DNA of 64,000 bases from Mobula hypostoma (Eukaryota). Below the pieces are notes generated by a model, which was not told the DNA's origin, did no database searches, and saw nothing but the letters and a program-made list of their open reading frames with translations. Location: contig NC_086097.1 in the NCBI RefSeq assembly GCF_963921235.1, forward strand, positions 94,738,001-94,802,000. Reading direction: 5' to 3'. A program made the position numbers and the translations under genes. This document shows positions 1-64,000 of this stretch, piece by piece. Numbering within the stretch: the stretch's first letter is position 1; every line of letters begins with the position of its first letter.

Positions 1-175
1 TGTAAACCTGGCATTACCCAGAGCCATTTATAATGCGAGTGGTGCTTTCCCAAATGAGGACATTCAAAGCCTGCATCCTGAAGAACCAGCTCCTGTCTGA
101 CAGCACCCCAGTGTGGGTCATAGGTTCTCACACCTGACCAGTCAGCACTCAGTGCCTGCACGCCCACGGTCTTTA

Positions 176-782
176 GAAACAAAGGAACATAGAAAACCTA
201 CAGCACGATACAGGCCCTTCAGCCCACAAAGCTGTGCTGAACATGTCTTCACCTTAGAACTACCTAGGGTTACCTATAGCCCTCTATTTTTCTGAGCTCC
301 ATGTACCTATCCAGGAGTCTCTTAAAAGACCCTATCGTATCCGCCTCCACCACTGTTGCCAGCAGCCCATTCCACACACTCACCACTCTCTGCGTAAAAA
401 ACTTACCCCTAACATCTCTTCTGTACCTACTTCCAAGCACCTTAAACCTATGTTCTCTTGTGGCAACCATTTCAGCCCTGGGACAAAGCCTCTGACTATC
501 CGCACGATCAATGCCTCTCATTATCTTGTACACCTCTATCAGGTCACCTCTCATCCTTTGTCGCTCCAAGGAGAAAAGGCCAAGTTCACTCAATCTATTC
601 TCATAAGGCGTGCTCCCCAATCCAGGCAACATCCTTGTAAATCTCCTCTGCACTCTTTCTATAGTTTCCACATCCTTCCAGAACTGAGCAGAGTACTCCA
701 AGTGGGGCCTGGCCAGGGTCCTATATAGCTGTAACATTATCTCTCGGCTCTTAAACTCAATCCCACAGTTGATGAAGGCCAC
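176..782 (-). mobile_element. CR1 LINE 3' fragment (C-terminus of ORF2 plus 3' UTR/tail)
   Basis: ORF 270-782(-) has the CR1 C-terminal motifs LYRTLARPHLEY, ERVQRRFTRMLPGL, RGDLIEVYKIM and FFTQRVV..WN.L; TTCTATG-type tail near 180-200. Confidence 0.93.
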
Positions 783-1149
783 CTTTGATCACTTGTTACT
801 CTATGCTGTCCCATTGCATGTCCTTTACTGTACCCCTGGCCTCACCTGCACCTATTTCTGTAACATCCTTCAACCTATAGGCTCCTCTGATTCCCTTCTC
901 TAACAAATTCCATCTTTCAGCCGCTCCACCTCTGCAGAAGTGCTTCCAGGAACTTTTCTTCTAAACCAACGAACCCTTCTGCTTCCCTTCATTCCTTCAA
1001 TGCGCCCTTTAAATTCATGTCCTTGTCCAAACTTTCCATAAACTACCTGTATCATAATTACTTATTCTATTCAGGGATCGCAAGACTCTATCTGACACGG
1101 GTAATGTAAAATACTGCAACTCCTGTTCACTGGTTTATTGGAGAGACTG

Positions 1150-1562
1150 GTGGCAGCGGAGCAACGTGGCCTCGGTTAGAGTGAGGACGAGGCTCACGGC
1201 ACCGGCTTACCCATTGCAGCCGCCCAGGAGGGGAGACGCCAGAGGTGGTGGGACACAGCGTCCATGCTAAACTGTGTTGGCTCGGTGCATTGCATGCATT
1301 CATCTGCGAATTGCTGGGGCTTGTTCTTGCCAATAGCGCCCATGCACCATTAATTCACAAGGCATGTCAACTCAGGGTCTTGGGGATACATAAATGTCTT
1401 TTGTGTGACTATGTTTACTGCTATGTTATATGTGCTATGTGTGCCTTGTGCTGTGTATGACTATCGGTACTGTGTTTTGTACCTTGGCCTGGAGGAACGC
1501 TGTTTCATTTGGCCGTATTCATGGATAGTTGAATGATAATTAAACTTGAACTTGAGCTTGAA
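1150..1562 (+). mobile_element. Non-coding LINE-tailed element (Rex/Babar-type 3' end)
   Basis: Ends in ...gataattaaacttgaacttgagcttga, an (ACTTGA)n tail; 5' boundary uncertain. Confidence 0.55.
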
Positions 1563-1574
1563 AAGATACGACAC

Positions 1575-1785
1575 GTTACCAGGCACTTCCAGCCCAATGA
1601 GCCCACACCCGCGCAACAAGAAACCTGCTAGCCTATAGATCCTTGGCATGTGGGAGGAAACCAGAGCATCTGGAGGAGATCTGTGCAGTGTCTGGGAGAA
1701 CGTTTTAATCCCTTACAGACAGTGCTGGGATTGATCCCAGGCCGCTGGTGCTGTAAGAGCACTGCACCAATCATTACGCTACCCT
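1575..1785 (-). mobile_element. tRNA-derived SINE (HE1/V-SINE-like)
   Basis: Minus strand reads ggtagcgtaatg (A-box-like) ... gggatcaatccc (B-box-like) ... ggtttcctcccacatgccaagg (V-type core). Confidence 0.75.
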
Positions 1786-2519
1786 GCTGCCCATTATCTG
1801 CCTGTAGCTCTAATATCCCTGGAATAACTTACAAAATGAAATTTGATCTTAAAGGAACAGTGAATTTTTGGTGCCAAAGCACCCCGGCACTAAAAGAATC
1901 TGGTGGCAGATTCAGTCTATGGTCCTTGAAGGCGTGGCCAGCATTGTTGTGGTGAATGAAGCTATTACTGCTGATCCCAGTACAGACTGAAAACAAAACT
2001 GTCAGTGCTTGGACTGTTCAAGAGGGTGAGTACCTTCATGCTTACTGTCCTGACCAACATGGCCACAAAACCCCCAACAGCAGGTGTCACAGATCCGGCA
2101 GTGACTCAGGCTGAATCCTGCAGAAGAGGTATGTGAATGCTGTAGGCTGCCTTTCCTGTACAGTGCTCTGAGTACTCATTACAACAGTACTTCAGACCAA
2201 ATATTACACAGAAACTGTAACCACTGGCTTGGAAAAACACACCTTGGAATCTTCCAGAAAGTGCAGCAGAAAATCAATGTTCATCTTTTAGCAAATGTCA
2301 CTAAAATTATTTCCAATTTGTTATCACATTGCAACTGGTAGGATCTATGTGCCATATTTTCTTATAACATATTAAGAGGCCATTTGGCTTATTGAGAGTG
2401 TTCTGGCTGTCAGATCGGTCCTATCAGTCTCACTCCCTCCTTTATTTCCCTGTTACATATTCTCTCTCACACGCTCACAAGCTCATTCAGTTCTTCTGCC
2501 ACCTACCCATACAAAAGGC

Positions 2520-2675
2520 ATTTTACAGCATGCTGTTAACCCACCTGTACACACATCTTTGTGGTGTGGATGGAAACTACGCAGGGTAACTGAATGCGGT
2601 AACAGATGGAACATGCAAACTCCAGGGGTCAGGATTGAAGCTGGAGACCATGGCATGAACTGCTGTGTCACACTG
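2520..2675 (-). mobile_element. Degenerate tRNA-derived SINE fragment
   Basis: Minus strand tcaatcctgacccctggagtttgcatgttcc...catccacaccacaaagatgtgtg resembles the other SINE copies. Confidence 0.55.
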
Positions 2676-2902
2676 TACAAATCAACTGCTGGTTTTCTGA
2701 CTTTTCAATAGTCCTCCGAGGAACATCTTATAGTCGGCAATGCAAACACAATCCTAAAACTGACCCAAATGTCTTAATTGTCGTTAAAAAGCAGACAGAA
2801 GGCTAAATTCTTGGAGATTTAGATCATCATTCAGGCACAACTGTTTGCCCTGGTTTTTAGATTAACTAGAAATCAGTCAATACATTCATCTGACCGTCAA
2901 AG

Positions 2903-3570
2903 CTCAAAGTACATTTATTATCAAAGTGTGTATACTTTGTACAACCTTAACATTCGTCTCCTTACAGGCAGCCACAGAACAAAGAAACCCAATCGAACCC
3001 ATTACATAAAGAAAGCTGTCAAACACCCAATGTGCACAGAGAGCGAGAGAGAGGCAGAGAGAGAGAGAGATTGAGACATTGAGAGAAAGAGAGGGAGAGA
3101 AAGAAATTGAGAGAGATTGAGAGAGAGAGAGAGAGAGACAGAGCGACAGAGAGATTGAGAGAGAGAGATAGAGAGAGAGCGAGAAAGAAGTTATGCAAAC
3201 GATAAAAGAAAGCAAATAACATTCATAACTGAAGTCTATGAAGAGAGTCTCTGCACAGACCGTCAGTTCAGCGCAGAGCTGAGCAAACGTCACTGAGCAA
3301 GGAGCTGAACTCTCCTCGGGCCTCAACATCTTGACCTTTTCAATCTGGCCCGGTGCTTAAACCGTCATCCAAACATCGGGTTGTGTCACTTCGATACTCT
3401 CTGGGGCCTGGACCCCTCCGCCTCGATCGCCCTGTACCTGGCCTTTTCAATTCAGCCTGGTGCTGTGGGACTTTCCTCGCTCTTGCCAGAGGGCTTGTGC
3501 CTTGGTTCTGCCACATCGAGTTGCCTCCAAGTCCAAAGGGAAATTACAGGCTACTGTTTGCGGTGATCTT
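2903..3570 (-). mobile_element. Non-coding LINE-tailed element containing a (GA)n tract
   Basis: Minus-strand tail tacacactttgataataaatgtactttga; body resembles 27950-28280. Confidence 0.6.
3037..3187. repeat. (GA)n/(TC)n microsatellite
   Basis: Imperfect GA run seen directly. Confidence 0.95.
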
Positions 3571-4104
3571 TTACCAGAAAAAGAGTGATTAACAAAATAT
3601 TTAGTTAGTTTCTTTGTTTCATCAGCCACCAGCCAAAACTCACTGAAATTCACCAGCACCATGTTAAACCAGAAGTCATCTATTATGTAATGTAGCTCCA
3701 TACAGAGAATTTTTAACGTGGCTCTCTTCCAGGCTATGAATGTAACTCACTAATGCCTCTCATCAATATAATTCAGTGTAAATTATTGTCATTTGATAAC
3801 AGATATAATATTGTTTTTCCTTTGCCAAATGCCCAACTCGTACTTGCAATACCTCCCTTTATTACTTTACTAAAGTGAAACTCATAATGACAAATATGTA
3901 TTATGTAATATCAGTTTCCTGCTTCACAAATCAATGAAGTATTTTCAAGCAATTTTTTTGCAGGAGCTTATAATCAAGACATTAAAATTGTCTTAACCAT
4001 AAAACGTCACCGTGCTGAGTTGTATCTTCTGATTGTGAAGATATCAGTGACCATGGTCAATCTTAGTTCAGTTACTCAGTTGTCAGCACATTAAACTGGT
4101 CTCA

Positions 4105-4325
4105 TACTTCCTGGAGGCTGGACGGATTCCTGGGAGAAACTAAGCTGCCTGGGTCTGTACTGTCTGGAATTCAAAAGAATAATGATCTCACTAAAAATCA
4201 CAGAATTCTTACAGGACTTCACCGTTAAAATTCGGAGCTGATGGTTCCTCTGGCTGGATAGTCAAGAATTATGGGGTCACTGTCTCAAAATAAGCGGCCG
4301 GCCATTCAGCACAGAGAAGAGGTGA
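4105..4325 (+). mobile_element. Old CR1 3' fragment
   Basis: ctgggtctgtactgtctggaattcaaaagaat...ggggtcactgtctcaaaataagcggccggccattcagcacagag matches the CR1 3' ORF2 pattern. Confidence 0.65.
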
Positions 4326-4364
4326 CAGTGTAACTCCAGTTATAAATCAGTCCAACCTAAGTAT

Positions 4365-4870
4365 GTAAGAAAACTCATCTTCTCCTCTGTGCCAATGCCT
4401 CACAACCCTTAAATCTCCAATTTTAAAATGCAGTTGCCTCCTCTTTAAATAATGGCAATGATCCAGCCTCCATGACTCCGTGAGACTCATCATGCTCTGA
4501 GAGAGAAAAGTCCTGTGCACCTCAATTCTAAACGTAGCTCTGCCCCCCTCCCCCCGCAGCTCGAGTCTCCCCCTCACTGGTGGAAACATCTCAGCATCTA
4601 CCCTGTTGTGTCCTCTCAGGACTTTAGACCATAAAGACTGTAAGATATAGGAGCAGAATTGGGCATTCGGCCCATCGAATCTACTCTGCCATTTCATCAT
4701 GGCTGATTCCTTTTCCCCCTCAACCTTATTCTCCTGCCTTCTCCCTGTAACCTGTAAGACCATGTAATATAGGAGCAGAATCAGCCCATTCAGCCAAATT
4801 CTATACAGTTTATATGCAAGATCACCCCTCATTCTTTTAAACTATGAAGAATACAGGCCTAATTTCTTTA
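4365..4870 (-). mobile_element. Stacked CR1 3'-end fragments
   Basis: Repeated ccataagatataggagcagaatt-type 3' UTR motifs (about 4630 and 4760); MRGDL in ORF 4347-4832. Confidence 0.7.
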
Positions 4871-5579
4871 ATCCTTTATCACAGGGCAACAATTTCTCCC
4901 CTTAACAAAGCTGATATTTTTGACAAATTATCTGAGGCTGGAACAGTTCATACAGATGGGGTAAAACTGGAAGCTTCTCCTGTGTGTCTTGGGGTCAGGC
5001 TGATACAGCCACTGGTGACCCACCTCAGAAAATAACCCACTCCCAGAGTGACAAAGTTATACAGCATGGAAACAAGCCCTTCAGCCCACCCACTTATACT
5101 AACCCCTCACCATTCCCACACTATTGTCCCCATATCCCCATCAACTTCCTCTCATCCATACACTGGAGACAAATTCCAAGGAGAACACGCAAACACTGCC
5201 TGAGGACAGGATTGAACTCGGGCCCCTGGAGTGTGAGACAGCAGGTCTACCAGTTGTGCCTCTTCTCTTTGATTAAAACCACATGCAGAACATACGGGGA
5301 GATTAGCCACCTGTAATTCACCAGCAAGACAGGGATATTCATGTCTGAATACACACAGGCTGAGGTACTGAAATTGCTTGTACTCACAGAGGGAGCTGCC
5401 AGCAATAATAGATAGCATTGACGAAGGTCTCAGTACTGGGGCATGCATGGAGCTGCTGTTCAATTAGATCATCTGTCTCACCTGAATCTAAATCGTTTAC
5501 CCATCCCCGACCCCAGATTTTCTCACCCCAATCCTTCCCAACCTGATCCAATCCTTGCCACCCTAATCCATCCCATCCA

Positions 5580-6040
5580 AATCCTTTCTACCCTCCCACT
5601 AAATCCATCCCACCTCAATCCTTCCCACCCTCCCACTAAATTCATCACACCACTATCCTTCCCATCCTCCCACTAAATCCATCCCACCTCAATCCTTCCC
5701 ACCCTCCCACTAAATCCATCCCAGCTCAATCCTTCCCACCCTCCCACTAAATTCATCCCTAGTCCATCCCATCCAAATCCTTTCTACCCTCCCATTAAAT
5801 CCATCCCACCTCAATCCATCCCACCCTCCCACTAAATTCATCCCACCACTATCCTTCCCACCCTCCCACTAAGTTCATCCCACCTCAATCCTTCCCACCT
5901 TCCCACTAAATTCATCACACCACTATCCTTCCCACTCTCGCACTAAATCCATCCCATCCCAATCCTTCCCACTCTCCCACAATATCCATCCCACCTCAAT
6001 CCTTCCCACTCTCCCACTAAATCCATCCCACCTCAATCAT
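5580..6040. repeat. C-rich minisatellite, ~36-37 bp unit (cctcccactaaatccatcccacctcaatccttccca)
   Basis: About 12 imperfect tandem copies seen directly; followed by a polypyrimidine tract to about 6310. Confidence 0.9.
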
Positions 6041-8421
6041 TGTCCCCCAGTCCTCCCCAATCCTTCTTGTCTCAAAGCTTCCACCCACACCAAATCCTTT
6101 CCTTCCTCAGTCCTTCCCATATTCCCATTCCTTTCCTTTCCATCCCCTTCTTCTCTCCCTCCATCTCCATCCCCTTCCTGTCCCTTTCCATCAGCTTCCT
6201 CTCTATCTCCTCTCTACCTCCCTCTCCACTCCACTCTCCATCCCTTTTCTATCTCCCTCTCCATCACCCTCCTCATCCCTGCCTCTCTCCATGTTTGTCT
6301 CCTTCCCTCGACAGAGTGGGAAATCCCCAGTCTGTAGGGTTGTGCCCGGAGCCATGTCCTAAGCATGTAGGAAGAGTGCCACTTCAGATCAGTGGAGGGA
6401 GGGACCACCGAACCATTCCACTTACACCTGTGGTTTGACTCTAATTTCTCTCATATGGTTTGCCGAGTGCCTGTGTGTATGTCTGTGCCTGGAAGCTCTG
6501 GGTTTTATGTAATAAAATCGGTTGACTTGTGGCTGTTTTCAAACACAGCCAAAGGACAGGCAGTCTACAGACCACCCAAAACTTATTCATCCGGTCTCAT
6601 CTTAATGACTTGTATTTGGCAATTAAAAGAGCAGTGATACTGCTCGCGTTTGGCTTGTTATACAGTGAAATAGCAACTTCAGCTGCGTGTGCACGCTGAA
6701 GTCTACAGCTTGCTCTCAACAATTCCACTTAGTGTGTTATTGTGCATTCCTTCAGTACGATCAATAGCATCAGTGAACTGGCATCATTTTTCAATATGAT
6801 CAATTATTCCCCAGTTCCAAAACAACTGCAGCAATTTCATTTGTGTGGGGTGCGATTGATTTTATAAAGACATGCACAGTTGTCACTATTGCTTAACTAT
6901 CTCTGCCAGGCCTGGATAATTAATTTTAAAACTGTGAAATGACATTCCAAAAATAAGCAAGGGATCCAATCGTTATTAGACCAGCAGCTGGAGTTCAAGT
7001 CCATTGATCTTCAGATCTGAGTTCAAATTTCTCTGTGGCTGAAAGGTTTTAAATTTTAGGTAAGTAAATAAAATTGGAACTGAAAGAAATATAACTTTTG
7101 TTGGAGAGGCAGAAATAGCTCTGATGCCTATCACTCCAACCACTGGCCCTTTTTGATTGCTTTGGAGGTTTTCTCTACACTCCCTCAGGACATAGCTGTC
7201 CTTGGCTTAAGCAGAGTCAAAACTGCCCGTGACTGCCCACGTTGTTCTATTCCATGACTCTAGCTCATGGATGTTGGAGACTGTTGAATGCAGAGGGAGG
7301 GCAGGTAGAGTGGGGCAGGGGGGAGGAACCCTGAGCTGAGTTTTGGCTCTCAGAGAGCCAAAGGGGCAAATGGTAGAAAACCTAAAGCAGCCGGGGCAGG
7401 GGAGGGGGGAAGCGTGTGAAATGAGTCCAGGTTGCTCCATTGTCAGAGCCACAGCCTCTGCTGTGACTCGGGGCGGGTCTGACCTCAGGTTGCCAGAGCA
7501 GAGGGTGAAATGGAACCAATGGCTGACCCACTTTCTGCCTGAGCCGTCCACCCACTGGTGAACCTGAGCCAGCACGGCAGATGGAACTTCGGAGAGGTGG
7601 TTGGAAACTTACAGCCTGTGTCACCCCGATCACGTGGGCCACTGTACAACGAGAAAACACAAGCTGTGGTAAGTCACTTCCTCCACCCATACAGCCATAC
7701 TGTAACTGAGAGCTTGTTGCATAAACATCCTGTCAAGAGGCTGGAAAACACATTTGTACCCAACCACTAGGCAATAAGGCACCTGTCTCCTACACTATCA
7801 AGAACTGTGGTAAGCTCCCATCTTCTAGACTTCATTCTCTCTACAAAGACTCATCTAGGCACCCAATTTTGCCTGACATTTCCTGAAGCTGTTGTAGAGA
7901 TCTCAAAGCTGATAACCCATAGTTACATTCCCTCCTAATCAATTAACAATCTGTAGCGCTTATAAGCACAACACAGAAAACATCTCATCTGGTTCATAAT
8001 AACTTGGTACGGCAACTGCTCTGCCCAACACCGCAAGAAATTGCCAAGACTAGTGAGCACATCCCAGTTCATGAAGAAAACCAGCTTCCCCTGCATGGAC
8101 TCTGTCTGCATTTCCTACCACCCTGAGAAAGCAGCCAACATAATTAAAAACCCCTCCCGCCCCAGTTATTGTCTCTTCTCCCACCCTCCATTGAGCAGAA
8201 GATACAAAGCTCGGGAGCGTGCACTAGGATCCTGCACTTATAGGGCTATTGAATGGACTTGTTGAACAAAGAGAAACTCTTGATTTCCCAGTCTACCCCA
8301 TCGTGGCCTTTGTAGCTCAGGACAACTGAACTACAAAGGCCACTTTCTCTGTAACTGTATATTCTGTATTCCATCACTGATTTCCTCTTATACTGTACAG
8401 ATGGCAAGTAAGCAAAAACTT

Positions 8422-8554
8422 TTCAAGCAACACACATCAAAGTTGCTGGTGAAGGCAGCAGGCCAGGCAGCACCTCTAGGAAGAGGTACAGTCGACGTTT
8501 CGGGCTGGGACCCTTCGTCAGGACTAACTGAAGGAAGAGCTAGTAAGAGATTTG
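8422..8554 (-). mobile_element. Penelope-like element pLTR fragment with hammerhead motif
   Basis: Near-identical to parts of the copies at 10330-10627 and 47547-47678; flanked by the direct repeat AAAAACTT (8414-8421 and 8555-8562). Confidence 0.8.
8488..8527 (-). ncRNA. Minimal type-I hammerhead ribozyme motif, intact core
   Basis: Minus strand UUAGUC-CUGACGA-A-GGGU CCCA GCCC-GAAAC-GUC-GACUGU: stem I UAGUC/GACUG, core CUGANGA and GAAA, GUC cleavage triplet, palindromic ACGU helix III. Confidence 0.8.
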
Positions 8555-8811
8555 AAAAACTTCTCAATGTATCTCAGTGTGTGTGACAAGAATAAAGCTT
8601 ACCAAATCACGTAGGCACTAGGACAGGGATCCGCTCATAGGCACCCCAGGGTAATGGTGAATACAGTTTTATTCAAGCCTTCTGGCTCTTCCACAGAGTT
8701 TACGGTGAGGGTTTTCGAAGGATCTCACAGACATTCAGATGTGCAGTCTTTGATGCCGACAGTCATACATGGTCTACATGGATAGATATCCAGAACTGGG
8801 GCTTCACTTAC

Positions 8812-8919
8812 ATTGTCTCCCTTCAGCTAGAGAGGGCTGCAAATATTGGGCAGCAATCCTCTCAAATGGAGGGTTTTGAGCGAGGTAATGAGGAAAGCAG
8901 CTTCTAATGGCAGGAGGGT
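8812..8919 (-). other. Candidate 108-nt internal exon of an unknown transcript
   Basis: Acceptor ctgtcctttgattacag| and donor |gtaagt; open only in phase 1-1 as (D)PPAIRSCFPHYLAQNPPFERIAAQYLQPSLAEGRQ; no recognised homology. Confidence 0.3.
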
Positions 8920-9054
8920 CTGTAATCAAAGGACAGGTTGGAAAAGACTCAGAGGTGATGAAAGGAAACTTTATATGATACACAAGCGACCTGCCACCAT
9001 TGGGATGACGGAAAGCAAATGGATAAGATCCCTGAGTGGAAATAATAAATAACG

Positions 9055-9335
9055 AATGGAGCAGCCTCCTCACAGCTCCAGAGACCCGTGTTCAGTCCTG
9101 GCCTTGGATGCTGTCTGCATGGAGTTTGCACGTTCCCCCTGTAACTACATGGGATTCCTCCAGGTGCTCTGATTCCCTCCCATATCCTAAAGACATACGG
9201 GTCAGTAGGTTAATTGTAAAGGTGAGGTGGGGTGCTTGTGAGCACGTGAGGGGGACCAGGTTACAATGGGACATAGATGATGCGATTATCCTTAAAGGCT
9301 GTTGAGCTCAATTGGCCAAATGGCCTATTTCTATG
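9055..9335 (+). mobile_element. tRNA-derived V-type SINE with CR1-like tail
   Basis: cctcacagctccagagacccgtgttcagtcc...ggagtttgcacgttcccc...ctcccatatcctaaagac...taggttaattg. Confidence 0.8.
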
Positions 9336-10127
9336 AAAGACTAAATATGACAGGGCGGGGGAGAGGATCTAATCGGACAGCTGTACCCTCACGGGGTGAG
9401 CATTCTTCTCTGGTGCATCATTGTTTGATTCTATGTAACATGCTCAACTTGATGGTGCCTCCATGCACTGGTAAAGCTGTGAGTCTCGCATCTTGCAGTG
9501 CTGTCGCAGAATGTCCTCATTGCGTCTGTGCCTTCAGTTAAAGGGGATACGGATGGGATTCAGACCCTGAGCGGCTGGACTTGTTTCATGTCTGACAAGA
9601 GTCTCAGTTTCCAGCCGCCCTGACCCCCCCCCCCCCCACCGGCTATGGAAGCAGAGGAAACGTGAAGTCACTTCCTGAAGATATAGAGAAATGCTGTTGA
9701 ATGGAAAGTGAGAAGCGTGTGGTTAAAGAAGCTGAGGCAAGAGGCCCCAGTGATCACCGGAGCTGCACCCACAGCACCTTCACAGACTGCAACAGCCAAC
9801 CGTGAACACAACGGTGCTCAGCACGCACTGACATCATTCAAGCGTCCTAAAGGTCACTGAAGAAAGTTCCAGCATGCCGGCAGAGAGTGAGGGAAAGTCA
9901 CAAATGACTCAGTTCTAGTACAACAGTGTTGCATCTCTGCATTTTTGCAGAGAGCTACGAACCTGCATCAAATGCGTATACATTTTATAATATAACAGAA
10001 TGTAGCTCTGTGATCATAACATACAGCATGCCTTTCCAGTCATAATATTCAGAGCGTGGTTTCACTCCTTTATACATGAACTCTATGTTTATCACTGTTT
10101 TACCTCTGCATTTATTATATACTGTAA

Positions 10128-10875
10128 CAAAGTTCAAAGTTGAAATTTTGTTATCGAAGTACATCTATGTCACCACATGCCAATTCTGAGACTCGTTTCC
10201 CTGTGGGCACACTCAGCAATCTATAGAATAGTAACTGTAACAGGATCAATGAAAGATCAACTGGAAGACAACAAACTGTGTAAATGCAAATGTAAATAAA
10301 TAGCAATAAATAATGAGAACATGAAATAACAAACAACACACATAGAAGTTGCTTGATAAAAGTCATATCCCTTTTACCAATCAACTGTCCATCTCTTGGC
10401 TCCATCCCTCCCCCTCCTGTCTTCTCCTATCATTTTGGATCTCCCCCTCCCCCTCCCACTTTCAAATCTCTTACTAGCTCTTCCTTCAGTTAGTCCTGAC
10501 GAAGGGTCTCGGCCCGGAACGTCGACTGTACCTCTTCCTAGAGATGCTGCCTGGCCTGCTGCGATCACCAGCAACTTTGATGTGTGTTGCTTGAAATTCC
10601 AGCATCTGCAGAATTCCTCGTGTTTGTATGAAATAATAAGCCCTATTTGTTGTGGGAACATCTCAATGGATGGGCAGGTGAATGTAGTTATCCCCCTGTG
10701 TTCAAGAGTCTGATGGTTGAGGGGTAGTAACTGTTCCCTGACCTTTGTGATGCGAGTCCTGAGGCTTTTGTACCTTCTACCTGATGGCAGCCACAAGAAA
10801 AGGGCATAGCCTGGGTGGTGAGGATCTCTGATGAGGGAGGCTGCTTTTCTACAACAACGTTTCATGTAGATGTCA
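10128..10875 (-). mobile_element. Rex/Babar LINE 3' fragment hosting a Penelope-type insertion
   Basis: RKAASLIRDPHHPGYALFLWLPSGRRYKSLRT; tail cgataacaaaatttcaactttgaactttg. Confidence 0.85.
10330..10627 (+). mobile_element. Penelope-like pLTR element with short inverted 5' copy; hammerhead motif at 10491-10528 (core mutated GAAA>GGAA)
   Basis: tagtcCTGACGAagggtctcggcccGGAACgtcgactg; caacacacatagaagttgct (10334-10353) is an inverted copy of agcaactttgatgtgtgttg; flanking direct repeat ATGAAATAA (10321-10329 and 10628-10636). Confidence 0.8.
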
Positions 10876-11399
10876 ATGCATTCAATATCAATGTATTCAT
10901 AATATTCACAGTATGTTGTATCTATCCATGTCTCTAGGGTTGCATTTACATTGGTCATATTCACAACCCTCACTACCCATTATTTCCTGTCAGTCTATAT
11001 TTATGATGTACTCACAGCAGAGTATCAGATTTTTAATAAGAACCTAAGCATTAGCAGCAAGAGTAGATCACTCGTCTCCTTGATTCTGGTCTATGACTCA
11101 ATAAGACTATGGTTTGGAATGCCTCTCATGTCTACAGGCCAAGTGCCAAGCAAGAGAAGGTGGAAGTAGACTGAATAACCGTGCTGAGACTGCCACAGAT
11201 AGAGAAGAATGAACTGCCTCCTCCTGTGTCAAACTCAACTTTAATGCCATATGTACGCACATGTACTCACAGGTACAATGAATTACTTTCTTGCAAGCAG
11301 TGTTACAGGTACATCACACCTTATAAGTGGCATTCACAAGAAAAATATAAATTAAACATGAATTGTACATTATTTTTACAAGAAAGGACACATTTCGAC

Positions 11400-12220
11400 C
11401 ACTTAGGACTCCGAGGATAAAACAAAGTCAAGATGGTGCTAAACGGTGACTTCTTTGCTTGCATCTTCGGAAACAGCTCTATTTCTATCTTTGATATCCC
11501 TTTTCTTCCCTTTCCAGGTTCCTTTGAAGACCCTGACCCGGAGTTACACTCTGACTTTGGTTCTTTGCGGGAATGGGACCTGCTCTCAGGGCCTCATGAC
11601 CGGCTGCTCTTTGATATCCCAAGGACGCCGCCTGGAAGACTAGTGCACCTTCAGGGTGCCGGATTTTCATGGCTCTGGAGGCGGGCAGATTCGAGGTTGG
11701 TGCCCGGACTGAGGTGTCGCGAGAGAACACAGAACATCGGGAGCAGCAGGTTAGCTGCCATGGGCTGTGTGTTCAGGGAGCTGAGCCCTGGGGCCAACTC
11801 TTTGGCCAACAGACATTTAACATCATAAATCAGTGAGTTGTTAGTTATGTCTCCTCTCTCGCTGTGACATGTGGACACCTCTTTTTCCCTTATTAGGCAG
11901 AGAGAAAGTTTGTGGTATGTTGAATTACTGGGTGAACATGTAGTCTTTGGGGTACTGTCTTTATTGATACTTTGCTGCACGCTTGAGTGCTCAATGGAGG
12001 GTGCTGATGCTTTTTTGCTGGTGGGGGTTGGGAGGGGGTTCTTTGCCTTGCTGCTGCTTGCGTGTGGGAGGGGGGAGCTGGGGGGACTTTGGGGTTGTAA
12101 CGTTTAACTGTCATTCATTCTTTGGGGCACTCCTCTTATTTCGTGGATGTTTGTGAAGAATAACAATTTCAGGATGTACACTGTACACATTTCTCTGACA
12201 TTAAATGTACCTATTGAAAA
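11400..12220 (+). mobile_element. Non-autonomous ~0.8-kb element with CAAGATGG head and LINE-type tail
   Basis: caagatggtg at 11429; ends tttctctgacattaaatgtacctattgaa; related to 23780-24180 and 40045-40778. Confidence 0.7.
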
Positions 12221-12344
12221 GCGAAGTCCATTTCAGTGCAAAGTGATCAAAATGGTCACAGTGTTGCTAGTCTCTAGAGATTAGGGTTTTGACGCTCGGT
12301 TAAAGAGCTGAATGGAAGCGGTTGTTTTTAAACCTGGTTGACAC

Positions 12345-12625
12345 AGTCTCTGAGTAGAGGGGCATCCTTTTAGAACGGAGATGAAGAGAAATTTCTTTAG
12401 CTAGAGAGAGCTGAATCTGTGGAATTCATTGCCACAGGCGGCTGTGGAGGCTAAGACATTCAGGGCAGAGGTTGATCGATTCCTGATTATCAGGGCTTGA
12501 AAGGATACAGGGAGAAAGCAGGATATTGAGGCTGAGAGGGAAAATGGATCGGCCATGATGAAATGGTGGAGCAGACCTGATGGGCCAAATGGCCTAATTC
12601 TGCTCCTATATCTAATGGTCTTAAG
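12345..12625 (+). mobile_element. CR1 3' end
   Basis: gggcatccttttagaacggagatgaagagaaatttctttagc...ggcctaattctgctcctatatctaatggtct. Confidence 0.85.
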
Positions 12626-12924
12626 GCATGAGAATTCAAGCTTCTGTACCTTCTGTGTAATGGTAGCTGTGAGAAGAGGCCATGGCTTGGGTGGAGGGGA
12701 TGGGATCTTTGATGATAGATTTTCCTTCATGAGGCATCATCTCCTGCAGATATTACTGATGGTGGAGAGGGATGTGACCGCGATGTACTAGGCTGAGTCC
12801 ATAGTCTCTGCAGCTTTTTGCAGTACATGCACTCAAAATGTCATACCAGACCATGATGCAACCAGTCAAGACACTTCTAAAAGTACATCTGTAGAAGTTC
12901 ATTAAACTGTTCAGTGCACCAAAT

Positions 12925-13567
12925 ATTATCAAGAGCAAGGAGTTGACTGTAAACTTCAGCAAGGGGAAGTCAGGAGAACATACTCGAATCCTCATTGAAG
13001 GGTCAGTGGTGGAAAGGTTGACGTTTTTCATTTCCTGGGCTTCAACATCTCATAGGATCTGCCCTTGGCCTGAGATATTGATGCAATCAGAACAAAGGCA
13101 CACCAGTAGCAATACCTTATTAGGAGTTTGAGGACATTTGGTTTGTCACCAAAGACTCTAGCAAACTTCTACAAATGTATCGTGGAGAGCACTCTGACTG
13201 GATGCATCACCGTCTGGTAGGGAGGCTCCAATCACAGGATCATGAGTGGCTCCAGAGGGCTGTAGACTCGCCTGGCTCCATCATGGACACAAGCCACCCA
13301 CTATTAAGGACATCTTCCAAAGGTGTGCCTCAGGAAGGCAGCATCCATCTCTAAAGTGCCTCACTGTCTGGAACATGCCCTGTTCTTAGTAAGGGAGGAA
13401 TTACAGGAGTTTCAATGTTTCAAAAATAGCCTCTTCCTCTCTGCCGTCATTTCCATCTTTGCGCTTTTTTATTGTAACTCGTAGTAACTTGTTATGTCTG
13501 CACTGTACTGCTGCCACAAAACAACAAATTTCATGACTTATGTCAACAGCAATAAATCTGATTCTGA
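12925..13567 (+). mobile_element. Rex/Babar LINE 3' fragment
   Basis: ELTVNFSKGKSGEHTRILIEGSVVE; tail aataaatctgattctga. Confidence 0.85.
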
Positions 13568-14419
13568 CAGGCCAAACCTCCTTAACCTCCTAAAGGTAAA
13601 GATGCTGGTGCTGACTGTGGTGTATGATCATGTGAAGTCCATATTCTGTCTCACCCTTCCTTATTCCCTTCACTTAAAAACTCTCAGCTCTGAAAGTGGC
13701 TACCAGCTGAGCTTCCACACCCCTCTGGGGTCAAGGATTTTCATGATTCACATTTCTGCTAGTCACAGTCTAGGTGGCCAGGATCTTGTGCTTGCATGTC
13801 CTTGCTCTTGGTTCTCCAGCTTCTGGGCATTTCTGCTGTCAATCATGGACAAAATACTCCGGGTCTCATCGTGAGATCATTGTTCTGAATTCCAGTGAGT
13901 GAAGTCAGTTTTGCCCAGCTTCTCCTGACATGACAAGCCCTCACCTCAAAAATCTCCACTCCACAGCCTTTAGCTGGAGGCTCAAACTACACATTGTACT
14001 CCAAGTGAAGTGTCATCAAAGATCTGGACAGCTTCTGCAAGATCTATCGATTTTTGCGTTTCAATCCCCTTATATTAAATCACATTGACTGTTTAGAGTA
14101 ACTGCGTTCTGTACCCGCATGTTTATTCTGCGTGCCTCGCGCAGACCTCTCCGCATCTCATTATTTTCCTATTACTCACCATGCAAAAATAATTCTGTTT
14201 TTCATTCCCCTGACTAACCTGGATAATCTCATTTTTCCCAATGTTATTCCCCAACTGCCAACTTCTTCCGCATTGGATTCACCCACTTTAGTCCATTACA
14301 GACTTTATATCTGTCTCACAGCTTTTATTCCCACACTCTGTTACTGTATATCATTCAACTTGAATATGGTAGGCTCTTCATCCTAATCCCCCACTTCATT
14401 TTAATATCTTGGGGATTCA

Positions 14420-15010
14420 ACAGAGACTGAAGTGGAGTAGTCATACACACAAATGTGGCTACAAGAGCAATTTGGAGGCTAGAAGTCTGTCTTCCTAACT
14501 CCCCAAATCCTGTCCAGCATCTACAAGGCTCAGGTCTGGCATTTTCACTTGCCTGGATGAGGGCAACTTCAGCAACACTCAAGAAGCTCAACACCAAACA
14601 AAATTTAGCTGCCTGCTTGATAGGCACTCCATCCACAACCATTCACTCACTCCACCCACCGCCGACACACAGGAACCCTGTACCATCTACAGGGTGCACC
14701 ACAGCAACCCACCAACACCAGCACCTTCCAAACCCACAGCCTCTAGCAGCCAGAAGAATAAGGGCAGTGAAACTTTGGAGACACCAACAGCTGGAAGTTG
14801 CCCTTCAAGCCCCACACCAACCTGACTTGGAAATATATCATTGCTTCTTTGCCGTCACCAAGTCAAAATCCTGCAACTGCCTCCTGAACAATGTTATGGA
14901 TCTACCCACACCTCAAGGACTGCAGCAGTTCTAGAAGACCACCTTCCCAACGGCGAGTAGAGACGGGCCATTAAATGTTGGTCAACTAGGAAGCCCATGT
15001 CCATGAACTA
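14420..15010 (+). mobile_element. Old CR1/L2-group LINE 3' fragment
   Basis: LAWMRATSATLKKLNTKQNLAACLIGTPSTTIHSLH in ORF 14455-14934. Confidence 0.7.
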
Positions 15011-17294
15011 AAATGTCACCAATGTAAATCATGAATACCTTAAGTTCTAGAACTAATCATTGTGACACCATGATGTATGAATCAAGTATATTATATCTTC
15101 TGGATAAGACCAAAGATTGAGGGTCCTACATCCCCAGTCCTTACAGTCACATCCTTCTGCTCCTGACCACTGCCCAAATATAGGCAACTGCCTAATTTAA
15201 AGGTAGAGACTGTTTCATGGATCATCCTGCACAAGTATCTCACTCTGTCCATAAATTCTGCAGCTTGAACTCCAGCACAACAACTCCAAGCCACGTATCC
15301 TTAAGATGGAGACATATTCTGCAAGTGTGATTGTGGAAATTCTCACAATTCTCAGTAAGTCTTGTTGAATTTATTTAATTAGTTTCTATTTACTGGATAT
15401 TGGTTTTTTTAATGACGTAATCTACCAAAATAAATGAACCTATATTACTTTCACCCATACTTGCAGTGGTAGTTAATAGTGTTATTCTTCTGTTACTCAG
15501 TCAGCTGCCCCCACATGGGAGGAGTTCACAAGTAGAGTTATCAATAAAGTACAGCTGAGGTTCCTACAAAACTGGCGACCTAGTGTGATCTGCACTCTCC
15601 ATCAATACCGAACACGACAATATTTTCTTCTACTGTAAGCCTTCTAAAAATATAATCACATCAACTTTCACTAAGCATTGGACTAATTTTGAACACCTAC
15701 TGCTAGAAGCCTCCAGAAACCATCACAGTCATTGACAGGATCTCTTCCTCCCTGAGAACAAATTCCCATGATGATCAAATTCCTCACTTTGTTGACTTTG
15801 CCCTCCATTTAAGATCGCCTTGTGCATTTGCAAAGAGCTGTTTCCTCGTGTCTTTAGAACACAGATAGTGCTTTATCTTCACAATTTAATCCCTTCTGTA
15901 TTCATAATGGATTCACACTGCTGCCTCGCTACATTTACAATATACAGACTGCTGTACACAAAGAGAGCTGTTTCTTGAATGTAAAATTTAAACAGGGCAG
16001 TTTCCAATACACGCAGAATTAGCCCGTTTTAAAATGCATGTTAACACCTCGGTATGGCTGCACTTAAAACATACACAAAGATATTTCAATTTATTATATA
16101 TCTATCATGCTATTTCTCTGTGTTTATAATATACACATGCTAAGCCTACATACAAAGTCATGAATGGAAAAAATTGAGCATTGTGGGACTAGTGTTCTGA
16201 GCTGCAGATATTTCAATGCAAGGAATATTGTAGGACAGACAGGTGAGTTTAGGGCATGGATCAGCATGTGGAATTCTCACATTGTAGCCATTAGTGAGAC
16301 TTGGTTGCAGGAGGGGCAGGAATGTCAGCTCATTGTTCCAGACATTCCATTATTTTAGACATGATACAGTAGGAGGGATGAAAGGGGGAAAGGTGGTATT
16401 ACTAGTTAGGAAAAATGTCTCAGCAACGTTCTGTCAAGACAAACTGGAGAGCTCATCTAGTGAGGCTTTCTGGGTAGAACTGAGGAATGAATAAGAAAGG
16501 TATGCTCATGTTAATGGCATTATATTATGGATTCCCCAACTTTTTGCAGGATTTAGAGGAGCAAATTTGTAGAGAGGTCACAGGCTATTGCAAGAACCAT
16601 GAGGTTGTGATGACAGGTGATTTTAACTTTCCACGTATTGACTGGGACTTTCATACTGTAAAATGGCTGGATGGGAAAGAGTTTATCAAATGTGTTCTGG
16701 AAAGTTTCATACTAGTCCCAACAAGAAAGTGTGATAGTAGATCTCCTATTAAGGAATGAGACAGGGCAGGGAACTGAAATTTGTGTAGGGGAACGCTTTG
16801 CATCTAGTGATCATAATGCCATTAGTTTTAAGGTAATTATGGTAAAAGATGGGTCTGTCTGATCCTCAGGTTGAGATTCTAAACTGGAGAAAGGCCAATT
16901 TTGATGGTATCAGAAAGGATCTGGCGTGTGGATTGGGACAGGCTGTTTTCTGACAAAGGTGTACTTGGTAAGTGGGAGGCCTTCAAAGGGAGATTTTGAG
17001 AGTACGGAGTTTGTATGTTCCCATCAGAATAACAGGCAAGGATAAGAGGTTTAGCGAACTTTTGTTTTTGAAAGATATTGAAGCCCATGGTTAAGAAAAA
17101 AGAGGTGCATAGTAGGTATAGGCAGGTAGGAACAAATAAGGTACTTGTGGAGTATAAAAAATGCAAGAGAAAGAAATCAAGTGGGCTAAAAGAAGACATG
17201 AGGTTGCTGTAGCAGACAAGGTGAAGTAGAATCCTACGGGTTTTTGTAGACATATTAAGAATTTTAGAGTTGTACACTTTGATAATAAAAGAAG

Positions 17295-18071
17295 TGCTAC
17301 ACCCTGGTTAAGCTTTTACTGCTAAAACTGTAGGCTATTTCATTTAATCGTTTTCTGTAAAAGAAGTGTGTTCTGCTGGTAGTGTTTGGGTTGCTGTTAA
17401 AGATAGGGGTTGTGATGTTCAGCTTAGGAATGTCAGGTCAGCCAATCAGGATGGTGGAATTAGAAGAAGGTTCTAGAGAAAGTTGGACAGAGAGGTTTTA
17501 TGATGGACACTAAAGGGGTCGAGGTCCTTTCTCAGCGGGAGATAGAGAGAGAAGAAGATCGAGAGAACCAGCAGTAGGATTCGATCCAATCAGAATGGGC
17601 GATTCGATGGAATTCCAGATGGAAAGTTCAATTGGTGATCGGTAATAGGAGTTGGCTCCGTGAGTACAAGGACACCTCTAGCTTTTGAAAGGTTTGAACT
17701 CCAATTTTATGCACATTTGGCTGTTTTAATTATAATAGACCCTTTTCTATTTTTTCTTCTCTTTCTTCTTTAACAATCATTTGATTAAGTTGATATTCAT
17801 AAATATACTTTCTTTATAATTGTATGCAGTGTACGATCTGTTATATCTTGCCGTCCGGAAATTGCAAATGGGCAGCATTTACACAGTATTCACTCAGATT
17901 GGAGTGTGGATGGTCGAAACATCCAGGCTCTCCCAGTCTGGTGGGACCCAAGTCATAAAGATCCTCGATGTACAGAGTTCAAGAAAGGTGGTTTTCTCAC
18001 TAGTCTATTGGCTTGTTAGTGAGGGGCTAACTAGCCGTGTTTCTAGAGACACCTGGTAAGAAGGGGTTTCA
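17295..18071. mobile_element. Solo LTR (777 bp)
   Basis: TG...CA ends (tgctacaccc / ggggtttca) with exact 4-bp TSD GAAG (17291-17294 and 18072-18075); CCAAT motif at about 17442. Confidence 0.8.
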
Positions 18072-19635
18072 GAAGAATTTCAGAGATGTATACTTTGATA
18101 ATAAATGAACCTTTGAAGAGTAAAAGGACATCAAGGGACAATATTGGTCCTCTGGAAGATCAGAGTGGTAACGTATGCATGGAGCTGAAAGAGATGGGGG
18201 AAGTCTTAAATAGATTTTTTCCATTTGTATTTACTTGGGTGACGGACATGGAGTCTATCGAAGTGAGACAAAGCAACAGCAAGGTTTTGGACCCTATAAA
18301 TATTACAGTGGAGAAGGTAATTGCTGTCTTGAGGCAAAGTAGAGTAATAAATCTTCAGGGCCTGATAAGATGTTCCCTCGGACCATGTGGGAGACTAGTG
18401 CAAAGATATTTAACCACAGGTGATGTACTGAAGGATTGAAGGTTAGCTAATGTTGTTCCATTATTTAAGAAAGGCTCTAAGAATAAGATGAGAAATGATA
18501 GGTCAGTGAGCCTGACATCAGCAGTGGGAAAGTTTCAGAAAGGCATACTAAGGGACAGTATATATGAGTATTTGGATAGACAGGGACTGATTATGGATAG
18601 TCAGCATGGCTTTGTTTGTGGTAATAAATCTAACCAATCTTACAGAGATTTTCAAGGAAGGTACCAGGAAAGCAGATGAAGGCAAGGCAGTGGATGTTGC
18701 CTACATGGACCTCAGCAAGGCCTATGACAAGGTCCCACGTGGAATGCTGGTCAAGAAGGCTCAGTCACTTGGCACTCAAAATGAGGTAGTAAATTGGATC
18801 AGACATTGGCTTCGCAGAAGAAGCCAGAGAGTGATTGTAGATGATTGCCTCTCTGACTGGAGGCCTGTGATCAGTGGAGTGCTGCACTGGTGCTGGGTCC
18901 ATTGCTGTTTGTCATCTATATCAATGATCTAGATGATTATGTGGTTAACTGGATCAGCGAATTTGTGGATGACACCAAGACTGGGGTGTAGAGGACAAGG
19001 AAAACTATCAAAGCTTGCCACAGGATCTGTACCAGATGGAGAAATTAGCTGAAAAGTGGCAGATTGACTGACAAGTGCAAGGTGTTGTTCTTTGGGAGCG
19101 CCAACCAGGTTAGGTCTTAAATGGTGAGTGTTAGGGCACTGAGGAGTGCGGAAGAACAGTGAGGCCTAGGAAGACGGATCCATAATTCATTGAAATTGGC
19201 ATCACAGGTTTAGTAGACAGAGTTGTAAAGATAGCCTTTGGCACATTGGCCTTCAGTAATCAATATACTGAGTGCAGGAGTTGGGCTGTTATGTTGAAAA
19301 TGTATAAGGTGTTGGTGAGACCAATTTGGAGTATTATGCCCTGTTTTTTCACCTACTGCCAGGAAAGATGTCACTAAGATTGAAAGAGTGCAGAGAAGAT
19401 TTATGAGCTTGTTGCTGGAATTTGAGGACCTGAATTATAGGGAAAGGTTGAATGGGTTAGGTTAAAGATTGAGGGGGGATTTGATCAAGGTATACACAAT
19501 TATGAAGTGAGGTAAAAGCAAGATTGGAAGAAACTGGAACTAGAGGACAGGGTTAAGGATGAAATTGAAATGTTTAAGGGGAACAAGAGGAGGAACTTCT
19601 TCACTCAAAGGGAATTAAGAGTAAGTTGGATAGTA

Positions 19636-20181
19636 CAGCACTTTACAAGTGTCTTTTGCACAAACAGTATATATAGCTAGAATGCCTAAGTCTTTTGCAC
19701 AGTACTGTATTTGTCAACATGGAGCAGAGAGTGAGTTTGTAAATCTACCATGAGCAAAGGATGTTGGGAATGGGGAGGGTGGAGTACTGCGGGAGGGGTG
19801 TGGGACAGCTGGCAGAGAAGGAGTGCTAGGGTTGGTGGGTGGCGTAGTTGTAGACACACCCAGCCCTGAGACACCAGGCAAGGTCATTTGATTCCAAACA
19901 ATTGGTTTATTGATCATTACAGAATGTCTCTCTGGTGCTTCCTGCTCCCTCCCCTCTCCCTTTCCCTTTTCCCAATCATGATTCCCCTCTCCCTGCCCCC
20001 TTCCCACTCTCAGTCCACAATACAGGCCCAGATCAGAATCAGGTTTATCATCACTCACATGTCATGATTTTTATCTTTTGCGGCAGCGCTACAGTGCAAT
20101 ACATAAAATTACTACAGTACTATGCAAAAGTCTTGGGGACCCTAGCCATGTATATGCGTCTAAGACTTTTGCACTGTACTG
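19636..20181. mobile_element. Composite element: mini-MITE, internal cargo, mini-MITE; inserted at TA
   Basis: Hairpin MITEs at 19636-19707 and 20115-20181 with TIR ~CAGTACTGTGCAAAAGTCTTAGG; TA on both flanks; splits CR1 ggatag|TA|catg. Confidence 0.75.
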
Positions 20182-20337
20182 TACATGTTTGGGAAGGGTA
20201 TGGAGGGCTATGGTCCGGGTGAAGGTCGATGGGAGTAGACTGATTAATGGTTCAGCACAGACTAGATGGACCAAAGGGCCTGTTTCTGTTCTGTAGTGTT
20301 GTATGATTCTATGACCATGGTTACCTATCTATATATA

Positions 20338-20886
20338 CATTCAGTGGCCACTTTATTAGGTACAGGAGTAAAACCTGGTGTGGTCTTTTTCTGTTATAGC
20401 CCATCCACTTCAAGGGTTGGCATGTAGTGCAATCAGAGATGCTTTCCTGAACACCACTGTTGTAACACATGGCTAGTTCGGTTCCCATCGCTTTCCTGTC
20501 AGTGCAACCCAGTCTGGCTATGCTCCATGACCTCTCTCATTAACAAGGCATTTTCACCCACAGAACTGCCGCTCACTGGATGTTTTTTTTTTGCTTTTTG
20601 CGCCATTTTCTGTAAACTCCAGAGACTGTTGTGCGTGAAAATCCCAGGAGATCAGCAGTTCCTGAGATACTCAAACCACCCCATCTGGCACCAACAATCA
20701 TTCCACATTCAAAGTCACTAAGATCACATTTCTTCCCCATTCTGCTATTTTGTCTGAACAGCAAATGAACCCCTTGACCATGTCTGCATGCTTTTATGCA
20801 TTGAGTTGATGCCACATGATTGACTGATTAGGTATTTGCATTAACGAGCAGATTTGCGAATGTACCTATAAAATGGCCACTGAGTA
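20338..20886 (-). mobile_element. Tc1/mariner non-autonomous deletion derivative
   Basis: TIRs cattcagtggccactttattaggtaca / tgtacctataaaatggccactgagta with TA flanks; HTH remnant GKKCDLSDFECGMIVGARWGGLSISGTADLLGFSRTTVS. Confidence 0.9.
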
Positions 20887-21064
20887 TATTATACACACTG
20901 CCATTTATTTTTATTTATATTGTACACACGACTATTTCTCTGTTCTTATAATGCACAGAAAATGTTGTAAACATATGCTGTTACTTCATTGTATTTATGT
21001 TCAACACACAGAGCCCTTTCCCTGTCTTTATATCCAGTGCTGAATGTCTGTACTGATAGTACGT

Positions 21065-23710
21065 CCATTTTATCTGCGGAGCGAGATTTCCACCATCATC
21101 CTGGTATTGGTGTACATTCCACCCTGGCCAACATCAGCCAGGCACTGGGGGAGCTGCGCACCATGATCAGCAGGCACAAAACAGCATACCCTGATGCCTT
21201 CCCTATCATTGTGAGAGATTTCAACCAGGCTAGCCCAAACAACTACCACCAACATATCACCTGTGGAACCAGAGGAGCCAACATACCTGTCCACTGATAC
21301 AGCACCACCAAGAACACTTACCGTGCCACCCGACGCCAACACCTAGGGAAGTCCAATCACCCGGAATACAGGCAGAGACTAAAGACCACAGGACAGGTGG
21401 TGAGAACTAAGAAAGTATAGTCAAGGGAGGCACAGGAACACTTTGAGTCAGAACACTGAATAATATTCAGGGATTCACCTTCGTATCTGAATAAATACAC
21501 CACTGTTGTCACCAGCTTCATTGAGACCTTTGTGGATGAGTGTGTGTCTTTGAGAACATAACCAAGCCAAAAGCCATGGATAAAACAGGAGATTCATCAT
21601 CTGAAGAGGGCTACATCAAGACTGGTGATCCAGAACTATATAAGAAGTCCAGGTGCGACCTACAGAAGGCTATTTTAGGAGCAATAAAACACAGAAGTTA
21701 GACATAGAATCAGATGCACACCATCTCTGACAGGGTTTGCAGGCCATTGCTACCTACAAGGTGAAACCTAACATCATGAATGGCCCTGATGCTTCACTCC
21801 CAGATGAGCTCAATGCCTCTTATGCCCACTTTGAAAGGGAGAATAAAACTACACCTGTGCAAATCCAGCAGCTTCTGGTGACTCCGTGGTCTCTGTCTCA
21901 GATGCTGACGTCAGAACTTCTTTCAAAAGGTGTACCTGGTAAGGTACAGAAAACCTGGACCAATCAACCAGCAGGAGTTTTCAAGAGCACCTTCAACCTC
22001 TCATTGCTGCAGTTGGAGGTTGCCACCTGCTTCAAAAGGGTGACAATCATACCAGTGCCCGAGAGGAGCAGGGGGAACTGCCTTAATGACTATCACCCAG
22101 TGGCACTCACATCTACTATGATGAAGTGCTCTGACAGGTTAATCATGGCCCAAATCAGTTCCCACCTAAGCAAGGACATGGACCCACTGGACTCTGCCTG
22201 TTGACACAACGGGCAATCTCACTGGCTCGCCACTTGGCCTTGGATCACCTGGACAATAGTAACATCTACATCAGGCTGCTGTTTATTGATTACAGCTCAG
22301 CATTCAATGCCACCATACCCTCAGTTGTAAGCTCCAAGACCTGGGCCTCTGTACCTCCCTCTGCAACTGCATCCTCGACTTCCTCACTGAGAGACCACAG
22401 TCTATGCAGATCAGAACTAAAGTCCCCTCCTTGCTGATGATAAACACTGGTGCACCTCAGGGGCGTGTGCTTAGCCCACTGCTCTACTCTCTCTATACCC
22501 ATGACTGTGTGACTAGGCACAGCTCAAATGCCAGCTATGAATTTGCCAATTATACCACTATTGTGGAAAACAATTTCAGGTGGTGACGAGGAGATACAGA
22601 GAAGTGAGAAAGATCACTGTCTGAGTAATGTCACAACAACAATCTTGCACTCAACATCAGTAAGACCAAGGAATTGTTTGTGGACCTCGGGATGTGGAAG
22701 TTGAGGGAACATAGACCAGACCTCGTCGAGGGATCAGTAGTGAGAAGGGTGAGCAGTTTCAAGTTCCTGGGCCTAACATATTGATGCAGTTACAAAGAAG
22801 GCACGACAGTGGCTATATTTCGTTAGGGGTTTGAGGAGATTTGGTATGTCACCAAAGACACTCACAAATTTCTGCAGATGTTCCATGGAGAGCATTCTGA
22901 CTGGTTGCATCACCATCTGGTCTGGAGAGGCCACTGCCCAGGAATGGAAAAAGTTGCAGAAAGTTGTAAACTCAGTCAGCTCTGTCAGGGGCACCAGCCT
23001 CCCCTGCTTCCAGGCCATCTTCAAAAGGTAATGTCTCAAGATGACAATTTCCATCATTAAGGATGCCCATCATCAAGGACAAGCTCTCTGCTCGTTTCTA
23101 CCATCAAGGAGGAGGTACCGGACTCTGAGGACACACACTCAACGATTCAGGACCAGCTTCTTCCCCTCCACCATTAGATTTCTGAATGGACAATGAACCC
23201 ATGTACACTACCTCATTATTTTTCCTTCTTTTGCTCTCTTTTTGCACTACTTATTTAACGTAAAAAATATCTATCTTATCGTAATTTATAGTTTTTTATT
23301 ATTATTATTATGTATTTTGCAATGTACTGCTACAACAAAAAGCGAAAGATTTCATGACATAGTAAAGGTATCCGTTAGTCTTGCGAGACCATGGATCTGC
23401 ACCCGGAAAGTCTTCACTCTTCAGGGCGCAGGCCTGGGCAAGGTTGTATGGAAGACCAGCAGTTGCCCATGCTGCAAGTCTCCCTCTCCACGCCACCGAT
23501 GTTGTCCAAGGGAAGGGCATTAGGACCCATACAGCTTGGCACCAGTATCGTCACAGAGCAATGTGTGGTTAAGTGCCTTGCTCAGGGACACAACACGCTG
23601 CCTCGGCTGGGTCTCGAACTCACGACCTTCAGATCACTAATCGAATGCCTTCCCCACTTGGCCACGTGCCCACAATGACATATGCCAGTGATATTAACCC
23701 TGATTCTGTG
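21065..23710 (+). mobile_element. Decayed Rex1/Babar LINE (EN C-terminal part, RT, tail)
   Basis: [78 protein letters not shown]. Confidence 0.92.
23362..23674 (-). mobile_element. tRNA-headed SINE with CORE-like middle and RTE-like 3' end
   Basis: A box tggccaagtgg, B box gttcgagacc, gtgtccctgagcaaggcacttaacc; 8-bp TSD ATGACATA (23354-23361 and 23675-23682). Confidence 0.85.
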
Positions 23711-23779
23711 TACATAAGTTCTGTGGGGTTTTCTGTAACGAGCTGCCCTGCTGTCACTACAAAGACTGTGGAGTGACTG

Positions 23780-24180
23780 TGGCCACTCTGACCAGGTGGT
23801 AGGTGGCACAGTGGCGGAGTCGCTGTCTCACGGCACCTCCTTCATGGGAGAGAGAGCCCGTGGCATGTTGAGGTGCGGGGAAGAACACAGTTTCTGTCTG
23901 ATTGAGTCTGGATCATGGTCCCTTTGGGGGCTTTGCTATTGCCTGCATGGTGGGTGGTTGGGGGGCAGATGCTTTTGCTGAGGCAGGTGGTAAGGAGGAG
24001 CGAGATGTTTGATGCTTGTGCATGGGGGGATAGCGGGGGCTTTGGGAATCTAACATTTTTCTGTCATGCATTCTTTGGGTTTTTTTCTTCTGTTTTGTCG
24101 ATGTCTGTGAAGAGTAAGAATTTTAGGTTGCATACTGTGTACTTGCCCTGATACTAAATGGAACATTGAGCCATCGAACT
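23780..24180 (+). mobile_element. Partial non-autonomous LINE-tailed element (family of 11400-12220)
   Basis: Shared 3' half; tail ccctgatactaaatggaacattgagccatcgaac. Confidence 0.65.
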
Positions 24181-24694
24181 GCTTTCCTTCCACAATGCAA
24201 GAACAGGTTGATGGGTTCATCGGCCCGGGTGGGAAGGTGGGGAGAATACAGTTGGGTTAGTGTACATGGAAGGTCCTGTTGCACCTCTCTGTCTCTTCAT
24301 GATTCTGTGACCAGCGAGACTTTGCAGAGCCAGTTGACTTGACCTGCCTGATCCACATTGTAAGCTCTATCGCTGCCCCTGTAGCTGGAACTATTTGCTC
24401 ACTCTTTCCCCATTAGTGCAATAACAACACTTCCACGGCACTGTAGAAAGTAACTTGACATTTACTTTTTGAATGTGAGTGGGTGCTGTTATGCACATTT
24501 ACAGTTGAGTTGCACCTAACAGCACCCTCTCCTATCACTCATTACCTAACACTCTCCGCCTCTGTACACCCACTGAAAGGAATCCCTTGAAAATTATTTT
24601 TAAAAATGCAGACGTTGGAAATCTGAAATAACAACAGAAAATGCTTCAAACACTGTTATATTTATACAGCTTTCCTGGTTACACTGACACTGAC

Positions 24695-25556
24695 TTCCAA
24701 AATGGCAGGAACTGAAGCCTTCGTTGTGGTCTCAGGTTTAGTAGCCCTTTAGTTGTTTTTCATAGGCTCACTGGAATGGTTCTTGGCAGAGAGAGGGAAG
24801 TTAGGGGTCAGGTTAGAGTTTAGGTACAGAGATGTGGGGGAATTAGGCGTCAGCCCAGAGTCTAAGCCTCTTCTCTGTGTTTAAAAGCCAGCGATGTGGG
24901 CATGGGGCATCCACGGGCCAGGCTGGCCTGTCTGGCTGGATGTTGGACTGGCAGACCAACATGGACAAGGGCTGTGCCCACCTCTCCGCCCCCAAGAGTC
25001 AGTGAGCTGTCGGTGGGTTCTGTACAGGCAGCAGGAATGGGGTCTGGCGAATCAGTGTGACCAGAGATAGGGGCCTAGTGTCCGGGGTCCTATCATCAGT
25101 GAGTCTGGAGTTCAAGGCCTAGCATTCAGTAATCGGCAGGTCCTGGGGTCAATGCCAAGGACTGAGGCCCGAGGGTCAAATCGGAAGTCCAGAATTCGGG
25201 CCCCGTGGTCAGAGCCCCCGAACCTGCGAATCTCTGAGAGTCCCCTGGGGAAGTCGAAGTCCGGTGTCTGTGAGCCCAAGTTTGAATCTGCTGGGGGCTG
25301 GAAGCTGAAGAAACGGCCTGCCCTGAGGTTGTGGTTTGGATGAACAGGCCTTGTTTTGGAGTTGGTGTTTCGTTGCTTGTGTTCTTTATTTATTTATGTG
25401 CTGAGCATTGTGGGGATGCCATGTTGGCACCAGAATGCGTGGCGACCCTTGCGGGCTGCCCCCAGACATCCTCGGGCCTGTTGGCTATTAATGCAAACAC
25501 CGCATTTCACTCTATGTTTCCATGTACTCATGATAAATAAACTGGAATCTCGAACT
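24695..25556 (+). mobile_element. Non-autonomous element with CAAAATGGC head and LINE-type tail
   Basis: caaaatggc at 24698; GC-rich body; tail catgtactcatgataaataaactggaatctcgaa. Confidence 0.55.
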
Positions 25557-26482
25557 GACTGATCCACTGGGCACTTCCTACAGCTCTGACCTGCACTACA
25601 CATCTTTTGCGTCCCTGTCCAGACCCTTTAACTACCCTCAATAGCCTATCAGGTGGATTATCATCACAGTAAACCTGGCCCCAAATTATCAGAGAACCTA
25701 ATTTTTTTCCTATACATCCCTCCCTCTCTGCAACTTAAAACTAACTTGATTGCTTCTCTTTCCCAGTTTTAACAAATATTGTCAGACCTGAAACATCAAC
25801 TATTTCTCTCTCCACTGACCTGTTGAATGTGTTAGTGAAGCTACACTCACCTCTCCACAGCCTTCATCAGTCAGAACTCACCCCTAACATGTCTACCACC
25901 ACATCTCTCCTCAGAGCCTTCACCAAAACACACTCTTTACCCTGCCAAACCTGACCTACTTATGCCAACACCATTTTATCCTCCCCACGTTGCTACCACC
26001 TTCCCACCTCTGATTTGCCGAGAGTAGGTGAAATTTGCATCTACCCTATTAAGCTCTCAACTCACACATCTTCGCGATGAAGTAGAAAAGCAGAGCACTG
26101 CAAGGAAACCCACAGAGGGAGCAAACCCCACCCGGTCGGCACCCGAGGTCACTGGGCCTGTGAGACAGTGCAGCTGCAAGCTTTCTACCCTTCTCTCACA
26201 GCTGCAAGCACTTGTAACTAGTCGACCTTAACAGGCATATTGCATGCCTCTCACCAGCACACATTTCCACTGAAGAATGAGGTGGCACGTTGGGTGTGAA
26301 ACATCTGGCACGTTGGCAGGCCCATCGGAGGGCCTGTTCATAATGTCTAACAACATGGAGGAGCAACTCTACTAAAGACTTTGAGGCACGTCCCTGACGG
26401 AAAGAAGGCTAATTTCGTCAACAAAATGATGCCCAAGCTACTTTATTATTGTACAAGCGATTGAGCAGCTTTCTGTCAGCCA

Positions 26483-27745
26483 TAGACCACAGAACATAGA
26501 ACTATACAGCAGAGAAACTAGGCCCTGCAGGTCGAACATGATGTCAAATTAAACTAATTCCTTCTTGCCGGCACAGGATCCCTCCATTTTCTGCATATTC
26601 ATGTGTCTATCGAAAAACCTCTCGAACACCTCTATCATATCTCAGAATCAGGTTTATTATCACCAGCATGTGACGTGAAATTTGTTAACTTAGCAGCAGC
26701 AGTTCAATGCAATACATAACCTAGCAGAGAAAAATAAATAAATGAACAAGTAAATCAATTACGTATATTGAATAGATTTAAAAAACGTGCTAAAACAGAA
26801 ATACTGTATATTAAAAAAAAGTGAGGTAGTGTCCAAAGATTCAATGTCCATTTAGGAATCCGATGGCACAGGGGTAAAAGCTGTTCCTGAATCGCTGAGT
26901 GTGTGCCTTCAGGCTTCTGTACCTCCTACCTGATGGTAACAGTGGGAAAAGGGCATGCCCTGGATGCTGGAGGTCCTTAATAATGGACGCTGCCTTTCTG
27001 AAATACTGCTCCCTAAAGATGTCCTGGGTACTTTGCAGGCTAGTGTCCAAGATGGAGCCGACTAGATTTACAACCTTCTGCAGCTTCTTTCAGTCCTGTG
27101 CAGTAGCCCCTCCATACCAGACAGTGATGCAGCCTGTCAGAATGCTCTCCATGGTACAACTATAGAAGTTTTTGATTGTATTTGTTGACATGCCAAATCT
27201 CTTCAAACTCCTAATAAAGAATAGCCACTGTCTTGCCTTTTTTATCGATATGTTGCGACCAGGTTAGATCCTCAGAGATCTTGACACCCAGAACTTGAAA
27301 CTGCTCACTCTCTCCACTTCTGATCCCTCTATGAGGATTGGTATGCGTTCCTTCGTCTTACCCTTTCTGAAGTCCACAATCAGCTCTTTCGTATTACTGA
27401 CGTTGAGTGCCAGGTTGTTGCTGTGGCACCACTCCACTAGTTGGCATATCTCACTCCTGTACACCCTCTCGTCACCACCTGAGATTCTGCTGTGACTATC
27501 ACTGTTCCAGGCACCTACCACCCTCTATGTAAAAATATTGCCTTTTAAACTTTCCCTCTCTCACCTAAAAGCTTCGCTCTCCAGTATTTGACATTCTTAT
27601 CTGGAAAAATAAGACTGAATGTCCAACTCATGAATGCTTCTCATAATTTTATTCACTTCTATCAGATCTCCTCTCAGCCAATCTTCCCTTATGCCTCATC
27701 TGGGCTGGATCCTCACAAACCTCTTTTCAACTTGCACAACAGTCA
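26483..27745 (-). mobile_element. CR1 3' fragment split by a Rex/Babar insertion
   Basis: CR1 tail gaccacagaacatagaac at 26485-26502; CR1 sequence resumes at about 27490. Confidence 0.7.
26643..27488 (-). mobile_element. Relatively young Rex/Babar LINE 3' fragment
   Basis: WCHSNNLALNVSNTKELIVDFRK; RKAASIIKDLQHPGHALFPLLPSGRRYRSLKAHTQRFRNSFYP; tail ataataaacctgattctga. Confidence 0.92.
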
Positions 27746-27806
27746 GCAGAAATAGCCATCCACCAGAGCATCACAAATGGCACCCTCCCAAAATCCATAG
27801 TCCCGA

Positions 27807-27945
27807 ACACAAAACGCTGGAGGAACTCAGGAGGCCCGAAACGTCGACGGTTTACTCTTTTCCATTGATGCTGCCTGGGCTGCTGAGTTCCTCCAGCATT
27901 TTGTGTGTGTTTCTCGGATCTCCAGCATCTGCAGATTTTCTCCTG
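27807..27945. mobile_element. Fold-back Penelope-type pLTR remnant with half hammerhead
   Basis: 24-nt inverted repeat 27807-27830 / 27883-27906 (one mismatch) enclosing ggcccGAAACGTCgac. Confidence 0.75.
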
Positions 27946-28787
27946 CCAAAAGGCCCGCATCCCTACAGGAGCCGGAGAGGGCCCGAAAGCCTTGATCTCT
28001 GTTCACCACGTGGCGGAGCAAATAGCTGGGAGGTTCGCAGACACAAAGTGCCTAGCAATGGGAGCAGCCTCACGGCCTTAATGCCGTTGAGAGAGGAGGG
28101 AACATCATGGGTGAATGAGCAAAATCGGCCTGGCTTTCATCTCTAGTTCCAACAACCTGCCTTTCCGGTCTATTTGGGCCAGTGCTTAAATCGTCCAAAC
28201 ACCCTTCACTTCTTTATCCTTTCCCACTCTTCCTAGTGAGGACCATGCTTTGAACAGAGCACCATAACCATGCTCTGGCTCATTAATATCACCATAGAAT
28301 GGTCAATGGTTTGCTCATCTTCCTCAGGAAATGACAGCCTGTGTCAGAGGTGTGTTACATTGGCGTTTCTCTCCAGCAGGGCAGAAGAAAATGTAATGGG
28401 TTCCTTTTAGATGTAGAGCTGAAGTGCTTTTCCTAACAGAGATGCCCAATTCCAGCCTGAGGCATGAGCTTCCACTTCTGCGGACAACTTGGCACAGACT
28501 AACGATGTGGTCCTTGCCCTGCTCTGGGATTACAGGATTACAGCAATGGCTGAGACAAGGGGATCAGGCTGCACAAGCCCTAGCATTTCACATGCTGTTA
28601 CCTGCTGATGATTGCTATTTAAACAGCCAGGGCAGGTGTCCTGTTCTACTCTGAGGGGAACGCCTACTGTTACATCAATTTTCCAGGGCGCCAGGCTTGC
28701 ACTGAAGTTTTCAGGGCTGCAGAGCCTTCCTGAAGAACTTTGCAACAATTGTGTGCTGTGCAAAGCAACAACCTCTTGTGGGGTATG

Positions 28788-29291
28788 CAGTACTGCCTAG
28801 GCACATATTCTGTATATAGCTAGGGCGCAAAAGACTTTTGCACGGTATTGTATTCGTCAACGTGGAGCAGAGAGCAAGTCTGGGAATGGTGAGGGTGAGT
28901 GCCATGGGAGGGGTGTGGGACAGGTGGCAGAGAAAGTGTGTTGGGGGGAATGGCCCAGGTACAGACACACCCAGCCCTGAGACACCAGGCAAGGTCATTT
29001 GATTCCAAACAATTGCTTTATTGATCATTACAGACCATCTCTCTGGTTCTTCTCACTCCCTCCCCTCTCCCTTCCCCTTTTCCCAACCATGACCCCCCTC
29101 TCCCTGTCCCCTTCCCACTCTCAGTCCACAACAGAAGCCCAGTTGTTATCATCACTCATGAACTTTGCATATGTGAGTGATGATAAATCTGAGAGTACTG
29201 TAGTAATTTTATGTCTTGCCGTACAGTGCAAATCACTGCAGTACTGTGCAGAGGTTTTAGGCACCCTAGTTTTAGACCTTTGCACAGTACT
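28788..29291. mobile_element. Second copy of the composite MITE-cargo-MITE element
   Basis: Same internal sequence (cccagccctgagacaccaggcaaggtcatttgattccaaacaatt) and terminal cagtactg...cacagtac hairpins. Confidence 0.75.
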
Positions 29292-29319
29292 TACACTCAG
29301 TGACCACTTTATGAGCCAC

Positions 29320-30618
29320 CACTCTACTTTCTAGAAGAAGGGAAGGCTGCTGACGGGTCCGAGATACATGATTTTGGGCTTGCAGTAGAGAACGAGCTTG
29401 TCAGTGAACTCTCGAATGGGGATCAGTGAACGTCTCATGACGATCCATTCAGTGCTTGGCAACAGCCAGGTGGCATCTGTGTGATTGCTTATGCACCAAA
29501 TCTGCATTCACATACCTGCCACAGGTAACCCCCATTGTGCATGGGACGGACAACAGGCTTTCCAACCTCAACTGGTTCTCACATACCTGAAATAGGTAAC
29601 CCCTGTTGTGCATGGGATGGACAACAGGCTTTCCAACCTCAACTGGTTCAAGGCCAAGAACAAGACCAGCACCACCACTGTCACGGAGCTTCAGTATGCC
29701 AATGAGGTCATCACAACACGCTCTGAAGAAGATCTCCAATGTAACCTGAATGCCCCTGGCAAGGCAGAGGCCCTATACCAGCCACTGCCTGACCCTCCAT
29801 AAAAGTTGACGATATCACCCTTGAAAATGTAGACCACTGTCTCTACCTCGGTAGCATTCCCTCCTCAAAAGCAGATATCTTCTCAGAGGCCTACTACCAC
29901 CTAATGGAGCCCAAGCAAGATTAAGGAAAAGTGCCTTTGAAGACTGCCACCTACAGGTCCAAACAAAACTTTTGGTCTGTAGAGCAGTCATCCTTCCTAC
30001 TTTACTGTATGGAGATAGACCATGGATCATCTTTTGTACAGTAGGCACATGAAGGCCCTGGAACAATGCCACCAAAGATCCTTAGGAAAGATTTTTAGAT
30101 CAGCTGCAAGGATAGACACACTAACACCAGTGACCTGCAGGAGGTCCACATGAACAGCATCTTCACCATGATAAAGTAACACCAACTCCAGTGGGTAGGT
30201 CAATTCATCTGGATGTCCAACTCACGTCTCCCCAAACAGATCCTTTACTCCCAGTTGAAGGGAGGCCAGCGAGCCCCTGGAGGCCAAAGGAAATGCTTCA
30301 AAGGTAACATCAAAATCAGGCCGAAGAAATTCAACATTATATCTAAAAACTGGGAAGACATTACACTCAAAACATACACCTGCAGGATATCTGTTCAAGA
30401 GGGAGCTGTGTTGCTGACAGTGACCTCTGCTGTGCTGCAGAGAACAAACGGCAGCTGCAAAAGGAGAGAAGGAACAACCAATAGACCCAAACGCTAACCA
30501 CAGCCACCACTTACTCCTCCCACACTGCACCAGAATATGTGGATCCCTGAGGAATCACCAATAGACAACCCCCTAGGAGACCATCTTACTCAACTCGAGT
30601 GATCTTAATGCTACTACT
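29320..30618 (+). mobile_element. RTE-clade LINE, internally deleted
   Basis: EN remnant GISERLMTI...AYAP (29425-29498); RT ...TELQYANE (degenerate YADD); SRLPKQILYSQLKGGQRAPGGQRK; (CTA)n tail; ~70-bp tandem duplication at 29510-29649. Confidence 0.85.
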
Positions 30619-30728
30619 ATACCTGTCTAATGTAAATATCTAATCAGCTTTCGTGCGGCAGCAGCTCAACATAAAAGCATGAAGACATGGTCAAAAGGTT
30701 CAGTTGTTCAGACCAAGCATCAAAATAA

Positions 30729-31083
30729 GGCGTGCGCAGCCTCTCCAGTGAAATGATATCATATTTGTTAAATAGGGTACCATGCTCAATTCAATTCTGA
30801 TTTGATGGAGACAGCCGTGAGAAGCACAGAGGAACATCTGGAGAAACTTCTGGAATACCTGGTTCGCTGCCGCTGCTACTGTGTGATTGAGAATCTCCGG
30901 AGGGAAGGCCCCAAATCCTCGGCTTTGCCTGCTGCTGGCGACCGGGGCTGGGGTCGAAGCGTTTGGCAGAGATGGTGCTCGGTGCTCGGTGTCAGAGGAA
31001 TATTGTATCATTTCTTAATGCATGCATTACTAAATGACAATAAAAGAGGACTGTGTGTCCTCATAATCTAATCTAATCTAAAT
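30729..31083 (+). mobile_element. Internally deleted copy of the 49684-50370 element
   Basis: High identity to 49684-50370; (TAATC)n tail. Confidence 0.85.
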
Positions 31084-31689
31084 GTAATCTAAGTTACTTT
31101 GACCGTGGAATGATTGTTGGTGCCAGATGGGATGGTTTGAGCATCTCAGAAACTGCTGATCTTCTGGGATTCTCAAGCACAACAGTCTCTAGGGTTTACA
31201 GAAAACCAGAAAAAAAATCCAGTGAGCGTCAGTTCTGTGGGCAAAAATGCCATGTTAATGAGAGAGGTCAGAGGAGAATGGCCAGACTGGTTCAAGCTGA
31301 CAGAGTAACTCAAATAACCATACTTTACAACAGTGGTGTGCAGAAGAGCATCTCGGAACACACATGTTGAACCCTGAAGTGGATGGGCTGCAGCAGAAGA
31401 AGACCATGAAACATGTACACTCCACTTTATTATGTACGGGAGGTTTCTAATAAAGTAGTCACAACAGTTGTCTTCTATCATCTAAACTGCATGCAACTGA
31501 AAGTCCCTTAACCAAGGGAGTAGGAATGCCTTCTGTGACTGTGTGTGTGGCTCTGCAGAGTTAACAGAGGGAGTTAGCTGTGGCATTAAGCTTCAAAGTG
31601 CAGTTCTGGTGGCTAATTGGAATTGCGCACTGATCGGTGTACTCATCAGACCTAAGCCCAGTGGACAAGCTCACTTACGGGACACTACC

Positions 31690-31975
31690 AGAGTGTAGTG
31701 GTTACCACGGCGCTATTATAGCTCAGGGTGTCAGGATTCAGAGTTCAATCCCAGCATCCTTTGTAAGGAGCTTATACATCCTCCCCATGGAATGCACAGT
31801 TCTCCTCCGGGTGCCCTGCTTTCCTCCCACAGTCCAAAGATGTACCAGTTGGTAGGCTAATTGGTCATTGTAAATTGTCCCCTGGTTAGGCTAGGGTTAA
31901 CTCGGGATTTTCAGGGCTGCTGGCGGTGCAGCTCGAAGGGCTGGAAGGAACTATTCCACACAATATCTCTAAAGA
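31690..31975 (+). mobile_element. tRNA-derived V-type SINE
   Basis: gagttcaatcccagc B box; ttcctcccacagtccaaagatgtacc...taattggtcattgtaaattgtccc. Confidence 0.8.
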
Positions 31976-33657
31976 ATTGAACATGTCAACCGGTGAAACC
32001 CAGACCCAAATGTGGGCATGAGCATTGACTGAAACAGCTTGCCACCTGGAGTACAAAAACTGTTTTTCAATGTCTGCTTTTGTTTTTAATGCAGCATAAT
32101 ATCTGAAAGTCGTTAAAGTTCATCTTTGTGTCATTTCTCACAAATGAGGTAAGCTGTCTTCTGGAGCAAGGAATAAAGATTGTGGTGATAAATTTCGCAC
32201 CCACGGTACAGTGAGGGCTTGTTGGGTTTTGTCACTCATTGTAGATACTCCGTGACACAGAAGAGGTTGGAGTTTTAACCCCATCCGTTTTGACTTGAAA
32301 ACCTCCTGGCTGTATTTTGAATCACTGCCTTCAGAAGTCAGTAGAAGCCTTAGCCGTCTCTTCCATCACTCCAGTCTACTGTTTCTCTTTGTGTGTGATC
32401 ATCCCAATTTTATAACATTACTTTTGGCCTTTGTGGTTTTTGTCTCCAAAGGCTTAAACTCTGGAATTCCCTCCCTAAAATCTTCAATCCTATCACTTGT
32501 CTTTCCCCGTTAGGATTTCTTTTAAGACGTACTACTTTGTCCAAGCTTTTGATCCATATCTTTTCTGTGGATAGAGTCAAACATTGCTAATATCTCTCTG
32601 AGAGATGGTATGACATGTGAACTATGTGGCCTCAAGTGACGTAAGACACTCACGAAGGAGATAAGAGTGCAAGGTAGCACTGACTGAGCTCCTGATTTGT
32701 CATTGTGGCTGACGGAGACTGGCCTAGAGAGCTCGTCTCGAATAGAGTTTCTGCTGGCTTTGGAAACTACAGTATGGAGCGGTAGAGCCCTTCGCAATGT
32801 CTGATGCAAATGCAGAAGCCTAACAGCATCCATGTTTGCTTCAGCCTGAGCTGTGTCAGTTTGAAGTGGTCTTAGTTCTTGCCTGGAGTACTGAACCCCG
32901 GTGATCACAAGGCCCAGGGTGACTCCTTCCTGTCTGTTCTCTAGCCTCCACTGACCCCACCCACCCAAACTCTGACAATGAAATCTCCACCTTTACACCA
33001 ATCTCACTGTCTAAATGATCTCCAACCCCTGGCCACCCAACCTACAATTGCTTTGCACTCTTACCCTCCAGGCACTAACATCCCACCCCCACCAACCCGA
33101 ATCATCTTCACACCTTCTCCAACCGCTTCCTCTGTAATCGCCTCAGTATTGATCTGTGCTGGTGCCCACACACAAAACTGGCCTTTGTGTCCCTCACACT
33201 GTGCTCCTTTACAGTGTCCTTTCTTGCCATATTACAGCTTTTAAACCTTGAGGAAGTAACGAGCACATAGTGGCAGTGGTGAGAATTGCGCTCGGCAGAA
33301 TCCCTGAGGCAAATTTCTCTCCTTCCCTTTGCAGCCCATGCTTCCACTGTAGTGTAGCCTCCTACAGAGAGCCTGCTAAGAGACTCTATAAATAACCCTC
33401 ATCTCAGCTAACCTGACATCACCGTTCACTTCCTCTATTCAGATAACCCCTCCATCCCCAGGTATTGTGAGCTTATTACTGATATGCATCGGTGGCCTCA
33501 GAAACTCAGAAAAATTACACAATATTTTGTAGGCTAACTGCAGATGTCCCAAACCACTGACAACTAACGAGCAGAAACATGGGCATTTAGCAACTATTCA
33601 CCAATACGAGGATCTTTAAAACATTAACTTGTCTTAAGTTACAGTGATATTGTAGAC

Positions 33658-33740
33658 CAGGTGTTCCAAACCTTTTTAATACCGTGGACCCCCCGACCGT
33701 TAACTGAGGGTTCTGTGGACTCCAGGTTGGGAACCTCCTG
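33658..33740. mobile_element. hAT (Charlie-like) MITE, 83 bp
   Basis: TIRs caggtgttccaaacc / ggttgggaacctcctg; 8-bp flanks ttgtagac / gtctagac (nTCTAGAn-type target). Confidence 0.8.
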
Positions 33741-34244
33741 GTCTAGACATTGTAGGATACGCAGTGGCTATAAAATACAAAAACAACTAACCTTAAACTT
33801 GACCATATGTACCAAGCAGGGAATGCTCTACCATTGTCTTCTCACCAGTACACAAGGGACAATAACATGGTCTCCAAGATATCCCAGGTAAAATTGATTG
33901 GGATACTCCAAGCTGCTCCAGGACGCTGTTGTTCGCTTCAGATGTTTGCATGATTTGTATTTTTTTTCTTTCTCTTGCGCATTGAGTGTTGGTCTTTTAT
34001 TTTTATTTTTATTCTTTTTTTTTCTTTAAATTGGGTTCTTTCATGTTTTTTACTTTGTGACCTCCAGTGAACAAGCAGTCTCGAGATTGGATAACCATTC
34101 TTTGATAATAAACGTACCTGAAATTGGATGGAAGTCATATGCGAGGTTCAAAAATAAAAGCAGGTTTTACACCGGTCTGAGAGAGGAAAGGAGATGTGAG
34201 AGTGAGAGACAACACAACTGAGTTTTAATGACGTGGTAGGTTGG

Positions 34245-34512
34245 TCTAGAGGTGCAGCTAATGGAGCTGCTGCCTCACAGCTTCAGAGATCTGAGTTCAG
34301 TTCTGGCCTTGGCACTGTTTGTGTGGAATTTCCCTGCAACTGTGTGGGTTTCCTCCAAACGCTCTGGTTTCCTCCCACATCCCAAAGACATGGCCTCTAT
34401 TGTGTCGCTGGGGAAAACTGGGGAGAATAAAACAGAATGAGTGTAAATGAGTGGTTGAGAGTCAGCACAGAGTCAACGGGCTGAAGGGCCCATGCTCTAT
34501 GAGTCTATGGCT
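34245..34512 (+). mobile_element. tRNA-derived V-type SINE with CR1 tail
   Basis: gctgctgcctcacagcttcagagatctgagttc...ggtttcctcccacatcccaaagac...ctctatgagtctatg. Confidence 0.8.
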
Positions 34513-35404
34513 TCCCTTGGATCTCGTGACCTTTACATTTCAGATCATATTTCAGACATTGCCAACCTGGTAGTCAAGGCAAGATTTAGCAGCACAAACC
34601 TAATGGCAGAGCTTCAGAGTTTTCAAGAAGAAACCACCTTAGAAGGCTGGGAGGAAGTAGGTGGGAAGTTAACACGTAGACAGGTCCAAGATTGATGCCA
34701 GTACGGAAACAGTTAATTCAGAATTACCACTTCACATTAAACCGTGGGAGCAAACGCAAAATCAGCCATTTGAAGCAGAGACAGGTGCTCCTTAGTGAAG
34801 AACGTACTGAGGTTACAGATTGGAGGCGCCAGAAGCTCTCTTAAGCGTTATGCTGAGACTGATGGCCTTCCTCATTATCGTGGGATCTCGTGACGCCAGA
34901 GGGGGTGCAGTGCGAATCGGATTGGCCTTGTGGTGCTCTGAGTCAGACAGATTCTTCAGGCTAACCTACGCTGATCATGCCAACCGATCAGTTGGAGGGA
35001 GAACTCAGTGTAAGAAAACATTCGCCCACTTGCTCCTGTCCTATAGACGTACAGTGTAAGACACAGCAAATTCTTTCCATAGCTTCCAGGGGCTGAGTCA
35101 GAATCGGTGGTGGCTGGATCTGAGAGGACAGTGAAACCTCCTCCTGCTCTGATTAGCTGTTCTGAAAGCTGCTAGGCTTTCACTTTGACTTTTGTGCTCA
35201 CTGATTGCCAACAGACACCAGCTCCACTGATAGAGTCCATTCTATTCTTAGTAAACCATCAATAATTATGTTCCATAGACCCCACTCTGGGGGTGACTTC
35301 TGTATCCACACACCAGCTGGATTGACGAGATCTCTACTGGGCCCTGGAACTGTACAGAATCAGACTCCAAAGTAGCACTTCACTGCTCTCGGCTGCATCT
35401 TATG

Positions 35405-35900
35405 AACAGTGACAAAAAAGGTGATTGTGGACTTCAGGAAGGCACAGGTTAACCGTTGCACGTCAATGGCTCTGCCGTGGAGAGAGAGTGAAGAACACAA
35501 AGTTACTTGGGATGCACATAACGGGCGATCCAACCTGAACCCACAACGCCTCCTTGTTAGTCAGGAAGGCACAGCAGCATCTAAGCTTTCTGAAGAGACT
35601 CAAGTGTCTAAGGCTCGCCGCTCCGATTCGAACAACTTTCTACAGGAGCACCATCAAGAGTGTCCTGTCAGGCTGCATCATTGTGTGGTACGGAAGCTGC
35701 AAGGCATCGGACCGTAAGACCCTACAGAGGGCAGTAAAAATTGCAGAGAATTTCACTAGGGTCTTCCTCACCCCTATTTGTGACATTATGCATGGGATGA
35801 TCTATTTGGGTATCATGTAAAGTAAAAGCTTTTCACTGTATCTCATTCACTGTATTCATCGGAATAAGTAAAAATTTAAAAAAACAATTCCCAATTACGA
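35405..35900 (+). mobile_element. Rex/Babar LINE fragment
   Basis: TKKVIVDFRK; KAQQHLSFLKRL...TFYRSTIKSVLSGCIIVWYG. Confidence 0.85.
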
Positions 35901-36088
35901 TCCACCAACAAGGAGCTACCTTCGACTACAGAAAGGCAGCTAATGCCACAGACTCTGTCCAGCATTGACCCACCTAGAATGTGCAAGAGATGGGAAACTA
36001 TGGTCAACAGGAGAAACACGTAATATCAAATGTGGTGAATGATGATGAGAGGTATACTGTACATAGAGTGAATGGGAAATGACCACAG

Positions 36089-36237
36089 TTTGTAGGTTAA
36101 TTTTCCGCAGTAAATCACCCCTCATGAATTTATAAGGTTTGCAGCTTAATTTTCCACAGTAAGTAACCCCTCATGAATTTATAAGGTTTGCAAGTTAATT
36201 TTCCACAGTAAATCACCCCTCATGAATTTATAAGGGT
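36089..36237. repeat. 3 x 49-bp tandem repeat within a SINE remnant
   Basis: ttaattttcc starts at 36097, 36146 and 36195. Confidence 0.9.
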
Positions 36238-37059
36238 TAGAATCAGGGGATGTGGGAGGGAAAAATATAAGAGTTTAATATCAGCTTAGTGGAAATGGGT
36301 GGGTGATGAAGAGTACAGACGCAATGGGTCGAAGAGCCTCTTTCTATGCTGTATCTCTATGACTCTATGGTTGTTTCCTCTGATGAGAGAGCTAACATGG
36401 ACATTGTGGGCTTAATGGCCTCTTTCTGTAAGGGGTCACCAACATATGATCATGACTGAGAGAGATAGAGTGTGAGAGAGATAGAGTGAAAGAGAGAAGA
36501 GGAACAGGGAAGAATTTCTTTGCTGGGCAAGGAATTTTCTGCGACAGGGAGTGATCAAGACAGAGACATATGGATCTTTTTCAGAGAGAAGCGGACTCAC
36601 ATTTGAAAGTGTGGAAACAAGGCTATAGAGATGGCAAGGGATTAGTGAATGTTTTTCGAGGGAAAACAGCCTTGTTCTATACATAAAACAGACAGCGGCT
36701 GCACTCAACGGGTCAAGCATCAGCTGTGGAGGCAGTTATTTGCCCTGAGGTTCAGGTAAAGACATCAAGACTAAGGATGCAGAAAGAAAGAAAGAAGAGG
36801 TGATAGGGTTAGAGTGAAGCAGCAGCTGAGAGCTGAAAGATGGATCCATGGGAGAAAGGGCTGGTGAGCAGATGAATCCAGGCAGGTGAAGGAGGGGTAG
36901 AGATAACAACAGAGGGTGCGATATGATTGGCTGATGTTGCATTTTAGGACCCTACATTAGGGTGAGGGCCATTATTGAGAGGTGAGATAGGGCTGCCAGG
37001 TGATGGGTGGAGCCTGCTAAGGAGGTGGGCTTATGAGCACATGGAACGAGGTGGGGGAA

Positions 37060-37295
37060 TGTTATGTTTGTAACTTTAAACTAATTGGAAGATAAACAAG
37101 AGAGCCAAGAATGCGTCTCCTGCTCTGTTGTTTACTTTAAGCGAGGAGTGTATGTATCATGTGGTACAGTGATGATGTAGGCAATTCATATATTTATACA
37201 TATAACCCATAATAAATGATTTAAATACACAATCATTCTTAATCAATGAATATATATATGTATAGGATTACTCAAATATAACTGAAATATTAAAT
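37060..37295. mobile_element. Possible truncated Gypsy-type solo LTR
   Basis: Begins tgttatg; AT-rich; cut by the adjoining CR1; no TSD visible. Confidence 0.35.
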
Positions 37296-37297
37296 CC

Positions 37298-39580
37298 GTA
37301 AGACCACAAGACATAGGAGCAGAATTAGGCCATCTGGCCCATCAGTCTGCTCTGCCGTTCAATCATGGCTGATCCTTTTTTTCCCGCCTCCTCAACCCCA
37401 GTTCCTGGCCTTTTCCCCGTAACCTTTAATGCCATGTCCAATTAAGAACCTATCAATCTCTGTCTTAAATACACCCAATGACCTGGCCTCCACAGCTGCA
37501 TATGGCAACAAACTCACCACCTTTGGCTAAAGAAATTTCTCTCCATCTCTGTTTTGAAAGGGCGCCCCTCTGTCCTGAGGCTGTGCCCTCTTGTCCTAGA
37601 CTCTCCCACCATGGGAAACATCCTTTCTACTCTGTCTAGGCCTTTCAACATTTGAAAGGTTTCAATGAGATCTCCCCTCATCCTTCTGACTTCCAGCGAG
37701 TACAGACCTGCAAGTTAACCTTTAAGGTGTTCTGCACAAGGACTCCCAAGGCCCTTTGCATCTCAGATTTTTGGATTTTCTCCCCATTTAGAAAATAGTC
37801 TGCATATTTATTTCTACTACCAAAGTGTATGACCATGCATTTTCCAACATTGAATTTCATTTGCCACTTTCTTGCCCATTCTCTTAATCTGCCTAAGCCC
37901 TTCTGCACCCTACCTGTTTCCTCAACACTACCTGTCCATCTACCAATCTTTGTATCATCTGCAAACTTGGCAACAAAGCCATCTATTCCATCATCTAAAT
38001 CATTTATATACAGCATAAAAAGAAGCGCTCCCAACACCGACCCCTACAGAACGCCACTAGTCACTGGCAGCCAACCAGAAAAGGATCCTTTTATTCCCAT
38101 TCCCTGCCTCCTACTAATCAGCCAACGCTCTAAACATGTTCGTAAATTTCCTGTAATACCATGGGCTCTTGGTAAGCAGCCTCATGTGTGGCACCTTGTC
38201 AAAAGTCTTCTGAAAGTCCAAATATACAACATCCACTACATCCCCTTTATCTATCCTACTTGCAATCTCCTCAAAGAATTCCAACAGGTTAGTCAGGCAG
38301 GATTTTCCCTGAAGGAAACCATGCTGACTTTGTACTATATTGCCCTGTGTCGCCAAGTACTCCATAACCTCATCCTTAACAATTGACTCTAACATCTTCC
38401 CAGCCACTGAGGTCAGGCTAACTGGTCTATAATTTCCTTTCTGCTGCCTTCCTCCTTTCTTAAAGAGTGGAGTGACATTTGCAATTTTCAAGTCCTCTGG
38501 TGCCATGCCAGAGTCCAATGATTTTTGAAAAATCAGTTCTAATGCCACCACAATCTCTAACGCTACCTCTTTCAGAACCCTAGGGTGCAGTTCATCTGGT
38601 CCAGGGGACTTACTTTAGGTCTCTCAGCTTTTTGAGCACATTCTCTCTTGTAATAGTAACTGCACCCACTTCTCTTCCTTCACACACTACAACATCAGGC
38701 ACACTGCTAGTGTCTTCCACAGTGAAGACTAATGCAAAATACTCATTTAGTTCATCAGGCATCTCCTTGCCCCCTGTTATTATTTCTCCTGCCTCATTTT
38801 CTAGTGGCCCTATGTCCACTCTCATTTCTCTTTTATTTTTAACATACTTAAAAAAACTTTTACTATCCACTTTGATATTAATTTGCTAGCTTGCTTTCAT
38901 ATTTCATCTTTTCCCTTCTAATGATTTTTTTAGTTACTCTCTGTAGGTTTTTAAAAACTTCCCAATTCCCTATCTTCCCAAGAATTTTTGCTTTGTTGTA
39001 TGCCCTTTCTTTTGCTTTTACAATAGCTTTGACTTCCCTTGTCAGCCATGGTTGTACTATTTTACCATTTGAGTATTTCTTCATCTTTGGAACACCTATC
39101 CTGCACCTTCCTCATTTTTCCCAGAAACGCACACCACTGCTTCTCTGCTGACATCCCTGCCAGCAGCTCCTTCCAATTTACTTTCTCACACCACTGTAAT
39201 TTCCCTTACTCCACTGAAATACTGCTACATTAGACTTTACTTTCACCCTGTCAAATTTCAAGTTGAACTCAATCATATCGTGATCACTGCCTCCTAAGGG
39301 TTCTTTTACCTTAAGCTCCCTAATCGCCTCTGGTTCATTACATAACACCCAATCCTGCATAGCTGATTCCCTCTTGGGCTCAATGACAAACTGGTCTAAA
39401 AAGCTATCTCTTAGGCATTCAACGAACTCACTCTCTTGAGGTCCATTACCAACCTGATTTTCCCAAACGACCTGCATGTTAAAATTACCCATGACTACCA
39501 TAACATTGCCCTTTTGGCTTGCCTTTTCTAATTCCTGTTGTGAGCTGTGGTCCACCTCCCAGCCACGGTTGGGAGGCCCG
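37298..39580 (-). mobile_element. Decayed CR1 ORF2 (EN to RT, internal deletion near 37710)
   Basis: VMGNFNM, LGGSDHDMIEF, NYRPVSLTSVAGK, YLDFQKTFDKVPH, KFADDTKIG; tail cctatgtcttgtggtctta. Confidence 0.93.
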
Positions 39581-40044
39581 GATATAACTTATTGGAAGGT
39601 AGGGCAAGATGGTGAAAAGGAGAGATGCAGTCAGGACCTCAGCCTATGGGAGACCTGAGGAGGAAAGAAGAACTGGCAAACAGTGTGGGAATTAGCAAAG
39701 AATGTTTATTCCTTGCTTGTTTGGCTCACTGAGATAGAACTAGGGAAATCTGAGAATGGGCAATAATTCTGGATGGCACCTGCAGAGGCAATGTTGAAGG
39801 TTGATGAGTTTGCATCATGATTCAGATAAATTAGCGATGGAAAGGGGCTCTGTCCTGAAGAGAAATTGGGGAGGCATGGAGATTGTCAAAGGCATGGCCT
39901 ATGATAAGGTGGGGACCAGGAGAGAGGGATTACTGAGGGGTGAGTGCTGACAAGTTGGCAAGGGCTGGAGAATAACAATAGTTGTGCCTGCTGAGGTAAA
40001 GATAAGAGCAAGTGAAATCACAGCAGGTTACAGCAAGAGTAGTT

Positions 40045-40778
40045 CAATGTATACAGTATACAACCTGAAATTCTTACTCTTTGCAGACAACCACAGAACA
40101 GAAAAAAAGAATGAATGAATGACAGATATGTCAGAGCTCCAAAGCCCCCTCCCAAGCACAAACAGCAGCAAAAGCATCAACCCTCAACCTCCTCTCCCCC
40201 CCCCCACTGGCTCCAGCAAAAGCACCGAACTCTCCCCCACCCCCCATGGAAGCAATAGCAAAGCCCCCAATGAGACATGATCTAGAGTCCATCAAAAATC
40301 TGCTGTCCATCTCAGCACTTCAGTATCTCAGACAGGACTTCTCTCACCGGTGAGGGAGAGAGAGATATCACTTCTGCAGCAACCAGTGTGGGAGGGCAGC
40401 AACTCACTGTTTCGATGTTACTGTCTGCTGCATCACTTCGAGCCCCTGACTTGAGGACTGCCAGGCTTTCACTCACCGAGAGAGAGTGTACAGAGCCTTC
40501 TTCCAGCAGCAGCGCACACCGCCTGTTGCCTTGATGTTCCAGTCTCTTGCAACGCTTTAGTTGGCTGGGTTGTCGCAGATCTTCCAGGCCATATCTGGAG
40601 ATATGGAATCGCCAGGCCACATGGCGAGTCCAAGAATGAGCCCACACTGGTTGTGAAAAACCGCTGTTTGAGCAGTAGCTGACCCCAGCCACCTTGAAAA
40701 GAGAACAAAAAGCTGTTTCGCGGGTGAGTTGGAAGAAGTCGGCTGGATCTGTAAAGAATATCTGGCACCATCTTTTCC
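40045..40778 (-). mobile_element. Non-autonomous element with AAGATGG head (family of 11400-12220)
   Basis: Minus strand aagatggtgcc at 40774; shared gcctggaaga and ctctctcgc blocks; tail tatactgtatacattgaac. Confidence 0.7.
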
Positions 40779-40864
40779 AGCTCCTAGAAAGGGAGTCATT
40801 TTGGCTCATGTAACCAATACCAGACACTCTGGCCTCACCTAATGCATTGCCCCTGGTTGTAGTC

Positions 40865-41135
40865 CCCTATTGCTTGAGTTACTGTATAAGGAGAGACTTT
40901 ATTCCTTAGAGTGAAGCAGACTGAACAGTGACCTAATAAAGTGTTTAAAACCATGAAAGGTACAGATCGGGTGAATGCAGTCATTTTCCCAGGGAGAGGG
41001 AAACAAAACCTAATTGATTTAGGTTTTAAACAAGATGAGAATGATGTGAAAGGACATCAGAGAAAACTTCCTCATGCAGAGAGTGGGGGGTTATGCAATG
41101 AGTTACCAGAGGAAGAAGTTGAAGAAGGTGCCTAA
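40865..41135 (+). mobile_element. Old CR1 3' fragment
   Basis: VFKTMKGTDRVN...CNELPEEEVE. Confidence 0.7.
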
Positions 41136-41137
41136 GA

Positions 41138-41545
41138 GGTAATTTTTTGTATTGCACTGTACTGCTGTCACAAAAAAAACAAATCTCATGACATATGTGA
41201 GTGCTGATAAATCTGATTCTGATCTGGGTCTCTATTGTGGGCTGAGAGTGGGAAGGGGACAGGGAGAGGGGAGTCATGGTTGGGAAAAAGGGAAGAGAGA
41301 GGGGAGGGAGCAGGAAGCACCAGGGAGACAGTCTGTAATGATCAATAAACCAGTTGTTTGGAATCAAATGACCTTGTCAGGTGTCTCAGGGCTGGGTGAG
41401 CCTGCATCCACACCACTCATCCCACTCCTGGCACTCCTTCTCTGCCACCTGTCCCACCCCCCCCCACGGCACTCCCTCCTTGCCATTTCCAACAGCCTTT
41501 ACTCCCACATGATTTACAAACTTGTTCTCCTGTTCACGTTGGCAC
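41138..41545 (-). mobile_element. Cargo-only copy of the composite element (no flanking MITEs visible)
   Basis: Reverse complement of 19710-20110 (ataaatctgattctgatctgggtctctattgtgggctgagagtgggaagggg...). Confidence 0.8.
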
Positions 41546-41564
41546 CGTAGTTGTTGTATATGTG

Positions 41565-41565
<1 letters not shown>

Positions 41566-41598
<33 letters not shown>
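41566..41598. repeat. (CA)n microsatellite
   Basis: Perfect CA run. Confidence 0.95.
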
Positions 41599-41601
<3 letters not shown>

Positions 41602-42720
41602 TAGCTGCTCACCTGTTCTCCTGGACCTGCTCTGCCAGTCAGCAATGTCACAAATAATCCCAATCCCCATTCACTCATACGTGTTCAGAAGCCATAAATC
41701 TGTGCATGACAGCCATGAATGGGAGCCACATGCTCTGGTTTGTTTGGGTGAGCTGGGAGAGGCTTGTGTGAAGCATAAAACACCAGCATGCCAAAGCTAA
41801 AAAATTAGCTTCATTTGTCACATCTACATCAAAACATACAGTGAGAAACTTTGTTCATGTCAATGACCAACACAGTCCAAATGTGTGCAGGGGGCAGCCT
41901 GTGAGGTCACCATACGTCCAGCACCAACATAACTTAGCGACTCATCCTAGTCAGCACATCTTGGGAACATGGAAGGAAACTCTGATGAAACCTATGCAGT
42001 GACGGGGAGAACGTACATTCAGCGGGTAGAATTGATCAACAATCACTGGCTCTGTAAGGTTTTACACTGGCTGCCATGCTGCTTTGCTGTCTGGTAGTGA
42101 GTGACCTCTGACGGCATTGTAATTTGTAATACTCAAATCCTACACTTGCCTGGTTCGTCAGTAGGACAAGGCACACTCACGCAGTGGTGTTGTTTCCCTA
42201 ATCACAATCTTCTATGCACAAGACCTTATTCTGAGATTGAACCCTAAGACCCTTGAATAGAGAGACTGGTTAAAGAGTCTCTCAGCAGCCAGCCGGACAA
42301 ACCCATGCCCTGTTTTTGGAGGGCAAGCCAATAGCTTCTGTAATCAAAGTGCAAAGCACCACAGCTGCAGAAAGACTGAAAGTGAACAGAAATGAAGAAA
42401 GTGAATGTAGGTTGAAAGTTGACTGGAGGAACACCTCCCTTCAGACAACAAGGGTGTTTGTGGGGTTCCAGTCAATTGGCCCCTTGATTCCCCAACCAAA
42501 TCCCATGATGAACCAGCCGACATCGGCCGAAGGTAAGCTCAGGTAAATACCTCACCATCAACAATTTATGGAAACAGCCTTTCCAGTGTGGGTCAGGCAA
42601 GCTTTACAGACATTTTCTACCTGTAATTTTAACCTGGCTCATCACTCTCCACATCTCTCCAGCTTCAAGATTACTTTTAGGAATTTCTGTCTTTATATCA
42701 CTCACCCACATAAACTATAT

Positions 42721-42947
42721 ATCACTGGACCCTGTGGTATGAGACAGAGATGCACGAGACCCTGTGCTGTGGGACAGAGAGACACTGGATCATGTGGTGT
42801 GAGAGAGTGAATTACTAGTGTCTGTGTTATGGGACAGAGAGACTCTGGATCATGCGGTGTGAGAGAGTGAATTACTAGTGTCTGTGGTGCAGGACAATGA
42901 ATCTCCGAACCCCTGTGGTGTGGGACAGAGAATCACTAGATCCTGTA
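42721..42947. repeat. 30-bp minisatellite (~7.5 copies) with 60-bp higher-order unit
   Basis: Unit ~atcactggaccctgtggtgtgggacagaga; 42781-42840 repeats as 42841-42900. Confidence 0.9.
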
Positions 42948-44449
42948 GGATAAAATCAATCTCGTTACACACCCCATTTGAATAGGTCCCCTGACCGATC
43001 TCTTCCTGATTATCCAGTTCACTGTAACTTGACTTAAATCAACATTTTGACAAGAGGAAAAAGCTGTCAGCGGTAATCCTTTCCAGTCTCCTGGTTCGCT
43101 ATTTTACAGGCCAAATTCAGCAGCTCATGAAAAAGGGCCATCTGTTTGTCAGCGATTTGCGGGCCTCGTAACTCACTGCAGGAAGAGGTACTCAAAATAA
43201 ACTGATGGAATCGCTCCCACGGCTCGGTGAAAAGCCGATCTGTCTGTATTGCACAACCCGGGAATCATGTCTCCTTGAGCACTCCCCTCTTCACTGTCCA
43301 TCTTCATGCTCATCCTCACGTACTCATCTGATGCATGTCCAGTCAGTGTGTTCCTCATGCAGTCCTCCTGCCTTGACCGGGAAGTGCTGGGATTTTACTG
43401 CCACTGCCAGGGAGAAGTATTGACCTACAGGGCCCCCTACATACCCTAGAGCTTTCCCCAGTTTGTGTCCCTGTATGGTGGCAGGCTTCTCTGCCGCTCC
43501 GTCCTGATGGACATGGCTGGTCTCCTGCCTCTGCTCCTTCCACAGCCCTTCCTTCTCTTCTGGCCAATGCACTGCATCCTCTGTGGACCCCTCAGCCAGC
43601 TTCTGACTGTAGACGATGCCGGCCCCCCAGCAGTGATAGTGGGCACCCAGTTAAATAAAGAGCAGCTGGAGGAACTCGATGTGTCAGGCAGCACCCGTGG
43701 AGGGAAATGGGGAGATGATTCTTCTTCTGGACATGCAGAATAGAGGAGATTTCCCCTGTGAGTGAGATGACCTTACGCACGTGTACTGCATAAGAAGGCT
43801 GGACGGCTTCTAAAATAACAGACAGAGATTCCATTTTCAGTCTGAGTGCATGACCTATGATTCAAGGAGTGCCAAGTCTACAAACAGGCCATTCAGCACA
43901 CTGTGCTAGCATCTGTGCTCCAAACAAACCCCCTTCTGCTCAAGTTAAGCCCCAGCTTGGCTGGTCTTACTTCATCGGTTGCCTCTGGTATTAATAAAGG
44001 TGTATACTGTATAAAATTTACCTGTTTTTCTGAAGCAGAAGTGAAAACTTCTGTCAATCTAAGCAAGTCTTCATTCCCGCGCTTGAGATCTCTCACAGAG
44101 CTTGGGATCGCCCCTCTTCTCTCCATTAACCAAGCCCTTGCAAGAATACGGTGAGGTAGATTGTGAGGCCATTTGAACTAGTTAAATGTCTGAGATCCTT
44201 CATTGTGTGCTCTGATGAAGTTTCTCTCTCCACGGATACTGCCTGACCTGCCGAATGTTTCCAGCAGCTTCCATTTTCATTCTGCATTTCACCCAGCTCA
44301 TCCCAACACATCATCCGTGCTGAAAGACACTGGGAATTCACAGGCTTTGGTACAGAAGGAGACTATCTGGACCTTAGTGACTATGGCAGCTTGCTACCAG
44401 ATCAATTCATCAGTTCCATCCACCAGCCTCATGGATGTAACAACGAAGG

Positions 44450-47168
44450 ATGTGATCGAGGCAGAGGAATGAAAGGTGGGGGAGTAGCATTGCTTGTTAG
44501 GGAAAATATTACAGCAGTGCTTAGGCAGGACAGATTAGAGGGCTTGTCTACTGAGTCCTTATGGGTGGAGCTGAGAAACAGGAAAGGTATGGCCGCATTA
44601 GTGGGATTGTATTACAGACCACCCAATAGTCAACGAGAATTGGAAGAGCAAATCTGCAGGGAAATAGCAAGCAATAGCAGGAAACATAAAGTTGTGGTGG
44701 TAGGGGATTTTAATTTTCCATATATTGATTGGGACTCCCATACTGTTAGGGGTCTAGATGGTTTATAGTCTGTAAAATGTGTTCAGGAAAGTTTTCTAAA
44801 TCAATATATAGAGGGACCAACTAGAGGGGATGCAATATTGGATGTCCTGTAAGGAAACGAGTTAGGACAAGTGACGGAAGTCTGTGCAGGGGAGCACTTT
44901 GGTTCCAGTGATCATAACACCATTAATTTCAACTTGATCATGGACAAGGATAGATCTGGTCCTAGGGTTGAGATTCTTAACTGGAAGAAGGCCAAATATG
45001 AAGAAATGAGAAAGGATCTAAAAAGCGTAGATTGGGACAGGTTGTTCTCTGGCAAGGATGTGATCGGTAGGTGGGAAGCCTTCAAAGGAGAAATTTTGAG
45101 AGTACAGAATTTGTATGTTCCTGTCAGGATTAAAGGAAAAGTGAATAGGAATAAGGAACCTTGGTTCTCAAGGGATATTGCAACTCTGATAAAGAAGAAG
45201 AGGGAGTTGTATGACATGTATAGGAAGCAGGGAGTAAATAAAGTGCTTGAGGAGTATAAGAAGTGCAAGAAAATACTTAAGAAGGAAATCAGGAGGGCTA
45301 AAAGAAGACATGAGGTTGCATTGGCATCAAAGTGAAGGATAATCCAAAGAGCTTTTCCAGGTATATTAAGAGCAAAAGGATTGTAAGGGATAAAATTGGT
45401 CCTCTTGAAGATCAGAGTGGTCGCCTATGTGCGGAACCAAAGGAAATGGGGGAGATCTTAAATAGGTTTTTGCGTCTGTATTTACTAAGGAAACTGGCAT
45501 GAAGTCTATGGAATTAGGGGAAACAAGTAGTGAGATCATGGAAACTGTACAGATTGAAAAGGAGGAGGTACTTGCTGTCTTGAGGAAAATTAAAGTGGGT
45601 AAATCCCCGGGACCTGACAGAGTGTTCCCTCGGACCTTGAAGGAGACTGGTGTTGAAATTGCGGGGGCCCTAGCAGAAATATTTAAAATGTCGCCGTCTA
45701 CGGGTGAAGTGCCAGAGGATTGGAGAGTAGCTCATGTTGTTCCGTTGTTTGAAAAAGGATCGAAAAGTAATCCGGGAAATTATAGGCCGGTGAGTTTAAC
45801 GTCAGTAGTAGGTAAGTTATTGGAGGGAGTACTAAGAGACAGAATCTACAAGCGTTTGGATAGACAGGGACGTATTAGGGAGAGTCAACATGGCTTTGTG
45901 CATGGCAGGTCATGTTTGACCAATCTATTGGAGTTTTTTGAGGAGGTTACCAGGAAAGTGGATGAAGGGAAGGCAGTGGATATTGTCTACATGGACTTCT
46001 GTAAGGCCTTTGACAAGGTCCCACATGGGAGGTTAGTTAGGAAAATTCAGTCGCTAGGTATACATGGAGAGGTGGTAAATTGGATCAGACATTGGCTCAA
46101 TGGAAGAAGTCAAAGAGTGGTAGTAGAGAATTGCTTCTCCGAGTGGAGGCCTGTGACTAGTGGTGTGCCACAGGGATCAGTGCTGGGTCCATTGTTATTT
46201 GTCATCTACATCAATGATCTGGATGATAATGTGGTAAATTGGATCAGCAAATTTGCTGATGATACAAAGATTGGAGGTGTAGTAGACAGTGAGGAAGGTT
46301 TTCAGAGCCTGCAGAGGGACTTGGACCAGCTGGAAAAATGGGCTGAAAAATGGCAGATGAAGTTTAATGCAGACAAGTGTGAGGTATTGCATGTTGGAAG
46401 GATAAACCAAGGTAGAACATACAGGGTTAATGGTAAGGCACTGAGGAGTGCAGTGGAACAGAGGGATCTGGGAATACAGATACCAAATGCCCTAAAAGTG
46501 GCGTCACAGGTAGATAGGGTCGTAAAGAGAGCTTTTGGTACATTGGCCTTTATTAATCGAAGTATTGGGTATAAGAGCTGGAATGTTATGATGAGGTTGT
46601 ATAAGGCACTGGTGAGGCCAAATCTGGAGTATTGTGTTCAGTTTTTGTCACCAAATTACAGGAAGGATATAAATAAGGTTGAAAGAGTGCAGAGAAGGTT
46701 TACAAGGATGTTGCCAGGACTTGAGAAACTTAGTTACAGAGAAAGGTTGAATAGGTTAGGACTTTATTCCCTGGAGCGTAGAAGAATGAGGGGAGATTTG
46801 ATAGAGGTATATAAAATTATGATGGGTATAGATAGAGTGAATGCAAGCAGGCTTTTTCCACTGAGGCTAGGGGAGAAAAAAACCAGAGGACATGGGTTAA
46901 GGGTGAGGGGGGAAAAGTTTAAAGGGAACATTAGGGGGGGCTTCTTCACACAGAGAGTGGTGGGAGTATGGAATGAGCTGCCAGACGAGGTGGTAAATGC
47001 AGGTTCTTTTTTAACATTTAAGAATAAATTGGACAGATACATGGATGGGAGGTGTATGGAGGGATATAGTCCGTGTGCAGGTCAGTGGGACTAGGCAGAA
47101 AATGGTTCGGCACAGCCAAGAAGGGCCAAAAGGCCTGTTTCTGTGCTGTAGTTTCTATGGTTCTATGG
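44450..47168 (+). mobile_element. Young 5'-truncated CR1 LINE
   Basis: Near-continuous ORF2 with only a few stops/frameshifts; (TTCTATGG)2 tail; gcacag/ctgtgc 3' UTR hairpin. Confidence 0.96.
45499..47094 (+). pseudogene. CR1 ORF2 reverse transcriptase domain (531 aa open stretch; upstream EN disrupted)
   Basis: KSPGPD, NYRPVSLTS, QHGF, YMDFCKAFDKVPH, SGVPQGSVLGP, KFADD, RPNLEYC. Confidence 0.93.
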
Positions 47169-47169
47169 A

Positions 47170-47545
47170 TCTAAGAGGCACAGCAGCATCCTGACTTTCT
47201 CGGAAGGTTAAGGGGATTTCGCATTTCACTGAAAACTCTGACAGGTATACTGTTGAAAATATCCTGACTGGTTATACCAAGGTCTGGCACGACAATTTGA
47301 ATGTACTGTACCAGAATGTAAGAAGCTTCAGAGAGCAGTGGGCTCAATCCAATACACCGGGACACATCCCTCCCCAACACCTACAGTAGGCACAGCCCCT
47401 TGAAGGCAACATCTACAACCAAAGATCCCCACCAGCTGGAATCATCATGCAGCAAGTACAGAAGCCTGAAGTCCCATACCACCATATTCAACAACAGCTA
47501 CTTCCCTTCAACCATTTGCTTCCTGAACCAACCTGTACAATCACA
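47170..47545 (+). mobile_element. Old Rex/Babar 3' fragment
   Basis: KYRSLKSHTTIFNNSYFPSTICFLN. Confidence 0.75.
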
Positions 47546-47546
47546 T

Positions 47547-47678
47547 AAACAACGGGAATTCTGCAGATGCTCGAAATTCAAGCAACACACATCAAAGTTG
47601 CTGGTGAACGCAGCAGGCCAGGCAGCATCTCTAGGAAGAGGTACAGTCGACGTTTCAGGCCAAGACCCTTCGTCAGGA
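47547..47678 (-). mobile_element. Penelope-like pLTR fragment; hammerhead core at 47644-47678
   Basis: Minus strand tcCTGACGAagggtcttggcctGAAACGTCgactg; homology to the other copies stops 2 nt upstream of the core. Confidence 0.8.
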
Positions 47679-47699
47679 TTGAAGAAAAAAACTTTTTTC

Positions 47700-48800
47700 T
47701 CCTGTGGACTGGAGCTAAGTGACCACAGGGACAGTGTGAGTGAAGACGAGAGACTCAGACTGACAGGAAGTAAATGTTGGGAGGCAGTTTAGCAGAGCAT
47801 GGTGGCAGCCACATCAGGAGGAAAGAAAAGGCGCCTAAGAGGGTCTAGCACAAATCGACGTTGGACAATCGACACCGGGGAGTGTGTAAAAAGAGCTGGC
47901 TTTCGATCAGGACTACGATTGAGATTTTAAAAGTAAAGCTTCAAGGCAGTTTCTCTGCATTGTAGAGTGACCAATCAGCAGGAGGAATTCATTAGAAAGG
48001 GCCAATAAAATTAGCACAGGTGCAAGAGGAGTGGCCATTCTTTCGAGTGTGCGGTGTTTAAAGAGGCTTTCGTTCACCAGACTTGGATGAGGTAAAGTAT
48101 CTTGTAAGTTTCTCTCTTTCTGTTCTAATTCGTTCATTCCTCATCTGTTAGGGCACAGTAGTTTAGTGAGAATGGCTCCAGGGGCAGTGTTTTGTACTGT
48201 GCTTAGGATGTGGGAAGTCTGGGCGGCCTGCAGTCTCACAGATAAACACATCTGCACCAGATGCATGGAGTTGCAGCTCCTGAGAGACCGTGTTAAGGAA
48301 CTGGAGCTGCAGCTCAATGACCTTCAACTCATACGGGAGACTGAGGAGGTGATAGGCAGGAGCTACAGGGAGGTAGTCTCCCCTAGGTTGCAGGAGACAG
48401 GTAACAGGGTGACTGTCAGGAGAAGGAGGTGAAATGCACAGCCAGTGCAGAGTATCCCTGTGGCCATTCCCCTCAATAACAGTATGTAACTGTAGATACT
48501 ATTGAGGGGGATGACCTACCAGGAGTGGACCACAGAGGCTGGGTCTCTGGCACTGATCTGGTGCTGTGGCTCAGAAGAGCGGAGAGAGGAAGAGGACTGC
48601 AGTGCTGGTAGGAGTTTCCCTAGTTAGAGGAGGGCCGTCTTTTTAGAACGGAGACAAGGAGGGATTTCTTTAGCCAGTGAATGGTAAATCTGGGGAATTC
48701 TTTGCCACTGGCAACTATGGAGGCCATCTTTATGTATATTTAAGACAGAGATTGATAGATTCTTGATTGATCAGGGCGTGAAGGGATGTGGGGAGAAGTC
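47700..48800 (+). mobile_element. CR1 5' UTR plus ORF1 N-terminus fused directly to a CR1 3' end
   Basis: ORF1-like MAPGAVFCTVLRMWEV...HICTRCMELQLLRDRVKELELQL (Zn finger/coiled coil), then AVLVGVSLVRG (esterase start), then ccgtctttttagaacggagac (ORF2 3' end). Confidence 0.8.
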
Positions 48801-48876
48801 AGTATTTAAAACCTCAAGTGAACTACCTCTCCACCTCCTGAGGGAACAGATATTCTGACACAGAACACCACATCAA

Positions 48877-49200
48877 TGTCAGACCCACACAGATAGGCAC
48901 CTCTCAGTCACCATCCAGCTAACAGGAGTCACCTGTCACCCATTTCCAACTCATCACCTGCAGCCTATTTAAACCCAGCTCTCACCTACAGTCCTTGTTC
49001 ACCCATCGAACCAGCCAGCCTCAACCCAGTTGCTTCTAGCCATCAGTTACCTTGTTGCCTGTGACTATAGTATCTGTTCTCTCTTGCTTTGTGGCCCTTC
49101 GTGGCTTGTTACCTTGCAGCTTATTAGTAAAGTATTGTTTACTGCTAAATCATCTCTGCTGTTTTGCTTTTGGGTCAAGCTTCCTCTGCAATTCCTGACA
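48877..49200 (+). mobile_element. Solo LTR (324 bp), Gypsy-like
   Basis: TGTCAG...CTGACA termini; exact 5-bp TSD ATCAA (48872-48876 and 49201-49205); TATA-like cctatttaaa and polyA-like agtaaa. Confidence 0.85.
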
Positions 49201-49205
49201 ATCAA

Positions 49206-49575
49206 AGCCAGGTATGGAGGCTCCAACACATAGGGTCACAAGCGGCTGCAGGGAATTGCAAACTCTGCCAGCCCTATCAGGGGTACAACTCTCCCCACAA
49301 GTGGCTACGGAGAATTGTAGACTCAGCCAACTCTATCAGGGGTACAACTCTCCCCACAAGTGGCTACGGAGAATTGTAGACTCAGCCAACTCTATCAGGG
49401 GTACAACTCTCCCCACAAGAAGACATCTGTAAGAGGCGGTTCCCCAGGAATGCAGCATCCATCACTGAGGACATGGCCTCTTCTTATTCCTACCATCAGG
49501 GTGGAGGAACCTGCACTCAACGTTTTAAGAAGAGCTACTTCCCCTTTGCCATTGTATTTGTAAATGGTCTATAAG
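49206..49575 (+). mobile_element. Rex/Babar fragment with an internal 59-bp triplication
   Basis: gaattg at 49253, 49312 and 49371; RRIVDSANSIRGTTLPT repeated. Confidence 0.8.
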
Positions 49576-49683
49576 CCTCATTATTCCTTATTTGCATTAT
49601 AAACGCTAGCATGTAAAGATATGCAGAGCTATGGCCCAGATGCAGGTCAATAGAGCTAGGCAGAATAAAAATTCAGCATAAAC

Positions 49684-50370
49684 TAGATTAGATTAGATTA
49701 TGAGGACACGCAGTCCTCTTTTATTGTCATTTAGTAATGCATGCATTAAGAAATGATACAATGTTCCTCCGGTGTGATATCACAGAAACACAAGACAGAC
49801 CAAGACTGAAAAACTGACAGAAACCACATAATTATAACATATAGTTACAACAGTGCAAGCAATACCGTAATTTGATGAAGAACAGACCATGGGCATGGTA
49901 AAAAAAAAGTCTCAAAGTCTCTCAAAAATCCCATCATCTCACGCAGACGGAAGAAGGAAGAACACTCTCCCTGTCGTGAGCTTCCAGCACCGCAAACTTG
50001 CCAATGCAGCATTCTGGAAGCACCCGATCACAGTCCGACTCTGAGTCCGTCCGAAAACTTCGAGCCTCTGACCAGCCCTCCGACACCGAGCACCGAGCAC
50101 CATCTCTGTCGAGCTCTTCGACCCTGACCCCAGCCCCGGCAACAGGCAATAGGCAAAGCTAAGGATTTGGGGCCTTCCCCTCTGGAGATTCTCGATCGCA
50201 CAGTAACAGCGGCAGCAAACCGGGCATTTCAGAAGTTTCTCCAGATGTTCCTCCGTGCTTTTCACATCTGTCTCCATCAAATCAGGATTGTGCACGGCAT
50301 CCTACTTACAAATACGATATCATTCACCAGAGAGCTGCGCGCGCTGCGTCGCGCCGCCATCTTCTCCTCC
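49684..50370 (-). mobile_element. Young, apparently full-length non-autonomous element (AAGATGGCGG head, (TAATC)n tail)
   Basis: Minus strand ggagaagatggcggcgcgacgcagcgcgcgc; CpG-rich; aataaaa followed by the TAATC tail. Confidence 0.8.
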
Positions 50371-50679
50371 CTCCCTTTTGAAAAGAGAACACTTTGCCTT
50401 GAAGAAGGGAAGCAGGTGGAGCAGTTGTAGGAAGCAGTGTGGCTGGTGACAGACCCCCATCCAACTGATAGCAGCCCTTGTGACGAGGAGATATTTTCCC
50501 GAGGTCCCACTGGGCTCAGTGTCTACAGGACAGCTCACCCAGTTTTACACAACACGGACAGGGAGGCCATTGTGTGCTTTGTCAGTGAGGTGTATTCCAC
50601 CCCCCCCACGACCCAAGGTAGGTACAGTATCTCCACACACCCCTCCCTGCATGCCTGGCATGAACACCCTTGTATATAC

Positions 50680-50933
50680 ATAGCACACACGCATGAGTGT
50701 ATGCACAAACCCACACTCCTACACTTACACACACAACTCACACACACTCACACATGTGCATACATACATACACACACATATATATGCACACATGCACACA
50801 AGCACACAAACGCACATTTACTTACATACTATACACACTGATACACAGACACACATTTGCAAACACAATGACACAGAGATATACACAAATGAACATACAG
50901 ACATGTGGACATCTACATATATATATATACACA

Positions 50934-50967
<34 letters not shown>

Positions 50968-51075
50968 ATTTGCACATATTCACACACACACATGCAAACT
51001 CTCACACATCCACAGACACTAAAACACACTTATGCAGTTGTGTGCACAGTGACAAAGATATGAACACACACACCC
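50680..51075. repeat. Degenerate (CA)n/(TACA)n low-complexity tract
   Basis: Seen directly; explains the His/Thr-rich ORFs. Confidence 0.92.
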
Positions 51076-52054
51076 CCATAGAATTTCTCTGGGAATCTCG
51101 GGTGACTCCAGTAAAATGCCTTGGATGAGAGCACACCGAATCCTGTCTCATTCATTGGTCCCCGTCTAGGTCAGGATATGGACTTAACCAAGGATGTCCC
51201 TTGTTATCGGAAATGGGTGACCTGGCACTGGCCAGAAGGTGCATTCAGGGCAGTCAATGGCCACAGCCGGACTGTTAGAGAGGATGAGGTGCCAAGGGTT
51301 TGCACAAATCTCAGGGAGAAACTCGTCGACAGTTTCATCGACAAGACAACACAGCTCTGAAGGCAGCCCTGAGTGACCAGTGGATGCCTGGGCTGTTGCC
51401 AGCTTCACTTTGGCTGGAGGAAGCTGCAGGGCATGGGGTTAACCTGCACTACCTGCCCTCTGAAACCACTGGCACTCCCAGGAGTGTGGCTATGTACCTG
51501 AGCTCCACATTCCGGCTGCACTGAGGCTGCCAACTTCCCTCCTCACCCCTGTATACCCCGTGCCAGGTCCCTGGCTGGTCCATCTGCTGCTCCTTTACCT
51601 CAGTTTGAGACTGCTTCTTCTATTCATGTACTTTCAGCTCAAACCAATCTTGAGACACACAACCGATCCACTTCCTGGTCTGATAACAGTCCTCTCTTCA
51701 AACAAAGACCAGTACTTTAAATAGGACCTCAAGATGTCCCAGACCATTCAGGGATTAGACTTCATAAACATCTCCATCAGACCGCTCACACCAACGTTTC
51801 CCACTTTTGGAAAGCCTTGCAGCCCACACTACTGCCACCTTCCAAAGGACCCAGGAAGGTCCCCCACAGTGGAATCTCCCCATTTGCTCTTGGTTGTTCT
51901 CCTGACAGAAGCCAATTAACCACAAGCAAAAGCTCCTAGAAGAGCGATACAAATTTGGGGAAATGCCTGAAAAGTGCTGACCTTTCTAATGTTCCTCACC
52001 CAAGCTACATGGAAATAAACACGCAGTCCAGCACTCTCCAAACACTGGGAGCAG

Positions 52055-53542
52055 CTATGTAAAGAGTAAAAGGGAGGCAAGAGTAAATATTGGATTGCCG
52101 GAAAATGACACTGGAGAAGTATTAATGGAGGACGAGGAAATGGCACTCTTCACTGTGGAAGACATTAGCAGTATGCTGGAAGTTCGAGAGTGTCAGGGTA
52201 CAAAAGTGAGTGTAGTTGCTATTGCTAGGGAAAAGGTGCTTGAGAAGCTGAAAGGTCTGATGGTTGATAAGTCGCCTGGACCAGATGGACTACAGTCCAG
52301 GGTTCTAAAGGAGGTAGCTGAAGAGATTGTGGAAATATTAGTAATCACCTTTCATGAATCAATAGGTTCTGACATGGCTCTGGAGGACTGGAAAATTGCA
52401 AATGTCACTCCACTTTTCAAGAAGGGAGGGAGGCAGAAGAAAGGAAATTATAGGCCATTTAGCCTGACCTCAGCGTTTGGGAAGATTTTGGAGTCAATTG
52501 TTAAGGATGTGGTTTTGGGATACAGTACTTGGAGGCACATGATAAAATCGGCCAAAGTTAGCACGTTTTCTTTAAGGGAAAATCTTGCCTGACAAATCTG
52601 TTGGAATTCTTTGAGGAGGATAGACAATAGAGAATCAATGGATGTTGTGTACTTAGAAGGCCTCAGACAAGCTGCCTCACATGAATCTGTCTAACAAGTT
52701 AAAAGACTATGGTATTAAAGGAAAGATATTAGCATGGATAGAACATTGGCTGAATGGTAGGAGACAGAGAGTGAGAAAAAATGGAGCCTTTTCTGATTGG
52801 CTGCTGGTGACTAGTGGTGTTCCACAGGGGTCTATGTTGGGACCCAATTCTTTTTACAATGTATGTCAATGATTTGGATGATGGAGTTGATGGCTTTGTG
52901 GCCAAGTTTGCAGATGATGCGAAGATAGGTGGAAGGGCAGGTAGTGTTGAGGAAGCAGGGAGGTTGAAGAAGGACTTTGACATACTAGGAGTATCATGAC
53001 CAGGTTTCACCCCTTATTTTAGAAAGGATGTGCTGACATCGGAGAGGGTTCAGAGAAGGTTCATGAGAATGATTCCAGGAACGAAAGGCTTTATCATATG
53101 AGGAGGCATTGATGGCTCTGGGCCTTTACTCACTGGAATTTAGAAAAATGAAGGGGGAATCTCATTGAAACCAATCGAATGTTGAAAGGCCTCAGTAGAG
53201 TGGATGTGGAGAAGATATTTCCTATGGTGGGGGAGTTTAGAATCAGAGGGCACAACCTCAGAATAGAGGGACATCCATTTAGAATGGAAATAAGGAGGTA
53301 TTTCTTTAGCCAGATGGTGTAGAATCTGTGGAATTTGTTCACAGGCTGCTGTGGGGGACAGGTTATTGGATGTATTTCAGGTGGAGGGTGAGGGGTTCTT
53401 GATCACTCAGGGTGTGGAAAGTTGCAGGGAGAAGGCAGGAGAGTAGAGTTGAGAGGGAAATGAATTAGCCATGAGGAAATGACAGAGCAGACTCGATGGG
53501 CCAAATGGCTTAATTCTGCTCTTATCTGCTATGGTCTTATGG
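52055..53542 (+). mobile_element. Decayed CR1 ORF2 RT and 3' end with internal deletion
   Basis: DKSPGPDG, NYRPFSLTS, SGVPQGSMLGP, KFADDAKIG; tail tctgctatggtcttatgg. Confidence 0.92.
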
Positions 53543-54099
53543 AAATCTGAAATAAAAGCAGAAAGAGGTAGAAATAAGGTGCAAGTCGGGTAGTACTTGC
53601 AGGGAGAGAATCAATGTGTCAAGTCAATGACCTCTGACCAGCACAGAGAATTTGCAGCATTTTCTGTTTTTATTGCAAATAGGCTGCTAACAATCCAAAG
53701 CTGAAGTGAATGGGACTCTGTGGGGAAATGAAACCCACTCAGAAGGGAACAGGAGAAATAACCCAGGATATCCAGAGAGCACCAGCCTGATGCTTCATTC
53801 CTGTCTGTCTAATGAGAATATTGAGTCCTTTCAATATCACTGCCGGATTGAGACACAGGTTCATGCTACTGGTGAGTATCAATACCACTGTTTGAATATC
53901 CTGAAGTGTGCTTACATCCTGCTGGTGAAGATTAAGACGTGTGACCTGTTTTCTGGGTCGGGAAATATTGAATTTGCTGCTGACGAGAGTTGAGGCACAG
54001 TTTTGTAAGCAATTTTGTGGAACGTGATTGTCGGTGGCAAGGCCACCACATCTTGCCCAACGTCACCTCACCCCTAGAGGTCAGCTCTGTGGTCCGTGT

Positions 54100-55455
54100 T
54101 GGGAGGGTGCCGTCAGCAGAGTTACCACTTCACAGCTCCAGAGACTCGAGTTTGATCGTGACCGCGGGTTTTGCCTGTGTGGAGTTCACATGTTCGCCCT
54201 CTTCTTGTGAGGGATTGTTGGGTTGCTCCAGTTTCCTCGCACATCCCAAAGACAGAGAACAGAGAACATTACAGCAGGAGCAAGACCTCTGGCCCTCAAT
54301 GTCGCATGGAACTAATTAAACTAGTAATTAACTACTTAACTAAGCTAATTCCTTCTGGCTATACAATGACCATATCCCTGCATTCTCTGCACATTCATAT
54401 GCCCTTCTAAAGCCTCTTAAATGCCTCCATTGTATTTGCCTCCACCGCCCCCCCGGCAGCACATTCCAGGCGCTCACTCCCTTTTGTGTAAAAAAAACTG
54501 ATTTCAGACACTCCCCACCCTTCGTGTAAAAAAAACTGTCCTGTTCTCCTTTTTGAACTTAGCCCCCACCTTAAATACATGTCCTCTAGTATTAGACATT
54601 TCAACCCTGGGAAATGAAATGAAATATCTTTATTGTCATTGCATAGTACAATTTGTCATGCACCAATACAGCGAAAATGAGTCTGCAACTCTTGTACTCA
54701 ATGCTATAAAACAACAAATAAAATAAATAATCAATAAATAACATCAAGTAACCAGCCAGTACAACCAGCAACCATAAAACCATAAAAAAGATACCTGTCT
54801 GTTTATCTTTCTATCCACGCTTCTCATCATCGTGTAGATTTCTACCAGGTATCCCCTTAGCCTCTACCACTCAAGAGAAATTCAAGTTTGTTCATTCACT
54901 CCTTATAGGACATGCCCTCTAATCCAAGCAATGTCTTCTGCACCCTTCTCCAAAGCCTCCACATCCTTTCTATAACGGGGTGATCAGAACTGAATGCCGT
55001 CCTCCAGAGCTTTATAAGCTGCAGCATAACTTCCTGACTCTTGAATTCAATGCCTTAACAAATAAAGACAAGCATGCCGTACGCCTTCTTTACCAATCAA
55101 TCTGTGCAGCCATATTGAGCATCTTCCAAAATCCCTCTGTGAAGGGTCCTGCCATGAACAGTGTACTCTCCCTTTACATGTGATCTCCTAAAGTGCAATA
55201 ACTCACACTAATTGTGGTTGAAACTCCACCTGGCATTTCTCCGTCCTTATCTGCAACTGATCTACTATATGTAATGTGGCTTGGTAGGTTAACTAGCCAC
55301 TGTTAACTATTCAGGGTGTGTAAGTGAGAGTTAGAATCTAGGAGAGTTTGTGGAAGTGCTGGAGAGGGTAGGTTATAGAGAATTAAGTAGCTCTGATGCT
55401 ATTGCACTAAGAGATGGCATCAGCTCAATGAACCAAATAGCCTCCTTCTACTTCA
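54100..55455 (+). mobile_element. V-type SINE split by a minus-strand CR1 3' fragment (about 54255-55265)
   Basis: SINE head through cacatcccaaagac (about 54252), resuming ttggtaggttaactagccac at about 55280; CR1 tail agaacagagaac. Confidence 0.7.
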
Positions 55456-55574
55456 TAAGAAAAGAAATTTTATGTAATTTTAAAATGTGTTGAGGAAAGG
55501 AAAATTTTTAAAATGCATATGGTAAAAACCTCAAATAAAAACAGAGAATGTTGGAAACAGGGCAGTGGGGTGGA

Positions 55575-55940
55575 GATAGGTCTGTACAAAAGAAGGCGCA
55601 AGGGACTCCTTCCCTCGATTAGCCTGCGGCCACCTTTGGGCAAGGTGTAGCTATTGCTTAGGCCCCCCCACCTCCCCTCGCGATCAAGGTCATGTGAAGC
55701 CCTGGAAGCAGGTGGTAGATAGTAACAAAAGCAGCTGGTGCATGTCACGTCCTAGTTATATAACCACAGACACCATGCAGACAGTTTCTGAAGAGTATTG
55801 ATAATTGATAATATCTTGTAAGGACACTGGCCAGAAGAAGGTAATGGCAACCACTCTGTAGAAAAATTTTCCAAGAACAATCATGGTCATGAACAGACCA
55901 TGGTTGCCCACATCATACGACACAGCACATAACAAACTAA
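55575..55940 (+). mobile_element. RTE-related short element inserted in a Penelope-type remnant
   Basis: gaaggtaatggcaaccactctg (BovB/RTE-like motif); tail cgacacagcacataac. Confidence 0.55.
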
Positions 55941-56589
55941 GGAATACCGGGAGCACTCAGCAGACCAGTTGTATCCGTGCAGAGAGAGACATGGTTAACA
56001 TTTCAGGGGCAAGATCCTACAAGAACATGTGTTGACACCTGGAGGCAAGTGGTCCTGGTAAAATTCAAATGGTGATGCCAGAGATATGTTTGTAGTTCCG
56101 CTGGTGAGGATAGAATACATTTGTGTCCCTGCTGGTGTGATGGAGGTTATACTTGTGTCTCTGTTGTCAAGGTTCACTCAAGGGTTAATCACTGCCTATC
56201 AGGTTGGAATATGTTTATTCTTAGCTGATTTGGTATTGAAGCTTTTTGAAAATATCCTTCTGAATATCAATTCCTTTGTTTTCTCTATGGTTTCTAAATT
56301 GCCCGGCAACAAAATAGGTTTATTAAAACCCAAAAATTTATGGCGCTGCACTGCAATCTACAAAAACACACCAGAAATATGCTCAACAAATATGGGACTT
56401 GCCGTTGGCCAAATCAGCTTAGATAAACATTACATTAAATAAAGTGTGATACAGATCGAGATCATCTCTGCACTCACATTGAGTGAGAAAGAGAGAGGAC
56501 CGGTGGGAGTGATGGGGGAGCAGAGAAGGAGTTAATACAAGGATGAGGGTGAAGGAGAAGAGGGGAGAGAGTAGAGGTTAAAACTGAGA

Positions 56590-58884
56590 TCAAGGCGTTT
56601 AGATGGGGTGGAGTTTGTTCGGTGTGTTCAGAAAGGTTTCCTAACGCAATGTGTGGATAAATCAACTAGAGGAGAGACTGTACTTGATCTGGTATTGGGA
56701 AATGAACCTGGTCAGGTGTCAGATCTCTCGGTGGGAGAGCATTTTGGAGGTAGTGATCACAACTCTATCTCCTTTACCACAGCACTGGAGAGGGATAGGA
56801 GCAGACAATTTGGGAAAATACTTAATTGGGTAGGGGGAAATATGATGCTATCAGACAGGAACTTGGGAACATAAATAGGGAGTAGATGTTCTCAGGGAAA
56901 TGCACAGCAGAAATGTGGAAAATGTTCAGGGACCATTTGCATGGAGTTCTGCATAGGTATGTTCCATTGAGGCAGGGAAAGGATGGTAGGGGAAAAGAAC
57001 TGTGGTGTACAAAGGATGTAGAAAATCTAGTTAAGCAGAAAAGAAAAGCTTCCGAAAGTTTCAAGAAACTAGGTACTCTAGAGTTCTAGATAATTACAAG
57101 GGTGCCAGGAAGGAGCTCACGAATGAAATTAGGAGAGCTAGAAGGGGCCTAGAGAAGTTCTAGGCAAGTAGGATTAAGGAAAATGCCGAGGCATTCTACA
57201 AGTATGTGAAGAGCAAGAGGATGAGCCATGTGAGAATAGGACCAATCAGGTGCGATAGTGGAAGCATGTGCATGGAGCCAGAGGAGGTAGAGGTGGTACT
57301 TAATGAATACTTCGCTTCAGTATTCACCAGTGAAAAGAACCTTGACAATTGCGGGGATGACTCACAATGGACTGAAACGCTTAGTGTAAAGACATTAAGA
57401 AAGAGGATGCATTGGAGCTTTTGAAAGATATTAAGTTAGATAAATTGCTGGGACCTGACAAGATATACCCCAGGCTACTGTGGGAAGCGAGGGAGGAGAT
57501 TGCTGAGCCTCTGGTGATGATCTTTGCATCATCAATAGGGATGGGAGAAGTACCAGAGGATTGGATGGTTGCACATGTTGTTCCCTTGTTCAAGAAAGGG
57601 AATAGAGATAACTCAGGAAATTATAGACCAATGAGTCTTACTTCAGTGGTGGGCAAGTTGTTGGAGAAGATCCTGAGAGGCAAGATTTATGAGCATTTGG
57701 AAAGATATAATCGGATTAGGGATAGTCAGCATAAGCCTAATTGAGTCTTTGAGAATGTAACAAAGCACATTGATGAAGGTAGAGCAGTGGATATAGTGCG
57801 TATGGATTTCAGTAAGGCATTTGATAAGCCTTATATCAGAGGCATTGATCATGTGGATAGCCAGAGACTTTTTCCCAAGGCTGATAAGGTTCCCCATGCA
57901 AGGCTCATGCAGCAAGTAAGGAGGCATGGAATCCAAGGAGACCTTGCTTTGTGGATCCAGTATTGGCTTGCCCACAGAAGGCAAAGGGTGGTTGTAGATG
58001 GGTCATATTCTGCATGGAGGACGGTGACCAGTAGTGTTCCACAGGGATCTGTTCTGGGATACCTCCTCTTTGTGATTTTTATAAATGACCTGGATGAGGA
58101 AGTAGAAGGGTGGTTTGGTAAGTTTGCTGATGACACAAAGGTTGGGGATGTTGTGGATAATCTGGAGGGTTGTCAGAGGTTACAGTGAAACATTGATAGG
58201 ATGCAGAACTGGGCTGAGAAGTGGCAGATGGAATTCAACCCAGATAAGTGTGAAGTGGTTCATTCGGTGGGTCAAATTTGAAGACAGAATATAATATTAA
58301 TGGTCTGACTCTTGGCAGTGCAGAGGATCAGTGAGATCTTGGGGTCCATGTCTATTTGACACTCAAGCTGCTGCACAGGTTGACAGTGTTAAGAAGGCAT
58401 ATGGTGTGTTGGCATTCATCAACTGTGGGATTGAGTTCAAGAGCCGTGCGGTAATGTTACATCTATACAAGACCTTAGTTAGACCCCACTTGGAGTACTG
58501 TGTTCAGTTCTGGTCACCTCACCACAGGAAGGATGTGGATGCTATAGAGAGAGTGCAGAGGAGATTTACAAGGATGTTGCCTGAATTGGAGAGCGTGCCT
58601 TATGAGAATAGGTTGCGTGAACTTGGCCTTTTCTTCTTGGAGCGACGGCGGATGAAAGGTGACCTAATAGAGGTGTCTAAGATGATAGAGGCATTGATCA
58701 TGTGGATAGCCAGAGACTTTTTCCCAAGGCTGAAATGGCTAACATGAGGGGGCATAGTTTTAAGGTGCTTGGAAGTCAGTGCAAGGGGGATATCAGAGAT
58801 AAGTTTTTCACACAGAGAGTGGTGGGTGCGTGAAATGCACTGCCAGCAAAGGTGGTAGAGGTGGATACAATAAGGTCTTTTAAA
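56590..58884 (+). mobile_element. Decayed CR1 ORF2
   Basis: LDLVLGNEP, GSDHNSI, NYRPMSLTS, DFSKAFDK, KFADDTKVG, RPHLEYCVQFWSP. Confidence 0.93.
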
Positions 58885-59810
58885 GTGTTGCTTCCTCTGA
58901 TTTATTTTTTGTTTGTGATAGACCACTTGAAGCTGAACACAAGTATAATTTCAGACTATTTGTATCACATAGGAATTTGGAGAAACAAGAAATTAATTTT
59001 TATTGAATATAATGCATTTAATTGCATAATGGTATTGTCGCTTTGCAATAATTCAACTAAGCTAAAATGTTTGTTGATGATTTTCATTTATACTCAGTGT
59101 CTGAGGCTTCTCGCTTCAGTGTCTAACAATAATTAGTCAGCATTGATGGATTCCAGTTTCCCTGACACTGTTTCTCCATGACCGCAATGTCCAGGTGAAA
59201 CCTTTCACCGTGCTCGTCACTGACAGCACCAGGATTTGCAGGGAAGAAGTCTAAATGGGAATGCAGAAAATGAATCTTCAGTGACATGTTGCACTTCATG
59301 GACTTGTGTGCTTGAAATATGTTGTCAACCAGCTGCACGTAGTTTGCTGCTCTGTAGTTGCCAAGAAAATTTTCAACAACATCCTTGAATGCCTTCAATG
59401 TGATTTTCTCTGGTCCCACTAGAAATTCTTCGAATTGCCTGTTATTGATGACCTGTATTGATTTGTGGACCAACAAAAATGCCTTCCTTAATCTTGGCAT
59501 CAGTTTTTCTGGGAAACATCTGTCTCAAATTTTGAAACCCTTCTCGGAAATTTATAACCTTTCTAAAACTTATCCTCCGCCCTGTCTAAGCATGCCCAGG
59601 CATGCCTGGACAAGATAGAAAACTTTTCAGCTTACGTTGTGGACAACATTTTAATTGACTTAAATTATGAATTGAAATAACAAATATAGGGGATTTCAAA
59701 AAAAATGGTGCATGATAGGGAAATTTCATGGTGATTTTCATGATCAGCAGCCCACAATCCATAAGATACAGCCAAAATTATTCAGGAAGCAAAATCATTG
59801 TTATCCAGTG
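58884..59810 (-). mobile_element. Chapaev3-like (CMC) DNA transposon deletion derivative with transposase C-terminal remnant
   Basis: MSLKIHFLHSHLDFFPANPGAVSDEHGERFHLDIAVMEKQCQG; terminus taa|CACTGGATAACAA at 59810; subterminal ttgcttcct inverted at both ends. Confidence 0.75.
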
Positions 59811-59954
59811 TTATGTTTTCAATCAGTAGTTTCTTGGGCACATCTTCTCATAATTCTGATATGACATAGTTTCATAATTCTTACAGGATTTTCAGCTCAT
59901 GAAGTCTATGTTGGCCAGGAAATAAGTCCACTTATTTCCCTGTAATCTACCCCG

Positions 59955-60150
59955 AGATTCTGCCCTATACCTACACTCTAGGGGCAAGTTACAGTGGCCA
60001 ATTAACCTGACAACTCACATGCCATTGAGAAGAAACTGGAGCACCCAGAGAGAACCAAAAGGAGAGCATGTAAACTCCACACAGATAGCATCTGAGCTCA
60101 GGACCAAATCTGGATCTCTGGAGGTGAGATGAAACTATGCTATTGTGTAA
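59955..60150 (-). mobile_element. V-type SINE fragment
   Basis: Minus strand tgtgtggagtttacatgctctcc...gttaattggccactgtaacttgcccct. Confidence 0.75.
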
Positions 60151-60846
60151 CCAATCATCGAGCTCTCCCATGGGTATCCGGGCACCTGACATTTCAGTAG
60201 AGTTCTCTTAATAGCCAATATTTACGGTGCTGCTTGGGCTGTAACATTAGTAACCCAATGGGATCCAACTGCACAGCTCATCTGTTACACAGACCTTTCT
60301 CATACTTCCTTATGGCAGAAGACTGGGCAAGAACAAGAGGGAAAGACCATAGGGAACAGGAAGAGAGAAGGGGAGCTTGGGAGAAAAAGTGGAAGAGGGA
60401 GGAAGGATTGGATAAGTTGAGAAAAGAGTGAGAACTCAATGGGTAAAAGGGGGAAGGAGGGGAGAGGACCAATGGGAAAATGGGGATAAGTGAGAAAGGA
60501 AGAGAGGCAATCAGATCAAAGAAAAAGGTCAATTCTTCGTCAATGATGCCTGATCGGGAGAGGTTTTGCAGCCTATTCCTTCTGCACTGCTTTTCACCAC
60601 AGGCTGTGATCATTAGACAGAGCAAAACAATCCGACACTCCAAGATGAATGTTGCGAATTCTCAGTTCTCAGTGCTAGCAACATATCTGGCAAATGGCCT
60701 CACACACCACATGGGATTCTGATGGAACCAGGTACTTATTCAACTTTTCCTTCAGAAGTCTCGTTGAATTTTCTTCCGTCACTTTATCAGACTGTGTACT
60801 CCAGGTTATAATAGTCTGCTACTCTGCAGAAGGAATTCTACTCATT

Positions 60847-60927
60847 TGTGTGTGATTGCCTGATTGTGCTTGTGCGTGCGTGCGTGTTTGTGCGCGTGTG
60901 TGAGCATGTGTGTGTACACATGTGTGT
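60847..60927. repeat. Imperfect (GT)n/(GCGT)n microsatellite
   Basis: Seen directly. Confidence 0.85.
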
Positions 60928-61069
60928 ATCCTTTCAGGGTAGAGAATTCTGGACACCACAGAACAGGTTCTTGTGCTCCAAGTTGGAGAAAGAGCGAGAC
61001 AAACATGTAGCAATGGTCACCCTTGAGATAGGTATGGGATTAACAGACCCCAGAGACTTCAGCCACTCT

Positions 61070-62620
61070 TGCCTGTAGAGGCAAACATCATCAGGGACCC
61101 ACACCATCCTGGCCATGCCCACTTCTGAAGCCCCACACCTCAAAGTTCAACAATAGCTCCTTCCCCACTGCCACCAGGTTGTTACACTGACACAAACATT
61201 TCCAACATTATCTTGACTGTTTATTGTTCCTCTCTCTCAATATTGCATGAAGATCATTATGTTAATTCTGTTGTTTATTTTGCATGGTGTGTATGTATAA
61301 TCTATGTTCATTTAAGTTTATGTTAGTTTATGATTGTCCTTGTCTTGTGACAAATGTGTTGCTGCAAAAAAAAACAACTTTTGTGGCATCTATGCCCTGT
61401 GTATGTGTGCCTATGACGAGAAGAAACTTGAAAGAATAAGATTGAAGATCTGGCTGAGTGGTGGGTCACACCAACAACCTCTTACTCAACGTCAGCAAGA
61501 TCAAGGAGCTAATTATTGATTTCAGAAGAAGGAAACCGGAGGTCCATGAGCCAGATTTCATCGGGGGATCAGAGGTGAAGGTGGTCAGCAACTTCAAATT
61601 CCTTGGTGTTACCATTTCCAAGGATCAGTCCTGGGTAACTATGAAGAAAGCATGACAGTGCCACTACTTCCTTAACAGTTAGCAAAGATTCGGCATGACA
61701 TCTAAAACTTTGACAGACTTCTATAGATGTGTGGTGGAGAGTATATTGACTGGCTGCAACACAACCTGGTATGAAAACACCATTGCCCTTGACTGGAAAA
61801 TCCTACAAAATGTAGTGGATATGGCCCGGTCCAGCACAGGTAAAGCCCTTCCCACTGCTGAGCACATTGCATGGATCGCTGTCGCAGGAAAACAGCATCC
61901 ATCATCAGAGACCCTTGCTCCCCAGGTCATGCTCTCTTCTCACTGCTGCCATCAGGAAGAAGGTACAGAAGCCTCAGGACTCAGCACCAGGTTCAGGAAC
62001 AATTACCCCTCAATCATCAGGACCAAATCTTGAACCAAAGGGGATAACTTCTCTCGCCCCATCACTAAAGTGTTCCCACAACCAGTGGGCTCACTCTCAA
62101 GGTCTCTTCATCTCGTGTGTGCAGGGCATGCCCCCTTCTCACTGTTACCATCAGGAAGGAGGTACAGGAGCCTGAAGGCGCACACTCAGTGATTCAGGAA
62201 CAGCTTCTTCCCCCTCTGCCATCCGATTCCTCAATGGACATTGAACCCGTGAACACTACCTCACTACTTTTTTATTTCTGTTTTTTTGCACTACTGTACT
62301 TATTTTAACTTAACTAGTTAATAGACATATCTATACTTGCTGTAATTCAGATTTTTTTCTCTGTATTTATTTATCATGTATTTCATTGAACTGCTGCTGT
62401 AAAGTTAACAAATTTCACAACGTGCACCGGAGATAATTAAACCGGATTTTGATTCTGATGATCTCAATATTTATTGCTGATTTATTTATTTTATTTTGTA
62501 CCTGCAGTTTGTTGTCCACCTATTGGGTGCAGCCTTTCTTTGATTCTATTATGATTATTGGATTTACTGAATATGCCTGCAAGAAAACAGGTATCAGGGC
62601 TGTATGTGGTGACATATATG
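61070..62620 (+). mobile_element. Cluster of nested Rex/Babar LINE 3' fragments
   Basis: NNLLLNVSKIKELIIDFRR; TLTDFYRCVVESILTGC; younger insert at about 62115-62460 ending ttttgattctga. Confidence 0.85.
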
Positions 62621-62795
62621 TACAAAGGGGAAGATCAGATGGGTTCACAGATTGGAAAGAGGACAGGGCCTAGTATAGGTCAACTAGGGCATCATGGTCA
62701 AGTGGGTTCTAGGACCCGTTTCCATGCTGTTTGATTCTATGACTCTGATGAGATGGAAGGAGAGACGGGAGTGACAAGACTCATTCAGAACTCAC

Positions 62796-63070
62796 TCGCT
62801 CAGGGGCGTAACCCCCTGTATTCTGGATTTCCGCCGGAGAGAGTGAAACTGGGGGCTGCTTGCTGATCCTGGACCAGATTTTCAGATTCTCCACAATCAC
62901 AGCTGTTGCAGATTATCCAATGTCCTCTCGCCCACATCCGCGTAGCATGGTTGTCTTTAACGCAGAAGAATCCAGTGAAATTCTTGACAGATGACAGAGC
63001 TTCCTCCCCGGCTCTGATTCATAGCTTGGCCTGGTGCGGTTCCATTATCCTCAGCCGCTTGCCTCCGTCC
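62796..63070 (-). other. Candidate non-coding exon
   Basis: Acceptor atgctctcctcag| and donor |gtgagt; TE-free, CpG-retaining; all three frames contain stops. Confidence 0.25.
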
Positions 63071-64000
63071 CTGAGGAGAGCATAAGCGATCTGACTGTAA
63101 GCCAGCCGCCCTCGATGGGAAGCACATTGATGGTGTGGTGTAGCAGGGCTGCAGTCATTGACTCCCTGAGTGAAAGCAGCTGGCGTGGTTCAGAGAGAAC
63201 CCAAGTGACCCCCTGTACTCACCACAACCCCCACCCCCCACCTCCCACTGTCAGCTCAGCTCCTTTAGGAAACACAGAACGTTCCAAAAGCTTGCCTCAG
63301 CAAAAAAAAAGTAAACTTGCTTTGCAAATCCAGTACCCTGCCTGCTTCATCCTGAGTTTTTCTTTAATTTATTGGTTCTCTTCCAAGTGGATTAATTTGA
63401 AGCCAATGAGTTATTGATCAGACACAAGCAAAAACACTGTGGCTCTATCCCTCATCCTCCTTAACACAATGTCTATACTCACACATGGATCCCCGACCCT
63501 CCTGTTTTAATTTGTTTCTTTCTCTTCTGTTGCCAATTGCTCTTTTTTTTAAAAGTAATTGCCACCTTGCACCCTATCACGGACACTCCCACATTCTCTC
63601 CGCCCCGAAGGGACTTGGTCTGTAAGTCCGATAATCGACTACCTCGTTGTTTGGGAATCCTGATGGTTTAGCATTGAGTTCTCAGGACCCAATCCCAGAC
63701 TTCTTGAGGCCTCAGTTCCTACACTCACTTTAAGCTCATGCTGTCTGCTTTCCCACACTCCCTTTCAACTCGCCAGGGCCCTGTTCCGGCACTTTCTTCC
63801 AGCACGCTGAGGTGCCTTTTCCTGGGAACCACTTCCCCCCTCCCTTTAAACTGACTGGGAGTCTTGCTGCTGCTTCCCCTTTTAAACACACTGAGACTCT
63901 GCTTCCCTCAGCCCCTTCAGGCTTTTTGGCATCCCGTTTCCTGCAAACACTTTAAACGCACTGAAGTTCTGTTTCCCACACTTTTTAAACACACTGGGTT

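Follow-up and report, generated by a model that had tools for sequence, protein, structure and literature searches.

The motif on the minus strand at 8488–8527 of a 64,000-nt stretch of Mobula hypostoma DNA (the window) is a real copy of the minimal hammerhead ribozyme of Penelope-like elements (PLEs). In our preferred reading, to which we give a probability of about 0.85, it is the type-I minimal hammerhead of the pseudo-LTR (pLTR) of a hugely amplified ray PLE family, and it rides as a passenger in the insertion at 8427–8554, which was dead on arrival. Taken alone, this copy carries little weight, since such relics are very numerous and the kind of ribozyme-bearing retroelement behind them is known. 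Its value is that of a clean, dated example: a PLE insertion that lacks the tail, was copied from uncleaved RNA and has had its empty site verified. The motif and its carrier occupy the following positions.

8488–8527, minus strand: type-I minimal hammerhead motif with intact core (strict descriptor match)
8427–8554, minus strand: 128-nt insertion from a high-copy Penelope-like family, comprising its 3′ end (pLTR part), 5′-truncated and without the tail (self-BLAST, target-site duplication, empty site)
8414–8426, no strand: copy 1 of the target-site duplication (TSD), AT-rich, in agreement with the empty-site allele (direct repeat)
8555–8567, no strand: copy 2 of the TSD, 12/13 identical to copy 1 with the mismatch at 8563 (direct repeat)

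The minus-strand sequence from 8527 to 8488 agrees letter for letter with the reading given in the earlier note, and the parts named there, an intact core, a 5-bp helix I, a 4-bp helix II and a loop-less palindromic ACGU, are all present. Helix I is formed by 8526–8522 with 8493–8489 (5 bp including one U-G) and is followed by C3–A9 of the core at 8521–8515 and by the unpaired A8514, the bulged base between positions 9 and 10.1. Helix II (4 bp) pairs 8513–8510 with 8505–8502, starting with G10.1–C11.1 (G8513–C8502) and ending with a U-G, and loop II lies at 8509–8506. G12-A13-A14 are found at 8501–8499, the palindromic ACGU (15.2–16.2) at 8498–8495 without a loop 3, and C17 at 8494; the predicted cut is between 8494 and 8493. 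The core thus reads CUGANGA / GAAA / UH in type-I topology.

A strict minimal-hammerhead descriptor (helix I of at least 4 bp, helix II of at least 3 bp) found this motif as its single match in the window and nothing when the full window was dinucleotide-shuffled 500 times. With a relaxed descriptor, two window sites were found, the motif and one at 47676, against two matches in 500 shuffles. Rfam hammerhead models expect a helix III. The covariance-model check with these models that the earlier note proposed left the motif unmatched: no match was obtained at the gathering threshold over the whole window, and the six matches at E ≤ 10 over 8200–8800 include no ribozyme. The assignment to a Penelope-type type-I minimal hammerhead that needs a dimer is nevertheless borne out, with all traits given for metazoan PLE pLTR hammerheads (min-HHRs) in the accessible text of Cervera and De la Pena (2014, PMC4209133): the same type-I topology, the intact core, the bulge between 9 and 10.1, the G10.1–C11.1 pair, the palindromic 15.2–16.2 without loop 3 and the 5-bp helix I. 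In a monomer, helix III cannot close. The min-HHRs of that text are likewise for the most part solitary, stem from truncated PLEs and have opposite-strand neighbours; helix II is of 7–8 bp in Schistosoma and of 4 bp here, and rays are not mentioned in the accessible text.

The 13-nt direct repeat (8414–8426 and 8555–8567) encloses exactly 128 nt, and such a repeat pair 141 nt apart occurs at only 5 of 63,840 window positions, the other four being inside a tandem array. Contigs of four sequencing runs (X1, X5, X9 and X10, of 24) were aligned to 8000–9200 and bore out these boundaries; organism A is that of the window, run X5 stands for organism B and run X10 for organism C. The site is empty in organism C: one 661-nt X10 contig (record 13) joins 8341–8422 directly to 8564–9130, and this allele is shorter by exactly 141 nt, that is, the 128-nt insert plus the 13-nt target copy. 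Organism B carries the insertion, with X5 contigs running into the element from both flanks (8084–8448 and 8529–9135). The flanks differ at 16 of 972 nt between A and B and at 29 of 649 nt (4.5%) between A and C. From these divergences and the empty site in C, the insertion is, as judged from the contigs, young and yet common to two species labels (A and B). The possibility that it began at the hammerhead cut site was considered and ruled out; the copy begins 61 nt upstream of the cut. A hairpin at 8302–8344, with a stem of ~18 bp and 70 nt from the insertion, shows a depth of ~40–270 against ~10, as for a moderately multi-copy, MITE-like sequence.

Among the sites listed, the copy differs from the family majority at no fewer than four (8454, 8473, 8506 and 8508); the two within the motif (8506 and 8508) are both in loop II. 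One may ask whether the host has taken the insertion into service, be it as an alternative exon or as a ribozyme with a regulatory role within an intron, as it is common to organisms A and B, keeps an intact core and bears an acceptor-like signal (see below). Such an exaptation is extremely improbable in our judgment: the insertion is young and absent from organism C at 4.5% flank divergence, the differences from the majority (at least four listed sites in 128 nt) are in line with neutral decay, and no host gene was detected in the window.

Other copies of the family in the window were located by self-BLAST, which gave matches at 10460–10596 (+; 95.6% over 137 nt), 47577–47678 (−; 94.1%) and 27834–27914 (+; 77.4%). 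With their adjoining pieces, these copies are as follows.

10333–10627, plus strand: second family insertion, made up of an inverted 3′-end piece (~10333–10357), a forward copy and a ~37-nt tail (self-BLAST, repeat tests)
47541–47678, minus strand: third copy, with its truncation point immediately 5′ of an intact core, a G10.1–U11.1 wobble and the tail (self-BLAST, relaxed descriptor)
27807–27945, plus strand: fourth copy, more diverged and of another subfamily, made up of an inverted piece (27807–27836) and a forward copy without the CUGANGA half, with the tail

The hammerhead of the second insertion lies at 10490–10529 with a core change, A13 to G, and this insertion has its own TSD-like repeat (10321–10332 and 10628–10639, 11/12 identical). 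The copies at 8.5 and 10.4 kb form an inverted pair, 8421–8557 (−) and 10460–10596 (+), of 137 bp and 95.6% identity, which are two independent insertions 1.9 kb apart. That they might be outward-facing arms of one composite insertion was ruled out by their separate TSDs and also by the empty-site contig, which shows that the sequence as far as 9130 belongs to the original locus.

The repeat family is very abundant. In run X1, which may be the window's own source and is not independent of it, 57,397 contigs align to 8000–9200 and are stacked over 8410–8573. Their summed depth is ~10^7 over the repeat versus 10.4 on the flank, a roughly million-fold excess that is not a copy number. The high-copy short repeat of the earlier note is borne out by three more copies in the window and the X1 pile-up, with the qualification that the insert is no self-contained short unit and represents a truncated part of something longer. 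The abundance seems far above the 4,000–9,000 motifs given for coelacanth and Xenopus in the available part of PMC4209133, the present depths giving no true copy count. A profile search with the open frame of the repeat matched four proteins among 8000 long candidates (Mobula hypostoma, M. birostris twice and Hemitrygon akajei) and none among 2301 near-length candidates. As all four are ray host gene models, they place the family in rays. No description of the family in rays or sharks was found in the literature, with the proviso that Repbase/Dfam, subscription papers and supplements may contain one. A pattern scan of viral contigs for family loci with long flanks returned none, and four pattern-scan matches in metagenome contigs were rejected as GC-rich chance matches lacking the hammerhead.

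Among the loose ends listed for X1, X5 and X10 contigs, subfamilies diverge just outside 8488 and 8524/8525, which are the edges of the hammerhead. Contigs whose match is confined to this interval are many, with loose ends of 155–183 at 8488 and of 78–313 at 8524/8525. Since divergence sets in on both sides, the hammerhead is the block shared by the subfamilies, which suggests, from the contig alignments, selection on it in the parent elements. In the three full window copies, which are few and close, 26 of 27 pairing cells are paired, with two one-sided and no two-sided changes (0/9 pairs).

As far as sequence can tell, the structural hallmarks of a Penelope-like element are clear in the window copies. 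The 5′ truncation is variable, all four copies beginning at different points. A ~37-nt tail is present in three of four copies and is missing from that at 8427–8554. Among the contig loose ends listed, there are two family-wide classes of 3′ ends, one at 8421/8422 with the tail and one at 8426/8427 with unrelated flanks, and the family continues beyond the 8427–8554 fragment in 5′ direction (C-rich) as well as in 3′ direction (tail). Inverted 3′-end pieces stand at the 5′ side of two of four copies, those at 10.3 and 27.8 kb and not those at 8.5 and 47.6 kb; their scores of 35 and 45 compare with null maxima of 25 (n = 2803) and 31 (n = 2813). Truncation at the 5′ end, an optional tail, inverted 5′ pieces and an AT-rich target are PLE insertion features according to the accessible text of PMC8557442, and they are explained by two internal reverse transcriptase (RT) start sites in that of PMC11167929.

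The protein side was searched too. Pfam domains in 279 window open reading frames (ORFs) comprise LINE-type RT and endonuclease, ALKBH8_N, HTH and a few weak strays, with no GIY-YIG and no RT tied to the repeat. A single RT/GIY-YIG motif match in a six-frame scan was spurious, and the profile search for a protein link returned host gene models alone, with no RT/GIY-YIG ORF joined to the repeat. We infer the link of the repeat to such an ORF from its anatomy.

A non-autonomous SINE-like or retrozyme-like family with a cycle of its own and a circular RNA intermediate would also account for copies that are all short (~130–300 nt) and very abundant and for the lack of an ORF link. Solo monomers are indeed described as retrozyme offspring in the accessible part of 10.64898/2026.07.22.740005. 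In that source and in PMC7229834, so far as they are available, metazoan non-LTR retrozymes resemble the ray copy in being non-coding repeats akin to PLE pLTRs and bearing a type-I hammerhead, but consist of a fixed unit repeated in tandem, one hammerhead per unit, and give circular RNAs, while the ray copy is solo and the family variably truncated. No motif-bearing tandem units were found, the four differing 5′ ends indicate that there is no fixed unit, and both the tail, present in only some copies, and the inverted 5′ pieces are signatures of PLEs. In addition, the motif is minimal and not of the canonical loop-loop type of retrozymes (PMC7229834, as far as its text is accessible). We therefore hold this alternative to be very unlikely. 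The seeding of retrozyme-like circles suggested in the earlier note likewise finds no support, as no hammerhead-bearing tandem array appears among the 24 TRF rows.

All four window copies span the hammerhead cut site and were therefore made from uncleaved RNA. Under the preferred reading of a PLE insertion, the mechanism may be drawn by analogy from the available text of Frangieh et al. (2024, PMC11167929) on Poseidon PAc of Anolis carolinensis. There, two 3′ end points lie a 30–40-nt tail apart, the target is AT-rich, the hammerhead is upstream of the tail and copies arise from uncleaved RNA, all as in the ray family. The PAc ORF begins at stem II, whereas no ORF start was found for the ray family. 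By this analogy, the element endonuclease would have nicked the AT-rich 13-nt site, and RT, starting from the inner initiation point, the one that leaves no tail, would have reverse-transcribed 128 nt of uncleaved element RNA, through the hammerhead. Synthesis would then have halted and repair would have duplicated the target, after the lineage of organism C (run X10) had split off and before the divergence of A and B. The uncleaved template agrees with the view that hammerhead cleavage is dispensable for PLE insertion. In the parent element, the motif would most likely be a weak processing signal in tandem transcripts, assisted by dimers and protein.

The earlier note further proposed that the motif could cut any minus-strand transcript through the locus. 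This is not supported for a lone copy with a helix I predicted to be blocked, a core predicted to misfold and an inverted partner. The nearest intact core on the same strand is 39,155 nt away. In folding of the genomic context, the pairing probability of helix I is at most 0.07, and its 5′ strand is occupied by a predicted hairpin.

8523–8544, minus strand: predicted 7-bp hairpin (8544–8538 with 8529–8523) that occupies the 5′ strand of helix I (folding, pair probability 0.71–0.97)

With random 60-nt upstream sequence, the median helix I probability is 0.81, and values of 0.07 or less arise in 8% of 300 trials. The hairpin would thus be only mildly unusual, since random upstream sequence blocks helix I equally in that share of trials. 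Core bases 5–8 are predicted to pair with the cleavage-site strand, with probabilities of 0.70–0.99 for six of eight 5′ starts and of 0.48 and 0.06 for the other two. The double hammerhead has a folding energy of −17.9 kcal/mol versus −27.0 kcal/mol for two misfolded monomers and −30.0 kcal/mol for the best dimer. Nearest-neighbour energies omit core tertiary contacts and proteins, and inactivity is thus a prediction. In a read-through transcript, the whole motif could be drawn into a 137-bp duplex of −264 kcal/mol with the inverted copy that lies 1.9 kb away. If transcribed through, the inverted pair could yield long dsRNA or be a substrate for A-to-I editing.

The accessible literature is in keeping with these predictions. 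Monomeric min-HHRs show no cleavage and dimers low cleavage (PMC4209133, available part); the anole hammerhead needs the protein of the element, is dispensable for insertion and has no RNA-seq ends at its site (PMC11167929, as accessible); and one of nine dimers cleaves in Xenopus (10.64898/2026.07.22.740005, accessible portion). As to transcription, no host exon was detected in the window by a search that would miss small exons. From run X9, guessed to be RNA, 3412 contigs align, one of which spans unique flank (8528–8793) at a depth of 4.2, is of undefined strand and is possibly DNA. Taking the folding models and this literature together, the copy at 8488–8527 probably cuts little or nothing at this locus.

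That this copy is active and cleaves minus-strand transcripts of the host, together with family copies in trans or with the 47.6-kb copy in cis, is accordingly judged very unlikely. The best arguments for this reading are the intact core, the confinement of majority-differing sites in the motif to loop II, and the probably plentiful family RNA (the 3412 X9 contigs, with one on unique flank). They are outweighed by a helix I probability of 0.07 or less in context, core misfolding at 0.70–0.99 in most contexts, a double hammerhead 9–12 kcal/mol less stable than the alternatives, and the possible 137-bp duplex of −264 kcal/mol with the inverted copy. The published monomer and dimer tests and the need for protein (PMC4209133, PMC11167929 and 10.64898/2026.07.22.740005, each as far as available) and the lack of a host exon found in the window point the same way.

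Just upstream of the motif lies a second signal of possible relevance. The sequence yUnAy is the branch-site consensus.

8528–8547, minus strand: splice-acceptor-like signal, with yUnAy at 8547–8543, 10 pyrimidines and AG at 8529–8528, directly adjoining the motif

AGs with 10 of 10 upstream pyrimidines number 15 of 9372 in the window, two of which belong to this repeat family; the acceptor region is pyrimidine-rich in general. The ray RefSeq models P0001–P0004 (STARD3NL, CoA synthase, SIRT3 and a lectin-like gene) contain translated pieces of the hammerhead repeat, which suggests exonization or annotation capture. Over the region searched, the M. birostris model P0002 and P0007 share 96% identity, and their alignment runs up to TAQT. 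After TAQT, P0007 continues with G, five paralogs with D and P0002 with VSPDEG. The codons of G, D and V all have G as their first base, in keeping with a phase-1 exon boundary that connects to the counterpart of base 8527. The repeat match of P0004 also begins at VSP; those of P0001 and P0003 do not. Going by the proteins alone, and with a model that may be ab initio, the Mobula gene model P0002 appears to enter the repeat by splicing at the base equivalent to 8527.

Folding gives this position a further meaning. The helix I probability is at most 0.02 when the RNA includes the 5′ part of the insert versus 0.94 when it starts at 8527, and this rise led us to the idea of a hammerhead gated by splicing. 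The ray Penelope pLTR would retain an intron that ends just before helix I, the last bases of the intron would pair with the helix I 5′ strand, and splicing would switch helix I on; scattered copies would be cryptic acceptors that put the hammerhead into host mRNAs. The idea is a tentative one and, in our estimate, unlikely to be true. The core misfold remains in RNA starting at 8527, so that a partner or protein would still be required after splicing. If true, the gate would be a vertebrate counterpart of the arrangement in Drosophila virilis Penelope, where a 3′ splice site at the helix I 5′ end is known (PMC4209133; Schostak et al. 2008, PMC2377424; both as available), against a predicted one here. 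According to the same accessible texts, the D. virilis hammerhead differs from the ray motif in that its helix I is of 2 bp and its helix III short, and the intron of that element is verified, whereas the ray fragment offers an acceptor-like signal alone, with no donor inside the fragment. Among the papers found, judging by titles and abstract openings, none deals with a splice site or exonization with Penelope hammerheads. Should the layout of an acceptor next to helix I be real, it would provide a testable link, in a vertebrate, between retained PLE introns and weak hammerheads.

The window holds other repeats besides. LINE-type relics with endonuclease and RT domains lie at 44247–47091 (+), 37681–39588 (−), 57745–58185 (+) and 16484–18929 (+). 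In the first, a frame of 542 aa at 45466–47091 is still open (RVT_1, E = 6e-35); this ORF has no exact match in the protein collection. HTH_23 matches at 31077–31367 (+) and 20576–20827 (−) fall in a repeat pair, 20381–20731 and 31080–31406, that is possibly a DNA-transposon relic. A second dispersed short repeat family, SINE-like and of 68–79% identity, is found at 9055–9196, 1640–1722, 31803–31840, 34260–34391, 54130–54254 and 60061–60132. At 5521–6280, 12.5 tandem copies of a C-rich 37-nt unit lead into a pyrimidine-rich tract, and further tandem arrays with units of 49, 59, 60 and 71 nt occur elsewhere in the window.
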